DNA of 64,000 nucleotides, taken from IMG/VR virus record IMGVR_UViG_3300020810_001156, positions 62,001 to 126,000 of that record, one strand, 5' to 3'. The notes beneath the pieces are model-generated. The model had not been told where the DNA came from. It ran no database searches and worked only from the letters and a program-made list of their open reading frames with translations. Shown here one piece after another: positions 1 through 64,000 of the stretch. The stretch's first letter is position 1, and every line of letters begins with the position of its first letter. A program made the position numbers and the translations under genes.

Positions 1-2
1 TA

Positions 3-236
3 CAAAACGAAAAAGAATTACCCCCACCACCACCAAAACCAGAGGATAAGGCTAATCCATATAAGCCAGTATCTACACCATCTGGTGGCTCTCCTCGTAG
101 AGGTGGCGGAGGTGGAGGCGGAGGCCGAAACGAATTTATAGAAAGAGACGAATTTAATGATTTTGGAGATAGATTCGATGACTTTGGAAGAGATGATAGC
201 ATCCTCAGACCTAATTATGATATAAGACAATTCTAA
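3..236 (+). CDS. 3' end of a gene entering from the left edge (Pro-rich/Gly-rich C-terminal tail)
   Basis: Open frame from base 3 (QNEKELPPPPPKPEDK...RGGGGGGGGRNEF...IRQF) ends at TAA 234-236, which overlaps the next ATG (TAATG). Not in the ORF track because it has no start in the window. Confidence 0.6.
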   Translation, partial: QNEKELPPPPPKPEDKANPYKPVSTPSGGSPRRGGGGGGGGRNEFIERDEFNDFGDRFDDFGRDDSILRPNYDIRQF

Positions 237-3200
237 TGCCAGCACCAAAAAACATATTAGATATTTTAAAATCTTTGGGAGCAAACAAAGTTCCACCAAA
301 GAATAATGCCATTATATCATTATCTGATTTAAATAAATCTGGTAAAGCGGGTGGTGGAGCATTTAATCCTATTAATGATATTTTAAAACCAATAAACCCT
401 ATAAACTATCCAACTAAACCAGTAAATGATTTAGGATTAAAATCAAATATTCCAAATACAAAAAAAGCAAACGAAAAGAAATTGCCTGAGGTATCTTTAT
501 CAGATAGACCTAAAAATCTAAATGAAGTTGAAGAACAAAAAGATATTGTAACTAAGTTAGATGAGGGAACTCAAGATAATGAAACATCTAATATCTTAGA
601 TAGAGCAGTTAGTTTAACAATTAATGTTGTTGATGAGTATTCTGTAACTGTACCAGATATTAGAAGAATCACATATCCCAAAGTAATTAGGGGTGCTGAT
701 TTTATTGGATATGATGTTGATTTTAAATTAAGATTTGATGTAGAAGGATTAGAAAGAAGTGGGTTTGTTGAAGTTGGTATTGGTAGAGTTAAAAATGCAT
801 TTACAACAAGAGAATTTAATCTTAATTTTAATGTACAAGAGATTCTAATCAACTATCTTGATATGGAAGGTACTGAAGATGTTGATAAAATTAAGATACC
901 AATATCATTAACTCCTGTAAACCAAAATCTAAGAAAAGAAAAGGTAAGGGGTGAAACAGAAACTTTTACTATTTTATTTGATAAGGGTGATTTAGATATA
1001 CCACGTTCGGTTGCTATTAACAGGATATCAGAAGGATTCATTTCTCAATTTAATAAATGTAGTTTTGATGATTCAACATATCTTACTCACTTATTACATT
1101 TGGGGGATGGTAACAACAAAGTAATAACAACTTGGAGAGGATTGCAAGAAATCACTCAAACTGGTGGTGATGCATCTTCGTTAATTTTAAAGTTATATGA
1201 ACCCCTTTCAAACGATATACAAACAAATCAAAAAGTTTGGATTACTAAAATTCAAACCAATCCTATATTTGAGACACTCACATTATTGGGTGATACGCAG
1301 GATTACTGCCCACCATTACAAGGACCTAATTTTTCGTTAGAATCTGATAATGGTATTGGATATCAAGTATATAGTGATTTACTTGCAAGTGGTTCATCAA
1401 CAAATGATGCACTAATAAGAGAGTATGGTGAAAAAGTTGGTATAGATACCAAAAAATTAAATATTCAATATGTAAGTGGTTCCGAATATGTATTTGAAAA
1501 TTTTGTACATTTTGGTTCGGCTGAAGAAAGAATTAAAAACTTCCAATATAAAGTTGAACTATTAGAATCATATCAAACAAAATATAATAGTTTATCGGTA
1601 TCTCAAGTAGAATTGGGGTATTTATTAGCAGAGGGTGGATTGGTTGATGAATATACAATCATAAGTGAACCAGCTTCTTCCAGTTTACAAATTGAGGCTA
1701 TAAGTGTAACAGCAGCTTCGGTGGTACAAGCTAATCAACAATTGGTTAATATAAACAATCTTATCAAAACATTTGATGGATTTGAAAACTTTTTATATAC
1801 ATCAACCAATTCATTAGCATATCCTAAGAGCGGAAGTTCAATTATAGCATCAACCGATTCTCAGGCAATTGCTTGGTATAATACTGCTGTAAATGAAGCC
1901 GCAACATTTGATAGAAATAATGTAGATTACCTAAACAACAATCTTCCAGAATTTATTAGAGAAGATTATCAGAACGAGGACTTTATGTTGTTTATGGATA
2001 TGTTAGGGCATCATTTTGATGTTATTTGGGCATATATTAATGGGTTAAACAATTTAAGAAAACCAGAACATAAAGCAGATTTAGGATTTTCAAGTGATTT
2101 GGTTTCTACAATGTTAGAATCGTTGGGATGGGATGGTAGAAAAGCTTATGATTCTCAACATTTATGGGAATATGCTTTAGGACAATACAAAGATGGTACT
2201 GAAAAATATCAACAATCTCTTAAATCAGCAAATGAAGAAGTTTGGAGAAGAATCCTTAACAACTTACCTTACTTATTAAAACACAAAGGTACTTCTCGTT
2301 CTTTAAAAGCAGTAATGGCTTGTTATGGTGTTCCACAATCACTCCTTACAATTATGGAGTTTGGTGGACCAACTGACCCAACTGATGGTGGTACTCAACC
2401 ATTTACATTTGAAGATAGAACTTCTGAACTTGTTTTAAGTGGTAGCGATAGTTCTTATATTCAAATACCATTTAATGATATCGATGATTACAGCGCTAGA
2501 GGTATTGAATTTAGGGTTAATTCTACTATACCAAAAGATACATCGTTAATTAAAATGATGGACCCATCTGGTACAGAAGCAGAATGGGAATTTAAAATAT
2601 CCCAAACCACTGGTAGTTTTGCTAACTTAGATTTATATGTAAGTTCAAGCTCAGAACTACATTCGGCATCTATTGATAATGTTAGATTCTTTGATGGTGA
2701 GTATAAACAAATTCTTATCAACAAAAGTGAAGATGGAAGTGATGATACATTCAATGTGTATTTAAGAGATTCCATTAATGGTAGAATACGAACAGAAAAA
2801 GCATCAAATACTCTAAGTATTACTAATGCAAATTGGACTGGTAGTGGATTGGGTATTGGGCGTTCATTGCGAGTTGGTAATGGATTTAATGGTTCGCTTG
2901 ATGAATTTAGATTATGGAAAACTCCGTTAGAAACTAACTTATTAGATACGCATACACTACAACCAGATTCGATAGCTGGAAACAGCTATACGGCATCATC
3001 TGAAGATTTAGTACTTAGATTTGATTTTGAACTTCCTAAAGATTTATCATCATCCACAACAATAAATAATGTTGCTATTAGTACCGAATATAATGTTAAT
3101 GGAACCGCTGTTGGATTTAATTCAATATCAGATTATCCATATCATTATAGAAGTTATGAAAGAACAATAACTGCAAAAGTTCCATCATTAGGATTTAATC

Positions 3201-4459
3201 AAGCTGATAAAATTAGATTTGAAACTCAAGAACTTGTTGGTAATTTATCACACAAAGTTAGAGCAACCAAAAAATCATTAGATAGGGCGCCAATCGATTC
3301 ATCTCGTTTAGGATTATTCTTCTCCCCAATCAAAGAGTTGAATATGGATATCATTAAATCATTTGGTAACTTCAATATTGATAATTATATTGGAGCACCT
3401 GCTGATGAATACAAAGATGAATATACGGAATTAAAATCATTAAGAGATTATTACTTCCAAAGATTAAATAGAGATATCTACGAATATATCAGATTAATTA
3501 GATACATTGATAAATCTTTATTCGATGTATTGGAAGATTTAGTTCCTGCTAGAGCAAAAGTTTCTAAAGGTTTATTAATCGAACCTCACTTTTTAGAAAG
3601 AAGTAAAACTAAATGGGATAAACCAACATCTGAAAAAAGAGATTATGAAACCAGTGTAGATGTTGATGAAGATGTAATTTTAATTGGTGATAACAATCAA
3701 TTTCAAGCTAACATAGATGGGGAATCTGATGTAGTATTAACACATCAGTATGATAACTATGAAGCAAATGTTGATGGTGAGGATGATATTGTATTAACAT
3801 CAACCAACCCACAATATGATTCATCTATCGATGTTGATAATGATACGAATTTATTGGGTACATATCCAACATATGTTTCGGAAATTGAAGTTCCCGATGG
3901 AAGTAAATTAGATGCATCGGCTGAATCATTTGGATTTGAACAAATTGGTATGGACCCGAATTCATTAAATAATGCTGGATTTGGATTATTTACACCAATT
4001 GAAAAATATGGTGAAGTTAGTACATTGGATATATTTGGAAATTTATCTGGAAGTAGACAGCAAGTATATTTAATAAAAGAATCATACATAGAAAAAGTAC
4101 CTACTCAAGTTGCAGGATATCCTACAACAACAACCAATGAGCAGGTTAGATATGAAGATGTAGAGGTTACTAAGTTTAGATACAAAGTAACAAAAGTACC
4201 ATTTGGAGCACCAGACCCATCGGTTGGAAACGATGTAGTTGAAGTAACTCCGTTAAAGGGATACTTATCATCTCACTATCGATATAAAAACAACCTATCA
4301 CAAGGATTAAAAAATTCATTCTTTGAAGGTTCAAAACAAACAATAAATACAACCCCAGATGGGTTATCTCCTGTTGAAACATTTACTACGAATCCGAACA
4401 TTTTAAGAGTTGCGGATACTGGTAGAGGAAGTGGAGAACCAATTCTTGAGGTAGATTAA
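236..4459 (+). CDS. Large baseplate wedge-type protein (T4 gp7 / P2 gpI-like motifs) with a LamG/concanavalin-like domain
   Basis: 1407 aa. LPEFIREDY..FMLFMDMLGHHFD and YLLKHKGTSRSL resemble wedge-protein motifs; the LamG-like end GFNGSLDEFRLWKTPL is visible; it lies next to tail-attachment genes. Confidence 0.62.
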   Translation: MPAPKNILDILKSLGANKVPPKNNAIISLSDLNKSGKAGGGAFNPINDILKPINPINYPTKPVNDLGLKSNIPNTKKANEKKLPEVSLSDRPKNLNEVEEQKDIVTKLDEGTQDNETSNILDRAVSLTINVVDEYSVTVPDIRRITYPKVIRGADFIGYDVDFKLRFDVEGLERSGFVEVGIGRVKNAFTTREFNLNFNVQEILINYLDMEGTEDVDKIKIPISLTPVNQNLRKEKVRGETETFTILFDKGDLDIPRSVAINRISEGFISQFNKCSFDDSTYLTHLLHLGDGNNKVITTWRGLQEITQTGGDASSLILKLYEPLSNDIQTNQKVWITKIQTNPIFETLTLLGDTQDYCPPLQGPNFSLESDNGIGYQVYSDLLASGSSTNDALIREYGEKVGIDTKKLNIQYVSGSEYVFENFVHFGSAEERIKNFQYKVELLESYQTKYNSLSVSQVELGYLLAEGGLVDEYTIISEPASSSLQIEAISVTAASVVQANQQLVNINNLIKTFDGFENFLYTSTNSLAYPKSGSSIIASTDSQAIAWYNTAVNEAATFDRNNVDYLNNNLPEFIREDYQNEDFMLFMDMLGHHFDVIWAYINGLNNLRKPEHKADLGFSSDLVSTMLESLGWDGRKAYDSQHLWEYALGQYKDGTEKYQQSLKSANEEVWRRILNNLPYLLKHKGTSRSLKAVMACYGVPQSLLTIMEFGGPTDPTDGGTQPFTFEDRTSELVLSGSDSSYIQIPFNDIDDYSARGIEFRVNSTIPKDTSLIKMMDPSGTEAEWEFKISQTTGSFANLDLYVSSSSELHSASIDNVRFFDGEYKQILINKSEDGSDDTFNVYLRDSINGRIRTEKASNTLSITNANWTGSGLGIGRSLRVGNGFNGSLDEFRLWKTPLETNLLDTHTLQPDSIAGNSYTASSEDLVLRFDFELPKDLSSSTTINNVAISTEYNVNGTAVGFNSISDYPYHYRSYERTITAKVPSLGFNQADKIRFETQELVGNLSHKVRATKKSLDRAPIDSSRLGLFFSPIKELNMDIIKSFGNFNIDNYIGAPADEYKDEYTELKSLRDYYFQRLNRDIYEYIRLIRYIDKSLFDVLEDLVPARAKVSKGLLIEPHFLERSKTKWDKPTSEKRDYETSVDVDEDVILIGDNNQFQANIDGESDVVLTHQYDNYEANVDGEDDIVLTSTNPQYDSSIDVDNDTNLLGTYPTYVSEIEVPDGSKLDASAESFGFEQIGMDPNSLNNAGFGLFTPIEKYGEVSTLDIFGNLSGSRQQVYLIKESYIEKVPTQVAGYPTTTTNEQVRYEDVEVTKFRYKVTKVPFGAPDPSVGNDVVEVTPLKGYLSSHYRYKNNLSQGLKNSFFEGSKQTINTTPDGLSPVETFTTNPNILRVADTGRGSGEPILEVD

Positions 4460-4477
4460 TTAAATTTTAAAATAGTT

Positions 4478-4486
4478 ATATTTATT
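4478..4486 (+). promoter_or_regulatory. Putative phage late promoter (ATATTTATT)
   Basis: One of 13 intergenic copies of ATA[T/C]TTAT[A/T]; 36 nt upstream of ATG 4523. Confidence 0.55.
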
Positions 4487-4522
4487 AGTACATAATAAAC
4501 AAAAGGGCAAATTAAAAAAATT

Positions 4523-5152
4523 ATGGGATATTTAGACAATACATCAATTACAGTCGATGCCATCCTAACCAAAAAAGGTAGACAGAAGTTGGCATCTGGT
4601 CAATCCCTTAACATTACCAAATTCGCATTAGGTGATGATGAGATTGATTATACATTGTACGAGCCAGCGCACCCAAAGGGTTCAGCGTATTATGATTCGG
4701 CAATTAAGGCGATACCAATTCTGGAAGCTAGTCCAGACGAAACACAAGTATTAAGATACAAGTTAGTTACATTACCAAAAGGTACAACTCAGATTCCAGT
4801 TGTAGCATTAGGTATTTCTTCAATTGGAGTTTATCAAGATGAAGGGCAAGTTGCTCTTTCACCTACAACTTCACCACAAGGAAATAGTTCTTCTGGATAT
4901 ACTGTTGTATTAGCAGACCAGAGAGCTGGTACATTAGCAGTAACGCAAGGAGCAACAGCAGCCGGTTCGGTTCCTGTTTTCTTAGGAGAAGAAGTAACTA
5001 CTACGGCACAAGTTGTTAGTGGTTTAGGATTTACATTCTCACCAAATCCTTCGTTAACATCTAATGTTTCTACTACGATAACTGTATATGGAAATGAGAC
5101 GGGTGGTTCACAAACTATTCCTGTAACTGTAACTTATAGAAGTAACAACTAA
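4523..5152 (+). CDS. Baseplate/tail-fibre attachment protein carrying the N-terminal half of a P2 gpH/DUF3751-like domain
   Basis: AILTKKGRQKLA...NITKFALGDD parallels the gpH N-terminus (ITTAGAAKLA...NITTMAVGDG); structural context. Confidence 0.55.
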   Translation: MGYLDNTSITVDAILTKKGRQKLASGQSLNITKFALGDDEIDYTLYEPAHPKGSAYYDSAIKAIPILEASPDETQVLRYKLVTLPKGTTQIPVVALGISSIGVYQDEGQVALSPTTSPQGNSSSGYTVVLADQRAGTLAVTQGATAAGSVPVFLGEEVTTTAQVVSGLGFTFSPNPSLTSNVSTTITVYGNETGGSQTIPVTVTYRSNN

Positions 5153-5166
5153 AAAAGGATAGAGAT

Positions 5167-6378
5167 ATGGCAATTATAAACGACCCAAATATATCCGCTC
5201 AACTACAAGCGTTAGCACAAGGCGGAACAATCGATAGTAATGATGTAGTAGCCCTTTTAAACTCAGCATTACCTGCGGGACAGCAATTACAATCTGGCGC
5301 AGGTGTAACTACTGGAATTTATAAAAGATTCGGTGAGTTTGATAAGGTAAATGCAAAAATTGAAGTAGTAACAACTGGATTATGGACAGGTGATGTAGGT
5401 TCATTAACGGCACTTTATACTTCATCTGCTCAAGTAGCTGGTACAAGTGCTAAGTACTACTATAATGCTTACGCCGGAGATACAGCAGTAACTTCATCAG
5501 CTGAAGTTCAATTCGCTGTAGCATATGGACATTTAAATGGAAGTGGTTCAATATCATTAGCAAATTCAGATGATGCATTACTACCAACTAAAGCAACTTA
5601 CGCTCAATATAAATCAGTTTTGTTAGACCCAACCGATACACAATTCTCATTTGAAAATGGTAGTGGTATAGCAAACGATTCAAACGCAATCTACGCTATC
5701 AATATCAATAGAGCGAGATATAGAGAGAAAATGGACCCGGGTAACTGGTCATTACAACTTTCTGGTTCTAATGGATTATTTACTTTCATTGATGATAGTG
5801 GTAAGAAGTTTGGAGATACATTAGGAAAAGCTGGTAGAGTATTTAAAGTAGTAAGTGGTTCACTTAACTTAGGTACTGAAGATGCAGCTACAATCAATAC
5901 AACAACCGCATCTAACAATGAGGGATATGGATTGTTCTATCCTGATAGAGGTATTATCATTCTTAACCCAACTGCAATCGCTGATACTGTTGGTAACGCA
6001 TTTGATGCTGATTGGGGTTCTTTAGGAACTTTAGCTGGAGATACTGGAGTAGATGCTGATAAAGAAAATCATAAGAGATTATTCTACGCAATTCATCATG
6101 GTGGTGATTTCCAAGCTAGAAGAACTGAAAACGTATCAACACAACATTTCTTCGTAAGAGCAACGAATAGAGAATTTAACTATTCAAACAACCCAACTTA
6201 TGTAAATGCCAATGGAACATTCACAGAAACAACATTTGAAACTGACCCAAGAACTTATATTACAACGGTTGGATTATTAAATGATGCAAATGAAACAATA
6301 GCAGTAGCTAAAACTTCTCAACCAATTGAAAAATCATTTGATAAAGAAGTATTAATTAAAGTTAAACTTTCATTCTAA
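5167..6378 (+). CDS. Virion baseplate/tail protein with a gpH/DUF3751-like C-terminal segment; paralog of 6466..7404
   Basis: C-terminus YITTVGLLNDANETIAVAKTSQPIEK; shares FYxDRG and EFNxSxNPT motifs with the next gene. Confidence 0.55.
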   Translation: MAIINDPNISAQLQALAQGGTIDSNDVVALLNSALPAGQQLQSGAGVTTGIYKRFGEFDKVNAKIEVVTTGLWTGDVGSLTALYTSSAQVAGTSAKYYYNAYAGDTAVTSSAEVQFAVAYGHLNGSGSISLANSDDALLPTKATYAQYKSVLLDPTDTQFSFENGSGIANDSNAIYAININRARYREKMDPGNWSLQLSGSNGLFTFIDDSGKKFGDTLGKAGRVFKVVSGSLNLGTEDAATINTTTASNNEGYGLFYPDRGIIILNPTAIADTVGNAFDADWGSLGTLAGDTGVDADKENHKRLFYAIHHGGDFQARRTENVSTQHFFVRATNREFNYSNNPTYVNANGTFTETTFETDPRTYITTVGLLNDANETIAVAKTSQPIEKSFDKEVLIKVKLSF

Positions 6379-6406
6379 TAAATTTATTAAAATATAAATG
6401 TAGAAG

Positions 6407-6431
6407 AACCCCACTAAAAGTGGGGTTTTTT
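6407..6431 (+). terminator. Rho-independent terminator
   Basis: Perfect stem AACCCCACT-AAA-AGTGGGGTT followed by a T run, downstream of stop 6378. Confidence 0.75.
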
Positions 6432-6439
6432 GTTTCTTA

Positions 6440-6448
6440 ATATTTATA
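6440..6448 (+). promoter_or_regulatory. Putative phage late promoter (ATATTTATA)
   Basis: Recurrent motif directly after the terminator, 17 nt before ATG 6466. Confidence 0.6.
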
Positions 6449-6465
6449 TAAAAGTATTTGCTTAG

Positions 6466-7404
6466 ATGATAAAAGAGATTCCAAAATCAGATGTGGTGGT
6501 TAGGCCTTTCAAAGTTTACAAAGAGTGGGCTTTGGACCAAACGGATATTACCGCACTTTATGGTACAAATCAAACGGACCTTTATGATGTAAATACCGAT
6601 GACACTAACTCAGACGGTACATCTAAAAGAACTTTATATGATTCTATAAAAGCACAATTTTATTTAAATCCAGCTACTGCATCTATTTTAACCGAAGTTG
6701 GTAAAAGGGAATCATATGCATCAACCAATGAAAGGGTTATTAGTGATACGATTGGTATAATACCAATTCCACAACAATATTATGGTGAAGGAATTAAAGT
6801 GGGTTCAATGGTAGTTGAATATGGTTCGATTACGGCAACCGATGATGGTAACTCTAACTTAATCGATTCTGCATCAAACATTAAGGGTAATGTGTTTTAT
6901 GATAGGGGATTAGTTGTACTTACCGAAGATGTAGCTGATGGAAGCGGTTTATCTTCATTTGATGTATCATATCGTTCAACTATGACTATTTATGAAAACG
7001 AAATATTCCTTTCAGTAAATGAAAATGAATTCAATGTATCTCAAAATCCAACTGCTATTTATGAAGTTGGTGGTAAAAAAATAACGGCATCTATTACAAA
7101 ACCAAAGACTAGATTGATTGATGGTGAGTTGGTATCTCAATCTTTTTATCAACCTGGAGCTAGATATATAAGGGGTGGTAAGTATCCATATGTATCATCT
7201 TATGATGGCTCATCTAAGGGAAGTTTTGATGATTATGAAGTAAGTGGTTCTACTGACCAAACTGGTTCTTATTTAACGCCATTTATTACAACAATAGGTT
7301 TATATGATAATGAAATGAATATGGTTGCGGTAGCTAAACTACCCCAACCAATTAAATCATTACCGGATTATCCTGTAAACTTCATTGTTCGTTTCGATAC
7401 ATAA
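6466..7404 (+). CDS. Virion baseplate/tail protein, paralog of 5167..6378
   Basis: NVFYDRGLVVL, ENEFNVSQNPT and C-terminal FITTIGLYDNEMNMVAVAKLPQPIK shared with the upstream gene. Confidence 0.55.
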   Translation: MIKEIPKSDVVVRPFKVYKEWALDQTDITALYGTNQTDLYDVNTDDTNSDGTSKRTLYDSIKAQFYLNPATASILTEVGKRESYASTNERVISDTIGIIPIPQQYYGEGIKVGSMVVEYGSITATDDGNSNLIDSASNIKGNVFYDRGLVVLTEDVADGSGLSSFDVSYRSTMTIYENEIFLSVNENEFNVSQNPTAIYEVGGKKITASITKPKTRLIDGELVSQSFYQPGARYIRGGKYPYVSSYDGSSKGSFDDYEVSGSTDQTGSYLTPFITTIGLYDNEMNMVAVAKLPQPIKSLPDYPVNFIVRFDT

Positions 7405-7408
7405 GGTT

Positions 7409-7417
7409 ATATTTATA
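7409..7417 (+). promoter_or_regulatory. Putative phage late promoter (ATATTTATA)
   Basis: Recurrent motif 20 nt before ATG 7438. Confidence 0.55.
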
Positions 7418-7437
7418 TAATATAAAGAAAAACAATT

Positions 7438-7620
7438 ATGACTTTAGAAGAAAGATTAGCTCAAAATCCTCCAGCAGTATCAAAAGCAAACATCAAAGGT
7501 GGTGATAAAACTTTGATTGAAGCTGATGGTGGATTAGATTTATCAAAAGATGAAGCTAAGATAAAGCAAGCTAGAGGGGGTAAACTAAATAGTAAACCTT
7601 ACTCCGATACATTTAAATAA
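7438..7620 (+). CDS. Small hypothetical protein (60 aa)
   Basis: Fills the gap between promoter motif and next gene; A-rich leader AAAACAATT-ATG. Confidence 0.6.
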   Translation: MTLEERLAQNPPAVSKANIKGGDKTLIEADGGLDLSKDEAKIKQARGGKLNSKPYSDTFK

Positions 7621-7626
7621 GAATTT

Positions 7627-8040
7627 ATGATTCAATGGTTATGGGAGGGAAACCACATCAAAGATGAGGAAATTCCCGAAAGCGCAGTAGGATTCATCTA
7701 CATGATTGAACACATCCCTACTGGAAAATACTACATAGGTAAGAAAAACCTAAAGGCAAAAAGAACACTTCCCCCACTAAAAGGAAAAAAGAGGAAACGA
7801 AAAGTCATTAAAGAATCTGACTGGAAAAAATATATGTCCTCCAATCAATGGATTAAAGAAGAAGTATCTAATGGTGGTGAGGAAAACTTCAAAAAGAAGA
7901 TACTTCAATTCTGTCATTCAGCAAAAGCACTGACTTATTACGAACTACATTGGCAATTCAAATACAATGTATTAGCTGATGAAAACTCACTCAACGATAA
8001 TCTTTTAGGAAAGTTTTTTAGAAAAGATTTGGAAATCTAA
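7627..8040 (+). CDS. Free-standing GIY-YIG family nuclease
   Basis: GFIYMIEHIPTGKYYIGKK (GIY-x-YIG), downstream conserved E and N (YYELHWQF..V, LNDN). Confidence 0.7.
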   Translation: MIQWLWEGNHIKDEEIPESAVGFIYMIEHIPTGKYYIGKKNLKAKRTLPPLKGKKRKRKVIKESDWKKYMSSNQWIKEEVSNGGEENFKKKILQFCHSAKALTYYELHWQFKYNVLADENSLNDNLLGKFFRKDLEI

Positions 8041-8059
8041 AATATTTTTCGTATATTTG
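8028..8059 (+). promoter_or_regulatory. Bacteroidota primary-sigma promoter (-33 TTTG / -7 TAnnTTTG)
   Basis: TTTG at 8028-8031, 20-nt spacer, TATATTTG at 8052-8059; matches the established Bacteroidetes consensus. Confidence 0.75.
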
Positions 8060-8094
8060 AGTGTTAATTGTATATATACACAAAAAATAATATT

Positions 8095-8298
8095 ATGACT
8101 TTAAACCAAGTAGCAAAAAAACATGGTATCAATCCAAATTCTTTAAACGCAAAAGATGATGGATTAAAAATAGCAGTAAAATCTATTCAACAATTAGTTC
8201 CTATGCTTGAAAAAAGAAAAGTAGATGAACAAACTATTAATGATATAAAAAAATTAGGACAATTTCTATATGATGTATCCGATTCAACCATCGGATAA
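8095..8298 (+). CDS. Small hypothetical protein (67 aa)
   Basis: The track starts at TTG 8068, which is at the predicted transcription start; ATG 8095 with an A-rich leader is more plausible. Confidence 0.55.
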   Translation: MTLNQVAKKHGINPNSLNAKDDGLKIAVKSIQQLVPMLEKRKVDEQTINDIKKLGQFLYDVSDSTIG

Positions 8299-8330
8299 TT
8301 TGGATAATTGAAAAATTTTTCGTATATTTG
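8299..8330 (+). promoter_or_regulatory. Bacteroidota primary-sigma promoter upstream of primase
   Basis: TTTG 8299-8302, 20-nt spacer, TATATTTG 8323-8330. Confidence 0.75.
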
Positions 8331-8345
8331 TTGAAAATTTAATTT

Positions 8346-9284
8346 ATGCTCTCCGCAAGAAATAAGTTAGTAGTTATAAATGTATTAGATTCTGCTTTAG
8401 GTGTTGGTACATCAATGAAGGGAAATGAACAAGCACATCATTGTCCTTTTTGTCATCACCATAAGAAGAAACTACAAGTCAATTTAGATTCACAATATTG
8501 GCATTGTTGGGTATGTGATTCTAAGGGTAGGAGTATTCAATCCTTACTTTATAAACTAAATGTTGATAAGAGTGAATTAGCAAAGATTCATTCTATCTAT
8601 GGAGAGTACAAACCAAAACGGAACGAAAGGGAAGTTGAGAAGATAGTACTCAGACTTCCAAAAGAATTTAAATCACTTTATCACAAACCAAAATCAATCA
8701 ATCCGATTTATAATCAAGCAATTCATTATCTCAAACAAAGAAGTATTTCTATGGATGAGGTTTTGAAATATAACATTGGTTATTGTGAGGAAGGATTATA
8801 TAGTGGTAGAGTGATTATTCCATCTTATAATGAAGATGGTGAATTAAACTATTTTATTGCTCGTTCTTTTTACGAAGATGAAAAGATGAAATACAAAAAC
8901 CCACCCGTTAGTAGGGATGTAATTGTATTTGATAATCAAATCGATTGGAACGAACCCATTACATTAGTAGAAGGTGTATTTGATTCATTCTCAGTAAAAA
9001 GAAATGTGATTCCTATTTTAGGAAAGTTTATTCCAAGAACTTTACAAACTAAAATAAAAGAAAAGGGAGTAAAAGAAATTAATATTTTATTAGATTCAGA
9101 TGCAGTAGAAGATTCTACCAAACATGCAAACTACTTTATTAAGAATGGTATAAAGGTAAAGAATGTTATACCTGAAGGTGGTGATGCTGGTGAATTGGGA
9201 TTTGATAAAATAAATAACTTGTTAAAAGAAACCGAAGAAACCGGTTGGGATGATTTAATCCTTTCAAAACTAAATAATATATGA
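8346..9284 (+). CDS. dnaG: DNA primase (CHC2 zinc finger + TOPRIM)
   Basis: CPFCHH..HCWVC zinc finger, TOPRIM LVEGVFD and LLDSD, terminal GGDAGE. Confidence 0.9.
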   Translation: MLSARNKLVVINVLDSALGVGTSMKGNEQAHHCPFCHHHKKKLQVNLDSQYWHCWVCDSKGRSIQSLLYKLNVDKSELAKIHSIYGEYKPKRNEREVEKIVLRLPKEFKSLYHKPKSINPIYNQAIHYLKQRSISMDEVLKYNIGYCEEGLYSGRVIIPSYNEDGELNYFIARSFYEDEKMKYKNPPVSRDVIVFDNQIDWNEPITLVEGVFDSFSVKRNVIPILGKFIPRTLQTKIKEKGVKEINILLDSDAVEDSTKHANYFIKNGIKVKNVIPEGGDAGELGFDKINNLLKETEETGWDDLILSKLNNI

Positions 9285-12200
9285 TAGTAGAAAAAATCTA
9301 CCATTTAGCAGATTTACACATTCGTAATTTAAAAAGACATAAGGAGTATAGAGAAGTATTCCAAAAGTTTTTAGATAATGTAGATAGAGATAATATTGAA
9401 AACTCCATAATCTACTTAGCTGGTGATATTGCACATGCTAAAACCGAAATGAGTCCTGAGTTAATCAGAGAAATCAGTTGGTTCTTAACTGAATGTGCAA
9501 ATAGAAAACATACATTCCTTATTACGGGAAATCACGATTGTAACTTAAATAATAACTATCGATTGGATGTATTGACACCAATCGTTGAAAACTTAGAAAA
9601 TGACAGAATACACTATCTTAGAGATACTGGGACTTACCCTTTTGGTAACATCACTTTTGTTGTTTATTCGATACTCGATAAAAAAGAGAATTGGCCAAAG
9701 GCGGAATTGGTAGAAGGTGAGAATAAAATTTGTTTATTCCACGGACCTGTAAACTTAGCACAAACTGATATTGGATATACCGTATCATCAAACTCTTTTA
9801 CAACTGATATGTTTGAAGGATTTGATATGGTGATGTTGGGTGATATCCATAGGAGACAAACATTAGGTTCACCAACCATTGCATATGCTGGTTCGATGAT
9901 ACAACAAAATCACGGAGAAGCATTAGATAAACATGGTTACTTACTTTGGGATGTTGAAAGTAGAACTTTCGAAGAAGTTGATATTCCAAACGATTATGGA
10001 TTTTACACATTAGATGTAAACGATGGTATTGTTCCTAATGTTACCGATATGCCATCTAAACCTCGTTTGAGAGTTAGGATTTCAAATACCGAACCTTCTC
10101 AGATTAAAAAGGCATTAACCCAAATTAAAAAGAAATATAAAGTACAAGAGTTCACTGTTACTCGAATGGATACTTTATCAAAACAAAAAACGGGTAACTT
10201 TGATGATAAACTTGCAATTGGAAATGTGAGAGATGTAGAGTTCCAAAACGAACTCATCAAAGATTATTTGGAAAGACAGTATTTGGCAGATGAAGAGACT
10301 GTTGATAAGATACAACAAATCAATAGAGAAATCAACACAAAGTTGGTAGATGATGATGTAACTCCTAATATACAATGGGTGCCAAAACAATTTGAATTTT
10401 CTAATATGTTCTCTTATGGTGAGAATAATTTAATTAGATTTGACAACGCAAAAGGTATGGTAGGTATATTCGCACCTAATGCCTCAGGTAAATCATCTTT
10501 ATTCGATGCACTATCCTTTTGTATATTTGATAAGACAAGTAGAACTTATGTAGCAAAGAATATTCTTAATAATAGAAAGAGTAACTTCTATTGTAAACTG
10601 CACTTCCAAATAGAAGAAGTGGATTATTACATAGAAAGAAGAGCAAAGTTAATCAATAGAGGGAGAAATCTAAAAGTAGATGTATCCTTTTGGAGAGAAG
10701 ATGAGAGTGGTATCCACTCCTTGAATGGAGAGCAAAGGAGGGATACTAACTCCATCATTCAACAATACTTAGGTACATACGAAGATTTCGTTTTAACTAC
10801 TCTTTCACTTCAAGGAAATAATGCACTCTTTATTGATAAATCACAATCGGAAAGAAAAGAAATCCTTGCTCAATTTATGGGAGTAGATGTGTTTGATAAA
10901 TTGTATTCACATGCATCGGATGAGAATAGAGATAACGCTTCTCTAATCCGTAAGTTTAAGCAGGATGATTTTACACAAAAGTTAGCTGATATTGGTGTTG
11001 GGTTAAAGGAGAAAGAAGCTGAGTATAAGTTAAAGGAAATTCAATTGAACGCTTCAAAAGATGAAGTGGAGAAGCACAATCAGAAATTAATCTCTCTCAA
11101 CGAAAAGATTGTAAAAGTTAAATCCGACAATTATTCTTTAGACGAGTTAGAAACTAAAAAATCGACTTTAGAAACTTCGTTGACCGACTTGTTATCTCAA
11201 AGAGATACAACACAATCTAAGATTGATAAGTTTGAAGAAACTCAAATTGGATTAGAAGAAAAGATTGATTCATATGATGAAGATAAAATCGATGAGGGTC
11301 TAACCGAATATACTGAGGTGGGGAGTGAACTTACATTGATTGAAAACAATATTGAGAAACATCTTATAAAGAGTGAATCCCTTAGTGAGAGGAAACAACA
11401 TTTGGATTCCCACAAATACAATGAAGAGTGTGATATTTGTATGGAAAACTCACAAACTATCTTAGAGCAAAAAGAAAAGGTAGATGGTGAATTAGAAACC
11501 ATTAAATCAGAACTAAATGATTTGGAAACCAAACATTCGGAGTTAGTATCTAAAAGAAAAGAGTTGGCTCCATTTGAATCGGAATATACAAAGTTGAAAA
11601 AACTTAAAGAAGATGAAAACAATGTAAGTAGAGATATTAACACACTTATCAACAAGTTATCAACATTCGAAACTAAAGAAATCAAAATAAATGGTGAACT
11701 TCTTCAAGTTACACAACTTATCACCGATTATTTGGAGAATGAAAAGCAAATCCAAAAAAACAAAGAACTCAGAACTGAAATGGTTTCAGTAAGAGCAGAA
11801 TTGACTTCATCAAAAGATGATGTTGATAAATTAAACAAACAACTTCTTAAATTGAATGGTGAAGTTTCATCCCTAACAAATCAAAAGAAAACAATCGAAG
11901 ATAGAATTGAAGAAGTAGAAAAGTTAGAGGAGCAATTTGGATTATTTGAATATTACCTAAATGCTTTGGGTAAGGATGGTGTATCTTATGAATTGATTTC
12001 TAAAGCTCTTCCAATGATTGAAGGTGAGGTAAATAACATCTTAGGTCAAATCGTAGAGTTTGGCTTACAATTGGAGATGGATGGAAAGAACATTAACGCT
12101 AACATCGTTTACGATGACCAGAAATGGAGTTTAGAGATGTGTAGTGGTATGGAGAAGTTCATTAGTGGTTTAGCGATTAGAATCGCTCTAATCAACGTAT

Positions 12201-12412
12201 GTAATCTTCCTCGTCCTAACTTCTTAGTAATCGATGAAGGATTTGGAACATTAGATAATGAGAACCTTACATCATTGTATATGTTGTTCGCATATCTGAA
12301 AACACAATTTGATTTTGTGATGATTATATCACATATTGATTCAATGAGAGATGTAGTGGATTCTCTTATGGAAATTAAAAAAGTAAATGGATTCAGTAGT
12401 ATTAAATTTTAA
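9281..12412 (+). CDS. sbcDC: Fused Mre11/SbcD nuclease - Rad50/SbcC ATPase (T4 gp47-gp46 equivalent in one chain)
   Basis: N-terminal metallophosphoesterase motifs (ADLH, GDIAH, GNHD, GDIH); then Walker A APNASGKS, long coiled coil with CDIC zinc hook (11429-11440), signature CSGMEK, Walker B/D-loop LVIDEGFGTLD, H-loop ISH. No internal stop. Confidence 0.9.
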   Translation: MIVEKIYHLADLHIRNLKRHKEYREVFQKFLDNVDRDNIENSIIYLAGDIAHAKTEMSPELIREISWFLTECANRKHTFLITGNHDCNLNNNYRLDVLTPIVENLENDRIHYLRDTGTYPFGNITFVVYSILDKKENWPKAELVEGENKICLFHGPVNLAQTDIGYTVSSNSFTTDMFEGFDMVMLGDIHRRQTLGSPTIAYAGSMIQQNHGEALDKHGYLLWDVESRTFEEVDIPNDYGFYTLDVNDGIVPNVTDMPSKPRLRVRISNTEPSQIKKALTQIKKKYKVQEFTVTRMDTLSKQKTGNFDDKLAIGNVRDVEFQNELIKDYLERQYLADEETVDKIQQINREINTKLVDDDVTPNIQWVPKQFEFSNMFSYGENNLIRFDNAKGMVGIFAPNASGKSSLFDALSFCIFDKTSRTYVAKNILNNRKSNFYCKLHFQIEEVDYYIERRAKLINRGRNLKVDVSFWREDESGIHSLNGEQRRDTNSIIQQYLGTYEDFVLTTLSLQGNNALFIDKSQSERKEILAQFMGVDVFDKLYSHASDENRDNASLIRKFKQDDFTQKLADIGVGLKEKEAEYKLKEIQLNASKDEVEKHNQKLISLNEKIVKVKSDNYSLDELETKKSTLETSLTDLLSQRDTTQSKIDKFEETQIGLEEKIDSYDEDKIDEGLTEYTEVGSELTLIENNIEKHLIKSESLSERKQHLDSHKYNEECDICMENSQTILEQKEKVDGELETIKSELNDLETKHSELVSKRKELAPFESEYTKLKKLKEDENNVSRDINTLINKLSTFETKEIKINGELLQVTQLITDYLENEKQIQKNKELRTEMVSVRAELTSSKDDVDKLNKQLLKLNGEVSSLTNQKKTIEDRIEEVEKLEEQFGLFEYYLNALGKDGVSYELISKALPMIEGEVNNILGQIVEFGLQLEMDGKNINANIVYDDQKWSLEMCSGMEKFISGLAIRIALINVCNLPRPNFLVIDEGFGTLDNENLTSLYMLFAYLKTQFDFVMIISHIDSMRDVVDSLMEIKKVNGFSSIKF

Positions 12413-12415
12413 TAA

Positions 12416-13234
12416 ATGAAAATAGGAATTGTTGGACAGGGTTTTGTGGGTAATGCGGTGTATCAGAAATTCAAAGAGTATTATGATGTACTTACTTATG
12501 ATTTAGATGAAACTAAATGTAATTCAATCTTAGAAGAAGTTGCTAAATGTGATTATGTATTCACTTGCTTACCAACTCCAATGAATGGGGATGGTAGTTG
12601 TAATACCAATATTGTAGAAGGTGTAATCAAACAAATTGATGAGATTGGTAAAACGAAGGGTATTGTGGTTAAATCAACTATTGTACCCGGTACTACTCAA
12701 AAATGGAATGATGAATATAAAACAAACATCGTATTCAATCCAGAATTCCTTACTGAAAGAAATGCGGTTAAAGATTACGAAAATCAAAACCGAATTATAT
12801 TAGGAGGACCAAGACCAACAACTACTCATCTGAAAAGAATATTTTCAAAAGTATTTCCAAGTGCATATATAATAAAAACTGATTCAACTCATGCTGAAAT
12901 GGTAAAGTATTTAACAAATACATTTCTTTCAACTAAAGTATCTTTTGCAAATGAGATATATCAAATTTGTAAAGGTTTAGATATCGATTATGATAAAGTA
13001 GTAGAATATGCAACCCACGATGAAAGATTGGGTAAATCACATTGGAACGTACCGGGTCATGATGGTGATTTTGGTTTTGGTGGACATTGTTTCCCCAAAG
13101 ATTTATCAGCACTTTTAAGATTAGCAGAAGATTTGAATGTGGTTGATAATGTACTCAGTGCAGTAGAACAAACTAATTACTCAGTTAGAAAGAATAGAGA
13201 TTGGGAAAAGATGAAAGGGAGAGCAGTTATTTAG
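12416..13234 (+). CDS. ugd: UDP-glucose/GDP-mannose dehydrogenase family protein, short form without the C-terminal domain
   Basis: Rossmann GIVGQGFVG, CLPTP, KSTIVPGTT, FNPEFLTE, catalytic GFGGHCFPKD; ends at 272 aa. Confidence 0.82.
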   Translation: MKIGIVGQGFVGNAVYQKFKEYYDVLTYDLDETKCNSILEEVAKCDYVFTCLPTPMNGDGSCNTNIVEGVIKQIDEIGKTKGIVVKSTIVPGTTQKWNDEYKTNIVFNPEFLTERNAVKDYENQNRIILGGPRPTTTHLKRIFSKVFPSAYIIKTDSTHAEMVKYLTNTFLSTKVSFANEIYQICKGLDIDYDKVVEYATHDERLGKSHWNVPGHDGDFGFGGHCFPKDLSALLRLAEDLNVVDNVLSAVEQTNYSVRKNRDWEKMKGRAVI

Positions 13235-13397
13235 TTTTAAGAACATTAGTAGGAAGTGGTTTCGCATTTGGTGAAACCTTTTCTTTTATGAGAGATTCTA
13301 CCAACCCATTCATTTTATATCCTTTATCCTTACAAAAGGACTTTAATAATTGATGAACTTCGGCATCAATTTGTAACATTGCATATTTTTTATTCAT
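13227..13397 (-). CDS. Small putative ribbon-helix-helix DNA-binding protein
   Basis: MNKKYAMLQIDAEVHQLLKSFCKDKGYKMNGLVESLIKE has the strand-helix-helix pattern. ATG 13397 overlaps the TGA of the upstream gene (ATGA), so it is preferred to the 13409 start. Confidence 0.5.
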   Translation of the reverse strand: MNKKYAMLQIDAEVHQLLKSFCKDKGYKMNGLVESLIKEKVSPNAKPLPTNVLKTK

Positions 13398-13789
13398 AAT
13401 TTTATCCATTTTCTTTCACTGTTAAGTGTGAATGAACCAATGTGTTCTCTATTCCACATAGTTGGTTCAATAAGTGATAAAAACATTTCACCACTATCAC
13501 CTATGTACAAATAATAGGTTTCACCAATAACAGGTTCAAAATTAAATTTAGATTTGTAAACTAAATCATTCCATTGATATTCTTCAACCAATTTTTGATA
13601 CTCTTCTTTAAGTTCATTAAACTTAGCTGAAAATTGTTTGTTAACTTTATTAACACTTACACCCTTCCAAACTGCTATATTTTCTACCTTAATTGATGGT
13701 GCCCCAACATTACTACCATATGGTAAAATATTGGCATTGAACCCATCCTTTTCATCATATACAATGTTATCTGGGTATTTTTTCTTCAT
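13394..13789 (-). CDS. DUF2452-like protein
   Basis: PYGSNVGAPSIK and KFNFEPVIGETYYLY...FLSLIEP..W recalled as typical of DUF2452, which is common in Flavobacteriia. Confidence 0.6.
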   Translation of the reverse strand: MKKKYPDNIVYDEKDGFNANILPYGSNVGAPSIKVENIAVWKGVSVNKVNKQFSAKFNELKEEYQKLVEEYQWNDLVYKSKFNFEPVIGETYYLYIGDSGEMFLSLIEPTMWNREHIGSFTLNSERKWIKL

Positions 13790-13816
13790 TCTTTAGAACT
13801 CTTTAGTTTTCTTTAG
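13790..13816. repeat. Three direct repeats of TCTTTAG at exactly 10-nt spacing
   Basis: TCTTTAG starts at 13790, 13800 and 13810; CTTTAG recurs at 13871. Lies in the divergent intergenic region. Confidence 0.7.
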
Positions 13817-13844
13817 AATAAATACTAAAAATAAAATTTATTAA

Positions 13845-13853
13845 ATACTTATA
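13845..13853 (+). promoter_or_regulatory. Putative phage late promoter (ATACTTATA variant)
   Basis: Recurrent motif 26 nt before ATG 13880. Confidence 0.55.
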
Positions 13854-13879
13854 TAGGAATAACAAAGAAACTTTAGTTA

Positions 13880-16800
13880 ATGGCCAGAATTAAAAAGTAT
13901 TCACCTGAACAAAATTTATCATCGTTTCAAACTTTAATAGTAGATGAAAATCCCAATTCGGATTATTTTAGAATTACCGAATTTAAAGATACATTTACTG
14001 GTGGTAAAAATGGATTCCTAATAGAGGGTTCAGAATATCTAAAAGAATCTACTGAAATAAAAATTGAGATTTTAGATGTTAATGGAGAACCAATATATTA
14101 TGAACCAGGTAATGGAATCCCAGAATACTATGAAGGTATATCAAAGTTAATAGCTGTTTATATCTATGAAGATACTCCAATCGGATTGGGTAAGATTACT
14201 ATTTTGGGTGAACTAAAGGAGTATGATGATAATGGTGTAAAAAGACAAATTCCATCAGATTGGCGAGGTGCTTATAATGTTAAATGGGAAAGAACTTTTC
14301 AGATTAATAAAAATCTATCAAACGAAGATAGGGTAAGATTTTATCGTAGACCTAAGGTGGGTATTGATGAGATAGTTAAACCAATATTTAACAAAACCCC
14401 ACAAACAATTACTCAAACTGGGCAAGTAGATGGTTTACCTTTAATCCCAACCGAAAATACTCAACTATCTAATTTTTCTTTACCAACATCATATAGATTA
14501 AAAATCACAGATGATACATATTGGACCGGTTCTGCGGTTGGTCAACAAATAGAATTTAGTGGACTAAACTATTCACCAACCATTACTGATATTGTCAACA
14601 AAGATGAAGTATTAGTATCTCCACCATATTCTGAATCGGATTTAGTTAAACCATTTTCATCTCAAAATTATTCGGTATCATTTCCATATGTTGAGGGGGC
14701 AGTTGATTTAGCAACCGCTTTAACTGGTTCATTTGCTAAAATTAACATCACCAATATGAAAACATTTGTTGGTGATGCCGCTAGGGTTAAGGTGTTTAGA
14801 AAATCGGTATCCCAATTAACTGATTATGAGTTCGTACAAGAAATACAATTAGAATCAAACGAATTGTTGAGAGATTTAGAAAGTGTTGAATCAACGGAAA
14901 CTTTCTATGGTAATCTAAGTCAAAACTACATTAATAATTATTGGTTAACATCATCAAATGATTTAGTAACTACATTTAATCAAGATTTTTTATACAATTC
15001 TGTTGAACTTGATAATGGGGCATCTACTCCACAATATTTTTATACATCTCAATCATTGGGTATAACCAATGGTGTTGAATATAATTTATCGTTTAATGTT
15101 AGAAAAAGAACAAACATCTCAGCCGATGATTATTTAAAAGTTTATCTAAGTGGTTCGTTTGGAAATACAACTGTAGCACAAACAATTACAAATATAGGTA
15201 GTTCGAATGAATTATTACAAAAAACTTTAGTAAATGAAAATATAATTGCAGATAATATATCTGGTTCACAATTATATTTTGAAGTAAAAGGTAATGATTG
15301 GTTAATTAATAATATTTCATTAAGAGCAGCAGAAGAAACTTCTTTTTCTCCCGATGAAATTACATTTATACAAAGTGTACCAAAAACATTAGCTGAAGAA
15401 ACATTTGATTTTCGTTTTGAATTTTATGATATAAATAATAATTACATACCTGTATTAGTTGAAGAAACAAAAACATTCACAGGTGGTAACTTAAACTTAT
15501 TTACAAAAGAATTAATTCTTACACCAAATCAATTATATTTTGCATTTGATTCAGCATCGGCACCTGCAAATCCATTACCTCCATTAAACATTTTTATTGA
15601 TGTTGAAAAAAGAGTAATAACTGGTTCGGTAACATTTACATCTGGTGCATATGATGAGTTTGGAAATTTATTATCATCATCACAATATAATGGTGGGGTA
15701 TTTCCTGGTCTATTAACGGACAGAGATAAAGATATTGTAAAATTAAATGTATCTGATTATACTGGTTCAAGAGATGATATTACAGTTCAATATATTGAAT
15801 ATACTGGTGAGGTTGAGGGTGTAACCGATTCATTCGTAATCACTAGAGTTCAAGATGGTAAGGGTGGTGTAAACTTTGAGATTAGGCCTTACAGAGGTAC
15901 AATTATCAAAAACAAAGATGATAAAGAATTAGAAATTCAAGCAATTCGTATTGATGGTATTAATGAAATTATTCTTAAAGATAATTTACCACAAACTGGA
16001 TTTTCCGATGCAAAACTTAGAGTCCTTTCATCATCAATAGATGAAGTAACATTGGAAGAAAGTGGTTCTTATATACTTCTTTCAGAGGCATCATCTACTA
16101 AATTTATTAAAGGATTAAACGCTGGTTTAACTGGTAGTGGTGAAATTGATTATAACGCAAGATTTAATAGAGATTCTATTGATAATGAATTGACCGTATT
16201 CTTAATGGATGGTGAAACTTCTCAATCAATTCTTACATCAATTATTCTTACCGATTTACAAGATGGTTTAGATAGTGGGTTTGTAACATTTGATGCAGAT
16301 GTATTTACTATTAATCCAAGAACACAAACTCAATTTACTCCGCAATTTAGTAGTGTAACGGGTTCTTTTTATAAGAGGGGTACTAAAGCAAATCCAGTAT
16401 CAGCATCGATTGAGATATTCCCATCGATGTCAATCAATAAAGATTTTGTTCCTGAATACTGGATGTATTTTGTATCTCATTCTAAAGATGAAAGTATTGA
16501 GGTAACGGCATATGATGAGAATGGATTCTATTCACCACATGGTGAGTTGGGTTCATATATTGGGTTACCTGCTTCACAAAGCAAACAACTATTGGTAAAC
16601 TTTACTTACACAGAACCAGTAACTTCTGCATCGGTTCAAGTTGACCATATTTTCACCATTGTACCTGAAGGTAAGCCGGGTGATGAAACTGTATTGTTTG
16701 AAGTTAACCCTCAGACTGTAAATCTAAAATCGGATAGTAGAGGTAATGTCAATGATTTTAAACAATCTATAACTGATATTAGTTTAAGACAGGGTTCAAG

Positions 16801-19800
16801 ACGATTAATATTTACGGGTAGTGCAGAACCCGGTACGTTTACAATAGCATCCGAATCTATCAGTTCACAAAACATTGAAGTGGGATTACTACACTTAACT
16901 TCATCATTTGGTACTGATTATACGGCATCATTGATTGTAAGTGAATCATCAAACTTTACACAACTTAGTGGTAGTATTACATATCCATTAGAGATTAGAC
17001 CTTACTTTACATCATCTGTTTACACACAAAGTTTTACTCAAAATTTTACTAAAATATTAGATGGACCTCCTCCAATAGAACTAAACATAGTTCCTCAATC
17101 TGTAACTTTAATTGCTAATGAAGTAGAATTTGTAGGTGATTATTCCAACGCTACAACAACAATTACGGTAAAAGAGGGTTCTGATAATTTAATAAACACC
17201 AGTAGTGGTGCACCTGGTACATTTACTTTAGAATCTATTAATACAACAAACATAACTTCAAATTTAGTTTCGTTGGAAGGTGGAATATCTGCTAGTGTTG
17301 AATTTAGTGAATTTGAATATCCATATGTATCTGCTAGTGTTACATATAATATTAATGTATTTCCATTTTCATTAGGACCTGGTCATGAATATTCATCTTC
17401 TGTTTTTGAAAGAACTCAAAATTTTGTTAAAAGTATTACACCTCCAAACGCTAGAAGTGTTGAGTTAACAGCAACATCAGAAGTAGTTCACTTTGATGGT
17501 GATGGACAGGTAACATCTCCATTAGGTGCAATTACATTAACTGCTGAAGCTTACAATACAACAGGTTCTGTTTATTACGGATTCTTTAGAGATAGTTATG
17601 TGTGGCAACCATATTCACAAACAAATACAGTAACTGTTGGTTCTGGTGATGCAACTGAAGCTGGTGAAACTGTAAGCTGGGAGGTACGAATTAGAGATGG
17701 TGGTTCAACGGCTAATGTAGTAGCTACTGATGCAATTACTATTACTGGTGTACAAGATGGAGCATCAAATTATAATGTACAATTGGATAACCCATCTGTA
17801 ACTCTTACATCTGATGTAGATGGTACAACTCACTTTACTGGTAGTGGTGCTGTAATCAGAGCCGTAAAAGGTGTAACACCGCTAACTCACGTAACTTCAT
17901 ATTCACCATCCGACTATGTTTATGATGAGCAGGGTGTATTTATTGGTAACTTAGGACAATATTCTGCATCGATAGAATCTAAAAGTCCTTATTTAAATCA
18001 AACGGGAATATTCGCTGGAAACCCTGCAACTTTACCTGAAATACCAAATGGTGGTTGGACTTCACCATTTGATAATCCAACTGGAACAATTGTTTACAAA
18101 GTTGATATTGAAAATGGTAGAGCAACTTATTTCTTATCACAATCATTTGCAGTAACATTCGAAGGAGCAACTGGTCCTGGTGTTGTTGTAAGAGGTGAGT
18201 GGAATGCGAATGTTCCATATCTGTTTACTGGAACAAGAAGAGATGCGGTTGTTCAAGAGATTAGTGGTGATACACACTATTGGGCAACAACTGAAGCACT
18301 TATAAACAAACCAGCATATACTGATGGAAGTGCACCATATACCGCACAACCAACATTACCACCTGGCCCACCATATGAAGAAGGTTATGAAGATGCAACA
18401 ACTGGGTGGGAATACTTAGGACAAGAAGATTTCTTCGTAGCTGCTAAGATTGCAATTTTTGAAGAATCATTTGTAGAAAACACAATAAATGTTGGTAAAC
18501 CATCAACTGATTATAGTGTTAATCCACAAATAGCAATTTATGGTGGTGATAGTGAACCTTATATAGCCATCGGACAAGGAACTCAAGGATATGGACAGCA
18601 AGGTATATTTTTGGGTGTAACTGAAGATGGTGGACCTAATGGAACACAAGGAACATCTGGATTATTCTCAATAGAAAATGATACTGGTGATAGATATCTA
18701 AGATGGGATGGTTATGATTTAGAAATAGCAGGTTCGATACAAATCAAAGGAGGTTCTGCCGCAACCACTTCAAGCGTTGATGCTATCAACAACGCAACAG
18801 GTGGATTTATAAACCCATCGGAATATCAATTCGGACCAGGTAGTAGTCCTGATTTCTTCGAATTGGGAGAATTACCAGCAACTCCATCAGTTCCAGGTCT
18901 ATATTTAGGTTCTGATAATTTAGGTTATCACGATGGAACTGATTGGAACGCATTTTTAGATAATAATGGTAACTTTTATTTAGGAGGAGAAGAAGGTGGT
19001 TCATTATCATTCCAACAATCATCGGGTAATTTAAAAGTTTCTGGTATCGTATCAGCATCGGCTGGTATATTTGGTGGATTGGTAATTGATAATACTGGTG
19101 TATTCTTCCCATCAACATATGATGTGGGTAATCAATACTTTGGTGAAAGTGTTGTAACTCAATCTTTATCTTATATTGATTTTACGGATGCTATAACAAA
19201 TCAAGGTGGAGGTAGTAGAGCAATTATTGAAAGAAATACATCAATTTCTGATGTTGGTGATAATGCATATAAACAAATGACGAGAACCGCAGACCCATTT
19301 GGTAGTGGTTCTGCAGTTATGACAGCATTTGGTCTTGTAACCACAACAAACTTAGTAACAGGTTCAGCATCTGGTTCTTTCTTTGGTTCAGATAATGCAC
19401 ACTTTAAAGTAACTCCAAACTTATACGCACTTAATTCATCATATGAAATTGATTTTTGGTGGACTGGTTCATTTAATTTAGATGCTGGTGGTGCCAATGC
19501 CTCTAACTTAGTTTGGCAAGCTGGTACAAATCAAATTATAACATCCGATTCATCTTGGGAAGATGCTATCGGTTCACCTTATATACCAGATGAGTGGTTT
19601 CATGGTAGCCTTGATAGTGGAGCTGACCCAAGAATGAGTGCGTACATTCATGCATATGATGTACCTGTTTTAGGTATTGGTAATATTGTAGATTTGTATA
19701 TTCCAATTGTTCAATATCTAAACTCAACAACTTTACGTTCAACGGAAGATAATAACTATGGTAGTGATATAGAACTACATAACGCAGGAAGCGTAACTTT

Positions 19801-22288
19801 ATATTTAATTGATAGAATGTATGCAGGTGGTGGTGGAGAAGGTGTAAATACAATTAATGCTGGTTCACTTACTGCTGGTAGAGTTGAACCAAGAAGTATA
19901 ACTGGAGAAGCATTAAGAATATCAACATCTGGTTCATTGGATGGACAAACTCTCCCATTCTTATCTATGGGACAGCTTACTGCATCATATGATGCGCAAG
20001 GATTATTTTTCGGATTCCCATCTGGTTCAACTGTTCCAAGAATTTCTATGAGAGGACCTGATGGTAGTTTCTTTAGATATGATGGTAGTGTAGTACAAAT
20101 GAGTTCGGATATTATTGGTGGGGCAATTGAAGGTTCGGATATTGTTGGAGGTACAATCAGCGTACCAGCTACTGGAGTAAGTGCATCATTTAGTGTAAAT
20201 GCTCAGGGAGCATTATCAGCTTCCGATGCAAACATTCAGGGTATTATCAATGCTAATTCTGGTAGAATTGGTTCTTGGGTAATTGATGAAGATACTCAGG
20301 CATTAAGAGATGATAACTCTGAAATCGTATTTGAACCTAATATTCCTGAAATACAATTATTTGATAGTGCAGCTGCTAAGAAAGTAATTATTTCTCCATC
20401 GGATACCTTAACTGGTACGGGTGGAACTACAACTACTGTAGAATGGATAACAGCAGCACCAGACCCCAGTGATGTTAGATACGCTGGTACTGGAAATTCA
20501 AGCGGTATAATATCACAAGCATCCAGTGCTACAACAACACTTGTTCAATTTGGTAGTTACATATCTGGTGGATTAAGTGATTCTGATGATGAGGGAACAG
20601 ATGATGGATTGTTTGGTGTAACTGCTGGTGATTTAGAAGTAACGATAAATGTACCAGAAATGTATTTGATGAAACCAGAAGGTAGTTCGGTATCACATAC
20701 TACATCTTATCCAAATTATAATCCAACTTATAATTCTCAACTACATGGAGGAAGTTCTTTTCCGAAATATGCCTATGCATATCTTTATTTAGAATGTGTA
20801 GATACCGATACCTCTAATAGTGTTTTGGGTAGAACATTAATAGCAGCCGTTAATTCAAGAAGTGATTATACTGCTGGTAATTATTACGTTGGTGATGTTA
20901 ATGACGGTGGTGGTGGGGGAACATCTTTCCCAGGTATAAGTTCAGTAACTGGTGATACTGAAATTACATTAGCATCTGGAAGAAAAATGAGAGCAGACCA
21001 GATATTTAGTGGTGAACCTTTAAAAGTTTGGAGTTGGAACGATAAAATAGATGGTGTAGATGAAATAAATAAATTTGATTCATTTAAATTAGAAAAAGTA
21101 AAAAAACGAAAAGTAGATAAAGTTTATAAAGTAGTTGTTGGTGATAAGGAAGTGAGAGTTTCCGATACTCATGGGTTTTGGTTAGATAATAATGAAGAAG
21201 TAACCGCAGTTGATATTATACCAAATGAAACTAAAGTTTACATAGTAGATGGTGATACTATAAAACTACAAACAGTTGATTCAGTTGAAGAGATTGAAAC
21301 TGATGAGTGGGTATATACATTTGAAGTACCGGGTGTTCATAATTACATATCAAATGATATTTTATCACACAACCCATCAACTTGGACTTATACATCTGCT
21401 ACTACTGTAAGTGGATATGTTGGTTCTCAATCAGCAATAAGCAATCAAACTAAAACAATTAATATATCTCGAGCGGCAACTAATGCAGCATTCAGATATT
21501 CTATACGTTTAGCAGCTGCTTCAGGTAGAGCTATTAATGTAGATTCATCTGGTAACAGTTTAAATAGTTACAAAACACATACTGTTAGGTATGATGCTCT
21601 AAGAGCAGCAGGTCCAATACCAGCTGGATATTTGGGTAGAGCGGGTGGATATCAACCTGATTTATTATTAGATACTAATGTTAGTTTTGCGTTAGCATCT
21701 AACTTTGTTGAAATTAAAGCAGGTGGTATTCAGGTTGTATCAGACCCAGATACATTTGTTAAAATACCTAGACAAGCTACTGGGGGTGGAACAATTTTAG
21801 AAGCAAAAGGTGGAGAATCTATTTTCGAAGCTACGGGAACTGGAATTGGCCAGACTGCAATGACTGTAAAAGGTAATCTTATGCCAGAAAATGGTGATGA
21901 TTTTGATTTCGGTAGTGCTTCGGATATGTGGAAAAATATTTACGGCCATAACCTCAATGGTGTAGATATTGAAAACTTAGCTGTATCATTAGATGATGGT
22001 CCCGGTGCAACTACCACAGATACTAACTCAGTTAATGATAACTATGATAGTTATGTAAAATTGCCTGGTGGTGTTATCTTACAATGGGGACATATTTATG
22101 ATACATCATCACCAAGATATGTTGCATTCCCTACCCAATTCCCAAATGTTATTCATTCGGTAGTTTGTTCTACAAATAGAAATTCTGGTGGTAGTAACGG
22201 GTATAATCATGTTTACAACTACGATAGAAATGGTGTAGAATTAATTTTAGATGGTAATTATGGATTTTGGATTGCAATCGGACATTAA
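13880..22288 (+). CDS. Giant tail fibre / receptor-binding protein (2802 aa) with an internal Hint domain and a gp53-like C-terminal domain
   Basis: S/T/G-rich beta-type sequence; C-terminal YVKLPGGVILQWG...VAFPTQFPN is the common tail-fibre tip motif; immediately followed by a fibre-assembly chaperone. Confidence 0.75.
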   Translation: MARIKKYSPEQNLSSFQTLIVDENPNSDYFRITEFKDTFTGGKNGFLIEGSEYLKESTEIKIEILDVNGEPIYYEPGNGIPEYYEGISKLIAVYIYEDTPIGLGKITILGELKEYDDNGVKRQIPSDWRGAYNVKWERTFQINKNLSNEDRVRFYRRPKVGIDEIVKPIFNKTPQTITQTGQVDGLPLIPTENTQLSNFSLPTSYRLKITDDTYWTGSAVGQQIEFSGLNYSPTITDIVNKDEVLVSPPYSESDLVKPFSSQNYSVSFPYVEGAVDLATALTGSFAKINITNMKTFVGDAARVKVFRKSVSQLTDYEFVQEIQLESNELLRDLESVESTETFYGNLSQNYINNYWLTSSNDLVTTFNQDFLYNSVELDNGASTPQYFYTSQSLGITNGVEYNLSFNVRKRTNISADDYLKVYLSGSFGNTTVAQTITNIGSSNELLQKTLVNENIIADNISGSQLYFEVKGNDWLINNISLRAAEETSFSPDEITFIQSVPKTLAEETFDFRFEFYDINNNYIPVLVEETKTFTGGNLNLFTKELILTPNQLYFAFDSASAPANPLPPLNIFIDVEKRVITGSVTFTSGAYDEFGNLLSSSQYNGGVFPGLLTDRDKDIVKLNVSDYTGSRDDITVQYIEYTGEVEGVTDSFVITRVQDGKGGVNFEIRPYRGTIIKNKDDKELEIQAIRIDGINEIILKDNLPQTGFSDAKLRVLSSSIDEVTLEESGSYILLSEASSTKFIKGLNAGLTGSGEIDYNARFNRDSIDNELTVFLMDGETSQSILTSIILTDLQDGLDSGFVTFDADVFTINPRTQTQFTPQFSSVTGSFYKRGTKANPVSASIEIFPSMSINKDFVPEYWMYFVSHSKDESIEVTAYDENGFYSPHGELGSYIGLPASQSKQLLVNFTYTEPVTSASVQVDHIFTIVPEGKPGDETVLFEVNPQTVNLKSDSRGNVNDFKQSITDISLRQGSRRLIFTGSAEPGTFTIASESISSQNIEVGLLHLTSSFGTDYTASLIVSESSNFTQLSGSITYPLEIRPYFTSSVYTQSFTQNFTKILDGPPPIELNIVPQSVTLIANEVEFVGDYSNATTTITVKEGSDNLINTSSGAPGTFTLESINTTNITSNLVSLEGGISASVEFSEFEYPYVSASVTYNINVFPFSLGPGHEYSSSVFERTQNFVKSITPPNARSVELTATSEVVHFDGDGQVTSPLGAITLTAEAYNTTGSVYYGFFRDSYVWQPYSQTNTVTVGSGDATEAGETVSWEVRIRDGGSTANVVATDAITITGVQDGASNYNVQLDNPSVTLTSDVDGTTHFTGSGAVIRAVKGVTPLTHVTSYSPSDYVYDEQGVFIGNLGQYSASIESKSPYLNQTGIFAGNPATLPEIPNGGWTSPFDNPTGTIVYKVDIENGRATYFLSQSFAVTFEGATGPGVVVRGEWNANVPYLFTGTRRDAVVQEISGDTHYWATTEALINKPAYTDGSAPYTAQPTLPPGPPYEEGYEDATTGWEYLGQEDFFVAAKIAIFEESFVENTINVGKPSTDYSVNPQIAIYGGDSEPYIAIGQGTQGYGQQGIFLGVTEDGGPNGTQGTSGLFSIENDTGDRYLRWDGYDLEIAGSIQIKGGSAATTSSVDAINNATGGFINPSEYQFGPGSSPDFFELGELPATPSVPGLYLGSDNLGYHDGTDWNAFLDNNGNFYLGGEEGGSLSFQQSSGNLKVSGIVSASAGIFGGLVIDNTGVFFPSTYDVGNQYFGESVVTQSLSYIDFTDAITNQGGGSRAIIERNTSISDVGDNAYKQMTRTADPFGSGSAVMTAFGLVTTTNLVTGSASGSFFGSDNAHFKVTPNLYALNSSYEIDFWWTGSFNLDAGGANASNLVWQAGTNQIITSDSSWEDAIGSPYIPDEWFHGSLDSGADPRMSAYIHAYDVPVLGIGNIVDLYIPIVQYLNSTTLRSTEDNNYGSDIELHNAGSVTLYLIDRMYAGGGGEGVNTINAGSLTAGRVEPRSITGEALRISTSGSLDGQTLPFLSMGQLTASYDAQGLFFGFPSGSTVPRISMRGPDGSFFRYDGSVVQMSSDIIGGAIEGSDIVGGTISVPATGVSASFSVNAQGALSASDANIQGIINANSGRIGSWVIDEDTQALRDDNSEIVFEPNIPEIQLFDSAAAKKVIISPSDTLTGTGGTTTTVEWITAAPDPSDVRYAGTGNSSGIISQASSATTTLVQFGSYISGGLSDSDDEGTDDGLFGVTAGDLEVTINVPEMYLMKPEGSSVSHTTSYPNYNPTYNSQLHGGSSFPKYAYAYLYLECVDTDTSNSVLGRTLIAAVNSRSDYTAGNYYVGDVNDGGGGGTSFPGISSVTGDTEITLASGRKMRADQIFSGEPLKVWSWNDKIDGVDEINKFDSFKLEKVKKRKVDKVYKVVVGDKEVRVSDTHGFWLDNNEEVTAVDIIPNETKVYIVDGDTIKLQTVDSVEEIETDEWVYTFEVPGVHNYISNDILSHNPSTWTYTSATTVSGYVGSQSAISNQTKTINISRAATNAAFRYSIRLAAASGRAINVDSSGNSLNSYKTHTVRYDALRAAGPIPAGYLGRAGGYQPDLLLDTNVSFALASNFVEIKAGGIQVVSDPDTFVKIPRQATGGGTILEAKGGESIFEATGTGIGQTAMTVKGNLMPENGDDFDFGSASDMWKNIYGHNLNGVDIENLAVSLDDGPGATTTDTNSVNDNYDSYVKLPGGVILQWGHIYDTSSPRYVAFPTQFPNVIHSVVCSTNRNSGGSNGYNHVYNYDRNGVELILDGNYGFWIAIGH
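20942..21373 (+). other. Hint (intein-like) domain, 144 aa, without an endonuclease
   Basis: Block A SVTGDTEITLASG, block B VSDTHGFW, blocks F/G VYTFEVPGVHNYISNDILSHN, followed by Pro. Confidence 0.8.
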
Positions 22289-22299
22289 AAAAATAAATT

Positions 22300-22689
22300 A
22301 TGAGTGATATACGATACTTTGGACATTATGATGAAAATGGGGATTATAAAGCATTTTTCCCAACGGATATACATCCCGATACAGGTTCTATGGACACTCC
22401 CAACATAGAGTTAACAAAAGAACAATGGATTGAGGCAAGGCAAACTAGATGTAGAGTAATCGATGGTATTCACACAGTTGTACCATTAACTACCGAAGAA
22501 CAAAACGAAAGAGATTTACAAAATATTAGAAGAGAAAGAAATGAACTTTTGGATAAATCGGATTGGGTTGTACTTCCTCATTCTCCTATTACTGGTTCTA
22601 AATTAGATGATTGGTTACAATATCGACAATATTTAAGAGATGTAACTTCTCAAACTCCTCCATATACTTTACCAACTCAACCGGAATAA
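22300..22689 (+). CDS. Tail fibre assembly chaperone (Tfa/TAC-like)
   Basis: IRRERNELLDKSDWVVLPHSP...WLQYRQYLRDVT motif; directly downstream of the fibre gene. Confidence 0.8.
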   Translation: MSDIRYFGHYDENGDYKAFFPTDIHPDTGSMDTPNIELTKEQWIEARQTRCRVIDGIHTVVPLTTEEQNERDLQNIRRERNELLDKSDWVVLPHSPITGSKLDDWLQYRQYLRDVTSQTPPYTLPTQPE

Positions 22690-22713
22690 TTTTTCGTTAA
22701 ATATAATTCATAT

Positions 22714-22722
22714 ATACTTATA
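22714..22722 (+). promoter_or_regulatory. Putative phage late promoter (ATACTTATA)
   Basis: Recurrent motif 16 nt before ATG 22739. Confidence 0.5.
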
Positions 22723-22738
22723 TATAAATAAAGGTAAC

Positions 22739-23011
22739 ATGCAAAACAAAACAGAACAATTGGATTTAAATTTAGTTGCTAAACTAAAAAAAATTCAAGA
22801 AGAACAAAATAATATAGTAATTTCATTAGGACAAATCACAGTACAAAAAAGACAATTATCAAAAAGTATTGAAGATTTGGAAAATAGGGAATTAACATTA
22901 GGTGAAAGTTTGGATAAATCAATTGAAATTCTAAATAAAGAATTAGCTGAAATTGATGGAAAATATCCAAATGGACAAATTGATTTAGAAAAAGGTACAA
23001 TTACTTACTAA
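22739..23011 (+). CDS. Small coiled-coil hypothetical protein, paralog of 27591..27959
   Basis: GQITVQK..L...L...KYPNGQIDLEKGTITY versus GQIYLRK..L...L..KEYPRGQINLKEGTLTY. Confidence 0.7.
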   Translation: MQNKTEQLDLNLVAKLKKIQEEQNNIVISLGQITVQKRQLSKSIEDLENRELTLGESLDKSIEILNKELAEIDGKYPNGQIDLEKGTITY

Positions 23012-23015
23012 AATA

Positions 23016-23047
23016 TTTGGTAATTCAAATATTTTTTAGTATATTTG
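23016..23047 (+). promoter_or_regulatory. Bacteroidota primary-sigma promoter driving the glycan-modification operon
   Basis: TTTG 23016-23019, 20-nt spacer, TATATTTG 23040-23047. Confidence 0.75.
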
Positions 23048-23083
23048 TATTGAAGTGTATCTATACACTAAAAAGTTTCGTTT

Positions 23084-25267
23084 ATGCCTAAAAAGAAAAA
23101 ACTGTTATACATTGCACCCCATCTTTCTACTGGGGGCATGCCACAATATCTTCTCAAACAAATCCAAACATTTGTAAATGATTTTGAAATAGTTGTTGTT
23201 GAATATAATGACCATAGTGGTGGTGTATTTGTAGTTCAAAAAAATCAAATAAATGATTTAGTGAAACTATACTCTTTATATGAAAATAAAAAAGAGTTAT
23301 TAGAGATTATAGATTCCGAAAATCCTGATATAATTCATTTTCACGAAATACCACATCATTTTGTAGATACATCTTTATTAGATATTATTTTTGATAATGA
23401 AAAAAGAAATTATAATATTGTAGTAACCACACATGGTTCACTAACAAATCCAGACGAAATAAGATATCATCCAGATAGATATGTTTTGGTATCTGAGTGG
23501 AGTAGAAGAAAATTTGAACATTTAGGTATTGAAACTGATATTTGGGATTACCCAATTGAAGATTTTAAGTATGATAAAAAATCTGCAAAAAAAGAATTAG
23601 GATTTGAATCCGATTGGAAGCATGTAGTGATGATTGGTTTATTTACTGAGGGTAAAAATCAAGGTGAAATATTTGGGGTAGCTAGACAAATGGAAAAGTA
23701 CAAAATTAAATTTCACTTTGTTGGAAACCAAGCTATGAACTTCGAAAATTATTGGAAACCTTTAATGGATGTTAAACCCGATAATTGTATTATTTGGGGA
23801 GAACGAAATGATGTAGATAAATTTTACAAAGCATCGGATATGTTTTATTTTAGTTCTAAATTAGAATTAAATCCTTTATCGGTTAAAGAAGCATTATCAT
23901 ATGGATTACCATCTATATTCAGAAAACTACATACTTATTTGGATACATATGATGATAATCCACTGGTTACTTATATCGATGATGATTTAAATAATACTAA
24001 ACAAATTATATTAGAAAAGTTACAACCTGATTTTAATGAAGTACCTGGTTGGTTTTCATATTCTGATTTATACGATAAGGTGATTAGGGATTTGCCCGAT
24101 AATTCTAATATAGTTGAGGTTGGTAGTTGGTTAGGTAAATCTACCAATCATATGGCCAACAAAATAAAATATTCAAAAAAGAACTTTAATTTTACAACAG
24201 TTGATACGTTTAAGGGTACAATTGATGAAACTTTACATCAGAGTATTGTAAATAGTTTTGGGGGAGATGTATTTTATGAATTTATAGATAACACAATTTT
24301 ATCAAACAACTATAACAACTTTGAAATTATAAAAGATACATCCGAAAATGCGTCATCCCAATTTCAAAATAACTCATTAGATTTTGTTTTTTTGGATGCG
24401 GGCCACACATATGATGATGTGATTAAAGATATAAAATATTGGTATAAAAAAGTTAAGCCAGGTGGAATTATTGCTGGTGATGATTATGTTAAGGAATTTA
24501 TGGGAGTAGTTGATGCTGTGAGAGAATCGTTTTATTATCAGTTTGAACAAATAAACAAATTTCAATGGGCTAGAAGAAAACCTCGTATTCAAATCAAACA
24601 CCTAATGACTAGGCCAAATGATTTAAGAGAAATGGTATCACAAGCTTCACTTAAACAATTGGAAAGGTATGGAATGGTTTATGAACCAATTGTAAATAAA
24701 CCTTATACTGATTTTGCACCAAAGGAATTTTGTAGAAGGCCTGAACATCTAAGTAAAGATAACAAACCGGGTGAGTTATATCCTGGTGCTGGTTTGGGTT
24801 GGATAACTGGGGGGCATTATGGGTGCTATATGGCTCATAGAGGTGCTTTGGAAACAATGGATAATGATAACTTTGATTATACTCTTATCTTCGAAGCTGA
24901 TGCATTTATTTATACTGGTTTAGAGGAGTTTGTAGATATTGTACATAAAGCTTGTTTCATATCAGAAAGAGATGATGTTACCTACATATCTTTCGCTGAT
25001 AATCCATCTAGAAGTAAAGAAAAAATAGATGAGTTGTTTTCCAAAACGGCACATAATCAAGATTTAGCACATGCTTATTTAATACCAAATCGTAAAAAAC
25101 AATGGTGGTTAGATAGAATCAAAGATTGTAAGTGGGATGTTGCTGATTTGTGGTATAACCACGTATTCTACGAACATCCAGAAAAAAGATATACAACCAA
25201 TAAAGTATATTCAAAGCAAGCAGAAGGATACTCTTTATTAGATTTAAAAAATAAAACTTGGTTATAA
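23084..25267 (+). CDS. Triple fusion: GT-B (GT4-like) glycosyltransferase + class I SAM methyltransferase + GT25-like glycosyltransferase
   Basis: PHLSTGGMPQY / KNQGEIF / ELNPLSVKEALSYGLP (GT4); VEVGSWLGKS / FLDAGHTY / KVKPGGIIAGDDY (Methyltransf_24-like); GHYGCYMAH / LIFEADA (GT25-like). Confidence 0.82.
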   Translation: MPKKKKLLYIAPHLSTGGMPQYLLKQIQTFVNDFEIVVVEYNDHSGGVFVVQKNQINDLVKLYSLYENKKELLEIIDSENPDIIHFHEIPHHFVDTSLLDIIFDNEKRNYNIVVTTHGSLTNPDEIRYHPDRYVLVSEWSRRKFEHLGIETDIWDYPIEDFKYDKKSAKKELGFESDWKHVVMIGLFTEGKNQGEIFGVARQMEKYKIKFHFVGNQAMNFENYWKPLMDVKPDNCIIWGERNDVDKFYKASDMFYFSSKLELNPLSVKEALSYGLPSIFRKLHTYLDTYDDNPLVTYIDDDLNNTKQIILEKLQPDFNEVPGWFSYSDLYDKVIRDLPDNSNIVEVGSWLGKSTNHMANKIKYSKKNFNFTTVDTFKGTIDETLHQSIVNSFGGDVFYEFIDNTILSNNYNNFEIIKDTSENASSQFQNNSLDFVFLDAGHTYDDVIKDIKYWYKKVKPGGIIAGDDYVKEFMGVVDAVRESFYYQFEQINKFQWARRKPRIQIKHLMTRPNDLREMVSQASLKQLERYGMVYEPIVNKPYTDFAPKEFCRRPEHLSKDNKPGELYPGAGLGWITGGHYGCYMAHRGALETMDNDNFDYTLIFEADAFIYTGLEEFVDIVHKACFISERDDVTYISFADNPSRSKEKIDELFSKTAHNQDLAHAYLIPNRKKQWWLDRIKDCKWDVADLWYNHVFYEHPEKRYTTNKVYSKQAEGYSLLDLKNKTWL

Positions 25268-26409
25268 TGATTTACGATAATTTAATAAAATTAGAGGACA
25301 ATATTAGAGAAGTTAGAAATACTTTTATTTTTAATTTTGTTAGAGGTGCTTATATCGAAGTAAAGGGTTCCCAACCAAAAAACTATAAAGTACAATTTAT
25401 AGACCCAAAAACAAATTATATTCATTTCCAAACAGATATCTCAAATGGGCAGTGGGCAAAATGTAGTATTGAATTTTTTGTTAATTGGAATGTTAAAATT
25501 TGGGAAGGTGATATTTTGGTAGAAGATTATCAATATAATGCTGAAAATAAAAGAGTTTATATAGCATTGGATTCGAAGGCATTGGGTGATACTTTGGCTT
25601 GGGTTCCATATGTTGAGGAGTTTGGTAAACTACATAATTGTAAAATGATAACTTCCACATTTCACAATCATATGTTTGAAAAGCAATACCCAAACATAGA
25701 ATTTGTTGAACCGGGTACAAATGTACATAATTTATATGCTATGTATTCATTAGGGTTATTTTATAATGAAGATAATACATACAAAATGTTAAAACATCCA
25801 TCTAATTTTTTAAATGAACCAATGCAGAAAATGGCAACTGATATATTGGGTATGGATTTTAAGGAAGTTAAACCAAAATTAGTGGATAAACAAATTAAAA
25901 AAGATAATAAACTAATCACTATTGCAATTCATGGAACCGCACAAACAAAGTATTGGAATAATCCAAATGGTTGGCAAGATGTTGTAGATTGGTTAAATGA
26001 TAAAGGATACAAAGTAAAATTATTATCCAGAGAAAACGATGGATATATGGGTAACGAGCATCCTAACGGAATCATTAAACACCCAGAAGGAACATTAGAA
26101 TCAGTTATGGATGAGATGAGAAAATCTAAAGCCTTTATTGGTATTGGTAGTGGATTGAGTTGGTTAAGTTGGGCATTGGGAACTAAGACTGTATTGATTA
26201 GTGGATTCTCATACGATTGGGCAGAAATGGAAGATTGTATTAGAATTGGAACACCTGAAGGAAAATGTAGTGGTTGTTTCAATAGATTGAGATTAGATGC
26301 TGGTGATTGGAATTGGTGTCCTGACCACAAAGAAACTAAAAGACAGTTTGAGTGTACTAAATCCATTACATCAGAAATGGTAATCAAAGAATTGGAAAAG
26401 TTTTTATGA
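25258..26409 (+). CDS. Protein O-heptosyltransferase of the AAH/TibC (autotransporter strand-loop-strand) family
   Basis: KRVYIALDSKALGDTLAW, FIGIGSGLSWLSWALG..TVLISGFS, and the four-Cys iron-finger pattern CSGCFN...WNWCPDHKETKRQFECTKSI characteristic of TibC/AAH. Confidence 0.8.
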   Translation: MVIMIYDNLIKLEDNIREVRNTFIFNFVRGAYIEVKGSQPKNYKVQFIDPKTNYIHFQTDISNGQWAKCSIEFFVNWNVKIWEGDILVEDYQYNAENKRVYIALDSKALGDTLAWVPYVEEFGKLHNCKMITSTFHNHMFEKQYPNIEFVEPGTNVHNLYAMYSLGLFYNEDNTYKMLKHPSNFLNEPMQKMATDILGMDFKEVKPKLVDKQIKKDNKLITIAIHGTAQTKYWNNPNGWQDVVDWLNDKGYKVKLLSRENDGYMGNEHPNGIIKHPEGTLESVMDEMRKSKAFIGIGSGLSWLSWALGTKTVLISGFSYDWAEMEDCIRIGTPEGKCSGCFNRLRLDAGDWNWCPDHKETKRQFECTKSITSEMVIKELEKFL

Positions 26410-26795
26410 AAAAAGTTTGGATAAATGGATGTTTTGATGTTTTACATCATGCTCATTTTAAAATGATTGAATTTGCATCTACTTTTGGTGATTTATTAGT
26501 AATTGGTATTGATTCTGATAAACGAGTAAAAGAGTTAAAAGGAGAAGATAGACCTTTTCATACGCAAGAAGAGAGAAAGTATAACTTAGAAAGAATTAAA
26601 GGAGTAAAAAAAGTAATAATATTTGATTCATCTCATGCATTGGAAGAAATGATAAAATCATATGAACCTGATGTATTTGTAATTGGTTCTGATTATAAAA
26701 ATAAACCAATAGTTGGTGAACAATATGCAAAATCAATTGTTTACTTTAATCGAATGGAAAATTTTAGTACTACAAAGATATTAAGTAATGGGTAG
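26406..26795 (+). CDS. hldC: HldC/RfaE domain II-like heptose-1-phosphate nucleotidyltransferase
   Basis: NGCFDVLHHAH (HxxH), IGIDSDKRVKELKGEDRP, IGSDY, C-terminal FSTT; overlaps both neighbours. Confidence 0.78.
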   Translation: MKKVWINGCFDVLHHAHFKMIEFASTFGDLLVIGIDSDKRVKELKGEDRPFHTQEERKYNLERIKGVKKVIIFDSSHALEEMIKSYEPDVFVIGSDYKNKPIVGEQYAKSIVYFNRMENFSTTKILSNG

Positions 26796-27540
26796 AATAT
26801 TATTAATAGGAGAACAATGTGATGATATCTTTATTTATGGAGATACACCAAGACTTTCACCCGAAGGACCTGCTCCTGTATTTATTCCGAAAAGAGAAGT
26901 TTACAATGGTGGGATGGGAATGAATGTAATGGGTAATTTAATGGCATTGGGGGTTGATGTAGATTTTGAACATCAACAATCTCCAATTACAAAGACAAGG
27001 CACATTCACGAACCATCGAATACCTTACTTCTAAGAATTGATGAGGAATTAAATATTGATAATATAGGTGATAGATTACCTAAGTTAGATTTTTGGGAAT
27101 ATCCAATGGTTGTAGTTTCCGATTACAACAAAGGATTCCTAACCGAAGAAGATATTGCATATATCGGATTCAAGCACCCAAATGTAATTTGTGATACAAA
27201 GAAAAAGTTGGGTGAATGGTGTAAAGATTTGCGATTCATAAAATTAAATCGTTCAGAATTTGAAAATAATAAAGAATTTATTGAAGAAAACGATTGGATT
27301 TTAGAAAAGTTAATAATTACATTAGATAAAGATGGGTGTATGTACAAAGGTACATCATATCCAACTGAACAAGTAGAGATTATGGATATCTCAGGAGCAG
27401 GTGATACTTTTGTAGCAGGATTTGTGAAAGAGTTCTTAGATTCCGAAGATATTCCAAAATCAATACAATTTGGAAATCGTTGTTCAGCACAAGTTGTACA
27501 AAAACGAGGTGTAACAACAATAGATTACGAAAATTTATAA
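26788..27540 (+). CDS. hldA: HldA/RfaE domain I-like heptose-7-phosphate kinase (PfkB family)
   Basis: RLSPEGPAPV, GGMGMNVMGNL, VVVSDYNKGFL, DISGAGDTFVAG, VVQKRGVT. Confidence 0.8.
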   Translation: MGRILLIGEQCDDIFIYGDTPRLSPEGPAPVFIPKREVYNGGMGMNVMGNLMALGVDVDFEHQQSPITKTRHIHEPSNTLLLRIDEELNIDNIGDRLPKLDFWEYPMVVVSDYNKGFLTEEDIAYIGFKHPNVICDTKKKLGEWCKDLRFIKLNRSEFENNKEFIEENDWILEKLIITLDKDGCMYKGTSYPTEQVEIMDISGAGDTFVAGFVKEFLDSEDIPKSIQFGNRCSAQVVQKRGVTTIDYENL

Positions 27541-27545
27541 ATTAT

Positions 27546-27554
27546 ATATTTATA
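27546..27554 (+). promoter_or_regulatory. Putative phage late promoter (ATATTTATA)
   Basis: Recurrent motif 36 nt before ATG 27591. Confidence 0.55.
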
Positions 27555-27590
27555 TATGAATTCAAAACAAATTAATTAATTTAAAGTCAT

Positions 27591-27959
27591 ATGGCAAAAG
27601 AAAGCAAACAACAAATTGAATTACTTACTATTGATTTAGGTGAGAGTACAATCGGTTCTATCAAAGAAAAAAATGCAAAGATTAACGATATCGTTAATGC
27701 ATTTGGTCAAATCTATCTTCGTAAAAAAGAATTAAACGAAGAGTTAGAAAAGTTAGAAACAACTTTACAACAAGCTGAAGCTGATTTTAAAGAATCAAAC
27801 GATGCTTTAAGAGAAGAATTAAGTGCATTGGATAAAGAGTATCCAAGAGGACAGATAAACCTTAAAGAAGGTACACTAACATACAACCCAGCTATCAAAG
27901 AGCAGATGAATCAGCAAAACGCAAATTTAACATCTGATAATATAGAAGTGGTAAAGTAA
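27591..27959 (+). CDS. Small coiled-coil hypothetical protein, paralog of 22739..23011
   Basis: Shared C-terminal YPxGQIxLxxGTxTY motif. Confidence 0.7.
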   Translation: MAKESKQQIELLTIDLGESTIGSIKEKNAKINDIVNAFGQIYLRKKELNEELEKLETTLQQAEADFKESNDALREELSALDKEYPRGQINLKEGTLTYNPAIKEQMNQQNANLTSDNIEVVK

Positions 27960-27967
27960 GAAACCTT

Positions 27968-27976
27968 ATATTTATA
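27968..27976 (+). promoter_or_regulatory. Putative phage late promoter (ATATTTATA)
   Basis: Recurrent motif 28 nt before ATG 28005. Confidence 0.6.
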
Positions 27977-28004
27977 TAGTACAAAGGAAATAGTACTATA
28001 TCAG

Positions 28005-31000
28005 ATGAACGAACTATCTCAATTTTTAGTAGAGAGTATATTAGGAGAAGCGGACAGTGTAGACAACATCGTTGTAGTTTACGCTGGCCGCTTTCAACCT
28101 TTTCATAAAGGTCATTACGCAACCTATTCCCACTTAGTAAAAAAGTTTGGAAAAAACAATGTGTATATCGGTACATCCAACAAAACCGATAATAATAAAT
28201 CCCCATTCAACTTCAAAGAAAAGGTAATGATTATTACCAAAATGTTTGGGATTCCAAAAAACAAAATTGTTCAAGTTAAAAATCCCTATGTACCAACTGA
28301 GGTATTAACGAAGTTTGATAAAGATACAACTGCATTTATTACTGTTGTAGGTAAAAAGGATGCAAGTAGATTAGGTGGTAAGTTTTTTACTCCTTATAAA
28401 GATGGTATCGATTTCGAAGGATACGAAGATAGAGGATATGTTTACATCGCACCCGAAGGTGGTGGGGGTGTAAGTGGAACTGAAGTTCGTAACGGATTAT
28501 CATCAGGTTCAGAAGAAGATAAGAAAAACTTTTTTGTAAAAAGAGCATATCCAAAATTTGATAAAAAGATATTTGATTTCATAACTAACACACTAAATGA
28601 AGAATTTAGTATTTCAAAAGAAATAGTAGAAAATTGGTTAATAGCTGAAGGTAGTGATTTAATCAAAGAGGCATCTAAAGTTTTAGGTTCACAAGAAGTT
28701 GATGATGGTCCAAACTTTTTATTTCCATCGTATGCAATATTCGATAGAGTTTCCCAAAAAAGAGCAGAACAAATTGGATACACTGTTTTATCTCAGATTA
28801 TGAGTGCGGAACTTACTGATATTGACCCACATCCAATTTATCCTGATGGGCCTGTAAAAGCAGTAACTCCATTTCCAGCTGGTGTAGCTGGTAAAACAAC
28901 TGCAACTAACCAAAAGGATTACTATGGTTCAATTGCATATGATAAATGGTGGAAGCATGTAACTCGAACCGCTGGTTTAGTTGGATATTCTTTAATTGAT
29001 TACATTGATTTGGAGGTTGATAGAAAAGAATCAACTAAAGATTTATCACAAGAAAAGAAACCAGTTAGTAACACACTCAAAGAAGATATCAAACTTCCAG
29101 TAAATGTGGGTGATACAATCTTAACGGGTAGATTTAAAAATAAAAAGACAGTTGTTAAAACTATTGGTAAAGATGAACATGGGATGCCAACAATCAATGG
29201 TAGAAAAGTTGTAAACTTTAGAATCTTAAAAGAAGGTGTACAAGTTCAATTGGATGAAATCCCAATGGCTGATTTACAAAAGATTGACCAATATGCAGAT
29301 AAACAGCTTAATCCAGTTGATGTAGTTTTAACCGATAAGCATTTCTTTGATAGATTAACTGACCCAAGAAATAAAAAACCAATATCACCTGCAGAACTAA
29401 TTGGATTCTTTAAAAGATTAGGAAAGAAGAAAAAAGATTTCTTAAACTTCTTACAATTGTACGGACAAATTGTAGCAAAGGATAATAGAAGTAAAATCAA
29501 CATTCCATTTATGAAACAAGCGAATAAAGTAATCGCTAAGACCGTAATGAGAAAAGATGATTTTAAAACACCAGACCCAGAATATAAATTCGAAGGTGTA
29601 AATGATTTCTTCTATATGGATTTCAAAAAATGGGCACATAAAAATAGAGCAAAAATCAATAAAATGGATTATGAAGATAAGATTGAATTCTTATCAGATA
29701 AATACATGAAAGACCACGGAAAGTGGCATAGGGGAGAAAGTCCTGATTATATTGGCGCTGAGTTAGTTCACTTATTGGTAAAAGATAGAATTATCAAAGA
29801 AGGATTGGCAATGGGTTATCCAGACCAAAAATGGTTAGATGACCACGAAAAGAAATTAAAAAAATTAAGAAAGAAATTTGATAAAGAAAAACTTCAGTAT
29901 AATGAACCATTCGCATTAGGTGGTGGTATTACTGAATCATTGATTTTGGAAGGAGGTGCTTATGGACATATGAATCACCCATTCGATACCGAAATCAATT
30001 TAACTTTTGGACAATTAAAAGATATCGTAAATAGAGCTTTAGAGGGTAATTTAGAACTCACTAGAGAAAAGACCGATGGTCAAGCATTAGCAGTTAGTTG
30101 GAGAGATGGGAGATTAGTTGCAGCGAGAAATAAAGGACATTTGAAAAACAAAGGAGCTGGAGCATTAGATATCAATGGTGTAGCGATGAAGTTTGCTGGT
30201 AGAGGAGAATTGGAAAAGGCGTATAACTTCGCAATGAAAGATTTAACGAAGGCAATATCTAAGTTGAGTGAAAAGCAGAGAGATAAGATTTTCAAAGGAG
30301 GAGCATGTTTTATGAATTTGGAGGTAATCTATCCAACTTCTGTTAATGTAATACCTTACGGACAAGCACTATTAGTATTCCACGGAACAATGGAATACAA
30401 TGAGGATGGTATCGCAATTGGTGAGAACCAAGATGCAGCGAGAATGTTGGCAGGTATGATTAAACAAATCAATGCAGATGTTCAATCCGCTTACACAATC
30501 CAAGGCCCACCAGTAGTTCAATTACCTAAATCCAAAAACCTTTCTTCACTCAAAGGAAAGTATAATGGACAAATCTCAAAACTACAATCTAAATTTAAGT
30601 TAAAAGATAACGATGGAATCGCTGATTATCATCAAGCATTTTGGATGGATTTTGTGAATAAGAAATCACCATCTAAGTTAGATAACAAAACTCTAATGGG
30701 ATTAGTAAAGAGATGGGCATTCTATGATAAATCATTCAGATTAGATAATAAGAATATTACTGATGAAAAAACATTAGAATGGGCAAAGGGAATTGATAAG
30801 AATGACCACGCTAAAATGGCTAAAGATAACATCAGACCATTTGAAGATATCTTCTTAGGTTTAGGAGCAGAAGTACTTTCATTTATGAGTTCAGCACTAA
30901 CTGTTAATCCTGATAGTGCAGTTAGAGATATGAAAAAGAGATTAGACCAAACCATTAAAGATGTAAGAAAATCAGGTGACCCTAAGAAAGTAAAAAAACT

Positions 31001-31151
31001 AAAATTAGAATTGGAAAGATTAAATTCTATCGGAGGAAAGAATAAAATTGTTCCAAACGAAGGAATCGTATTTGTGTATGGTGGGAAAACTTTCAAACTA
31101 ACGGGCACATTCGCACCTCTCAATCAGATTCTTGGGTTATTTTACGAATAG
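28005..31151 (+). CDS. Multidomain protein: HIGH-type nucleotidyltransferase + small internal modules + ATP-dependent ligase-like nucleotidyltransferase domain
   Basis: GRFQPFHKGH near the N-terminus; C-terminal domain from about 29952 with EKTDG (motif I KxDG), NEGIVF (motif IV-like) and FKLTG (motif V-like). Confidence 0.65.
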   Translation: MNELSQFLVESILGEADSVDNIVVVYAGRFQPFHKGHYATYSHLVKKFGKNNVYIGTSNKTDNNKSPFNFKEKVMIITKMFGIPKNKIVQVKNPYVPTEVLTKFDKDTTAFITVVGKKDASRLGGKFFTPYKDGIDFEGYEDRGYVYIAPEGGGGVSGTEVRNGLSSGSEEDKKNFFVKRAYPKFDKKIFDFITNTLNEEFSISKEIVENWLIAEGSDLIKEASKVLGSQEVDDGPNFLFPSYAIFDRVSQKRAEQIGYTVLSQIMSAELTDIDPHPIYPDGPVKAVTPFPAGVAGKTTATNQKDYYGSIAYDKWWKHVTRTAGLVGYSLIDYIDLEVDRKESTKDLSQEKKPVSNTLKEDIKLPVNVGDTILTGRFKNKKTVVKTIGKDEHGMPTINGRKVVNFRILKEGVQVQLDEIPMADLQKIDQYADKQLNPVDVVLTDKHFFDRLTDPRNKKPISPAELIGFFKRLGKKKKDFLNFLQLYGQIVAKDNRSKINIPFMKQANKVIAKTVMRKDDFKTPDPEYKFEGVNDFFYMDFKKWAHKNRAKINKMDYEDKIEFLSDKYMKDHGKWHRGESPDYIGAELVHLLVKDRIIKEGLAMGYPDQKWLDDHEKKLKKLRKKFDKEKLQYNEPFALGGGITESLILEGGAYGHMNHPFDTEINLTFGQLKDIVNRALEGNLELTREKTDGQALAVSWRDGRLVAARNKGHLKNKGAGALDINGVAMKFAGRGELEKAYNFAMKDLTKAISKLSEKQRDKIFKGGACFMNLEVIYPTSVNVIPYGQALLVFHGTMEYNEDGIAIGENQDAARMLAGMIKQINADVQSAYTIQGPPVVQLPKSKNLSSLKGKYNGQISKLQSKFKLKDNDGIADYHQAFWMDFVNKKSPSKLDNKTLMGLVKRWAFYDKSFRLDNKNITDEKTLEWAKGIDKNDHAKMAKDNIRPFEDIFLGLGAEVLSFMSSALTVNPDSAVRDMKKRLDQTIKDVRKSGDPKKVKKLKLELERLNSIGGKNKIVPNEGIVFVYGGKTFKLTGTFAPLNQILGLFYE

Positions 31152-31162
31152 TAAAAAACTTA

Positions 31163-31171
31163 ATACTTATA
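31163..31171 (+). promoter_or_regulatory. Putative phage late promoter (ATACTTATA)
   Basis: Recurrent motif 25 nt before ATG 31197. Confidence 0.55.
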
Positions 31172-31196
31172 TATATGGATATATAAGTTACATAAT

Positions 31197-31868
31197 ATGG
31201 CTGAGAAACAATTCAATAAAAAATTCATGCATCCAACTCGTAGGAAGTTGGTAAATATGATTCAAACTGGTGAGTATGATAAGGATACTCAAATTTCACT
31301 TTCTAATATCAAAGAAACAACTAAAAGAGAAGTTGGTGATATTTGGGAAGAGAATGGTGTAGTTTGGGAACAAAAATCATATGGTAAAGTAAAACAATCA
31401 AAAGCATCTTCAGAATTAGCCTCAGTTAGAAAGTTTTTATCAAAATTAGCTGAATGTAAATCGGAAGATTGTGATAAATTAAAATATGGACCTACTGATA
31501 AAAAGTTAATTAGTAAGACAGGTTATTGTTCTAAGTGCTTATCGGAGAGGGAATCTATTATAAAAAAAGATGGATTGTGGGAAGCTTACAATGAATATAA
31601 AGTGTATTCAAACATGGCGGCGTATGGAACCGAAGTCCTACAAAAATGGAATCTGGCTTTAAATGAAGTTACCAACATTCACGAATATGTGAATGATGAT
31701 GGCTCCATAGAAAAATGGTCATCCAATGAAGATGTACAAACTTTAAAATCTCAAATTGAAACAGATATAGAGAATGGTAAAAAAGAACTTACTGAAGTTA
31801 TTGAAAAGAGAAACGCTGCCTATGAGAAATTAAAAGATAGAAATTATGAGTTGGTTAAAGAAATTTGA
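31197..31868 (+). CDS. Hypothetical protein with a possible Zn-binding Cys cluster
   Basis: CKSEDC...YCSKC; coiled-coil-like C-terminus. Confidence 0.7.
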   Translation: MAEKQFNKKFMHPTRRKLVNMIQTGEYDKDTQISLSNIKETTKREVGDIWEENGVVWEQKSYGKVKQSKASSELASVRKFLSKLAECKSEDCDKLKYGPTDKKLISKTGYCSKCLSERESIIKKDGLWEAYNEYKVYSNMAAYGTEVLQKWNLALNEVTNIHEYVNDDGSIEKWSSNEDVQTLKSQIETDIENGKKELTEVIEKRNAAYEKLKDRNYELVKEI

Positions 31869-32529
31869 TTTAAAAACAATAATGATAATGGCACTATGTG
31901 TGGTATTATTATTAAGAAGTTGTGGTGGTGAAGAAGAAGATAAAGAAATTATAAATGTAGGTGGTAAAGATTATGAGTTATTGGAACAAAAAGTAGATAC
32001 TGTTGTTGTAGAAAAAACAGTAAAAGTTCCAACATATATACCAAAATACATCACTAAAGTAGAAACAGTTGAAGTAGAAGTACCAATCGATATTGATACT
32101 TTGAAAATCGTAGAAGATTATTTCGCAAAATACGAAGTAAAGGATACACTTAATCTTACATATGATTTTCCAAAAGGTATTACTGATTCATTAGGACAAA
32201 AACCAAATCCAACTTTAGGGTATGGTATCCTAACTGATATCATTTCACAAAACCAAATTCAATCAAGAGATGTGGATTGGTTCTTCCAAATCCCAACTGT
32301 TTATAATACAACGATTGTAAAAGAATTACCTAAGAACGAATTTTATTGGGGATTAAACGGAGGATTCAACAAAGAAGATGTAATCAGTAATGTTGGCGCT
32401 GGGTTAATCCTAAAAAGTAAAAAGAATAATCTATATCAATTAGGTTTAGGTATTCAAAACAATTCTAATACCTCACAACTTGCACCATTTGTTACAGGTG
32501 GTATGTATTGGAAAATCGGAAAAAAATAA
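31846..32529 (+). CDS. Putative membrane lipoprotein (signal peptide II) with a beta-strand-rich C-terminus
   Basis: Basic N-terminus, hydrophobic IMIMALCVVLLLRS, lipobox-like Cys, acidic GGEEED; C-terminal alternating strands ending FVTGGMYWKIGKK. Confidence 0.55.
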   Translation: MSWLKKFDLKTIMIMALCVVLLLRSCGGEEEDKEIINVGGKDYELLEQKVDTVVVEKTVKVPTYIPKYITKVETVEVEVPIDIDTLKIVEDYFAKYEVKDTLNLTYDFPKGITDSLGQKPNPTLGYGILTDIISQNQIQSRDVDWFFQIPTVYNTTIVKELPKNEFYWGLNGGFNKEDVISNVGAGLILKSKKNNLYQLGLGIQNNSNTSQLAPFVTGGMYWKIGKK

Positions 32530-32536
32530 ATAGATT

Positions 32537-34117
32537 TTGGCACAAAAGAAATCATTAAAAGAGATTATAGCGGTAGAGTACAAAAAATGTGCTTCTGACC
32601 CTATATACTTTATGAAAAAGTATTGTATGATTCAACATCCGGTGAGAGGAAAAATTCCCTTTCACCTTTTTCCGTTTCAAGAAACTACTTTAACTGATTT
32701 CAAAGACCATAGATATAATATTATTCTTAAATCCAGACAAACTGGTATTTCAACCTTAACTGCTGGATTCTCACTTTGGAAAATGTTATTTAATGATGAT
32801 TACAATGTATTGGTAATTGCAACTAAACAAGAGGTTGCTAAAAACTTAGTAACTAAAGTAAGAGTGATGAATCAGTATCTTCCAAGTTGGTTAAAGTTAA
32901 CAACTGTTGAAGATAACAAACTATCCTTACGATATTCAAATGGTTCACAAATCAAAGCAACTTCAGCAGCAGGAGATGCGGGTCGTTCTGAAGCACTATC
33001 CTTATTGGTATTTGATGAGGCAGCATTTATCGATAAGATTGAAGAGATTTGGGTATCTGCACAATCTACTTTATCAACGGGTGGTTCTGCAATTATCCTT
33101 TCAACACCAAATGGTGTGGGTAACTTCTTCCACAAAACTTGGGTAGGTTCTGAAGATGGAACAAATGGGTTTAATAATATTAGATTACATTGGAGTGTAC
33201 ATCCAGAAAGAGACCAAAGTTGGAGAGATGAACAAGAAACACTATTAGGACCAAAGGGAGCAGCACAAGAATGTGATTGTGATTTTGTGTCTTCTGGTGA
33301 TTCAGTAATTGACCCACAAGTTCTTCAATTCTATAAAGAAACTTATGTACAAGAACCTATTGAAAAGGGTGGGTTCGATGGAAACTTATGGAAATGGCAA
33401 TTTCCCGATTATAATAAATCATATATAGTTGTAGCGGATGTTGCGAGAGGTGATTCATCGGATTACTCAGCAGCCCATGTTATTGATGTTGAAGCATCTG
33501 AACAAGTAGCTGAATATAGAGGTAAGTTAGATACCAAAGATTTTGGTAATTTCTTAGTATCTCTATCAACTGAATATAACAACGCATTGTTAGTAATTGA
33601 GAACGCTAATATTGGTTGGGCAACGATTCAACAAGTTATTGATAGAAACTATGGAAACCTTTATTATATGAGTAAGGATTTAAAGTATGTAGATACTGAA
33701 CATCAACACTCAAATAGATATCGTTCTCAAGATAAAAGTATGGTTGCGGGATTCTCAACCACCTCAAGAACTCGACCTTTAATTGTTTCAAAGTTGGAAG
33801 AGTATATAAGGGAAAAATCAATCATCATTCGTTCAGTTAGAACTATTGATGAATTGTTCACATTTATATGGATGAATGGTAGAGCTGAAGCAATGAGAGG
33901 TTATAACGATGACCTTACAATGTCTTTGGCTATTTCACTTTGGGTGAGGGATACTGCTCTGAGATTGAGACAAGAAGGTATTGATTTAACCAAACAGGCA
34001 ATCAATAGTATTTCATCATATACTTATAGTGGGGTGTATGGTGGAAACGATTCTGATGATAACCCTTGGCAGATGCAAATCGGAGATGATATCGAAGATT
34101 TATCTAAATGGTTATAA
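32537..34117 (+). CDS. gp17: Terminase large subunit (T4 gp17-like)
   Basis: TTG start; KSRQTGIST (Walker A), LLVFDEAAF (Walker B), ILSTPNG, nuclease ADVARG and YNDDL. Confidence 0.93.
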   Translation: MAQKKSLKEIIAVEYKKCASDPIYFMKKYCMIQHPVRGKIPFHLFPFQETTLTDFKDHRYNIILKSRQTGISTLTAGFSLWKMLFNDDYNVLVIATKQEVAKNLVTKVRVMNQYLPSWLKLTTVEDNKLSLRYSNGSQIKATSAAGDAGRSEALSLLVFDEAAFIDKIEEIWVSAQSTLSTGGSAIILSTPNGVGNFFHKTWVGSEDGTNGFNNIRLHWSVHPERDQSWRDEQETLLGPKGAAQECDCDFVSSGDSVIDPQVLQFYKETYVQEPIEKGGFDGNLWKWQFPDYNKSYIVVADVARGDSSDYSAAHVIDVEASEQVAEYRGKLDTKDFGNFLVSLSTEYNNALLVIENANIGWATIQQVIDRNYGNLYYMSKDLKYVDTEHQHSNRYRSQDKSMVAGFSTTSRTRPLIVSKLEEYIREKSIIIRSVRTIDELFTFIWMNGRAEAMRGYNDDLTMSLAISLWVRDTALRLRQEGIDLTKQAINSISSYTYSGVYGGNDSDDNPWQMQIGDDIEDLSKWL

Positions 34118-34129
34118 ATTTAGTTTTTA

Positions 34130-34138
34130 ATATTTATA
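34130..34138 (+). promoter_or_regulatory. Putative phage late promoter (ATATTTATA)
   Basis: Recurrent motif right after the terminase stop; only 6 nt before ATG 34145. Confidence 0.5.
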
Positions 34139-34144
34139 CAGTAT

Positions 34145-34720
34145 ATGTATAGTTTGAGTAATAATATTATATTGGAATGTAACGAAAGTAACCTTTCGGA
34201 GGCACTACAATATCATATAGATACTAACACACCTTTGGTGGAGAATGTATTTAGATATGGTTCAAAGGGTTATTTCGAACTATATAATGAGGCACGTTCT
34301 TTGTATAATGAAGGAAAACTGAACTCTATTGATGAGGATGATATTTGGTTATTAGAATCTGATTTAGGTAAGTGGGGAATTTATGAAGGAAAAAAAGTTC
34401 TTTTAGATTTTCCAATGGAGATTAATGAGGCAGAATATAATGGAAAGAAAGTAAATCTCAATAAACCACAAAGAAGTTCAGGTCCTAAGAAATATCAAGT
34501 TTATGTTAAGAACAAAAAAGGAAATGTAATTAAGGTAAACTTTGGTGATGCAAAGGGTGGATTATCTGCAAAGATTTCTGACAAGGATGCTAGAAAGGCA
34601 TTTGCGGATAGACATAATTGTAGTGATAAAAAAGATAGAACCAAAGCTGGGTATTGGTCTTGTAACCTACCTCGTTATGGTAAATCTTTAGGTATTACTC
34701 AAGGTAATTTCTATTGGTAA
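34145..34720 (+). CDS. Hypothetical protein (possible internal head protein) with a C-terminal RHNC...YWSC module
   Basis: 191-aa ORF; acidic N-terminal half with ILE/LSE/INE motifs, basic C-terminal half KKYQVYVK...VNFGD...FADRHNC...YWSC. Confidence 0.65.
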   Translation: MYSLSNNIILECNESNLSEALQYHIDTNTPLVENVFRYGSKGYFELYNEARSLYNEGKLNSIDEDDIWLLESDLGKWGIYEGKKVLLDFPMEINEAEYNGKKVNLNKPQRSSGPKKYQVYVKNKKGNVIKVNFGDAKGGLSAKISDKDARKAFADRHNCSDKKDRTKAGYWSCNLPRYGKSLGITQGNFYW

Positions 34721-34980
34721 TGAATCCATATAAAGAAGTTATTGAGAGTGATGTTATTGTAAGAACTTTTTCAGAAGATGTAGAATCTGAAGAATTGGTT
34801 TGGCATAGAGATAAAAACGATAGAGTAGTTGAAGTTATTCAATCCAATGGATGGAAGTTTCAAATGGATAACGAACTACCTAAAACTTTGAAAAGTGGAA
34901 ATGTAGTAGAAATACCAAAAGAAACTTTTCATAGAGTTATTAAGGGTGAGGGTGACCTCATAATTAAGATAAAAGAATAA
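34714..34980 (+). CDS. Small cupin-fold protein
   Basis: WHRDKNDRVVEV...IPKETFHRVIKGEGDL fits the cupin two-motif metal site. Confidence 0.55.
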   Translation: MVMNPYKEVIESDVIVRTFSEDVESEELVWHRDKNDRVVEVIQSNGWKFQMDNELPKTLKSGNVVEIPKETFHRVIKGEGDLIIKIKE

Positions 34981-35003
34981 AGGTTATAAAATAAGGAAAC
35001 AAA

Positions 35004-36764
35004 ATGGCAGAAGAGCAAAACAATAGTTCATTTTTTAATCGATTAACGAAACTCTTTTCTACTCAAGCAATCGTAAAGGTTGACAAGGATGGAAAGAGAA
35101 AAGTTGTTGATGTAGATGATAGACAGCAGGGTGGTACTAACTTAATGAATTTAAGAGATAGGTACACCAAACTACAAAGGTCTTTTTATGGAGACCAGAT
35201 GGCAGCTCAATCGATGGCATACCATCAAGTTCGTAGAGAACTATTCAGAGATTATGATGCTATGGATAATGACCCAATTATCTCATCGGCATTAGATATA
35301 TACGCAGATGAATGTACACTTAAAAACGAATTCGGTGAAGTTGTACAAATCAAATCAAAAAACGAAAAAGTAAAAGAAATATTAGAAAACCTTTTCTATG
35401 ATATTTTGAATATAGAATTTAACCTATGGTCTTGGACAAGAAATATGGTTAAGTATGGTGATTTCTTTTTACTACAAGAAATTCAACCAGGTGTTGGTAT
35501 TATAAATGTAAGACCACTTCCAGTTTACGAAACTGAAAGATTAGAGAATACTGACCCAACTAATACAAATTATATTAAGTTCAAAGTAAATCACGACCCA
35601 AATGGTAAAGGTGAGTATGAAAACTATGAGATTGTCCACTTCAGATTATTATCAGATACAAACTTCCTTCCTTACGGAAAGGCAATGATTGAGAATGGTA
35701 GAAGAATTTGGAAACAAGTTTCTTTGATGGAAGATGCAATGTTAATTCATAGAATTATGAGAGCACCGGATAAGAGAGTGTTCAAAATTGATATTGGTAA
35801 CATTCCACCACAAGAAGTTGATAACTACATGCAAAGAATTATCAACAAAATGAAGAAAACTCCATTTGTTGACAAAAAGACTGGTGATTATAACTTAAAG
35901 TATAATGTTCAAAACCTAACTGAAGATTTCTTCTTACCTGTTAGGGGTGGTGATAGTGGTACTCAAATTGATTCATTGGGTGGTTTAGAATATACTGCTA
36001 TCGATGATATTGATTACTTAAAGAACAAACTATTTGCAGCTCTCAAAATTCCAAAAGCATATTTGGGATATGATGAGAATGTAAATGGTAAAGCAACTCT
36101 TGCTGCAGAAGATGTGAGATTTGCAAGAACAATTGAAAGAATCCAAAGAACTCTTATTTCAGAGTTAACTAAATTAGCAGTAACTCACTTAGCTGCTCAA
36201 GGTATTGAAGGTGCTGAAATGGTAGATTTTGAATTAGATTTAGTAAATCCATCTACAATTTATGAGCAAGAAAAAGTAAATCTTTGGAGTGAGAAAGTTA
36301 GATTAGTTTCAGATATTCAGGGATTAAATATGGTATCTAAAGATTGGGCATACAAAAATATCTTTAACTTTAGTGATGATGAAGTTGGTTTCCAAAAAAC
36401 TCAACTTATCAATGATTTAAAAGATAGATTTAGATATCGTTCAATTGAAGATGAGGGTAATGACCCAGCAATGGAGACAGACCCAACTGATGTAGAGGAT
36501 GAATTGGAAGAATTAAAAACTGAATTAAAGAACAAAGGTGGTAGACCAAAAGAGGGAAACACCTATGGTAAAGATAAACATCCTTATGGGAGAGACCCAT
36601 TGGGTAAAAAAGAAAATCAAAAAGCGTTAAAGAAAACTGAATCAAAAGTTAGTAAAACTACGCATAAAGTTGCTAGAGAATATGTAAACGGAGTTTCAGC
36701 AAAACGAAGGTTGATGAGTGAAAACGGAGACTTTTTAGATGACGCAAATTTGATTGATGAATAA
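35004..36764 (+). CDS. gp20: Portal protein (T4 gp20-like)
   Basis: ISSALDIYADE, WKQVSLMEDAMLIHRIMRAPDKRVFKIDIGN, EDFFLPVRGG..GTQIDSLGG, ALKIPK, RFARTIERIQ. Confidence 0.93.
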   Translation: MAEEQNNSSFFNRLTKLFSTQAIVKVDKDGKRKVVDVDDRQQGGTNLMNLRDRYTKLQRSFYGDQMAAQSMAYHQVRRELFRDYDAMDNDPIISSALDIYADECTLKNEFGEVVQIKSKNEKVKEILENLFYDILNIEFNLWSWTRNMVKYGDFFLLQEIQPGVGIINVRPLPVYETERLENTDPTNTNYIKFKVNHDPNGKGEYENYEIVHFRLLSDTNFLPYGKAMIENGRRIWKQVSLMEDAMLIHRIMRAPDKRVFKIDIGNIPPQEVDNYMQRIINKMKKTPFVDKKTGDYNLKYNVQNLTEDFFLPVRGGDSGTQIDSLGGLEYTAIDDIDYLKNKLFAALKIPKAYLGYDENVNGKATLAAEDVRFARTIERIQRTLISELTKLAVTHLAAQGIEGAEMVDFELDLVNPSTIYEQEKVNLWSEKVRLVSDIQGLNMVSKDWAYKNIFNFSDDEVGFQKTQLINDLKDRFRYRSIEDEGNDPAMETDPTDVEDELEELKTELKNKGGRPKEGNTYGKDKHPYGRDPLGKKENQKALKKTESKVSKTTHKVAREYVNGVSAKRRLMSENGDFLDDANLIDE

Positions 36765-36789
36765 AAATTTAGGAAATCAAAATTAACTT

Positions 36790-36798
36790 ATATTTATA
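36790..36798 (+). promoter_or_regulatory. Putative phage late promoter (ATATTTATA)
   Basis: Recurrent motif upstream of ATG 36849. Confidence 0.55.
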
Positions 36799-36848
36799 TA
36801 CGATGTATTGTATCGTATATTGATATATTATTATAGGATAAAAACACA

Positions 36849-37712
36849 ATGAAGAGGGTAAAACATTCAAAATTTAAGAATACTGGTATTCTATTCGAAC
36901 TTTTGGTGAGGCAAATCACTTTAGAAGTATTGAATGGTGATACTACTGAAAAAGCTAAAAAAATCGTAAGGGAATTTTTTAGCCCAAAAACAGAGTTAAA
37001 CAAAGAGTTAAGATTGTACGAACTTCTTATGAAGGAAAAATATAGTTCAGAATCAAGAGCTGAAAAGTTTATTGATACTGTCAATGAAGCACACAATCGT
37101 ATTGACCAAAAACAACTTCACAAAGAAAAATATAATCTTATCAAAAAGATTAACGAATCGTTCAATATGGATGAATTCCTTTCTTCACCTATTTCTAATT
37201 ATAGAGTTTTGGCATCCATCTATAAGATTTTTGAATCTAAAAAGATGGATAACTATGATGTAAAAGATGTATTCAATTCAAAGATTACCCTCATTGAATC
37301 TATCACATCTAATCCATCTATCAAAACTCAAACAAAAAAAGATACATTAGTTGAAAATTATAAAAAACAAGATAAAGATTTAAGATTACTTACTTATAAA
37401 ATTTTAGTAGAAACTTTTAACAAAAAGTATTCTAATTTAAATGAATCTCAAAAAGCTTTATTAAAAGAATATATCAATAACTTAACAAACACAACTGGAT
37501 TTAAATCATATATACAAAAAGAAATTCCAAATATTGTGAATGAATTAAAATCAATCCAAAAAAATGTTAAAGATAAAGTAACTAAAATTAAGTTGACAGA
37601 AACTATTTCTGTTTTATCTAAAACTAAAATTGGTAAAGTTGTTTCTGATAATCATGTTTCATCTATAATGATGTCATACGAATTAATTAAAGAATTGAAA
37701 GCTAAGATATGA
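36849..37712 (+). CDS. Head-module hypothetical protein
   Basis: 287-aa helical ORF between portal and protease; starts MKRVKHSKFKNTGILFELL. Confidence 0.75.
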   Translation: MKRVKHSKFKNTGILFELLVRQITLEVLNGDTTEKAKKIVREFFSPKTELNKELRLYELLMKEKYSSESRAEKFIDTVNEAHNRIDQKQLHKEKYNLIKKINESFNMDEFLSSPISNYRVLASIYKIFESKKMDNYDVKDVFNSKITLIESITSNPSIKTQTKKDTLVENYKKQDKDLRLLTYKILVETFNKKYSNLNESQKALLKEYINNLTNTTGFKSYIQKEIPNIVNELKSIQKNVKDKVTKIKLTETISVLSKTKIGKVVSDNHVSSIMMSYELIKELKAKI

Positions 37713-38152
37713 AGTTAAGGGAGTTAATTGAAGATTTAATTGCTGAAATTGAGCAAGATGAGTTAGATATTGAAGAGGCTACCACTACTGGTGATGTGGC
37801 TGGTTATAATACCCCTAATGCTTTCAAAGATACTGATGGTACTGATGAAGATGAAGAAAACGATGATAAATTTGTTGATACTATAAATAAAGCAAGTGGT
37901 TACAAAAGAGTTAGTGAAAATCGTTGGTTAGAATTAAAAAAAGATGAATCCACTCCAAAGCAAAAAATTGGTAGAGGGATTTCTAATGTAAACAAACAAC
38001 TTTCTGAAATTGAAACATTCCTAAGATGGTATGGTAGAATTAAAAAAGAAAGTGATTTAAATTCTGACCAATATTGGAAAAGAACACAAAAGAATCTTTT
38101 TAAGATTAGAGAAAGATTAAACACTATTGTAACGCAGATTAGCAAATTATAA
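37709..38152 (+). CDS. Hypothetical (putative internal head) protein
   Basis: Overlaps the previous stop (ATGA); acidic N-terminus MKLRELIEDLIAE. Confidence 0.7.
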   Translation: MKLRELIEDLIAEIEQDELDIEEATTTGDVAGYNTPNAFKDTDGTDEDEENDDKFVDTINKASGYKRVSENRWLELKKDESTPKQKIGRGISNVNKQLSEIETFLRWYGRIKKESDLNSDQYWKRTQKNLFKIRERLNTIVTQISKL

Positions 38153-38159
38153 ATTAGGA

Positions 38160-39230
38160 TTGGCAATTATGAATATTACCAGAGAAACTATTAAAGACAC
38201 ACTCAGAGCCATTATGGCTGAAGAAACTGAGTATCAAACATTTTTCAAAAAAGCTTTAGAGAAAGCAGGGAAATCTATCCCATCAATGTCTGATGAGGAA
38301 AAGAAAGAATTTTTCAATAAGATTGATGCTGCTTGGAACGCTAAAGGAGAAAAGAATGAAGATTTAAAAGGTGACCAACATAAATTAGATGTTGATGGTG
38401 ATGGTGAGATTGAAGCATCTGATTTAGCTGCTTTAAGAGCTGGTAAGAAAAAGGAAGAATCGGTAAACGAATCTGCAGGATGTGGATGTGGTTGTGGATG
38501 TGGTGGTTCTAAAATGAACGAAGAATTCAAATCAAAAGATTCCACTTTTGAAAAAGTATATGGTATCTTTGATAAAAGAGATTACTTTAATGCTAAAGGT
38601 TTAGCAAAAGTACAAATCGGAAACTTTGAAAGAGCACTACAAAAAAACGATAAAGGTGCACAGCAAATCTTAGATAAGTTCAAAGGTGATATGGATAAGG
38701 CAAAAGATTACATTATCCAAGTTATCACAGATAGAAAAAAGGAAGATGCGTTCAATCAATATAAAGCATTTAAAGTAGCAGTTGATTCAATCCAAAAAGG
38801 AAAACCTATATATGGAGCAGTTGATTTAGTAAAATCAAGAATTCATAACAACTCACAAAAATATACGATGGCTCTTTATAGTGCAATTCGTAATCAAAAA
38901 TTTAATAAATGGAAAGATATCCATGCTGATGTTGATTCTTTAATTGGAGAATCGGTAAATGAAGCAAGATTGGGTAAAGTTGCAATGTTGAAAGATGTTG
39001 AAGCTGGTAGAACTTCATCAGTTGAAGGAGTTAAAATTTCTAAAGATTTAGCTTTTGAAATGAGAATGTTCTTACAAAGACCTATGTTATCAAGAAGTAG
39101 AACTGGTATTGCTATTGATAATTCACAAATGAAAGAAGCAATCCCTATGTTAGCAAAAGTTGGAATTCACAAAAGATTATCATCTGGTGTGAAAAAAGAA
39201 TTTGCTGAGTTATTAAAGAAATATAAATAA
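38160..39230 (+). CDS. Putative internal head protein with an EF-hand-like loop and a (Gly-Cys)4 tract
   Basis: TTG 38160 (alternative ATG 38169); DVDGDGEIEASD at 38388-38423; GCGCGCGCGG at 38478-38507; two ESVNE motifs. Confidence 0.7.
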   Translation: MAIMNITRETIKDTLRAIMAEETEYQTFFKKALEKAGKSIPSMSDEEKKEFFNKIDAAWNAKGEKNEDLKGDQHKLDVDGDGEIEASDLAALRAGKKKEESVNESAGCGCGCGCGGSKMNEEFKSKDSTFEKVYGIFDKRDYFNAKGLAKVQIGNFERALQKNDKGAQQILDKFKGDMDKAKDYIIQVITDRKKEDAFNQYKAFKVAVDSIQKGKPIYGAVDLVKSRIHNNSQKYTMALYSAIRNQKFNKWKDIHADVDSLIGESVNEARLGKVAMLKDVEAGRTSSVEGVKISKDLAFEMRMFLQRPMLSRSRTGIAIDNSQMKEAIPMLAKVGIHKRLSSGVKKEFAELLKKYK

Positions 39231-39241
39231 GGATAACCGAT

Positions 39242-39829
39242 ATGAGAAACCTATTAATAGAAACAAACTTATTTGAAGGAAGGGTGAACGAAGATTCATC
39301 AGGAAGAACTATGGTTAAAGGTATCCTTCAAAGAGCAGGTGCAGAAAACCAAAATGGTAGAGTGTACCCAAAAAATATCTTAGAAAGAGAGATAAACAAA
39401 TATCAACAACTAATCAAAGAAAGAAGAGCATTGGGTGAATTAGACCACCCAGATTCTTCAGTTATCAACTTAAAGAATGTATCACATAATATTAAAGAGG
39501 TACATTGGGAAGGTAACGATGTTGTAGGTACAGTTGAAATCTTACCTACTCCTTCTGGAAATATTCTAAAAGAATTATTAAGAGCTGGAATCCTATTAGG
39601 TATCTCATCAAGAGGTATGGGTTCTACTCAACCAATGAAAGATAACAAACTTTTAGTTGGTGAAGATTTTGAACTAATCGGTTGGGATTTTGTTTCCAAC
39701 CCATCTACACATGGTGCATTTATGACTCCAATGAACGAATCGGTAATCAAACAAATTGGTACTGATGTTTGTGGAAATTTTTGTAAAGCACAAGATTTAA
39801 TGAGAGAAATTATAACGGAGTTAGCATAA
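39242..39829 (+). CDS. gp21: Prohead core protease (T4 gp21-like)
   Basis: NQNGRVYP, ALGELDHP (catalytic His), LGISSRGMGS (catalytic Ser), DFVSNPS. Confidence 0.92.
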   Translation: MRNLLIETNLFEGRVNEDSSGRTMVKGILQRAGAENQNGRVYPKNILEREINKYQQLIKERRALGELDHPDSSVINLKNVSHNIKEVHWEGNDVVGTVEILPTPSGNILKELLRAGILLGISSRGMGSTQPMKDNKLLVGEDFELIGWDFVSNPSTHGAFMTPMNESVIKQIGTDVCGNFCKAQDLMREIITELA

Positions 39830-40377
39830 TGAGTAAAAAGAATTTTGACATATACGATTATGTTCACAACAACAAATTTACTTTGAAAGTTGAGAACAAA
39901 GGAGGTACTAAAGTATCTAAAGGATATAATGATATTAGAAAAACTAACATCAACGAAGTAAAAATCGTAGATGGTAAATTTTCATTATCTGAATCATTAG
40001 AAGGTGAAAAAAAATTATCAAATGAAGTTAAGAAACACTTCTTAGAAATTATCTCAACTTATAAAGCATACCAAGAACAAATGAAAAGACAATCTGATAT
40101 CGTTGAGGTAGCAGAAACTTTGGGTGGTATTGTTGAAGCAGCAAAAACATTAACTCTTTCAGAAAATGATGATTGGTTCGATAAAGTAACCATCAAAAGA
40201 AATATGAGTGAGTTGGATAAAATGGATAAAGCATTTGATAAGGTTGCAACTGAAGCAAGAGCTTTAGATGAAAGGTTACATGCATTATATGAAGATATGG
40301 GTAATATCTTAGGTAGATACTATGAGATTGCTGATATTGATATTAATATGGCAAACGAAAGATTAGGTAAAAAATAA
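39829..40377 (+). CDS. Hypothetical head-module protein
   Basis: 182-aa ORF coupled to the protease stop (TAATG). Confidence 0.7.
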   Translation: MSKKNFDIYDYVHNNKFTLKVENKGGTKVSKGYNDIRKTNINEVKIVDGKFSLSESLEGEKKLSNEVKKHFLEIISTYKAYQEQMKRQSDIVEVAETLGGIVEAAKTLTLSENDDWFDKVTIKRNMSELDKMDKAFDKVATEARALDERLHALYEDMGNILGRYYEIADIDINMANERLGKK

Positions 40378-40381
40378 TACA

Positions 40382-41314
40382 ATGATTAAACTAACTGATT
40401 TATTAGAAGCTGAGAAAGCATTCACCGCAACAAGCAAAGAAACTGGTAATGTATCAGTATTCAAAACCAAAGCAGCTAGAGATGCTGCTGTAAAAGCTGG
40501 TTCTCACGAAAAAAGAAAAACTGATAAAGATGATGCAGTAGATGTACCAACTGGAGAGAAGAAACCAAATATGTTCTCTAAAGATACTGGATACGATGCA
40601 CCTGATGCAAAATCAGATGATACTCCAAAAGTAACTCCAAGAAAAGCAAACAAAGTATTAGTTAAGACTGTTGATAAATTCTCAGAAAGGTTAGGATTAA
40701 CTCCTGATAAGTTAGGTAAGGAAGATTATGAAAAGAAAATGCTAACTTTGGTACATGATGCATTAGAAGATGCAAACTTCCATTCAGCAAACAGACAAAT
40801 CTTCGCTGATTTATATGGTAAGCCGGAATTAGCAAAAAGACCTGATTACTCCGAAGCTCCTGAATTTGGAACACCTGAAAGAGATGAGTGGGAAGAAAAA
40901 AACTCTATCTATGGTAAAAGATTTGATTCAGCAACATCAAACTTTGATGATTCGGATGAAATGGTTGGGGCAATCACTTCACAAGCTTCTTGGGATGGAC
41001 AACTTACTATTGATGCTATCTTAGATAAAATGAGAAGAGATGGTTCTAATGAATTAGCAGATAAAATCCAATCATCTTTTGATAAGGATATGGAAAATAA
41101 TGAAGGTACAATTAAACTAACTGATTTATTAAAAGAAGGTAAATTCAAAAAAGAAGAAAGAGATTTAAAAAACATTGCAGGTACAGTAAAAATTGATTTT
41201 GAAGAAGCACTTGAAATGTTAGAAGAAGATGGTGTTTTGGAAGCAATGGAACATTTAGAAAACGCTATTGAAAGAATTCAATATGTTCATAAACAATTAA
41301 AAAGAAAATCATAA
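40382..41314 (+). CDS. Putative internal head protein with a duplicated IKLTDLL(K)E leader motif
   Basis: MIKLTDLLE at the N-terminus and TIKLTDLLKE near residue 243. Confidence 0.7.
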   Translation: MIKLTDLLEAEKAFTATSKETGNVSVFKTKAARDAAVKAGSHEKRKTDKDDAVDVPTGEKKPNMFSKDTGYDAPDAKSDDTPKVTPRKANKVLVKTVDKFSERLGLTPDKLGKEDYEKKMLTLVHDALEDANFHSANRQIFADLYGKPELAKRPDYSEAPEFGTPERDEWEEKNSIYGKRFDSATSNFDDSDEMVGAITSQASWDGQLTIDAILDKMRRDGSNELADKIQSSFDKDMENNEGTIKLTDLLKEGKFKKEERDLKNIAGTVKIDFEEALEMLEEDGVLEAMEHLENAIERIQYVHKQLKRKS

Positions 41315-41323
41315 AGTAATACC

Positions 41324-42208
41324 ATGCCTGCACAATCTCAACAACAACAAAAACTATTCGGATTAGCATTAGCATTCAAAAGAGGTGAAGTTCCTGCTTC
41401 AGAGGTTTCGGATGAAATAAAAGATATTGCTGATAGAATGAGTGAAAAAGAGATTGAAGATTTCGCAGCAACAAAACATAAAGGATTACCAAAGATGAAA
41501 GAACAACTTAGAAAAATCGTAAGAGAGATAATGAGAGAAAGAGCTATCTCTGAAATTGAACTATCTAAAGATGATATGGAAAAACTACACTCTGATGGTG
41601 AAGTTGAAGTTGATGGTGAGAAAGTAACCTTTGAAGAAGGTAAGAAAAGATTCAGACAGCAAGATGGTATTGGTAAAGCTAAATACACAATCTCTTACCA
41701 CGATGGAAAACAAAAACACAAAGATGGTAGTGATTTCTTTGGAATCCAAATCTTCAAAAACAAAAAGGATTTAGAAACTTTCAGAAATGCACTTTTGAAA
41801 AAAGGATATATTGAAGAATCAGTAAACGAAGGTATTGAACCACAAATCAAAAAGATTGCTTACTTTACAGGTACAAGACCTGAAGCAGTTGAGGATTTTG
41901 TTTCTAAGTACGCATTGAATTTTACTAAACTTCTTAAATATGTTGAAAAGGGCGGATTACCCCAAAGAATGGAATTTGTTGCCGCACTTGCTGGTAGACC
42001 AAATAATCCTAAACAAAAGAAAATTATCAAAATGTTTAACGAATCAATTAACGAAGGATACTCTACTGAAGAGAAACGAATCGTAATGATGGCAGTTAGA
42101 AAACTTGCCAAATATAGAAATGTACCATTAGATTATGCAATTAATGATTTATTAGGTGCAGGAAAAGAACTCGAAAGAGATATCAAAAAAGGTAAAATTA
42201 CAAAGTAA
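41324..42208 (+). CDS. Putative internal head protein with an N-terminal DUF3008-like domain
   Basis: MPAQSQQQQKLFGLALAFKRGE...MSEKEIEDFAATKHKGLP matches my recollection of DUF3008; further modules separated by SVNE/SINE. Confidence 0.65.
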   Translation: MPAQSQQQQKLFGLALAFKRGEVPASEVSDEIKDIADRMSEKEIEDFAATKHKGLPKMKEQLRKIVREIMRERAISEIELSKDDMEKLHSDGEVEVDGEKVTFEEGKKRFRQQDGIGKAKYTISYHDGKQKHKDGSDFFGIQIFKNKKDLETFRNALLKKGYIEESVNEGIEPQIKKIAYFTGTRPEAVEDFVSKYALNFTKLLKYVEKGGLPQRMEFVAALAGRPNNPKQKKIIKMFNESINEGYSTEEKRIVMMAVRKLAKYRNVPLDYAINDLLGAGKELERDIKKGKITK

Positions 42209-42272
42209 CTACACCAATTCTATAAAAAACTTATAATTTTCTTTAGTTTTTTATTGTTTTATAAATTTTTAT

Positions 42273-42281
42273 ATATTTATT
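42273..42281 (+). promoter_or_regulatory. Putative phage late promoter (ATATTTATT) for the scaffold-capsid operon
   Basis: Recurrent motif about 140 nt upstream of ATG 42424. Confidence 0.5.
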
Positions 42282-42289
42282 CGTATAAT

Positions 42290-42392
42290 AACCCACGACT
42301 ATGTGGGTTTCATTGGTTAATGAATACTAACTTTTAATGTTTAGTGACCGAACAACCAATTTACACTATTCTATATTGAGGTTCCTCAAATA
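42290..42392 (+). promoter_or_regulatory. Structured 5' leader of the scaffold/major capsid operon (three stems)
   Basis: AACCCAC/GTGGGTT (42290-42309), ATTGGTT/AACCAAT (42312-42360) enclosing ACTAA/TTAGT, and TTGAG/CTCAA (42376-42389). Confidence 0.45.
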
Positions 42393-42423
42393 ACTTCAGC
42401 AAATTTTAAAAATAAAAAGTAAA

Positions 42424-43584
42424 ATGGCAAATTCAAAATTGTTAAAAGAAGCAATTGCGGATGCTAAAGCTGTAAGAGAAACTGCAATCGCTAACGCTAA
42501 GATTGCACTTGAGGAAGCATTTACTCCAAGATTACAATCAATCCTATCAAAGAAGCTACAAGCTGAAATGGAAGGTGAAGAGGAAGAAATCGAAGAGGAA
42601 TTAGATTCAAGTGATATTGGTAACGGTGATGAGGATTCTCCAGTTGAACCATCTGATGTTGCATCTGACGCACACACCGAACTTGGACCTGAATCTGAAG
42701 AAGAAACTGCAGAGGTAGGAGACGAGTTGGAAGAAGGTGAAGGTTCTGTTGAGGACCCAACTAACGCTGATGACGCTACAATTTCGGAAGAAGAAGAATC
42801 TGAAATCGAAGAAGAAGAATCTGAAGAAGAAATTTCTGAAGAGGAAGATGAAATCGAAGAAGAAGAATCTGAAGAAGAAATTGAAGAAGAAGAAGATGAG
42901 TTAGATTTGGAGTCTATCATTAGAGAACTTGAAATGGGTATGGAAGATGAAGAAGAAATTTCTGAAGAGGAAATGGATTCTGAAGAAGAAGTATCTGAAG
43001 AAGAACATGAGGATGAAGTATCCGAAGAAGATGAAATCGAAATGGATTCTGAAGAAGAAGCTGAAGAAGCTGAAGCTGAAGATGAAGATGAAGATGAAGA
43101 TGAGGATGATGAAATCGACTTGGATGAAATTCTTAGAGAAATGGGATACGGCGAAGGTGAAGAAGAAATTGAAGAAGAAGAACACGAAGAAGAGGCTAAT
43201 GAAGAGGTAGTTAGACTACAAACTGAATTAGAAGAAGCTCTTTCAACTGTTAAGACTCTACAATCTACCATCAACGAAGTAAACCTTCTTAACGCAAAAT
43301 TATTATACGCTAATAGATTGTTCAGAGCTTATAACTTAAACAATGAGCAAAAATCTAAAGTTGTTGAAAACTTAGACAGAACATCATCTGTTAGAGAAGT
43401 AAAATTAGTTTACGCTACGTTAGCAGAATCAATGAATTTTACAGGAACTGAGAAGAGAACTAAGAAAGTTGTAGCTGAAGCTGCATCTAAACCAGTTGCT
43501 TCTACTGCACCTGCAAAAGAAATTATTTCTGAAAACACAAATGTATTAGCTGAAAGATTTAAACAATTAGCTAATATCAAATAA
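42424..43584 (+). CDS. gp22: Prohead scaffolding protein (T4 gp22-like), very acidic
   Basis: Immediately upstream of the capsid gene; helical N-terminus, long Glu/Asp tract, C-terminal coiled coil. Confidence 0.8.
   Translation: MANSKLLKEAIADAKAVRETAIANAKIALEEAFTPRLQSILSKKLQAEMEGEEEEIEEELDSSDIGNGDEDSPVEPSDVASDAHTELGPESEEETAEVGDELEEGEGSVEDPTNADDATISEEEESEIEEEESEEEISEEEDEIEEEESEEEIEEEEDELDLESIIRELEMGMEDEEEISEEEMDSEEEVSEEEHEDEVSEEDEIEMDSEEEAEEAEAEDEDEDEDEDDEIDLDEILREMGYGEGEEEIEEEEHEEEANEEVVRLQTELEEALSTVKTLQSTINEVNLLNAKLLYANRLFRAYNLNNEQKSKVVENLDRTSSVREVKLVYATLAESMNFTGTEKRTKKVVAEAASKPVASTAPAKEIISENTNVLAERFKQLANIK
42780..43200 (+). repeat. Low-complexity GAA-rich coding repeat (poly-Glu/Asp) within the scaffold gene
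   Basis: Repeated GAAATCGAAGAAGAAGAATCTGAAGAAGAAATT units and GATGAA runs. Confidence 0.8.
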
Positions 43585-43613
43585 TTTAACTAACATTAAA
43601 AAGGAAAAATAAA

Positions 43614-45230
43614 ATGGCAAATTTTGATTTATCTAAACTAATGGAAGGCAAAAACCCTCAGTCAGTTATGTTGGCTGAAACTAGACAATTAAAGTCTAAG
43701 TGGGAAAATACAGGTCTTCTTGAAGGTTTAAATGAGAAAGAGCAAGGCGCAATGTCTGTTCTTTTAGAAAACCAAGCAAAACAATTGCTTGATGAAGCAT
43801 CACAAACTGGTGTTGCTAATAACTCTGAAGAGTGGAGCGGTGTAGCTTTACCTTTAGTAAGAAGAATCTTTGGTGAGATTGCTTCTAAAGAATTCGTTAG
43901 TGTACAACCTATGAACTTACCTTCTGGACTTGTATTCTATCTTGATTTCAAATATGGTACTGCGCAAGGTGGTAACCCAGCATTCTCTGGAAAATCTCTT
44001 TTCGGTGGTGATGGTTCGGATGTAGGTTCAACTAATGTTGCTGAAAACGGTCTTTACGGAGATGGTAGATTCGGATACTCTGCAAATGATGTAACTGCTT
44101 CTATCGCTGTAGGTGATATCACATTCGCTTCAGCTTCTTGGGCAGAGGTAGGATTTGACGCTTCTTTATCACAATCAATTTCTGATGGTGAAATCGCTAA
44201 ACTTACTTTCGCTGCTCCTGCAACTGCTGATTTAGATGGTGCTAACTCTTTCAACATCTCTGATGATGAAATCGTAACTACTATCAACCAATTCAACGGT
44301 GCTGCTGGTTCTAACTTAGTAATGTTCGTATCTGCATCTGCTGGATATGGTACATCTGCTGCAGATTTCGCTATCTTAACTTACTCAGTAGTTCCTGCTG
44401 ATTACTCAAGAGGTGATTTCGAAGATGGAATGAACACTGGTAAAGTTGCTGGTTCTGGTACTTTCGGTACTGATATCGATATCCCAGAAGTTGACTTAGA
44501 ATTGAAATCTGAAGCAATTGTTGCTAAGACTAGAAAGTTAAAGGCTGTGTGGACTCCTGAGTTGGCGCAAGACCTTAACGCTTACCACTCAATCGATGCT
44601 GAAGCTGAATTAACTTCTATGTTATCTGATTACATCTCATTAGAGATTGATTTAGAAATCTTAGATATGTTAAAGTCTAACGCATTGACTACTGAGTACT
44701 GGTCAGCTACAATCGGTGAGGAGTACAACTCTTCAACTGGTGTATGGTCTGCTGGAACTGCTGGTGTTGCATACCAAAAGAACACTTGGTTCCAAACTTT
44801 AGGTACTAAATTAAACAAAGTATCTAATAAGATTCACCAATTAACATTAAGAGGTGGAGCTAACTTTGTAGTAGCATCTCCTGATGTATGTACTATCTTA
44901 GAATCAATCCCTGGATTTACTGTTTCAGCTGATAAAGATGCAATGTCTTTCGCTGCTGGTGTAACTTCAGTAGGTGCGATTGCTAACAGATACACAGTTT
45001 ACAAAAACCCTTATATGACTTCTAACGAAATCTTATTAGGATTTAGAGGAAGCAACTTCCTAGAAACTGGTGCTGTTTACGCTCCGTATGTACCACTTAT
45101 TATGACTCCATTAGTGTATGACCCAACTAACTTCACTCCAAGAAGAGGTGTTATGACGAGATACGCTAAGAAGATGGTAAGACCTGAGTACTATGGTAAG
45201 ATTTATGTTAAAGATTTAGCATCTATCTAA
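43614..45230 (+). CDS. gp23: Major capsid protein (T4 gp23-like)
   Basis: LPLVRR, VSVQPMNLPSGLVFYLDF, AKTRKLKAVWTPELAQDLNAYH.IDAEAEL, YAPYVPL, RRGVMTRYA. Confidence 0.95.
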   Translation: MANFDLSKLMEGKNPQSVMLAETRQLKSKWENTGLLEGLNEKEQGAMSVLLENQAKQLLDEASQTGVANNSEEWSGVALPLVRRIFGEIASKEFVSVQPMNLPSGLVFYLDFKYGTAQGGNPAFSGKSLFGGDGSDVGSTNVAENGLYGDGRFGYSANDVTASIAVGDITFASASWAEVGFDASLSQSISDGEIAKLTFAAPATADLDGANSFNISDDEIVTTINQFNGAAGSNLVMFVSASAGYGTSAADFAILTYSVVPADYSRGDFEDGMNTGKVAGSGTFGTDIDIPEVDLELKSEAIVAKTRKLKAVWTPELAQDLNAYHSIDAEAELTSMLSDYISLEIDLEILDMLKSNALTTEYWSATIGEEYNSSTGVWSAGTAGVAYQKNTWFQTLGTKLNKVSNKIHQLTLRGGANFVVASPDVCTILESIPGFTVSADKDAMSFAAGVTSVGAIANRYTVYKNPYMTSNEILLGFRGSNFLETGAVYAPYVPLIMTPLVYDPTNFTPRRGVMTRYAKKMVRPEYYGKIYVKDLASI

Positions 45231-45256
45231 TCTGAAGTAATTTAGGATTATAAATT

Positions 45257-45286
45257 AGAGGGGAGAGAAATCTTCCCTCTTTTTTT
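45257..45286 (+). terminator. Rho-independent terminator after the major capsid gene
   Basis: Stem AGAGGGGAGA-GAAA-TCTTCCCTCT (one G-U pair) followed by T6. Confidence 0.8.
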
Positions 45287-45322
45287 ATGCTTCTTATAAA
45301 AACACTATTCTTATATTTCTTT

Positions 45323-45331
45323 ATATTTATA
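45323..45331 (+). promoter_or_regulatory. Putative phage late promoter (ATATTTATA)
   Basis: Recurrent motif after the terminator, 29 nt before ATG 45361. Confidence 0.6.
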
Positions 45332-45360
45332 GATACGATATTAAAAGAGAGGAATAATTT

Positions 45361-46509
45361 ATGTCAGTAGAATACATATACCCTGGTTCATCATCATTTT
45401 CAGTAGGAGATACTCCATTCGGAACTTATGATTCTGATTCTGAGTTCCAAGCCGATGCTCCCAAAATAGCTAATTGGTGTGCAAAAAGATTAGGATATCC
45501 CATACAAAATGTGGAATTAGTTGATGAAAGTTTGTTTGCTTGTTTTGAAGAAGCTACTGCAGAGTATGCTGCACAAGTTAATCAATTCAACATTAGAAAT
45601 AACTTAGATACATTAAAAGGAAATCCAACTGGTACAAATTATAGTGGAAAGTTGGTACAAGGTTCAAATCTACCTGATTTAGTAGCCATTTCAGATGCTT
45701 ATGGTACATTAGCTGGTGTTGGTGGTAATACTGATATTAAAAGTGGTTCTATTGATTTGGTAGCGGGTAAACAAAATTACGATTTAGATATTTTATTTGC
45801 TAATGTAAGTGAAAGCGGAAACCGAATTGATGTAACAACAGTATTTCACGAAGCAACTCCAGCGGTAAATAGATTCTTTGACCCTTATTCGGTAAGTGGA
45901 CAAGGTACTCTAAATTTAATTGATGAGTTTGGATTTGGTTCATTTTCACCGGCAGCACAATTTGTGTTAATGCCAATATTTGAAGATGTATTAAGAATGC
46001 AGGCAATTGAGTTTAATGATACTATTAGAAAATCAGCACACTCATTTAATATCGTAAATAATAAATTACAAATTTTTCCAATCCCAACAACTGCTGGTAA
46101 GTTATGGTTTGAATATTTTGTTAGAGATGAATTTATTCAAAACTCAACATCGGTAACATCTGATGTAGTATCGGATTACTCAAATGTTGGATATGATTTT
46201 ATCCCATATACATCTATAAATGATGTGGGTAAACAATGGATTAGAAAATATTCACTTGCTCTTGCTAAAGAACTATTAGGAGCAATCAGAGAAAAATATA
46301 GTTCAGTACCTATTCCTGGTTCCGAAATATCGTTGGATGGAGCAGCATTACGAGCTGAAGCTCAAACTGAAAAAGATGCTTTGATTGAACAACTCAGAGA
46401 AAACTTAGAAGAGTTAAGTAGAAAAAATCAGTTTGAAATTAGAAATAACGAATCTAATTATCAGCAAGAAATGTTACGAAAAGTTCCATTAACGATATAC
46501 ACCGGATAA
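45361..46509 (+). CDS. gp13: Neck/head-completion protein (T4 gp13-like)
   Basis: KRLGYPIQNVEL, WIRKYSLALAKELLG.IR.KY...P.PG..ISLDG..L..EA; position after the capsid gene. Confidence 0.72.
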   Translation: MSVEYIYPGSSSFSVGDTPFGTYDSDSEFQADAPKIANWCAKRLGYPIQNVELVDESLFACFEEATAEYAAQVNQFNIRNNLDTLKGNPTGTNYSGKLVQGSNLPDLVAISDAYGTLAGVGGNTDIKSGSIDLVAGKQNYDLDILFANVSESGNRIDVTTVFHEATPAVNRFFDPYSVSGQGTLNLIDEFGFGSFSPAAQFVLMPIFEDVLRMQAIEFNDTIRKSAHSFNIVNNKLQIFPIPTTAGKLWFEYFVRDEFIQNSTSVTSDVVSDYSNVGYDFIPYTSINDVGKQWIRKYSLALAKELLGAIREKYSSVPIPGSEISLDGAALRAEAQTEKDALIEQLRENLEELSRKNQFEIRNNESNYQQEMLRKVPLTIYTG

Positions 46510-46510
46510 G

Positions 46511-46966
46511 ATGCCAAGATTTGCATTAGATAGAGATATAAGATTCTTTGAATCAATTTCAAGAGAGTTGGTAGATGCTGTAATTGAAACTACGGTAGTT
46601 CTATTCAAACTTGCTATTGATGATATTTCAACAAACCTTTATGGTGAATCTCTAAATAAATCATATTATCAAGGTACAGAATGTACTGCAGTGATTGAAA
46701 GAGATGATTCTTCTATTTCTTACGAAGGATTTGGACCGGATAGTGGACAAAATGTAGAGTTCAGATTCAATCGTATTAAGTTAAAAGATAAAGGGTTCTA
46801 TCCAGAAATCGGTGATATTATCATGCACAATGATGCATATTTTGAAATCGATAATGTAAGAGAGGACCAACTAATTGGTGGACAAAGTGGAGAGAAATTC
46901 TCAATCATTTGTTCAACATTTATGACAAGAAGAAGTACTATTCAAACTGAAATGAGAGTTATCTAA
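46511..46966 (+). CDS. gp14: Head closure/neck protein (T4 gp14-like)
   Basis: NLYGES..KSY, YPEIGDII, YFEIDNV; synteny gp13-gp14-gp15. Confidence 0.62.
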   Translation: MPRFALDRDIRFFESISRELVDAVIETTVVLFKLAIDDISTNLYGESLNKSYYQGTECTAVIERDDSSISYEGFGPDSGQNVEFRFNRIKLKDKGFYPEIGDIIMHNDAYFEIDNVREDQLIGGQSGEKFSIICSTFMTRRSTIQTEMRVI

Positions 46967-48054
46967 TGAATAAGAAAGAAACAAATAGAGCATTACAAAG
47001 AGGTATCAAACCAGAATACACTAAAGGTGTAAAACTTTTAGATGTAGATACTACTATTGCAGAGTATATGGTGGATACTATCATTCCTGATGTAGAAGAA
47101 CACAATAGTAAAGTTAAAGTTCCTCTACTTTACGGAAATGCTGAAAGATGGAATAATGCTCGAGCAAAAGGATATTTGAGAGACCAAAGGGGTAAGATTC
47201 AAATTCCTTTAGTAATGTTCAAAAGAAATTCCATCGAAAGAGATACAAACTTAGCACAATTTAAGGATATAAACACCTTACCAGCTTACAAAAAATATTC
47301 TTCTCAAAATAGATACGAAAGATTTTCATTACAAACTGGAGCAAAAAAAGCATTTGAACAATATGAAGTTTCGGTTCCTGATTATGTAACGGTAACTTAT
47401 GAGGTAATGATTTGGACATCATTTACCGAACATATGAATAAGATTGTAGAAGCATTTCAATATGCTACTGATAGATATTGGGGTAAAGAAGATGGATTCA
47501 AATTTAGAACTCGTATTGATTCATTTGATAACCAACAAGAAGTGGGAGAAGGTTCAGAAAGAATCATTAGAACTTCTTTCACTATGGTAGTAAACGCTTA
47601 TTTACTTCCTGAAACATATGATGAAAAACCAACTGTTAAAAAAACATTTACCCCTAAGAAAGTTGTATGGGGTGTTGAAACAGATTTAAGTGGATTAACA
47701 TTTACTAATCCCAACATATATAATGAATATCAGAATGTTATAGATTTTGTAGCAATACGAAGTTCACAAAGAGCTGAATTAGTTAATGGTGGTGATGCCG
47801 TTACTGGTGATGGTGCTATTGTAAAAATAACAAATGTAAGAAAGCCGGTTTTACCAACTGAATTAATTGGTTCGTTTGATACATTAAATTGGTTTAGAGT
47901 TTACATAAATACTGAATTCAAACCGGCATCTACTTACACTTATTCTTTTAATGGAAGTACAAATGAAATATCATTTACTTTTAATGAAACTTTAGGATTT
48001 CAATTAGATGCAAATGATGAAGTGGATATTGTAGGTAAATTTGAACAACTATGA
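46966..48054 (+). CDS. gp15: Tail terminator/sheath stabiliser (T4 gp15-like) with an extra C-terminal beta-sandwich
   Basis: KVPLLYGNAERW, VPDYVTVTYEVMIWT, RTSFTMVVNAYL; synteny. Confidence 0.62.
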   Translation: MNKKETNRALQRGIKPEYTKGVKLLDVDTTIAEYMVDTIIPDVEEHNSKVKVPLLYGNAERWNNARAKGYLRDQRGKIQIPLVMFKRNSIERDTNLAQFKDINTLPAYKKYSSQNRYERFSLQTGAKKAFEQYEVSVPDYVTVTYEVMIWTSFTEHMNKIVEAFQYATDRYWGKEDGFKFRTRIDSFDNQQEVGEGSERIIRTSFTMVVNAYLLPETYDEKPTVKKTFTPKKVVWGVETDLSGLTFTNPNIYNEYQNVIDFVAIRSSQRAELVNGGDAVTGDGAIVKITNVRKPVLPTELIGSFDTLNWFRVYINTEFKPASTYTYSFNGSTNEISFTFNETLGFQLDANDEVDIVGKFEQL

Positions 48055-48425
48055 ATATAAAGACACTAAAAAATATAATGAAGGAAGTTAACGAACCAAA
48101 TGAATTCGTTATGGTTCCTCACGACTTAGTTCATCCTTTATATTGGATTTGGAAAGTAGAAAATTGTAGATTAAAAACTTTAGATAGTAGATTATCTACT
48201 AAACGAAAAGAACAAAATAGATTTGATGTATTTGTATGGGGTGGTTATATTGCACCTAGAGATTACGAATATAAACAAATTGGAAATGATTTTCATATCA
48301 AATTTATAAGAGCAAATTTTCCAACAACTATTGAAAATCCAAATGACCCAAATTATGGACAACCTTGGGCATTTGAAGTTACTGATGAAGTTAAAATCGA
48401 AGGAGATTTAGAAAGAGTAAGATAA
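48051..48425 (+). CDS. Small virion beta-sandwich protein
   Basis: FDVFVWGGYI...Y...F.IKF...DEVKIEG; overlaps both neighbours. Confidence 0.65.
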   Translation: MNIKTLKNIMKEVNEPNEFVMVPHDLVHPLYWIWKVENCRLKTLDSRLSTKRKEQNRFDVFVWGGYIAPRDYEYKQIGNDFHIKFIRANFPTTIENPNDPNYGQPWAFEVTDEVKIEGDLERVR

Positions 48426-48808
48426 TGCCAACAAGACCAAAACCACATATAGATTTAGGTAGTATTACCAAAAAAAGAGATAGGTTATCTTTTAAAAACT
48501 TTGTATTGGAGGTAATTGATGATACATTCATTTTTGAAGTAATACCCACTTCAATTTCTTTAGATGGTGATAACTTTACATTGGTATTAAATGGATATAG
48601 ATTTGTTTATGAGGATTTAGTTGTTGCGGATTCGAAAGATTATTTAGATGTATATTTATATGGAGTAAAGCAACCAAACGATAGGTATGGTGTTACATTT
48701 GATGATACATCAATAACCATAACATTTACGGAAAATATTACTCGAGTTCCTGCCGATGTGGTTAGAACTGATTTTGAAGTTAAAGGTAAAATTGCAGAGA
48801 TTCTATAA
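48425..48808 (+). CDS. Small virion beta-sandwich protein
   Basis: LDVYLYGVKQ..RY...ITITF...FEVKGKI; TAATG coupling. Confidence 0.65.
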   Translation: MPTRPKPHIDLGSITKKRDRLSFKNFVLEVIDDTFIFEVIPTSISLDGDNFTLVLNGYRFVYEDLVVADSKDYLDVYLYGVKQPNDRYGVTFDDTSITITFTENITRVPADVVRTDFEVKGKIAEIL

Positions 48809-48810
48809 TA

Positions 48811-51800
48811 ATGGCTAGATTAATACCACAAAAGCAGATTGAAGAAGTAAATATTTTTAGGGATAGTATATCCGTAGGTAATTCTGTCTTTATATCTGGT
48901 TCTCTTTTAGTTTCTCAATCAATCGATATTGGTAATGATTTAACCACACCACAAAGAATAACTGGTTCGGTTCAAATTACTGGTTCAATTAATATTGATG
49001 GTGATTTAACATTTGCTAGAGCAGAAAGTAGATTAGATGCAACCGCATCTTTTTCTGATGTATCGGTTGATACTCAAAGATTTGGTGGTATTCCAGTAGC
49101 AGAATTCGGAGGTAGTGATGCAACAGTTTATGTATCTGCTACTAGAGGTGATGATTCCAATGATGGACGTTCACCACAATTCCCAGTTAGAACAATTAAG
49201 AGAGCAGCTCAGATAGTAACTCCTGGTGATGATGGTAGATATGGTTTACCAACTGGTTCCAACTTTACTGGTTTTAGAATTGATGTACAAGCTGGTACTT
49301 ACTTAGAAGATAATCCAGTTGAACTTCCAAGAAACACAACTGTTTGGGGAGCTGGTTTAAGGGTTACCAAAGTTGTTGCTAAGAATGAAAACGAAGATTT
49401 ATTTTGGGTAAATAGTGGTAACTATTTAGCAGAGATGACTTTTGCTGGATTAAGAGTATTTCCATCAGTTGATGATTCCCAGAAAGGTTTTGCAATATCA
49501 TTTGCTCCAAACGCATTTATTACAACATCTCCTTATGTTCAGAACTGTTCAATGATTTCCAATCAGGAAAACTCATTCTTAGAAGCATATGAGGATATTC
49601 CTGCTGGTGGTGGTGGATTGAATGTAGATGGTAATAGAATTCATCCTGATTCACCTCTTGCTTCAATGGTACTTGATGCATATACACAGGTTGCACCAAA
49701 CGGTGTTGGTTGTCAAGTTGTAGGTAGAGGATTTATTCAGTTAGTATCGTTCTTCACAAACTTCTCTGCATATTCAGTAAAAGTAATTGATGGTGGGCAA
49801 GCAGTATTACTTAACTCCAACACTTCATTTGGTGATTTTGGTATGTATGCGTCTGGTTCTCGTTTCATCACTGGTAGTGGTGGTAATACTGAAGCATTTT
49901 TAAATGTACAAGATAATTACTCAATTATTGTTGATACAATTGAAAGGGGATTGGGTGAAATTCCTGATTTAGTTACAAATACTGAAGATGGTATTAAAGT
50001 AACTAATGAATTACAAAAATTCAATACAGGTGCACAAGCAAGTGATAAAGATGCAAAAACAGTTGTATCTGATTATAGATTAATATCTAATTTGATTGAA
50101 AGAGGAGTTGAAAATAAAATTCCTATTTTAGCCGTATCATCGGATAGAGGATATAATTCGGGTTCAGTATGGAATGTTAGTGGTGATAATCAAATAACTT
50201 CATCAACTACGGCATCTGAAGATGATTTAAGTACAATCAATACTAATTATGATATTGTTTTAGATATAATTGAAAGAGGTAATGCAGCTACATCATCATA
50301 CATTTATGTAGATAATGTTAGTTCTTCAATTAAAATAAGTGATGTCGAGCAATACAAATCATCACCGGTATCTGATATTACGGAAGATACAATTGGTGAA
50401 CGATTTGATACTATTATTTCCATCATAGAAAATGGTTTAGATTTTATTCCAGAAATAAAATTAAATACATCTCAATCGTTTAAGGTAACCGATACAACTC
50501 AATATATTACTGATTTATCTTCATCATTAAATGTTAGAGAAGCAGTAAGTTCTTCGTTATCTATTGTATATAATATTTTGGATAATGGAACAGGTTCAGC
50601 ACCAGCAATTATTCAGAGTAGTTCAAACGAAAATCCAACGATTGATTATCAAAATGCTTACGCATTACTAATTGAAAACATTCCATTTATTCAAGAAGAA
50701 ACGATTGCTTATTTGAGTTCGTCTTGGAGTGAGTTTGAATACAACCAAACTACTTGTAAGAGAGATGTTGGTTATATCGTAAGTGGTGCTGCGCATGATT
50801 TATTATATGGTGGTAATGAAGAATCGGTGAGAAATGGTAACTTCTATTACCTCTATCCATCGGATGCAACAACAACTCAAAAAGACCCAACCCTAACGGC
50901 AATCAAATATGTTGCTGGTATGGTTGATAATATATTATCAGATACAACTTTTGTAGAAACAACTGCTGAGGCTGATAATGCATACAGCTTATTGTTTGAA
51001 AATAAACGATTTATACAATCCGAATCTATTGCATATGTAAGTTCTTCTTGGAGTACATTTGAGTACAATGAAGCTAAGTGTGTAAGAGATTTGGGATACA
51101 TCATAGATGCGGTAGCAACTGATATCAAATATGGTGGTAATGAGAGAAGTGTAATCGCTGGTAATTTCTATTACAAATACCCATCCCAGGCAACTGTAAA
51201 TAATAGTACTGTTGGTGGACAATTAAATCAAACAATTGATGGTATTAAGTACGCTAAGAGGATAGCTCAGAAGTTAGCTAAAAACGAAACATTCGTAACT
51301 CAATCGGCATCTACACTTACTATCGCTGATACACTATTACAAAATCGTTCTCTAATTCAAGACGAAACGATTACATATATTAATACAACATATCCAAACT
51401 TCTCATATAACGAAGCAAAATGTAGAAGAGATACTGGATATATTTTGGATGGTGTGATTACCGATTTAAGATATGGTGGGGTGGAACGCTCTCAATTATC
51501 GGGTCTATACTACTACCTATATCCATCAATCGCAAACACAACTCAATTAGAAGAAACCTTAGAGGGTATCAGATATTCTAAAGGATTTGCATTGGAAGTT
51601 GCTCAATCTAATTTGATTGAAATACCAACCGCTAAACGAAATATTGAAAAACGAATTAAGGTTGGTGATGTGCAATACATAACATCATCGATTAGTGGTA
51701 CTGAGTTTGAATCTAAGTATATTAGTGGTTCAATTGGAATCGTTGAAGATATCATTAGATTTGGTAATGATTCGGTATTAGCTTCAATTGCTGAAAATAC

Positions 51801-54800
51801 TGGAAGTTTTAATTGGAGTATATCTTCACCAATAAATGTAAGTAGTGTACTTCCAATAACATCATCGGTAACTGAATCCGTTAACATACAAAATGTAAGT
51901 GATGGGTTTGATATTGTTACCTCAATCATAGCTGGTGGTGAATCTGTTATACCTCAACCAACATCTTCTTGGGAAGGTACAATTAAAGTAACTGATACTC
52001 CACAATACATTAGTAGTAGTTTATCATCAACATCTACCGAAGCAACTTTGGTTTCTCAATCAATTGCTATTGTGGCAAATATAGTACAAAATGGTGTTGA
52101 TTCATTACCACCATTAACAGCTAGTATAGATGGGTTAATCAAAGTAACAAATCAACTTCAGAATACGGATTATAGTGGTTCTTTAACTGAGGCAACTAAA
52201 GTTAGTTCATCATTTGCTACTATAACAAATATTGTAGAAAATGGTGTAGGTGTGATTCCTACAATTGTATCAAATACAAACGAAAATATTAAGTTCTTTA
52301 ACGATAGTGTTCAATACATATCTTCTTCGTTTAGTGGAAGTTTAGAGGATGTATCATTCATTTCATCTTCTATTTCTTATGTAACATCAATTATCGCAAA
52401 TGGAACTGGCTCATATACTGCTAGTGAATATCCATCACAACCACTTTCATCATCAAATGCAATTGCGGCATACCAAATCCTAAGAAACAATATTGATTTC
52501 ATCAAAGATGAAACAATTGCATATTTGAGTTCTTCTTGGAGTACCGCATCTTATGATGAAAGTAAATGTAGAAGAGATGTTGGTTTAATTATCTCAGGCG
52601 CCGCAGAAGATTTAATTTGGGGAACTGTATCATCTTCAATAGTAAATGGTAAGTTCTACTATGAATATCCTTCACAAGCACAAGGTGCACAATTAAATCA
52701 AACATTAGATGGTGTATTTTTCGCAAGTGAAGTAGCACAAAAACTTATTCAGAATATTGAGTTCGTAACCGCATCTGTTGAAAGAAGGGGAGCTTGGAAC
52801 GCAATTACTGAAAATGAAGATTTCATTAAAGAAGAAATGATTCAATATCTATCTTCTTCTTGGAGTACTTTTGATTATAACGAAACAACTTGTAGAAGAG
52901 ATGCTGGATATATTTTAGATGCAGTTAAAACTGATATCTACTATGGTGGTAATGAGAGAAGTGCTATTGCTGGTAACTTCTATTACCTATATCCATCGGC
53001 AGCAATTTTAAGTGGTAGTGCATCTCCAACACCTACAACACAATTAGTACCAACATTAGATGGATTGAGATATGCTGGTAGAATTACTGAAGCAGTTGTA
53101 ACTGGTAGTTCATTCTCATTCCCATCTCAAGCAAAATTAGATGCTAAGAATGTTCTTCTTAATAACAAACAATTTGTACAAGATGAAACAATAGCATACC
53201 TATCTTCTTCTTGGAGTGAGTTCTCATACAACCAAACAACTTGTAAGAGAGATATAGGATTTATTATAGATGCTGCTGTAACTGATGTAGTTTATGGTGG
53301 TAATGAGAGAAGTAGAATCGCATCTAATTTCTACTATCGTTATCCATCTGCAGCAATTGTAGGTGGTGTTCCTTCAACAACTCAACAAAAAGACCCAACG
53401 GTTGATGGTATCAAATATGTGGGTGGTATTTCTGAGAAGATTGTATTGGGTGAAACATTCACATCAGCGGATAGCACTAAGATAACAATTAAAAACTCAA
53501 TCATTGATAACAAATCAAATGTACAACAACAAACAATTGATTACATCAATGATACTTACCCAAATCTAAACTATAACAACGATAAGTGTTTTAGAGATGT
53601 TGGGTTCATCATAGATGCAGTTGTAACTGATTTAGTATATGGTGGAAATGGTAGAAGTGTTCAAGCTGGAGCATTCTATTATAGATTCCCATCACAAGCT
53701 ACATTCTCACAATTAAGTGAAACGGTAGATGGTATCAACTTCGCTAGAGATTTAATTAAATTAGATTTAAGAGGAGCTAATTCAGTAGAGAATTCATTCG
53801 ATACTGTAATTAAAATTATTGAAAGTGGTAGTTCTATTGTAACTGAAGAAACAATCGGAACAGGTTCAGCTCCAGTGCCTGAATCTCAAATAGGAGACCC
53901 AATTTCTACTATTGGAATTCCTAAAGATTCATATGGTGATGGTTTAGTAAAAACTGTAATTACTACTTCCATACCAACTTTTGAATTGACTGAAAACACA
54001 GATTCGGGTATTAAGTTTGGTAGTGATACACAAATTACAGGTTCTATAACTTCATCAGTTAGTGAATCATTAAAAGTATCATCTTCATTCTCAGATATTA
54101 TTGATATCATTAAATATGGTACTTCTGGTAGTTTAAGTTTGAGTGGTTCTTTTGATACCTCAACTTACTACGAAGTTGTTACTCCAGAAACTGGTGATTA
54201 TTATATTATCAATAGAGCTCAATTGGATGAGTTTGATGGTGTAAGAGCAGGTGGATATTTTAATACCGAAGAAAATACAGGTTCATTCTCAGATGGTATT
54301 AAAGACCCAACTTTAACATTGAAAAGGGGTGAAATGTACACCTTCTCAGTAAATGCTCTAAAATACGATTTAAATCCATTCTACATTAAAACTGCTAGAA
54401 AGCCAAATAAAGAAGCTCTTTATAATGAAGGTGTAACTAATAATGGTGTAAACTTTGGAACTTTAACATTTATCGTTCCACTAGAAGCACCGGATAGATT
54501 ATATTATGTAAATGGTAATAATGTATCTGCTAGTGGTATTATCAATGTAGTTGATAATTTACCAATTTCGGATACTCAAAGATATATTGAAGTTCCATCT
54601 AAAGGATTTGTTGAAATAACTACTAACAATGTTGATAATATTAAGATATCAAATATATCTCAATATTCATCTTCATTCAGTGCTTCGGTTGATGAATCAC
54701 ATGAAATTAGTTCATCATTTGCAACTACAATAGAAATATTGAAAAATGGTGTAGATGATTTACCAACTATTGTTGAAAATACATCTGGTTCAATAAAAGT

Positions 54801-57800
54801 AACAAATACATCACAAATTACATCTTCAATAACACCATCTGAATATGAACTAAATAATGTAAGTTCATCATATGCAATTGTTATTGATGTTTTACAAAAT
54901 GGAACAAGTTCTTTACCAACCGAAATATCAAATACATCAGCTAGTATAAAAGTAACTGATGTACCTCAATATATTTCATCTTCGGTAAGTGGTACATTAG
55001 AAAATGTTAATTTTATATCTTCATCGGTATCAATAGTTTATAACATAGTACAATTAGGTTCATCTGGTTCGTACACCGCTAGTTTATATGATACTGGTAG
55101 TGGAGTATCTACCGATGAATCAACGATAGCTGCATATCAAATTATTAGAAATAATATTCCATTTATTCAATCAGAAAGTTTAGCATACCTATCTTCGTCT
55201 TGGAGTACTGCTTCTTATGATGAAGTAAAATGTGGTAGAGATATTGGCTTAATAATATCTGGTGCGGCTGAAGATTTAATTTGGGGTACTGTATCATCAT
55301 CAGTTGTAAATGGTAGGTTCTATTTAGAATATCCATCTCAAGCTGAAACATCTCAATTAAATCAAACATTGGATGGTATTGAATATGCTAGTAAACTTAC
55401 TCAAAAATTAATTCAAAATATTCAATTTGTAACTGCTTCAAATGAAGCATCTGCATCACATCAATTATTGTTAGATAATAAGGTATTAATTCAAAATGAA
55501 ACAATTGAATACATATCATCATCTTGGAGTGATTTTGTTTACTCAGATATATTATGTAGAAGAGATATTGGACATATTGTAGATGCTGCAGCAACTGATA
55601 TTCTTTATGGTGGTAATGAACGTTCTGTACAAGCGGCATCTTTCTATTACAGTAATCCATCCGCAGCAACTGGTTCACAATTGAATCAAACTGTTGATGC
55701 GATTAATTACGCTAGAAGAATATCTAATAAAATACTTCAAAATCAAGTTTTAGAATTACCTGAATTACAAACTTTAGGAGTAGCAGAATTAATCTCTGAA
55801 AATAAAAGTTTAATTCAAGAAGAAACTATTCAATTCCTTTCTTCTTCTTGGAGTACATTTGAATACAATGAAGCTAAATGTAGAAGAGATACTGGATACA
55901 TTATAGATGCGGTTGTAACCGACTTCGTATATGGTGGTAATGAAAGAGCAGTAAATGCTGGAGAATTCTATTACCTATACCCATCAGATGCAACTGGTTC
56001 ACAATTAACACAAACTGTTGATGGAATCACTTACGCACAACGATTGACAAATAAATTAATTAATAATATAACTTTAGTAACTTCATCATTAGAAAGAAGA
56101 GCAACTAAAGATTTATTAATGGATAACAAAGGATTGATTCAAAATGAAGTTATCCACTTTATAAGTTCTTCTTGGAGTACATTTGAATATAATGAATCTA
56201 AGTGTAAGAGAGATGTTGGGTATATCCTAGATGCTATCGCTACTGATATTGTTTATGGTGGTAATGAAAGAAGTGTAGTGGCTGGTGAGTTCTATTATAG
56301 ATATCCATCTGAGGCAACAACTACTCAATTAGACCAAACAATTACAGGTGTAAAACATGCAGCTGGATTATCAGAAAAAATTATTCAAAACACACTATTA
56401 GTAAATCCCGATAGTAACACATTAGAAGCTTACAATAGAATTAGAAATAATAAATTATTTATACAATCCGAAGTTATTGAGTTTGTTGATAACTTATATC
56501 CATACTTTACTTACAATAGAGTTAAGTGTAAGAGAGATGTTGGATTTATTTTAGATGCGGTAGCAACTGATTTATTATGGGGAGGCAATGAAAGAAGTAT
56601 TATTGCTGGTGATTACTATTACAGATATCCATCACAGGCAACCACTTTCCAATTAAGAGAAACTATTGAGGGTATTAGATACGCTAAAGCTCTTACTAAG
56701 GATGTGATTCTAAACAAAGAGTTTGAAAGACCAAGAATTATCCTTAATAGTGAAAATCATATTAAGGTTGATGGTGTTCCACAATATAGTGGTTCAATGG
56801 CTATTAGTGGTAGTAATTTAACTGAAATTAGTTCTTCATTTGAAATTATTAACAATGTAATTTTAGGTGGATTAAATAACTTACCAACAGAACATAAGGG
56901 TATTGAATCATTAACTAAAGTAACAAACGCAATTCAAACAACTAACTCAGCTACTCAATCCGTATCTGATATTAGTTCATCATTCGCAATTGTGATTGAT
57001 GTGATTCAAAATGGAGTTGGAAATATTCCAACGATTGTATCAAACACAAACAACAATATCAAAGTTGGAAATATTGAACAATACATTTCTTCATCTGCTA
57101 GTGGTAGTTTAGAAAATGTAAACTTTATTTCATCTTCTATTGATATTGTAACCGATATTATAACAAATGGTGTTGGTGGATATGTACCTACAAATTACAC
57201 AACTTCATCTACCGATGAATCAACAATTGCGGCTTACCAAATCCTAAGAAATAACATTGATTTCATTCAGGAAGAAACAATAGCTTATTTATCATCTTCT
57301 TGGAGTGGATTTGTATATGATGAATCAAAATGTAGAAGAGATGTTGGATTGATTGTAAGTGGGGCAGCTGAAGATTTAATTTGGAATACTGATTCATCTT
57401 CAATTGTAAATGGTAAGTTCTATTTAGAATACCCATCTCAGGCAACAAGCTCACAATTAGACCAAACATTAGATGGTATTTTCTACGCTAGTAATTTAGC
57501 TCAGAAATTGATTCAGAATGTAACATTCTCATCGGCAGATTCTACTATTGTTGATTCTTATAACTCAATTGTAAATGAAAAAGCAACTATCCAATCTAAG
57601 GTAATTGCATACTTATCATCCTCATTCCCAACTCACCAATACAATGAAAGTAAGTGTAGTAGAGATGTGGGTTACATCATTGATGGTGTAGCAACTGACT
57701 TACTATATGGTGGTAATGAAAGAAGCGTTAAATCAGGAAATTACTATTACAAATATCCATCACAAGCAACTGGATATCAATTAGAAGAAACTGTTGCTGG

Positions 57801-60800
57801 TATTGAGTACGCACAAAGATTAACTGAGGTTGCATCTCAAAACAAAGGAACACAAATTGGAATTGTATCGGCAAGTATTGATATGATTAACGATATTATT
57901 AGATTAGGTTCTGATGATATTCCATTTACTATCGCTAAGCATTTCCAAACTTCTGAGTTAGATACTCCACAACAATTAACAACGGGTTCTTATACTCAAA
58001 TAGCTGGACCTACATTAGATTCAGAATACAACAATGGTTCAATTATATCTTTAACTGGTGATGGTAGTGATTTCTTCAAAAAAGAAGTTACAGTCAATGG
58101 TGTAAGAATTGTTGTAGCCGGTGATGTTGGTGGACAAACTGCTGTACCTGATGCATTTACTGAGAAAGTTGCTCGTATGTTTGAATTATTTACTGACCCA
58201 AGTGGTTCGGGAATAAATGAAACATTCCAAAGAAATTTAATTAAAACATTAAGTGGTGATAGTGGAACTTACCACGCTGGATTACCAACTATACAAAGAG
58301 TAGCAAGAGGAGCTGGAAGTGATTATACTCCAAACTTCCTTGATGATGCTGGTATTTTATATTGGAACTTAACAAACTTGTTTGATACTCATGTACAAAA
58401 CGATATGGTTTGGTATCTAAACTCAACAGGTGATATATCTGGTTCTGGTGATATAGATGCACAAGAAGTAATTGAACACATATTCCACACATTACATATG
58501 CATGGTTTACCTGCAGATGATATAAAACTATATTCTTATTTGGCATCTGATTGGCAGACTGGTGATTTATATCTTGCAATGGAAGAGGCATATGATGCTG
58601 GATTGTGGGATTCATCGGGATATGGTGGTAATAGTTGGAAAACTGATTCTGATGCATTTGAGGTAGCTGCTAAAGAATATCTATATTTGTTAAACTTCTC
58701 AATGTTTGAATATACCGATTTATGGGAAAATGGAAGTCTTTCTCCTGAGTGGGATGATTCAATGAGAACACAAGCTGGAATTTTAGCAAATAACCCATTA
58801 GGTTATGCATTCCATAACACATATATTTCACCTACAATTAGTAAACCATCATTGGCAACTATTAGAAGTATATTCCAAGATGGTGATTTGGGTGACCCAA
58901 CAATAGCAGGTGAATCTGGATATGTTGTAACTCCAACTGGAACTTATACAACTGATACTGAATTAGCAATCGTAAGTAGTTCATTCTCATTAATTAATGA
59001 TATTATTGAAAATACAACATCATCTATTGCTGATTTTGTTGATAATACTTACAACAAACGTAAGTTTACAAACACAACTCAATATTCATCTTCTGTATCT
59101 GCATCAACGGCTGAACTTTCAATTGTTGATAATAGATTTGGAATTGTGGTGGACATTGTTGAAAATGGATTATCTCAAAAACCAACTATCGTAAGAAATA
59201 ATACCGATGTTGATAACCTAATTAAGGTAACGGATACTCCACAATATATTTCAGCATCATCAGCTGATAAACTACAATCTAAGATTGTATCTTCATCAAT
59301 CGCTATTGTAACTGATATTATTGAGAATGGAAGTGGTTCGGCACCTACGATTATTGAGTACACAACTCCATCTGATTCTCCAAAAGCTAAATTGGCTTAT
59401 CAGTTAATTAAGAATAACCTACCATTTATTGTATCTGAATCAATCGCTTACATTTCATCTTCTTGGAGTGATTTCTCATACAACGAAGCAAGTTGTAGTA
59501 GAGATGTTGCATTGATTGTGAGTGGTGCAGCGGAAGATTTAATTTGGAACTCAAATTCCGCATCGGTGGTAAATGGTAAGTTCTACTTAGAATATCCATC
59601 TGCCGCAACTGGTTCTCAATTACAACAAACATTAGATGGTATCAATTATGCTAGTACTCTAACTCAACACATTGTAAGAAATAGAACATTCGTAACCGCA
59701 TCATCATCAGTTTCGGCATCTTACAACTTATTGGTTGAAAACAAAGAATTTATCCAAAACGAAACTATCGCTTACTTATCTTCTTCTTGGAGTGATTTCT
59801 ATTACTCCGAATCTAAGTGTAAGAGAGATGTTGGGTATATTATAGATGCAGTAGCAACTGATTTGAAATATGGTGGTAATGAAAGAAGTGTTATTGCTGG
59901 AGATTACTATTATAGATATCCATCAGCAGCGATTGTGGGTGGTGTACCAAATGTAGACCAACAAAAAGACCCAACTGTAACTGGTATCAATTACGCTAAA
60001 TCATTGGCAAATGAGTTACTAAGTGGTTCTCAGTTTGTAACTGCTTCAAACGAAGTTGAATTCGTTTACGATTCAATTAGAGAAAATAGAGAATTTATCC
60101 AAGCGGAAACTGTTGCATTTGTAAACGCTAAATATCCAAACTTAGAATACAACGAAGCTAGTTGTAGTAGAGATGCTGGATTCATCGTAGATGCGGTAGC
60201 AACTGATTTAAGATGGGGTGGTAACCAACGCTCAATCGTAGCTGGACAGTACTACTATAAATTCCCATCACAAGCAACAACCGCACAATTGGGTGAAACT
60301 ACTGATGCAGTAATTTACGCATCTAAGTTGGTAACTGAATTGATTGATAAGAATACTTTACCAATTCCATCAGCTAGTTTGAATACTAACAATAATATTA
60401 AAGTAACATCAACACCTCAATACATTTCAGCATCTTCTGCTGGTGAAGTTGAATTAACTAAGATTAGTTCTTCATTCGCATCAGTTAGTGGTATTGTTGA
60501 AGATGGTGTGAGTGTTATCCCAACATTAGTTGAAAACTTAAATGAGAACATTAAAGTAACAAATGTTACTCAATACATTTCTTCATCAGCTAGTGGTTCA
60601 TTAGAAAATATTTCATTTATTTCAGAATCGGTTGAGATTGTAACTGATATTATTTCTAATGGAACTGGTTCACTTCCATTGTTTGGAACTTATACAACTC
60701 CATCAACTGATGAAAGTACAATCGCAGCTTACCAAATCCTAAGAAGTAATATTTCATTCATTCAATCGGAATCAATAGCTTACTTATCATCTTCTTGGAG

Positions 60801-63297
60801 TACGGCATCTTATGATGAAGCTAAATGTGCTAGAGATATTAAGTTGATTATTAGTGGAGCAGCTGAAGATTTAATTTGGAACGCTAATTCCGCATCTATT
60901 GTAAATGGTAAATTCTACTATGAATACCCATCCCAAGCGCAAGGAGCTCAATTAAATCAAACTTTAGATGGTATCAATTACGCAAGTAGATTGGCACAAA
61001 AACTTATTCAAAATATTGAATTTGTAACTGCATCTTCTGAAAGAGTTGTAACATCTGAATTGTTGAGATTGAACACACCATTCATTCAGACTGAAACAAT
61101 CGCTTACTTATCTTCATCTTGGTCAACTTTTGATTATGATGAAGTAACTTGTAAGAGAGATGTTGGATACATTATTGATGCTGTAAGAACTGATATTGTA
61201 TATGGTGGTAACGAAAGAACTAACAAAGCAGGAAACTTCTACTACTTATATCCATCACAAGCAACTGGTTCTCAATTAGACCAAACATTGGATGGAATCA
61301 GATACGCTGGTAGATTGGCTGAGAAAGTTGCTAGTAATATTCAATTAGTATCACCATCATCAGCTTCTCAACAATCTTATGATTTATTAAGAGATAACAA
61401 AGGATTCATTCAAAGTGAATCAATCGCTTACTTATCATCTTCTTGGAGTGAGTTTGATTACAACCAAGAAACTTGTAAGAGAGATATTGGATACATCTTA
61501 GATGCTATTTCAACTGATATTCTTTATGGTGGAACTGAGAGAAGTGTAATAGCTGGAAATTACTATTACAAATATCCATCATCAGCAACTAACGCTCAAT
61601 TAGACCCAACGGTAACTGGAATTGAGTACGCGGGTGATATGATGGAAAAAGTAATTGTAAACCAAATATTCCAATCTCCATCAGCTGAAAGAATTGCTGG
61701 TAACGAATCGTTACTAAACAATAGAACATTCATTCAATCAGAATCATTGGCTTACTTAACTGCTAGTTGGAGTACATTTGAGTACAACAAAGATAAGTGT
61801 GCTAGAGATGTTGGATATATTGTGGATGCAGTTGCAACTGATTTCTTATATGGTGGAAATGAAAGAAGTAGAACCGCTGGTGAATACTACTACTTATATC
61901 CATCGGAAGCAACTTCAGTTCAAGCAAATCAAACAACTGATGGTGTGAAATACGCTGGTAGAATCTCTGAAGCATTGGTTCAAAATATCCAATTCGTAAC
62001 AGCATCTACCGAAGTATCCGCATCGTTTGACTTGTTGAGAAAGAACAAACCATTTATCGCTGAAGAAACAATTCAGTATGTATCTTCTTCTTGGAGTGGT
62101 GTTTACTATGATGAAGCTAAATGTAGAAGAGATACTGGATTCATAGTAGATGCAGCAGCAACCGATTTATTGTATGGTGGTAACGAAAGAAGTGTTATCG
62201 CTGGTAATTACTACTTCAAATACCCATCATCGGCAACTGAAAGAGGTGTACCTTCGGTGGTATCTCAATTAGACCCAACAACTACTGGTATCAAATATGC
62301 TAGTGGATTGGCTCAAAATGTGATTCAAAATATTGAATGGAACGAACCATCAGCATCGGTATTAGTTGCGGCTGATTTATTGGTGAATAACAAAACATTT
62401 ATTCAAAAAGAAACTATCGCATTTTTATCTTCATCTTGGAGTGAGTTCGCTTACAATGATGTAAGTTGTAGTAGAGATTTGGGTTACATCATAGATGCGG
62501 TTAGAACTGATTTGGTATATGGTGGTAACGAAAGAAGTATCCAAGCGGCTACATTCTATTACTATATTCCTTCAGTAGCAATTACTGAACAAAAACCCCA
62601 AACAATCGATGGTATTGATTTCGCAAAAGGAATGGCTGAAAAAGTTATTAAGCAAGACCAATTAACATTCGCTAGTTTGAATAGAAGAAATGGTTACAAT
62701 GAATTAAGAGCAGCGAAGAAATATTTACAATCATCGGCAATTTCATATACTGAAGCAGCATTCCCAGGTTTTGAATATAACGAAGAAAAATGTTATAGAG
62801 ATACTGGATTTATTTTAGATGCTATTTCAACTGATTTACTATATGGTGGTAATGAGAGAAGTATTGAAGCTGCAAAATCTTACTACAATGGTGTTTATGG
62901 TGATGCTAGTGTAGTGATAAACGAACAAAAGAAAGAAACGGCAGAAACAAATAGATATTTAAGAACTTTATTCCAAAAAGTTGCTAGAAATGCACCATTG
63001 GAATTATTTGGTTCACTAATTATTACTACTGGACATGATTTCTCATATGCTGGTTCTGGTGTAACTTATAAAGCATTACCTCCTAACCAAGGTGGTAATG
63101 GAGTTCCAGACCCAGATAAAGAAATTGTTGAATTGGGTGGAGGTAGAGTATTCTTCACTGCGGGTAACGAACTTGGTGACTTTAAGATTGGTACGGGACT
63201 TGTAATTAATCAGGCAACTGGTACATTACAGGGTAGAACATTCTCTCGTTCATTATTCTCATTAGTTACACCATTCTCTCTCGCTCTGGAAGGGTAA
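48811..63297 (+). CDS. Giant virion structural protein (4828 aa): beta-helix-like ends, 24 CxRD helical repeats, about 20 shorter linker repeats, and two inserted domains
   Basis: Uninterrupted ORF. N-terminal YVSATRGDDSNDG..P..TIKRA / QAGTYLE / GAGLRVT is pectate-lyase-like; the repeats are read directly from the translation. Confidence 0.85.
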   Translation: MARLIPQKQIEEVNIFRDSISVGNSVFISGSLLVSQSIDIGNDLTTPQRITGSVQITGSINIDGDLTFARAESRLDATASFSDVSVDTQRFGGIPVAEFGGSDATVYVSATRGDDSNDGRSPQFPVRTIKRAAQIVTPGDDGRYGLPTGSNFTGFRIDVQAGTYLEDNPVELPRNTTVWGAGLRVTKVVAKNENEDLFWVNSGNYLAEMTFAGLRVFPSVDDSQKGFAISFAPNAFITTSPYVQNCSMISNQENSFLEAYEDIPAGGGGLNVDGNRIHPDSPLASMVLDAYTQVAPNGVGCQVVGRGFIQLVSFFTNFSAYSVKVIDGGQAVLLNSNTSFGDFGMYASGSRFITGSGGNTEAFLNVQDNYSIIVDTIERGLGEIPDLVTNTEDGIKVTNELQKFNTGAQASDKDAKTVVSDYRLISNLIERGVENKIPILAVSSDRGYNSGSVWNVSGDNQITSSTTASEDDLSTINTNYDIVLDIIERGNAATSSYIYVDNVSSSIKISDVEQYKSSPVSDITEDTIGERFDTIISIIENGLDFIPEIKLNTSQSFKVTDTTQYITDLSSSLNVREAVSSSLSIVYNILDNGTGSAPAIIQSSSNENPTIDYQNAYALLIENIPFIQEETIAYLSSSWSEFEYNQTTCKRDVGYIVSGAAHDLLYGGNEESVRNGNFYYLYPSDATTTQKDPTLTAIKYVAGMVDNILSDTTFVETTAEADNAYSLLFENKRFIQSESIAYVSSSWSTFEYNEAKCVRDLGYIIDAVATDIKYGGNERSVIAGNFYYKYPSQATVNNSTVGGQLNQTIDGIKYAKRIAQKLAKNETFVTQSASTLTIADTLLQNRSLIQDETITYINTTYPNFSYNEAKCRRDTGYILDGVITDLRYGGVERSQLSGLYYYLYPSIANTTQLEETLEGIRYSKGFALEVAQSNLIEIPTAKRNIEKRIKVGDVQYITSSISGTEFESKYISGSIGIVEDIIRFGNDSVLASIAENTGSFNWSISSPINVSSVLPITSSVTESVNIQNVSDGFDIVTSIIAGGESVIPQPTSSWEGTIKVTDTPQYISSSLSSTSTEATLVSQSIAIVANIVQNGVDSLPPLTASIDGLIKVTNQLQNTDYSGSLTEATKVSSSFATITNIVENGVGVIPTIVSNTNENIKFFNDSVQYISSSFSGSLEDVSFISSSISYVTSIIANGTGSYTASEYPSQPLSSSNAIAAYQILRNNIDFIKDETIAYLSSSWSTASYDESKCRRDVGLIISGAAEDLIWGTVSSSIVNGKFYYEYPSQAQGAQLNQTLDGVFFASEVAQKLIQNIEFVTASVERRGAWNAITENEDFIKEEMIQYLSSSWSTFDYNETTCRRDAGYILDAVKTDIYYGGNERSAIAGNFYYLYPSAAILSGSASPTPTTQLVPTLDGLRYAGRITEAVVTGSSFSFPSQAKLDAKNVLLNNKQFVQDETIAYLSSSWSEFSYNQTTCKRDIGFIIDAAVTDVVYGGNERSRIASNFYYRYPSAAIVGGVPSTTQQKDPTVDGIKYVGGISEKIVLGETFTSADSTKITIKNSIIDNKSNVQQQTIDYINDTYPNLNYNNDKCFRDVGFIIDAVVTDLVYGGNGRSVQAGAFYYRFPSQATFSQLSETVDGINFARDLIKLDLRGANSVENSFDTVIKIIESGSSIVTEETIGTGSAPVPESQIGDPISTIGIPKDSYGDGLVKTVITTSIPTFELTENTDSGIKFGSDTQITGSITSSVSESLKVSSSFSDIIDIIKYGTSGSLSLSGSFDTSTYYEVVTPETGDYYIINRAQLDEFDGVRAGGYFNTEENTGSFSDGIKDPTLTLKRGEMYTFSVNALKYDLNPFYIKTARKPNKEALYNEGVTNNGVNFGTLTFIVPLEAPDRLYYVNGNNVSASGIINVVDNLPISDTQRYIEVPSKGFVEITTNNVDNIKISNISQYSSSFSASVDESHEISSSFATTIEILKNGVDDLPTIVENTSGSIKVTNTSQITSSITPSEYELNNVSSSYAIVIDVLQNGTSSLPTEISNTSASIKVTDVPQYISSSVSGTLENVNFISSSVSIVYNIVQLGSSGSYTASLYDTGSGVSTDESTIAAYQIIRNNIPFIQSESLAYLSSSWSTASYDEVKCGRDIGLIISGAAEDLIWGTVSSSVVNGRFYLEYPSQAETSQLNQTLDGIEYASKLTQKLIQNIQFVTASNEASASHQLLLDNKVLIQNETIEYISSSWSDFVYSDILCRRDIGHIVDAAATDILYGGNERSVQAASFYYSNPSAATGSQLNQTVDAINYARRISNKILQNQVLELPELQTLGVAELISENKSLIQEETIQFLSSSWSTFEYNEAKCRRDTGYIIDAVVTDFVYGGNERAVNAGEFYYLYPSDATGSQLTQTVDGITYAQRLTNKLINNITLVTSSLERRATKDLLMDNKGLIQNEVIHFISSSWSTFEYNESKCKRDVGYILDAIATDIVYGGNERSVVAGEFYYRYPSEATTTQLDQTITGVKHAAGLSEKIIQNTLLVNPDSNTLEAYNRIRNNKLFIQSEVIEFVDNLYPYFTYNRVKCKRDVGFILDAVATDLLWGGNERSIIAGDYYYRYPSQATTFQLRETIEGIRYAKALTKDVILNKEFERPRIILNSENHIKVDGVPQYSGSMAISGSNLTEISSSFEIINNVILGGLNNLPTEHKGIESLTKVTNAIQTTNSATQSVSDISSSFAIVIDVIQNGVGNIPTIVSNTNNNIKVGNIEQYISSSASGSLENVNFISSSIDIVTDIITNGVGGYVPTNYTTSSTDESTIAAYQILRNNIDFIQEETIAYLSSSWSGFVYDESKCRRDVGLIVSGAAEDLIWNTDSSSIVNGKFYLEYPSQATSSQLDQTLDGIFYASNLAQKLIQNVTFSSADSTIVDSYNSIVNEKATIQSKVIAYLSSSFPTHQYNESKCSRDVGYIIDGVATDLLYGGNERSVKSGNYYYKYPSQATGYQLEETVAGIEYAQRLTEVASQNKGTQIGIVSASIDMINDIIRLGSDDIPFTIAKHFQTSELDTPQQLTTGSYTQIAGPTLDSEYNNGSIISLTGDGSDFFKKEVTVNGVRIVVAGDVGGQTAVPDAFTEKVARMFELFTDPSGSGINETFQRNLIKTLSGDSGTYHAGLPTIQRVARGAGSDYTPNFLDDAGILYWNLTNLFDTHVQNDMVWYLNSTGDISGSGDIDAQEVIEHIFHTLHMHGLPADDIKLYSYLASDWQTGDLYLAMEEAYDAGLWDSSGYGGNSWKTDSDAFEVAAKEYLYLLNFSMFEYTDLWENGSLSPEWDDSMRTQAGILANNPLGYAFHNTYISPTISKPSLATIRSIFQDGDLGDPTIAGESGYVVTPTGTYTTDTELAIVSSSFSLINDIIENTTSSIADFVDNTYNKRKFTNTTQYSSSVSASTAELSIVDNRFGIVVDIVENGLSQKPTIVRNNTDVDNLIKVTDTPQYISASSADKLQSKIVSSSIAIVTDIIENGSGSAPTIIEYTTPSDSPKAKLAYQLIKNNLPFIVSESIAYISSSWSDFSYNEASCSRDVALIVSGAAEDLIWNSNSASVVNGKFYLEYPSAATGSQLQQTLDGINYASTLTQHIVRNRTFVTASSSVSASYNLLVENKEFIQNETIAYLSSSWSDFYYSESKCKRDVGYIIDAVATDLKYGGNERSVIAGDYYYRYPSAAIVGGVPNVDQQKDPTVTGINYAKSLANELLSGSQFVTASNEVEFVYDSIRENREFIQAETVAFVNAKYPNLEYNEASCSRDAGFIVDAVATDLRWGGNQRSIVAGQYYYKFPSQATTAQLGETTDAVIYASKLVTELIDKNTLPIPSASLNTNNNIKVTSTPQYISASSAGEVELTKISSSFASVSGIVEDGVSVIPTLVENLNENIKVTNVTQYISSSASGSLENISFISESVEIVTDIISNGTGSLPLFGTYTTPSTDESTIAAYQILRSNISFIQSESIAYLSSSWSTASYDEAKCARDIKLIISGAAEDLIWNANSASIVNGKFYYEYPSQAQGAQLNQTLDGINYASRLAQKLIQNIEFVTASSERVVTSELLRLNTPFIQTETIAYLSSSWSTFDYDEVTCKRDVGYIIDAVRTDIVYGGNERTNKAGNFYYLYPSQATGSQLDQTLDGIRYAGRLAEKVASNIQLVSPSSASQQSYDLLRDNKGFIQSESIAYLSSSWSEFDYNQETCKRDIGYILDAISTDILYGGTERSVIAGNYYYKYPSSATNAQLDPTVTGIEYAGDMMEKVIVNQIFQSPSAERIAGNESLLNNRTFIQSESLAYLTASWSTFEYNKDKCARDVGYIVDAVATDFLYGGNERSRTAGEYYYLYPSEATSVQANQTTDGVKYAGRISEALVQNIQFVTASTEVSASFDLLRKNKPFIAEETIQYVSSSWSGVYYDEAKCRRDTGFIVDAAATDLLYGGNERSVIAGNYYFKYPSSATERGVPSVVSQLDPTTTGIKYASGLAQNVIQNIEWNEPSASVLVAADLLVNNKTFIQKETIAFLSSSWSEFAYNDVSCSRDLGYIIDAVRTDLVYGGNERSIQAATFYYYIPSVAITEQKPQTIDGIDFAKGMAEKVIKQDQLTFASLNRRNGYNELRAAKKYLQSSAISYTEAAFPGFEYNEEKCYRDTGFILDAISTDLLYGGNERSIEAAKSYYNGVYGDASVVINEQKKETAETNRYLRTLFQKVARNAPLELFGSLIITTGHDFSYAGSGVTYKALPPNQGGNGVPDPDKEIVELGGGRVFFTAGNELGDFKIGTGLVINQATGTLQGRTFSRSLFSLVTPFSLALEG
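50650..62990 (+). repeat. Coding tandem repeats: 24 copies of a ~108-aa unit (N..FI..E..AYL...Y...KCxRD.G.I.DA...DL.YGGN.RS..AG..YY..PS)
   Basis: First Cys codon at 50755, last at 62791; many neighbouring units are 324 nt apart (e.g. around 55880, 56204, 56527). Confidence 0.92.
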
Positions 63298-63311
63298 TAA
63301 ATTAAAGTTGA

Positions 63312-63320
63312 ATATTTATA
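63312..63320 (+). promoter_or_regulatory. Putative phage late promoter (ATATTTATA)
   Basis: Recurrent motif 19 nt before ATG 63340. Confidence 0.6.
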
Positions 63321-63339
63321 TAAGATAAAGTGAAAAAAC

Positions 63340-64000
63340 ATGGCAGATGAATTAATTCCATTAAACGCATTTAAATCAGTAGTTGCAACTTTGACTGGTG
63401 AGGAAGACCAGGTGTATAAAGCACCTACTGGTGTTTCTACTATTATATTATCGGCTCAAATTACAAACAATGGTACACAAACCCAAGAAGTTGTAATTAA
63501 GTTAGCACCAAACAGAATTTTACCAGTTCCACAAGTTGCTGGAATTGCAAATTCAGGAAGTTTCTTCTCATCATCAGCATTAATAGTTGAAAATAAAAAT
63601 TTCCTTAAAAAAGAAGTAGCTGCTTACACTAGATTCAATAATAATCTTCAAGAAATTCCATTTGGATTTTCATCATCAAGATATGAAGAATATGTTGAAA
63701 CCGCTGTAAACGCTGTAACATTTGATATAATTAATAGTGGTAGTACAATTAGAACCAATAAAGCGGCACTATCTTTTTATGATAAAGATGGTGTATTATT
63801 GATTCCATCAAATCAAATTACAGCATCAATAAATGCAATATCGTACACAAATACACTTGCTCAGAAAATTATTCTAAATGAATCAGTAACGGGTTCTGAT
63901 GATGTAGATAGATTATATCAATCAAGCGTAACACAATCAATTAATACTAATTTAATAGCTGAAAGTGGTTCATCAAATATTATAAGAGAACTATTTACTG
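63340..64000 (+). CDS. 5' part of a further virion protein running off the right edge; contains a Cys-less copy of the 108-aa repeat
   Basis: ATG 63340, open to the end of the window (MADELIPLNAFKSVVATL...); missing from the ORF track because it has no stop. Confidence 0.8.
   Translation, partial: MADELIPLNAFKSVVATLTGEEDQVYKAPTGVSTIILSAQITNNGTQTQEVVIKLAPNRILPVPQVAGIANSGSFFSSSALIVENKNFLKKEVAAYTRFNNNLQEIPFGFSSSRYEEYVETAVNAVTFDIINSGSTIRTNKAALSFYDKDGVLLIPSNQITASINAISYTNTLAQKIILNESVTGSDDVDRLYQSSVTQSINTNLIAESGSSNIIRELFT

What the first reader, a model, noticed from the sequence alone, without database searches (positions are those of the whole stretch)
28005..31151. Putative head-packaged polyprotein joining a HIGH nucleotidyltransferase and a ligase-like enzyme
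Seen: the N-terminus MNELSQFLVESILGE resembles a head-targeting leader. An NMNAT/cytidylyltransferase-like domain, four small modules and a KxDG ligase-like domain are separated by LNE, IAE, LKE, IKE, ITE and ILE sites, and the gene follows a late-type promoter. Established: T4 gp21 cleaves after [ILV]-x-E and processes internal proteins. Inference: a polyprotein cut inside the prohead and injected with the DNA, delivering nucleotide-cofactor or RNA-repair activities, possibly against NAD-depleting or RNA-cleaving host defences.
Basis: partly seen in the sequence, partly recalled or inferred. Interest (0 to 1): 0.6.

Follow-up and report, generated by a model that had tools for sequence, protein, structure and literature searches.

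The report
Phage RNA-repair polyprotein with protease-site junctions
A 1048-residue gene of an uncultured T4-type marine phage joins an NMNAT-like enzyme, five small modules and a previously unannotated RNA-ligase-like enzyme through short linkers that look like cutting sites of the phage's own head protease, so it may be an RNA-repair kit packed into the virus head and injected with the DNA.

Summary
The N-terminus is a HIGH nucleotidyltransferase (Pfam PF01467; HxGH and SGTxxR motifs; nearest solved relatives are NMNATs). The C-terminal 400 residues have no Pfam, PHROG or PDB sequence match. They fold confidently (pLDDT 89.5) into a covalent nucleotidyltransferase whose best structural matches are RNA ligases, and K689-x-D-G, E773, E1019-G1020 and K1031 are invariant. 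In related phages this ligase sits in, or is fused to, a CCA-adding enzyme, an HD phosphoesterase and a P-loop kinase, which makes it an RNA-repair set.

The plain [ILV]xE count is at chance (14 vs 12.3). The sites, however, lie at homology-defined module borders. Across the family, Glu at P1 and a hydrophobic P3 precede unrelated modules (66/67, 191/216, 29/34). The phage has a gp21-type S77 protease. The gene lies just upstream of terminase, portal and protease in 6 of 6 loci. Distant NMNAT-like homologues with the same 10-residue leader were detected in four cyanophage virion proteomes.

Processing and injection remain unproven (about 0.5). The canonical T4 late promoter is absent; a different phage promoter-like motif is present. 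NAD-salvage partners are absent.

The parts
27966..27979 (+). Phage promoter-like motif (core TATTTATA at 27969-27976), 36 nt upstream of the start codon
   Evidence: There are 41 copies in the 252.6-kb genome, 32 of them in the 5.3% non-coding DNA, mostly within about 60 nt upstream of + strand starts (also before 27591, 34145, 36849, 45361, 63340). It is not the T4 late TATAAATA.
28005..31151 (+). The 1048-aa ORF (P0001)
   Evidence: An 85%-identical full-length homologue (P0123) and 5205 related cluster representatives exist.
28005..28049 (+). 15-residue N-terminal leader with two Phi-x-E sites (LVE 8-10, LGE 13-15); candidate capsid-targeting / propeptide sequence
   Evidence: It is conserved at residue 8 in many family members. 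The same type of leader occurs on the virion-detected cyanophage homologues S-CREM2 gp154 and S-SZBM1_140. Its function is inferred.
28050..28592 (+). HIGH-motif nucleotidyltransferase domain (res 16-196), NMNAT-like; HxGH at 28101-28115, SGTEVR at 28473-28490
   Evidence: PF01467 E 2.7e-7; NCBIfam NMNAT families match only over about 60 residues, far below their cut-offs; PDB 2qjt and 1f9a; phrog_395 and phrog_3041 cytidyltransferase.
28593..28670 (+). Linker 1 (res 197-222) with four Phi-x-E sites (LNE, IVE, IAE, IKE)
   Evidence: Many homologues' N-domain alignments end at 197-216. Mel-JY01 joins the N-domain directly to the ligase here through IIAE|GG.
28653..29054 (+). Module A (res 217-350), unknown function; usually travels with the N-domain
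   Evidence: BLAST segment ends. The AF2 model is low-confidence. There were no Pfam or Atlas leads.
29085..29225 (+). Module B (res 361-407), a highly mobile ~47-residue small beta domain (GDTxLxG(K/R)FKNKK)
   Evidence: This is the only middle part with pLDDT above 80. 67 distinct instances were found at varied positions. Glu is at P1 in 66/67 and L/I/V at P3 in 42/67.
29259..29594 (+). Module C (res 419-530), unknown function; matches phrog_23027
   Evidence: It also occurs in Flavobacterium phage immuto, Melnitz and Sinorhizobium phiM12-type phages. Glu is at P1 in 29/34 instances.
29607..29795 (+). Module D (res 535-597), unknown function, poorly conserved
29796..29924 (+). Module E (res 598-640), helical 'GYPDQKW...KKLRK' element
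   Evidence: In contig L005 it is the C-terminus of the separate HD protein encoded just before the ligase gene.
29928..29951 (+). Junction ITESLILE (res 642-649) immediately before the ligase domain
   Evidence: Family-wide, Glu is at P1 in 191/216, L/I at P3 in 180/185 and a hydrophobic residue at P4. In the model this segment has pLDDT below 50.
29952..31148 (+). RNA-ligase-like covalent nucleotidyltransferase domain (res 650-1048). GHMNHP 654-659; motif I K689-T-D-G (30069-30080); R708; E773; E1019-G1020; K1031. A ~170-residue helical insert lies between motifs IIIa and IV.
   Evidence: AF2 pLDDT 89.5, pTM 0.85. VIA Z 8.9-8.0 with about 185 residues aligned to NgrRnl, T4 Rnl1 and Trl1; in the exhaustive search of 48,161 chains 15 of the top 16 hits belong to the ligase/capping superfamily. 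Invariant columns are listed. There is no Pfam, PHROG or PDB sequence hit.
31197..31868 (+). Conserved downstream 223-aa ORF; its relatives in L005 and LR756508 carry paired CxxC motifs. Function unknown.
   Evidence: A ~195-220-aa ORF directly follows the ligase gene in L012, L013, L014 and LR756508, and lies nearby in L005. Those of L005, L013 and LR756508 resemble the window ORF by eye; no alignment was run.
37709..38152 (+). 147-aa acidic ORF between portal and protease (the position of T4 gp67/gp68), leader MKLRELIEDLIAE
   Evidence: Besides the finding itself, it is one of only two ORFs in the genome with the composite motif in its first 20 residues. Equivalent ORFs in relatives also start with several Phi-x-E sites.
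39242..39829 (+). Prohead protease, T4 gp21 family
   Evidence: PF03420 Peptidase_S77 E 3.7e-29; phrog_207 E 6e-53.
40382..41314 (+). 310-aa head-cluster ORF with the shared leader MIKLTDLLE; its residues 7-76 also occur as a module inside a family polyprotein
   Evidence: 56% identity to P0236 residues 150-214; the leader is shared with three other ORFs of the genome.
43614..45230 (+). Major capsid protein (gp23 type) with six Phi-x-E sites in its first 61 residues
   Evidence: PF07068 E 2.3e-76, with the profile starting at residue 72. Sites are listed.

Best explanation
The ORF is a real modular protein of an uncultured ~253-kb T4-type phage.

Shown:
- It joins (i) a HIGH-motif, NMNAT-like nucleotidyltransferase, (ii) five small modules of unknown function and (iii) a divergent ligase-type covalent nucleotidyltransferase closest in fold to RNA ligases (Rnl5, Rnl1, Trl1), with all catalytic motifs invariant.
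- The family belongs to a phage RNA-repair gene set. In relatives the ligase is operonic or fused with a CCA-adding enzyme, an HD phosphoesterase and an AAA_33 kinase, and the NMNAT-like domain is fused to HD plus the CCA-adding enzyme.
- The same genome carries a second fusion of this kind: CCA-adding enzyme + HD + DUF5661.

Inferred mechanism:
1. The protein is made with the head genes.
2. Its 10-15-residue leader takes it into the prohead core.
3. The gp21-type S77 protease cuts it after Glu at the conserved Phi-x-E junctions.
4. The released enzymes leave with the DNA, so that RNA sealing (lysyl-AMP at K689, then 5'-adenylylated RNA, then the phosphodiester) and a nucleotidyl-transfer activity are present in the next host from the first minute. 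This would counter tRNA- or RNA-cleaving defences.

My odds by step: domain identities about 0.9; RNA-repair role about 0.75; virion association about 0.55; internal cleavage at the junctions about 0.5.
For: Domains: N-domain; ligase fold and invariant K/D/G, E, EG, K.

RNA-repair context:
- L005 has overlapping genes for PolyA_pol/CCA, an AAA_33 kinase (E 2e-25), HD and the standalone ligase.
- L013 has a 1004-aa CTP_transf + HD + PolyA_pol protein followed by the ligase.
- P0038 is an HD-ligase fusion. P0166, P0169, P0142 and P0134 align to the own genome's CCA+HD fusion protein and also carry the ligase domain.
- The own genome encodes a 705-aa CCA + HD + DUF5661 protein.

Processing and packaging:
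- The S77 protease, T4-type portal and gp23 are in the window.
- The composite junction motif occurs 141 times vs 24 +/- 5.6 expected.
- Glu at P1 and a hydrophobic P3 precede three unrelated modules.
- The sites lie in low-pLDDT linkers.
- Standalone ligases start with a 15-residue leader MIRLxxILNEVLLKE|GG.
- Four ORFs of this genome share the leader MI[KR]L[TD][DE][IL]L, one of them in the head cluster. N-terminal 10-mers are similar in 11 ORF pairs vs 1 at internal offsets.
- Head-cluster ORFs 40382 and 41324 share modules with family polyproteins.
- The gene lies 2-6 genes upstream of terminase, portal and protease in the window, L005, L012, L013, L014 and Mel-JY01.
- All 5 phage records carrying family modules encode S77.

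Literature:
- gp21-family proteases cut after Glu at X-x-E, and T4 capsid-targeting sequences are 10-20-residue propeptides (PMC5694885).
- T4 internal proteins are diverse and share only that targeting sequence (PMC3012670).
- NMNAT-like / cytidylyltransferase proteins were detected in virion proteomes of S-CREM2, S-SZBM1, S-SCSM1 and S-CBWM1 (PMC10665884, PMC9146016, PMC9602691).
- S-CREM2 gp154 and S-SZBM1_140 are distant homologues of the N-domain (pairwise BLASTP E 1e-6 and 7e-6) and start MKNFSSFLTE|A and MRFRQFIIE|A.
Against: - There is no proteomic, transcript-timing or biochemical datum for this protein or for any ligase-domain family member.
- The plain Phi-x-E count in the protein is at chance.
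- 25 of 216 ligase junctions carry C, M or A instead of Glu. Part of the 'LLxEGG' element may therefore simply be the start of the ligase fold.
- Glu before modules B and C could be the first conserved residue of each module.
- The own genome's CCA + HD fusion and the HD protein of L005 lack a leader.
- Healing-and-sealing enzymes are often natural fusions that work uncut (Trl1; Runella HD-Pnk, PMC6097658).
- The cyanophage virion proteins are only 26-29% identical over about 95 residues, are not encoded next to head genes in S-SZBM1 or S-CREM2, and their authors note that carry-over of abundant proteins is possible (PMC9602691).
- phiM12 gp159, which carries module C, is not labelled a virion protein, whereas gp157 two genes upstream is.
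- The ligase fold match is middling (Z about 8-9; Foldseek E 7e-3).
Confidence: 0.5

Rival explanations
1. It is an uncut, cytoplasmic multi-domain RNA-repair enzyme. The modules act together as one polypeptide, as in Trl1 or Pnkp. The Phi-x-E elements are amphipathic linker or docking helices, or the conserved first residues of each module, carried along when neighbouring genes fuse and split.
For: - Fusion and fission of the same enzymes occur across relatives, with 4-nt overlapping genes in L005.
- The junction at 205-224 is predicted helical.
- 12% of ligase junctions lack Glu.
- Some partner enzymes lack a leader.
- The plain site count is at chance.
- Known bacterial HD-Pnk/ligase clusters work in the cytoplasm (PMC6097658), as do jumbo-phage RNA-repair sets (PMC7824862).
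Against: - It does not explain why three unrelated modules share Glu at P1 with a hydrophobic P3 while P2 and P4-P8 vary.
- It does not explain why unrelated small proteins, including a head-cluster ORF, share a 9-10-residue leader.
- It does not explain why the gene keeps its place beside terminase and portal in 6 of 6 loci.
- It does not explain why NMNAT-like homologues with this leader turn up in four virion proteomes.
Confidence: 0.3
2. It is packaged largely intact. The leader targets the protein to the prohead and is removed, but the internal junctions are not cut, so a ~115-kDa multi-enzyme is injected, like T4 Alt.
For: - The leader evidence and the cyanophage virion data (PMC10665884, PMC9146016, PMC9602691).
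- Large uncut head proteins are known (discussion of polyvalent proteins, PMC5512222).
- Internal sites may be shielded; the 205-224 region is predicted helical.
Against: Junction conservation is as strong internally as at the N-terminus. The junctions fall in low-confidence, probably exposed linkers.
Confidence: 0.12
3. Its main role is NAD+ replenishment against NAD-depleting defences: the N-domain is a true NMN adenylyltransferase, and the rest is accessory.
For: - The best sequence matches of the first ~60-80 residues are NadM/archaeal NMNATs.
- The HxGH and SGTxxR motifs are present.
- Authors of the cyanophage proteome papers interpret their virion proteins as NMNATs (PMC9602691).
Against: - Scores are far below the NMNAT equivalog cut-offs: 35 bits vs 127-181.
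- Full-length similarity is to the uncharacterised cyanophage 'cytitidyltransferase' group rather than to NadM.
- No Nampt-family gene is in the genome.
- The domain is consistently linked to RNA-end enzymes.
Confidence: 0.15
4. The C-terminal domain is a DNA ligase or a capping-type guanylyltransferase rather than an RNA ligase.
For: It has the same superfamily fold and motifs. DNA ligases and capping enzymes appear at Z 5-7.
Against: - RNA ligases of five families rank first in every search.
- There is no OB domain after motif V; the protein ends 17 residues later.
- The neighbours are RNA-end enzymes (CCA-adding enzyme, HD, kinase).
Confidence: 0.08

Closest known systems
T4 RNA repair: Rnl1 (gp63) with Pnkp; phage and jumbo-phage RNA-repair sets (PMC7824862)
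   Same: A ligase-type nucleotidyltransferase fold with KxDG, E, EG and K motifs. It is associated with a 5'-kinase, a 3'-phosphoesterase and a CCA-adding enzyme. The presumed role is repair of tRNA cut by host nucleases.
   Different: There is no detectable sequence similarity to any Rnl family (no Pfam or PDB sequence hit). A ~170-residue helical insert lies between motifs IIIa and IV, in place of a C-terminal specificity domain. An extra invariant GHxxHP element precedes motif I. The healing enzyme is an HD protein, not a DxDxT phosphatase. The gene lies beside head genes and is fused to an NMNAT-like domain.
Runella slithyformis HD-Pnk / ligase / Tpt1 repair cluster (PMC6097658)
   Same: An HD phosphoesterase, a P-loop kinase and an ATP-dependent ligase-like protein are encoded by overlapping genes.
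   Different: That cluster is bacterial. It includes Tpt1 and MTase-HIT genes; no Tpt1 is present here. It has no NMNAT-like or CCA-adding partner and no leader or junction motifs.
T4 internal proteins and Alt: capsid-targeting sequence plus gp21 processing (PMC3012670, PMC5694885)
   Same: A gp21-family protease is present. Short N-terminal leaders ending in hydrophobic-x-Glu are shared by otherwise unrelated proteins. The gene sits in the head-gene region.
   Different: T4 cargo proteins are single small proteins or a single enzyme. Here the candidate cargo is a chain of enzymes with candidate internal cut sites. Neither targeting nor cleavage has been shown.
Polyvalent proteins of phages and conjugative elements (PMC5512222)
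   Same: Many domains sit in one polypeptide. The architecture is shuffled extensively between relatives. The genes lie beside portal and terminase genes. Delivery with the DNA is predicted.
   Different: None of the signature domains (MuF, ArdC, zincin peptidase, ART) is in the window protein. That survey did not find RNA ligases in such proteins. The proposed release mechanism here is the prohead protease, not a built-in peptidase. Among relatives, one carries a sub-threshold ParB_N hit and one an HExxH motif seen by eye.
NMNAT-like / cytidylyltransferase virion proteins of T4-like cyanophages (S-CREM2 gp154, S-SZBM1_140, S-SCSM1 ORF91; PMC10665884, PMC9146016, PMC9602691)
   Same: A HIGH nucleotidyltransferase with the same kind of 9-10-residue leader (…FLxE|A). 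The two proteins examined here (S-CREM2 gp154, S-SZBM1_140) end in a region that by eye resembles a small beta module. The host phages are T4-type with gp21-type proteases.
   Different: They are only 26-29% identical over about 95 residues and are 286-362 aa long with no ligase domain. In those genomes they are not encoded next to the head genes.

Membership tests
Covalent nucleotidyltransferase superfamily (ATP-dependent ligases / capping enzymes) | Motif I KxDG with an invariant lysine | tested here: met
   K689-T-D-G. K, D and G are invariant in 41 sequences down to 39% identity.
Covalent nucleotidyltransferase superfamily (ATP-dependent ligases / capping enzymes) | Motifs III (E), IV (EG) and V (K) in order after motif I | tested here: met
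   E773, E1019-G1020 and K1031 are invariant. From the ends of the aligned ranges, K1031 falls on NgrRnl K326 and T4 Rnl1 K240/K242; this mapping is inferred from the ranges, not from a residue-level alignment.
Covalent nucleotidyltransferase superfamily (ATP-dependent ligases / capping enzymes) | Nucleotidyltransferase fold | tested here: met
   Model pLDDT 89.5. VIA Z 8.3-8.9 with 183-213 residues aligned. 15 of the top 16 of 48,161 chains belong to this superfamily. The Z values are middling, so the call rests on fold and motifs together.
Covalent nucleotidyltransferase superfamily (ATP-dependent ligases / capping enzymes) | Match to a curated sequence family of ligases | tested here: not met
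   Pfam, NCBIfam and PHROGs give no ligase hit; searches of PDB sequences with the whole protein and with profiles of the ligase-domain alignments give none either.
Covalent nucleotidyltransferase superfamily (ATP-dependent ligases / capping enzymes) | Formation of a lysyl-AMP intermediate and strand sealing | not testable with these tools
   Needs an [alpha-32P]ATP labelling assay and ligation assays.
Rnl1-type tRNA repair ligase (T4 gp63) | C-terminal helical tRNA-specificity domain after motif V | tested here: not met
   The protein ends 17 residues after K1031. A helical insert (about res 845-1015) lies before motif IV instead.
NMN adenylyltransferase (NadM / archaeal type) | HxGH and ISxTxxR nucleotide-binding motifs | tested here: met
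   FHKGH at 33-37 and SGTEVR at 157-162.
NMN adenylyltransferase (NadM / archaeal type) | Full-length match above the curated equivalog cut-off | tested here: not met
   The best scores are 35.2 bits vs a cut-off of 127 (NF002243) and 32.8 vs 181 (TIGR01527). Only residues about 23-90 align.
NMN adenylyltransferase (NadM / archaeal type) | NAD-salvage partner (Nampt/NadV) in the genome | tested here: not met
   PF04095 is absent from the 252.6-kb record.
T4-type head cargo (capsid-targeting leader, gp21 processing) | The phage encodes a gp21-family (S77) prohead protease | tested here: met
   39242-39829, PF03420 E 3.7e-29.
T4-type head cargo (capsid-targeting leader, gp21 processing) | A 10-20-residue N-terminal leader ending hydrophobic-x-Glu, shared by unrelated proteins | tested here: met
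   LVE at 8-10 and LGE at 13-15. The leader type is conserved in the family and in cyanophage homologues. A second shared leader occurs on 4 ORFs of the genome.
T4-type head cargo (capsid-targeting leader, gp21 processing) | Presence in virions and cleavage after Glu | not testable with these tools
   Only indirect evidence exists: NMNAT-like homologues appear in four cyanophage virion proteomes (PMC10665884, PMC9146016, PMC9602691).
T4-type head cargo (capsid-targeting leader, gp21 processing) | Late expression | tested here: inconclusive
   The gene lies on the same strand as the head genes and shares a promoter-like motif with them. The motif's timing is unknown, and it is not the T4 late consensus.
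Polyvalent proteins (Iyer et al. 2017) | Many domains in one polypeptide, with variable architectures among relatives | tested here: met
   Relatives of 390-1985 aa carry shuffled modules.
Polyvalent proteins (Iyer et al. 2017) | Signature domains (MuF, ArdC-N, zincin peptidase, ParB, ART) | tested here: not met
   None is in the window protein. There is a weak ParB_N hit (20.7 bits vs 26.3) in the LR756508 relative and an HExxH motif, seen by eye, in L005's 887-aa protein.

The most novel reading that the evidence does not exclude
A clade of marine T4-type phages packs a whole RNA-repair kit into the head as polyproteins and leader-tagged proteins: RNA ligase, NMNAT-like nucleotidyltransferase and, in relatives, a CCA-adding enzyme, an HD phosphoesterase and a kinase. 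The prohead maturation protease doubles as the polyprotein-processing enzyme by cutting at Phi-x-E junctions. Repair of host-cleaved tRNA could then start on injection, before any phage gene is expressed.
Probability: 0.35. Interest if true: 0.85.

Novelty: new variant of a known kind. Interest (0 to 1): 0.66.

Why it matters
The C-terminal domain defines a large ligase-like family: 5205 cluster representatives at E <= 1e-3 for the whole protein, and 1665 hits for the ligase domain alone. No Pfam, PHROG or PDB sequence search recognises it, so it is currently annotated as hypothetical or, through its fusion partner, as 'cytidyltransferase'.

Its fusions and operons reveal an RNA-repair system in abundant uncultured marine phages. 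They also tie the NMNAT-like proteins already seen in cyanophage virions to RNA-end chemistry rather than, or as well as, NAD supply.

If the junctions are protease sites, this would be the first case I know of in which a tailed-phage head protease processes an enzyme polyprotein for delivery. It would also be the first case of RNA-repair enzymes acting as injected counter-defence. Both claims can be tested directly with a cultured relative.

Tried and rejected
- Sequence searches of the ligase domain returned no ligase: Pfam, PHROGs, phmmer against PDB, and two hmmsearch profiles against PDB.
- The AF2 model of residues 196-650 came out poor (pLDDT 57.9). Its Foldseek matches (T4 lysozyme at E about 0.5-1) are meaningless and were discarded.
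- The Atlas feature search of module A gave nothing. The Atlas fold library was unavailable.
- The T4 late promoter TATAAATA is at chance level and is not on the sense strand upstream.
- I considered that NAD made by the N-domain feeds a Tpt1 2'-phosphotransferase, as in the Runella cluster. No Tpt1 (PF01885) is in the genome.
- NAD salvage: no Nampt-family gene.
- An AAA_33 kinase is not found in the window's own genome, although it is present in relatives.
- A possible Walker A motif in module A (GVAGKT) does not fit GxxxxGK[ST], and its Lys is not conserved, so it was rejected by inspection (consensus).
- hhalign of the ligase alignment against the 953-aa 'cytitidyltransferase' of cyanophage ACG-2014f gave probability 0.1, so they are unrelated.
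- No paper on Mel-JY01 is in the library.
- The polyvalent-protein survey does not cover this family.
- I did not use the sequencing-run or complex-prediction tools.

Full report
**What is there.** The window is bases 62001-126000 of a 252,603-bp IMG/VR virus record. The ORF at 28005-31151 (+) encodes 1048 residues starting MNELSQFLVESILGE.

The phage is T4-type in its head genes:
- terminase, 32537-34117;
- T4-type portal PF07230, 35004-36764;
- gp21-family prohead protease PF03420 (E 3.7e-29), 39242-39829;
- gp23 capsid protein PF07068, 43614-45230.

So the premise that a gp21-like protease is available holds.

**The N-terminal enzyme.** Residues about 16-196 match Pfam CTP_transf_like (E 2.7e-7, above the cut-off) and the PHROG cytidyltransferase families.
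- The nearest named relatives are NadM/archaeal NMNATs. Only residues about 23-90 align, and the scores are far below the equivalog cut-offs (35 bits vs 127-181).
- Both nucleotide-binding motifs are present: FHKGH at 33-37 and SGTEVR at 157-162.
- Over its full length the domain resembles the uncharacterised 'cytitidyltransferase' of T4-like cyanophages better: 26% identity over residues 22-214.
- The genome has no Nampt-family gene and three other CTP_transf_like ORFs.

I therefore call it a HIGH nucleotidyltransferase of NMNAT type with unproven substrate.

**The C-terminal enzyme.** Residues 650-1048 have no Pfam, PHROG or PDB sequence match, even with profiles.
- With a 41-sequence alignment the domain folds at pLDDT 89.5, pTM 0.85.
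- Foldseek's top PDB matches are all RNA ligases, but they are weak (E 7e-3).
- VIA-align gives Z 8.9-8.0 over about 185 residues to Naegleria Rnl5, T4 Rnl1 and fungal Trl1.
- In an exhaustive comparison with 48,161 chains, 15 of the top 16 belong to the ligase/capping superfamily, with RNA ligases first.
- Z near 8 is middling on its own. The call rests on the fold together with the invariant columns K689, D691, G692 (motif I), R708, E773, E1019-G1020 and K1031.
- Going by the aligned ranges, K1031 falls on the motif V lysines of NgrRnl and T4 Rnl1; this is inferred from the ranges, not from a residue-level alignment.
- Three features are unusual: an invariant GHxxHP element before motif I, a ~170-residue helical insert before motif IV, and no domain after motif V.

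**Family and context.**
- phmmer of the whole protein finds 5205 cluster representatives (868 at E <= 1e-30). Most of the best hits are 600-1985-aa proteins with this ligase domain at the very C-terminus and variable modules in front.
- The word search with the ligase domain alone finds 1665 proteins. Many are standalone ~414-aa forms. Others carry DUF5661, HD, DUF3008 or cupin add-ons.
- In a syntenic 189-kb contig (L005) the ligase is the last of four overlapping genes: PolyA_pol/CCA-adding enzyme, AAA_33 kinase (E 2e-25), HD, then ligase. An 887-aa N-domain protein precedes them.
- In L013 a 1004-aa protein joins the NMNAT-like domain, HD and PolyA_pol and is followed by the ligase.
- Four large ligase-bearing relatives (P0166, P0169, P0142, P0134) also align to the own genome's CCA + HD protein.
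- The window's own genome has a 705-aa CCA-adding + HD + DUF5661 protein at genome position 249111-251228.

This is the healing, sealing and CCA-restoring logic already described for phage and bacterial RNA repair (PMC7824862, PMC6097658). RNA repair is thus the best-supported role, and the NMNAT-like domain belongs to that set.

**The junctions.**
- The protein's 14 [ILV]xE sites are no more than chance predicts (12.3 +/- 3.0).
- Twelve of them lie in the leader or at module borders defined independently from homologue alignments. These modules are the N-domain 1-~197/215, A 217-350, B 361-407, C 419-530, D 535-597, E 598-640 and the ligase from 650.
- Seven of the ten sites in the middle region fall in the model's low-confidence segments (pLDDT < 50), which I take to be flexible linkers; the stretch just before the ligase domain is also low-confidence.
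- A composite motif recurs at residues 8, 207 and 642 (LVESILGE, IVENWLIAE, ITESLILE). Across 149 family representatives it occurs 141 times against 24 +/- 5.6 in shuffles.
- Three unrelated modules are preceded by Glu at P1 and a hydrophobic P3, with variable P2:

| Module | Glu at P1 | Hydrophobic P3 |
|---|---|---|
| B | 66/67 | L/I/V 42/67 |
| Ligase | 191/216 | L/I 180/185 |
| C | 29/34 | L/I/M/V 23/34 |

- This is the specificity known for gp21-family proteases, which cut after Glu at X-x-E (PMC5694885).
- Caveat: 25 of 216 ligase junctions carry C, M or A instead of Glu. Glu could also simply be the first conserved residue of a module.

**Leaders.**
- Standalone ligases begin MIRLxxILNEVLLKE|GG.
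- In this genome four unrelated ORFs share MI[KR]L[TD][DE][IL]L. One is the 310-aa ORF 40382-41314, which lies between the protease and the scaffold-like gene.
- Similar N-terminal 10-mers occur in 11 ORF pairs against 1 at internal offsets; the other pairs are mostly signal-peptide-like or shared-domain N-termini.
- Residues 7-76 of ORF 40382, and the DUF3008 start of ORF 41324, also occur as modules inside family polyproteins.
- The acidic 147-aa ORF at 37709, in the position of T4 gp67/68, starts MKLRELIEDLIAE. It is one of only two other ORFs in the genome with the composite motif in the first 20 residues.
- In the huge phage LR756500 the standalone ligase and two neighbours share the leader MKF(L/I)..YE.FLN.
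- Diverse proteins that share only a short leader are what defines T4's capsid-targeted internal proteins (PMC3012670).

**Position.** In the window, L005, L012, L013, L014 and Mel-JY01 the ligase gene lies 2-6 genes upstream of the terminase, which is followed by the portal and, where the locus reaches far enough, the S77 protease. All five phage records that hold family modules encode S77, though the base rate among large myoviruses is high.

**Promoter.** The T4 late consensus is not upstream on the sense strand and is at chance level in the window. The sense strand reads TTATATTTATAT 36 nt before the start. This motif occurs 41 times in the genome, 32 of them in the 5.3% non-coding DNA. 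It also stands before 27591, 34145, 36849, 45361 and 63340. It is a credible phage promoter shared with head-region genes, but its timing is unknown.

**Evidence from relatives' virions.**
- BFVD matches to the ligase model include a weak, distant hit to a cytidyltransferase-like protein of cyanophage S-PM2 (E 6.7e-5).
- Published proteomes of CsCl-purified T4-like cyanophages list a 'cytidylyltransferase' in S-CREM2 (gp154; PMC10665884) and in S-SZBM1 (gene 140; PMC9146016).
- They also list an NMNAT in S-SCSM1 and in S-CBWM1. [quoted passage not shown]
- I fetched gp154 and gene 140. They are distant homologues of the N-domain (pairwise E 1e-6 and 7e-6, 26-29% identity). They start MKNFSSFLTE|A and MRFRQFIIE|A, the same kind of leader as here.
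- This is the only experimental support for head association. It concerns the N-domain family, not the ligase.

**Verdict.**
- The enzyme assignments are right, and the ligase assignment is now much firmer.
- RNA repair is the supported function. NAD replenishment is not supported by gene content.
- The polyprotein-in-the-head mechanism is the best single explanation of the junction motifs, shared leaders, gene position and cyanophage proteomes, but it is still inference. I put it at about 0.5.
- The main rival is an uncut cytoplasmic fusion enzyme, at about 0.3.
- The middle modules remain unassigned. The model of residues 196-650 was poor, and only module B is predicted confidently, as a small beta domain.

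Noticed in passing
whole genome; in the window at 6441, 7410, 27547, 27969, 34131, 36791, 45324, 63313 (sense-strand TATTTATA): The promoter-like motif TTATATTTATAT occurs 41 times in the genome. 32 copies lie in the 5.3% non-coding DNA, mostly within about 60 nt upstream of + strand start codons. It differs from the T4 late consensus.
   Followed up: partly
window 40382-41314; outside the window at genome 209865-211127 (three consecutive ORFs of 82, 225 and 112 aa): Four unrelated ORFs share the N-terminal leader MI[KR]L[TD][DE][IL]L. This is the same leader as on standalone ligases of relatives. The 225-aa ORF is homologous to an internal part of a 1264-aa family polyprotein.
   Followed up: partly
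outside the window: genome 249111-251228 (L008:274-2391): A 705-aa fusion of a CCA-adding enzyme, HD, DUF5661 and a basic module, with Phi-x-E at each junction (YLNEGLKE, DISE, DIEE). It is a second polyprotein of the same system.
   Followed up: partly
window 31197-31868: An ORF of ~195-220 aa follows the ligase gene, directly or nearby, in most loci examined. Those of L005, L013 and LR756508 resemble the window's 223-aa ORF by eye, and the L005 and LR756508 ones carry paired CxxC motifs. Pfam gives only a sub-threshold hit.
   Followed up: no
window 41324-42208: A 294-aa ORF inside the head-gene cluster begins with DUF3008 (E 7e-15). The same domain is fused in front of the ligase in P0070.
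   Followed up: partly
window 48811-63297, 13880-22288 and 236-4459: Giant ORFs of 4828, 2802 and 1407 aa. The 1407-aa ORF has no Pfam hit; the other two were not scanned. The 4828-aa ORF follows the neck/tail genes.
   Followed up: no
window 23084-27540: A sugar/LPS-type gene block: a 727-aa glycosyltransferase-methyltransferase fusion, a heptosyltransferase-like GT9, and a split RfaE-like pair (cytidylyltransferase-like 26406-26795 and PfkB kinase 26788-27540) directly upstream of the finding.
   Followed up: no
window 9281-12412: A 1043-aa fusion of a calcineurin-like phosphoesterase and an AAA_23/SMC_N ATPase (SbcD-SbcC-like in one polypeptide). It is syntenic in L005 and L012.
   Followed up: no
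L005:4837-7500 (related 189-kb contig): The 887-aa N-domain protein of this relative contains an HExxH motif (LHELAH) and a CxxC...CxxC zinc-ribbon-like stretch between modules. This could be a built-in metallopeptidase, like those of polyvalent proteins. It was seen by eye only.
   Followed up: no
family proteins P0139, P0158, P0186, P0201 and others (ligase junction): In 25 of 216 ligase junctions the residue before GG is Cys, Met or Ala instead of Glu (LLLC|GG, LLLM|GG). This marks a divergent subgroup that the cleavage model does not explain.
   Followed up: partly
outside the window: genome about 25,000-31,000 (ORFs at window-relative -36828 to -31110): Several ORFs start with signal peptides of the form MKKLL...(S/F)(Y/F/A)(G/A)Q. 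From my own knowledge these are reminiscent of Bacteroidota secreted proteins. Together with 32% G+C and matches to Flavobacterium phages, this hints at a flavobacterial host.
   Followed up: no

What the first reader, a model, noticed from the sequence alone, without database searches (positions are those of the whole stretch)
50650..62990. 24 tandem phycobiliprotein-like (globin-fold) repeats, each retaining the bilin-attachment C-x-R-D, in a giant virion protein
Seen: 24 copies of a ~108-aa helical unit, e.g. LLNNRTFIQSESLAYL...YNKDKCARDVGYIVDAVATDFLYGGNERS...QTTDGVKYAGRISEAL. The Cys, Arg and Asp are invariant; apart from two N-terminal Cys I see no other Cys in 4828 aa. Established (from memory): phycocyanin alpha reads KAKCARDIGYYLR.VTY.L.AGG around the chromophore Cys84, with Arg86/Asp87 contacting the bilin. 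Allophycocyanin has L..N...I helices before this site and AVAEGV helices after it, matching the repeat's flanks. Inference: the virion may carry an array of tetrapyrrole-binding domains, i.e. a pigmented or light/redox-sensing or UV-shielding fibre, or a phycobilisome mimic on a phage that appears to infect Bacteroidota. Alternatively the Cys form inter-repeat disulfides on a globin-like scaffold. No bilin synthesis or lyase gene is in this window.
Basis: partly seen in the sequence, partly recalled or inferred. Interest (0 to 1): 0.88.

Follow-up and report, generated by a model that had tools for sequence, protein, structure and literature searches.

The report
Phycobiliprotein-like repeats in phage fibre
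A 4828-residue fibre protein of an uncultured T4-like jumbo phage carries 24 copies of a small helical domain that looks like a distant relative of the light-harvesting phycobiliproteins of cyanobacteria. Each copy still has the Cys-x-Arg-Asp motif that binds the pigment in those proteins; the link appears unreported, and whether any pigment binds is untested.

Summary
ORF 48811-63297 (+) encodes 4828 aa with 26 Cys, 24 of them in C-x-R-D motifs, one per ~108-aa helical repeat, arranged in six clusters.

The phycobiliprotein (PBP) link goes beyond the motif:
- A profile of 801 diverse repeats aligns to nine PBPs at HHalign probability 93% (P 3.5e-7; controls P >= 0.014). Cys/Arg/Asp fall on PBP Cys84/Arg86/Asp87.
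- An AlphaFold model of one unit plus 60 residues (pLDDT 86) has PBPs as all 50 best PDB matches. TM is only 0.45-0.53 and the best E-value is 0.011.

Pfam has no model for the repeat. About 1277 cluster representatives carry it, mostly giant proteins. Among 50,697 cultured-phage records it occurs only in cyanophages (350 records). This phage, however, carries a TonB receptor whose closest relatives are all in Bacteroidota.

Repeats that lost the Cys also tend to lose Arg, Asp and Tyr97, but not the fold-keeping residues. Cys is mostly replaced by Phe or Tyr. That pattern fits a joint chemical site.

No bilin synthesis or lyase gene appears in about 147 of the 252.6 kb examined. Pigment binding remains a hypothesis. 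I found no paper describing the link.

The parts
48811..63297 (+). Giant fibre gene, 4828 aa.
   Evidence: ORF. PHROG 4527 'short tail fiber' at E 3.5e-226 and PHROG 5342 'tail fiber' at E 5e-173. No Pfam family.
48811..50556 (+). N-terminal region, aa 1-582. It holds the only two Cys outside the motif (246, 301). Short ~45-aa spacer-type repeats start around aa 350.
   Evidence: No significant PDB sequence match.
50557..51546 (+). PBP-like repeat cluster 1 (units 1-3; Cys 649, 757, 871).
51547..52368 (+). Spacer 1, built from ~45-aa units (IKVT..QYISSS..ISSSF..I.ENG).
52369..53712 (+). PBP-like repeat cluster 2 (units 4-7).
53713..55032 (+). Spacer 2, with an unidentified globular insert (aa ~1780-1930).
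55033..56652 (+). PBP-like repeat cluster 3 (units 8-12).
56653..57132 (+). Spacer 3.
57133..57780 (+). PBP-like repeat cluster 4 (units 13-14).
57781..59295 (+). Spacer 4, with an unidentified ~340-aa domain (aa ~3040-3380, contains HIFHTLHMH).
59296..60288 (+). PBP-like repeat cluster 5 (units 15-17).
60289..60627 (+). Spacer 5.
60628..62916 (+). PBP-like repeat cluster 6 (units 18-24). Both AlphaFold models come from this cluster.
62917..63294 (+). C-terminal 126 aa. It matches the C-terminus of PHROG 3442.
63340..64000 (+). Start of a 287-aa ORF that runs off the window. At 63550-63783 it holds one degenerate unit without Cys: C, R and D are replaced by Y, E and Y, while D81 is kept.
45361..48054 (+). 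Neck genes just upstream: a gp13-like adaptor (45361-46509) and a gp15-like tail sheath stabiliser (46966-48054).
   Evidence: PHROG 211 and 227. Pfam T4-gp15_tss at E 1.4e-5, 24.9 bits against a cut-off of 25.

Best explanation
Shown:
- The gene encodes a giant virion fibre of a T4-like jumbo phage that most likely infects Bacteroidota.
- Rod segments of the fibre are tandem arrays of a ~108-aa five-helix domain that looks like a remote relative of the phycobiliprotein (PBP) fold. Helices h2-h5 correspond by sequence to PBP helices A, B, E and F. I infer that the first helix of the next unit plays the part of G.
- The unit has no X-Y hairpin and lacks the PBP alpha-beta interface residues.
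- Cys-x-Arg-Asp sits exactly where PBPs attach and hold their bilin.

Inferred: Cys67, Arg69 and Asp70, together with Tyr62 and Tyr97, still form one chemical site per repeat. The Cys thiol most likely makes a covalent bond to a small molecule. A bilin-type linear tetrapyrrole is the leading candidate, for example biliverdin or a phycobilin, depending on the host. If so, the fibre would carry about 24 ligands per chain.

Also inferred: the domain probably entered phages from a cyanobacterial host and later spread between aquatic phages with fibre modules.
For: Homology:
- HHalign of 801 diverse repeats against nine PBPs gives probability 93%, P 3.5e-7, over 59 columns (repeat 28-86 against PBP 35-104).
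- Reversed and 20 column-shuffled controls score 7.5-18.4 against 41.9.
- The only five PDB sequence hits of the repeat profile are PBPs, aligned at Cys84.
- A PBP HMM hits 17 of 18 times in register.

Fold:
- pLDDT is 80.8 and 86.4 for the two models.
- All 50 best Foldseek PDB hits are PBPs, with probability mostly 0.9-1.0.

Site:
- Among 801 repeats, C is kept in 774, R in 780, D in 789. Among loci, C is kept in 486 of 488.
- Loss is coupled. In 27 Cys-less repeats from 17 proteins, R is kept in 56% against 98.8% (p 3e-14), D in 59% against 99.9% (p 8e-17), and Y97 in 81% against 99.9%.
- D81, N41, E48, G85 and N87 are unchanged in those repeats.
- Cys is replaced by F or Y in 15 of 27 cases.
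- The neighbouring giant fibres have 2-4 Cys in the 3300-3800 aa read.

Host: all 80 genome relatives of the phage TonB receptor are Bacteroidota in the older, broad sense (two are Balneolaceae).
Against: - Pfam PF00502 does not match at E <= 1-10.
- TM-scores are only 0.45-0.53 and the best Foldseek E-value is 0.011.
- The sequence alignment stops at the GG after helix E.
- No heme oxygenase, bilin reductase or lyase was found in about 147 of the 252.6 kb.
- The likely host makes no phycobilins.
- P-HM1 repeats read C-x-D-D.
- P-SSM2 has ho1 and pebS but no repeat.
- D81 is the most conserved residue and has no PBP counterpart.
- I know of no report of coloured virions.
Confidence: 0.45

Rival explanations
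1. PBP-derived but purely structural. The domain was taken over as a rigid helical spacer. Cys, Arg and Asp persist because they hold the helices together (buried Cys, Arg-Glu and Asp-Tyr bonds). Nothing is bound.
For: - Fibre repeats are usually structural.
- AlphaFold places neighbouring units confidently (pTM 0.71-0.75).
- No bilin genes were found.
- The likely host is not a cyanobacterium.
- D81, which is absent from PBPs, is the most conserved residue.
- P-HM1 tolerates R to D.
Against: - A packing Cys should drift to Ala, Ser or Gly. It is 97-99.6% conserved and is replaced mainly by Phe or Tyr.
- The triad is lost as a unit while the fold residues stay.
- The PBP residues that were kept are the chromophore ones. 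The alpha-beta interface ones (R93, Y97) were not.
Confidence: 0.3
2. The Cys serves cross-linking or metal binding. It would form disulfides or metal sites between chains of an oligomeric fibre, or an autocatalytic intramolecular cross-link helped by Arg/Asp.
For: - There is one invariant thiol per unit in an otherwise Cys-poor extracellular protein.
- It is co-conserved with Tyr62 and Tyr97.
- From general knowledge, phage fibres often bind metals on their axis.
Against: - Clusters of 3, 5, 3 and 7 units, and odd totals in relatives, rule out systematic pairing within one chain.
- Trimers cannot pair thiols.
- There is no His or second Cys for a metal site.
- The replacement by Phe/Tyr does not fit.
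Confidence: 0.15
3. The resemblance is convergent or chance. An unrelated helical repeat happens to carry K-C-x-R-D-x-G-Y...GG.
For: - No search reaches conventional significance at database scale: PDB HMM E 0.32, Foldseek E 0.011.
- Helical proteins give spurious matches.
- Foldseek also uses sequence, so it is not fully independent of the sequence evidence.
Against: - The alignment spans 59 columns, including the L..N and Y positions before the motif, with a fixed 18-residue Cys-to-GG spacing.
- Controls fall far below the real score.
- PBPs are the only family returned by two methods.
- Among cultured phages the family occurs only in cyanophages.
Confidence: 0.1

Closest known systems
Phycobiliproteins (phycocyanin, phycoerythrin, allophycocyanin; Pfam PF00502)
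   Same: - All-helical, globin-related fold.
- Helix A/B/E region alignable.
- Cys84/Arg86/Asp87 equivalents are present, with the same 18-residue spacing to the GG.
- A Tyr sits in the loop before helix E.
   Different: - 108-aa unit with five helices.
- No X-Y hairpin, and no R93/Y97 interface residues.
- Tandem copies in one chain instead of alpha-beta discs.
- Encoded by phages as part of a virion fibre.
- No Pfam match.
- Pigment not shown.
Giant 'tail fibre-like / virion structural' proteins of T4-like cyanophages (S-PM2d088, T4-GC 830; P-HM1 PHM1_097; PHROGs 4527 and 5342)
   Same: - The same repeat family, placed in the virion module near the baseplate and neck genes.
- S-PM2d088 picked up non-synonymous changes during co-evolution with its host (PMC9910659).
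   Different: - Only 23-44% identity.
- Fewer detected repeats (5-7 in S-PM2).
- P-HM1 has C-x-D-D.
- Their hosts are cyanobacteria, whereas this phage points to Bacteroidota.
- These proteins are still annotated as hypothetical, and I found no paper noting a PBP link.
PBP-like domain of the core-membrane linker ApcE, and engineered allophycocyanin smURFP (from my own knowledge)
   Same: These are PBP-fold domains that attach a bilin to Cys without a lyase. smURFP uses biliverdin. This is a precedent for lyase-free loading in a host without phycobilins.
   Different: They are full-size PBP domains in photosynthetic or engineered contexts. No sequence comparison was made here.
Helical repeat rods such as spectrin repeats
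   Same: Consecutive helical bundles that form an elongated rod.
   Different: - Spectrin and other helical-repeat matches had Foldseek probability <= 0.18 in the three-repeat search and are absent from the top 50 of the single-unit search.
- Such repeats conserve mainly hydrophobic positions, not a polar Cys/Arg/Asp/Tyr set.

Membership tests
Phycobiliprotein family (PF00502) | Match to the curated family model. | tested here: not met
   There was no PF00502 hit for the whole protein (E <= 1), for the 24 single units (E <= 10), or for S-PM2d088 and seven other members.
Phycobiliprotein family (PF00502) | Detectable sequence homology by profile-profile comparison. | tested here: met
   HHalign probability 93%, P 3.5e-7, over 59 columns. 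Controls had P >= 0.014. The weaker 24-unit profile gave probability 60%. The reciprocal PBP HMM hits in register.
Phycobiliprotein family (PF00502) | Globin-like PBP fold with helices X, Y, A, B, E, F', F, G, H. | tested here: inconclusive
   All 50 best PDB matches are PBPs, with probability mostly 0.9-1.0. TM is 0.45-0.53 and E >= 0.011. A unit has only five helices and borrows the next unit's first helix.
Phycobiliprotein family (PF00502) | Cys84, Arg86 and Asp87 at the bilin site. | tested here: met
   These residues are aligned column for column. They are conserved in 97-99.9% of 801 repeats.
Phycobiliprotein family (PF00502) | Alpha-beta interface residues (Asp13, Arg93, Tyr97; their role is from my own knowledge). 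| tested here: not met
   R93 and Y97 are invariant in the nine PBPs. The repeat has D76 and T80 at those columns, and it has no X-Y region.
Phycobiliprotein family (PF00502) | Covalently bound bilin. | not testable with these tools
   This needs spectroscopy or mass spectrometry.
Phycobiliprotein family (PF00502) | Bilin synthesis or lyase genes in the same genome or host. | tested here: inconclusive
   None appear among the Pfam-annotated genes of about 147 of 252.6 kb. About 42% of the genome was not seen.
Cyanomyovirus giant fibre/structural proteins (PHROG 4527, 5342) | Match to the family profiles. | tested here: met
   E 3.5e-226 and 5.1e-173, with 23-24 matched stretches. BFVD top hits are cyanophage tail or structural proteins.
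Cyanomyovirus giant fibre/structural proteins (PHROG 4527, 5342) | Position in the virion module near the neck genes. | tested here: met
   The window gene follows gp13-like and gp15-like genes. S-PM2d088 lies about 3.3 kb upstream of gp13-gp15, separated by four small genes.
Cyanomyovirus giant fibre/structural proteins (PHROG 4527, 5342) | Presence in purified virions. | not testable with these tools
   Relatives are annotated 'structural protein'. S-PM2d088 itself is annotated as hypothetical.

The most novel reading that the evidence does not exclude
The repeats are working biliproteins on the virion. Each Cys would carry a bilin, so that fibres of T4-like cyanophages and of related aquatic phages are pigmented and respond to light.

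This could supply the missing sensor for light-dependent adsorption. S-PM2, P-HM1 and P-HM2 have the repeats. P-SSM2 still adsorbs in the dark, though less than in the light, and has none (PMC6628666). It could also provide a substrate for the phage CpeT-type lyase, whose role is unresolved (PMC3037559).

In this Bacteroidota phage the ligand would have to be biliverdin or another host metabolite.
Probability: 0.2. Interest if true: 0.95.

Novelty: new variant of a known kind. Interest (0 to 1): 0.8.

Why it matters
The PBP fold is regarded as a hallmark of the antennae of cyanobacteria, red algae and cryptophytes. Here a relative of it is a building block of phage fibres:
- About 1277 cluster representatives carry it.
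- 350 cultured cyanophage records carry it.
- It occurs in a phage whose likely host is not a cyanobacterium.

This would be a clear case of a host photosynthesis protein turned into a virion part and then passed between phages.

It also makes two old questions testable. One is why cyanomyoviruses carry bilin and lyase genes, which PMC3037559 calls a mystery or unresolved. [quoted passage not shown]

Even if nothing binds, the family deserves a domain model. Annotation currently calls these proteins 'short tail fiber', 'YapH' or 'hypothetical'.

Tried and rejected
- DNA tandem repeats: none found.
- The search for related loci with the repeat alignment failed because no stretch was conserved enough. 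The single-protein query worked.
- The genome-contig scan for the repeat found no relative, so there is no prophage or host clue from that route.
- Extending the HHalign match past the GG with a 1.4-unit profile gave no extension.
- PDB sequence searches of the N-terminus, two spacers and the C-terminus found nothing significant.
- Walking the 252.6-kb contig:
  - Strain variation broke one step.
  - Giant genes of 4590 and 3866 aa blocked the downstream walk.
  - A collagen-like query pulled in unrelated phages.
  - About 42% of the genome stayed unseen.
- The context of a divergent member (P0009) was uninformative. P0010 was too long for the tool.
- The paper on the phage CpeT lyase (PMC5336146) is not held.
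- The inter-repeat disulfide idea was rejected on Cys parity.
- A strict link between phage bilin genes and the repeat was rejected: P-SSM2 has ho1 and pebS but no repeat.

Full report
**1. Observation**

The window holds one 4828-aa ORF at 48811-63297 on the + strand. It has 26 Cys. Two are N-terminal (246, 301) and 24 lie in C-x-R-D motifs.

Cutting 108 aa around each motif gives 24 alignable units, 35-56% identical to the reference unit (repeat 21). Y62, C67, R69, D70, I74, D81 and Y97 are invariant. Each unit matches a repeat HMM at i-Evalue 7e-26 to 2e-39.

The units form six clusters of 3, 4, 5, 2, 3 and 7. Spacers separate the clusters; they carry their own ~45-aa repeat and two unidentified inserts. 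There is no repeat at DNA level, so the array is old.

**2. Context**

The window is part of IMGVR_UViG_3300020810_001156, a 252.6-kb contig. It encodes:
- T4-type replication and morphogenesis genes: primase, SbcCD-like nuclease, terminase, Portal_T4, the gp21-type protease and the major capsid protein.
- A gp13-like adaptor and a gp15-like sheath stabiliser directly upstream of the giant gene.

Downstream lie four elements:
- a 287-aa ORF with one Cys-less unit;
- a 4590-aa fibre gene;
- a few small ORFs;
- a 3866-aa fibre gene.

Neither of those fibres has the repeat, and the 3300-3800 aa read hold only 2-4 Cys.

The capsid protein is 52% identical both to a Flavobacterium phage and to a Microcystis phage. 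About 40 kb upstream of the window the phage carries a 906-aa TonB-dependent receptor with the CarboxypepD_reg-Plug-barrel layout. All 80 of its closest relatives in genomes are Bacteroidota in the older, broad sense (two are Balneolaceae), with up to 72-76% identity to Polaribacter and Flavobacteriales. With 32% G+C, a Bacteroidota host is the best reading.

**3. Is it phycobiliprotein-like?**

Four lines of evidence bear on this.

a. Sequence against solved structures. A profile of the 24 units, searched against all PDB sequences, returns only five chains. All are PBPs, aligned at Cys84, but E is only 0.32-1.6.

b. Profile against profile. I fetched nine PBPs by reference from cyanobacterial plasmids.
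- HHalign of the 24-unit profile gives probability 60%.
- A profile of 801 distinct repeats from 150 cluster representatives gives probability 93%, P 3.5e-7, score 41.9, over 59 columns: repeat 28-86 against PBP 35-104, that is helices A, B and E up to the GG.
- The reversed alignment and 20 column-shuffled PBP alignments score 7.5-18.4.
- A PBP HMM run back on the giant protein gives 18 weak stretches. Seventeen of them are in register at the Cys sites.

c. Fold.
- AlphaFold models of three units (pLDDT 80.8, pTM 0.71) and of one unit plus 60 residues (pLDDT 86.4, pTM 0.75) are all-helical, with five helices per unit and the Cys near the start of the fourth.
- With the three-unit model, the only PDB matches with Foldseek probability above 0.6 are PBPs.
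- With the shorter model, all 50 best matches are PBPs: probability mostly 0.9-1.0, TM 0.45-0.53, best E 0.011.

d. Limits.
- Pfam PF00502 does not match.
- The sequence alignment does not continue after the GG.
- TM-scores are borderline.
- The PBP residues R93 and Y97 are replaced, and there is no X-Y hairpin. As far as I recall, those residues serve the alpha-beta interface.

My reading is remote homology to PBPs in a truncated unit, with about 0.8 confidence.

**4. The conserved site**

C, R and D are kept in 97-99.9% of 801 repeats, and C in 486 of 488 repeats from 54 related loci. D81 and Y97 are equally constant.

In 27 repeats that lack the Cys, from 17 proteins:

| Residue | Kept without Cys | Kept with Cys | p |
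|---|---|---|---|
| R69 | 56% | 98.8% | 3e-14 |
| D70 | 59% | 99.9% | 8e-17 |
| Y97 | 81% | 99.9% | 2e-7 |
| Y62 | 67% | 90% | 1e-3 |

D81, N41, E48, G85 and N87 do not change in these repeats. The repeats are only slightly more diverged overall.

The Cys is replaced by Phe or Tyr in 15 of 27 cases. The Cys-less unit in the downstream ORF follows the same pattern.

So Cys, Arg and Asp, with two Tyr, behave as one unit that can be lost while the fold stays. A bulky residue then takes the place of the Cys. That fits a ligand site better than a packing role.

Repeats are related to one another, so the p-values overstate independence.

Systematic disulfides within a chain are excluded by the odd cluster sizes.

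**5. Distribution**

A full scan of 1.84 billion cluster representatives finds 1277 proteins at E <= 0.001. Most of the best 150 are 1000-6400 aa, with up to 36 repeats.

In 50,697 cultured-phage records, the window's repeats hit 62 records, S-PM2's hit 350 and P-HM1's hit 328. Every one is a cyanophage. BFVD agrees.

S-PM2d088 (3338 aa) has at least five C-x-R-D units. It mutated during co-evolution with Synechococcus (PMC9910659). P-HM1 PHM1_097 has units reading C-x-D-D. P-SSM2 has none in 249.3 of its 252.4 kb.

**6. Bilin supply**

The Pfam listings for about 147 kb of this phage's genome show no heme oxygenase, bilin reductase, CpeT/CpcT, CpeS or HEAT-type lyase. About 42% of the genome was not reached.

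P-SSM2 carries ho1 and a pebS-type reductase without the repeat. The phage bilin genes therefore do not exist only for these proteins.

**7. Literature**

Searches for a PBP link to phage fibres found nothing.
- PMC3037559 calls the role of phage pebS and pcyA a mystery and that of cpeT unresolved.
- PMC10452541 notes that, with one podovirus exception for pebS, these genes occur only in myocyanophages.
- PMC6628666 reports that P-HM1 and P-HM2 do not adsorb in the dark, whereas P-SSM2 does, though less than in the light. [quoted passage not shown]

The three repeat-bearing phages are the light-dependent ones. This is three or four phages, two of them close relatives, so it is only a lead.

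**8. Verdict**

The PBP-like nature is supported, and the site is under joint selection. Pigment binding and any light-related role are unproven, and for this phage they are weakened by the host and by the lack of bilin genes.

I rate it a new variant of a known kind, with interest 0.8.

Noticed in passing
L063:5316-6991 (upstream of the window, same phage): The phage encodes a PAS_4/PAS_9/PAS_3 + HATPase_c histidine kinase (410 aa) next to a response regulator (148 aa). That is a complete two-component pair on a phage.
   Followed up: no
L070:5009-7729 (minus strand): A 906-aa TonB-dependent receptor with a CarboxypepD_reg + Plug + barrel layout is carried by the phage. All 80 closest genome relatives are Bacteroidota in the older, broad sense, with up to 72-76% identity.
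   Followed up: yes
window 63340-64000 and beyond; L001:13592-22288; L152:10345-20333: Three giant fibre genes lie within about 42 kb (4828, 4590 and 3866 aa), with a few small ORFs between them. The second and third are built from beta-type SGS repeats and collagen-like GTS/GSG runs and are almost free of Cys.
   Followed up: partly
window 13880-22288: A 2802-aa ORF has precomputed hits to Gp53-like_C and a weak Intein_splicing hit. It has no PHROG match.
   Followed up: no
window 57930-58950 (aa ~3040-3380 of the giant protein): Spacer 4 contains an unidentified globular insert with a His-rich stretch (HIFHTLHMH). It has no PDB or Pfam match.
   Followed up: partly
L064 and L071 (upstream of the window): Auxiliary genes of the kind common in marine phages: PhoH, HSP20, UvdE, peptide deformylase, dCMP deaminase and NT5C. 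There is also a sugar-modification cluster (DegT aminotransferase, acyl-CoA dehydrogenase, hexapeptide transferase, sulfotransferase).
   Followed up: no
window 23084-31151: A block of glycosyltransferase/methyltransferase, Glyco_transf_9, cytidylyltransferase and PfkB kinase genes lies upstream of the terminase. It resembles the heptose-nucleotide genes of P-SSM2.
   Followed up: no
L234:4861-15891 (P-HM1 PHM1_097): In this Prochlorococcus phage the repeat motif reads C-x-D-D instead of C-x-R-D, and D81 is not always kept. GenBank calls the protein 'YapH'.
   Followed up: partly
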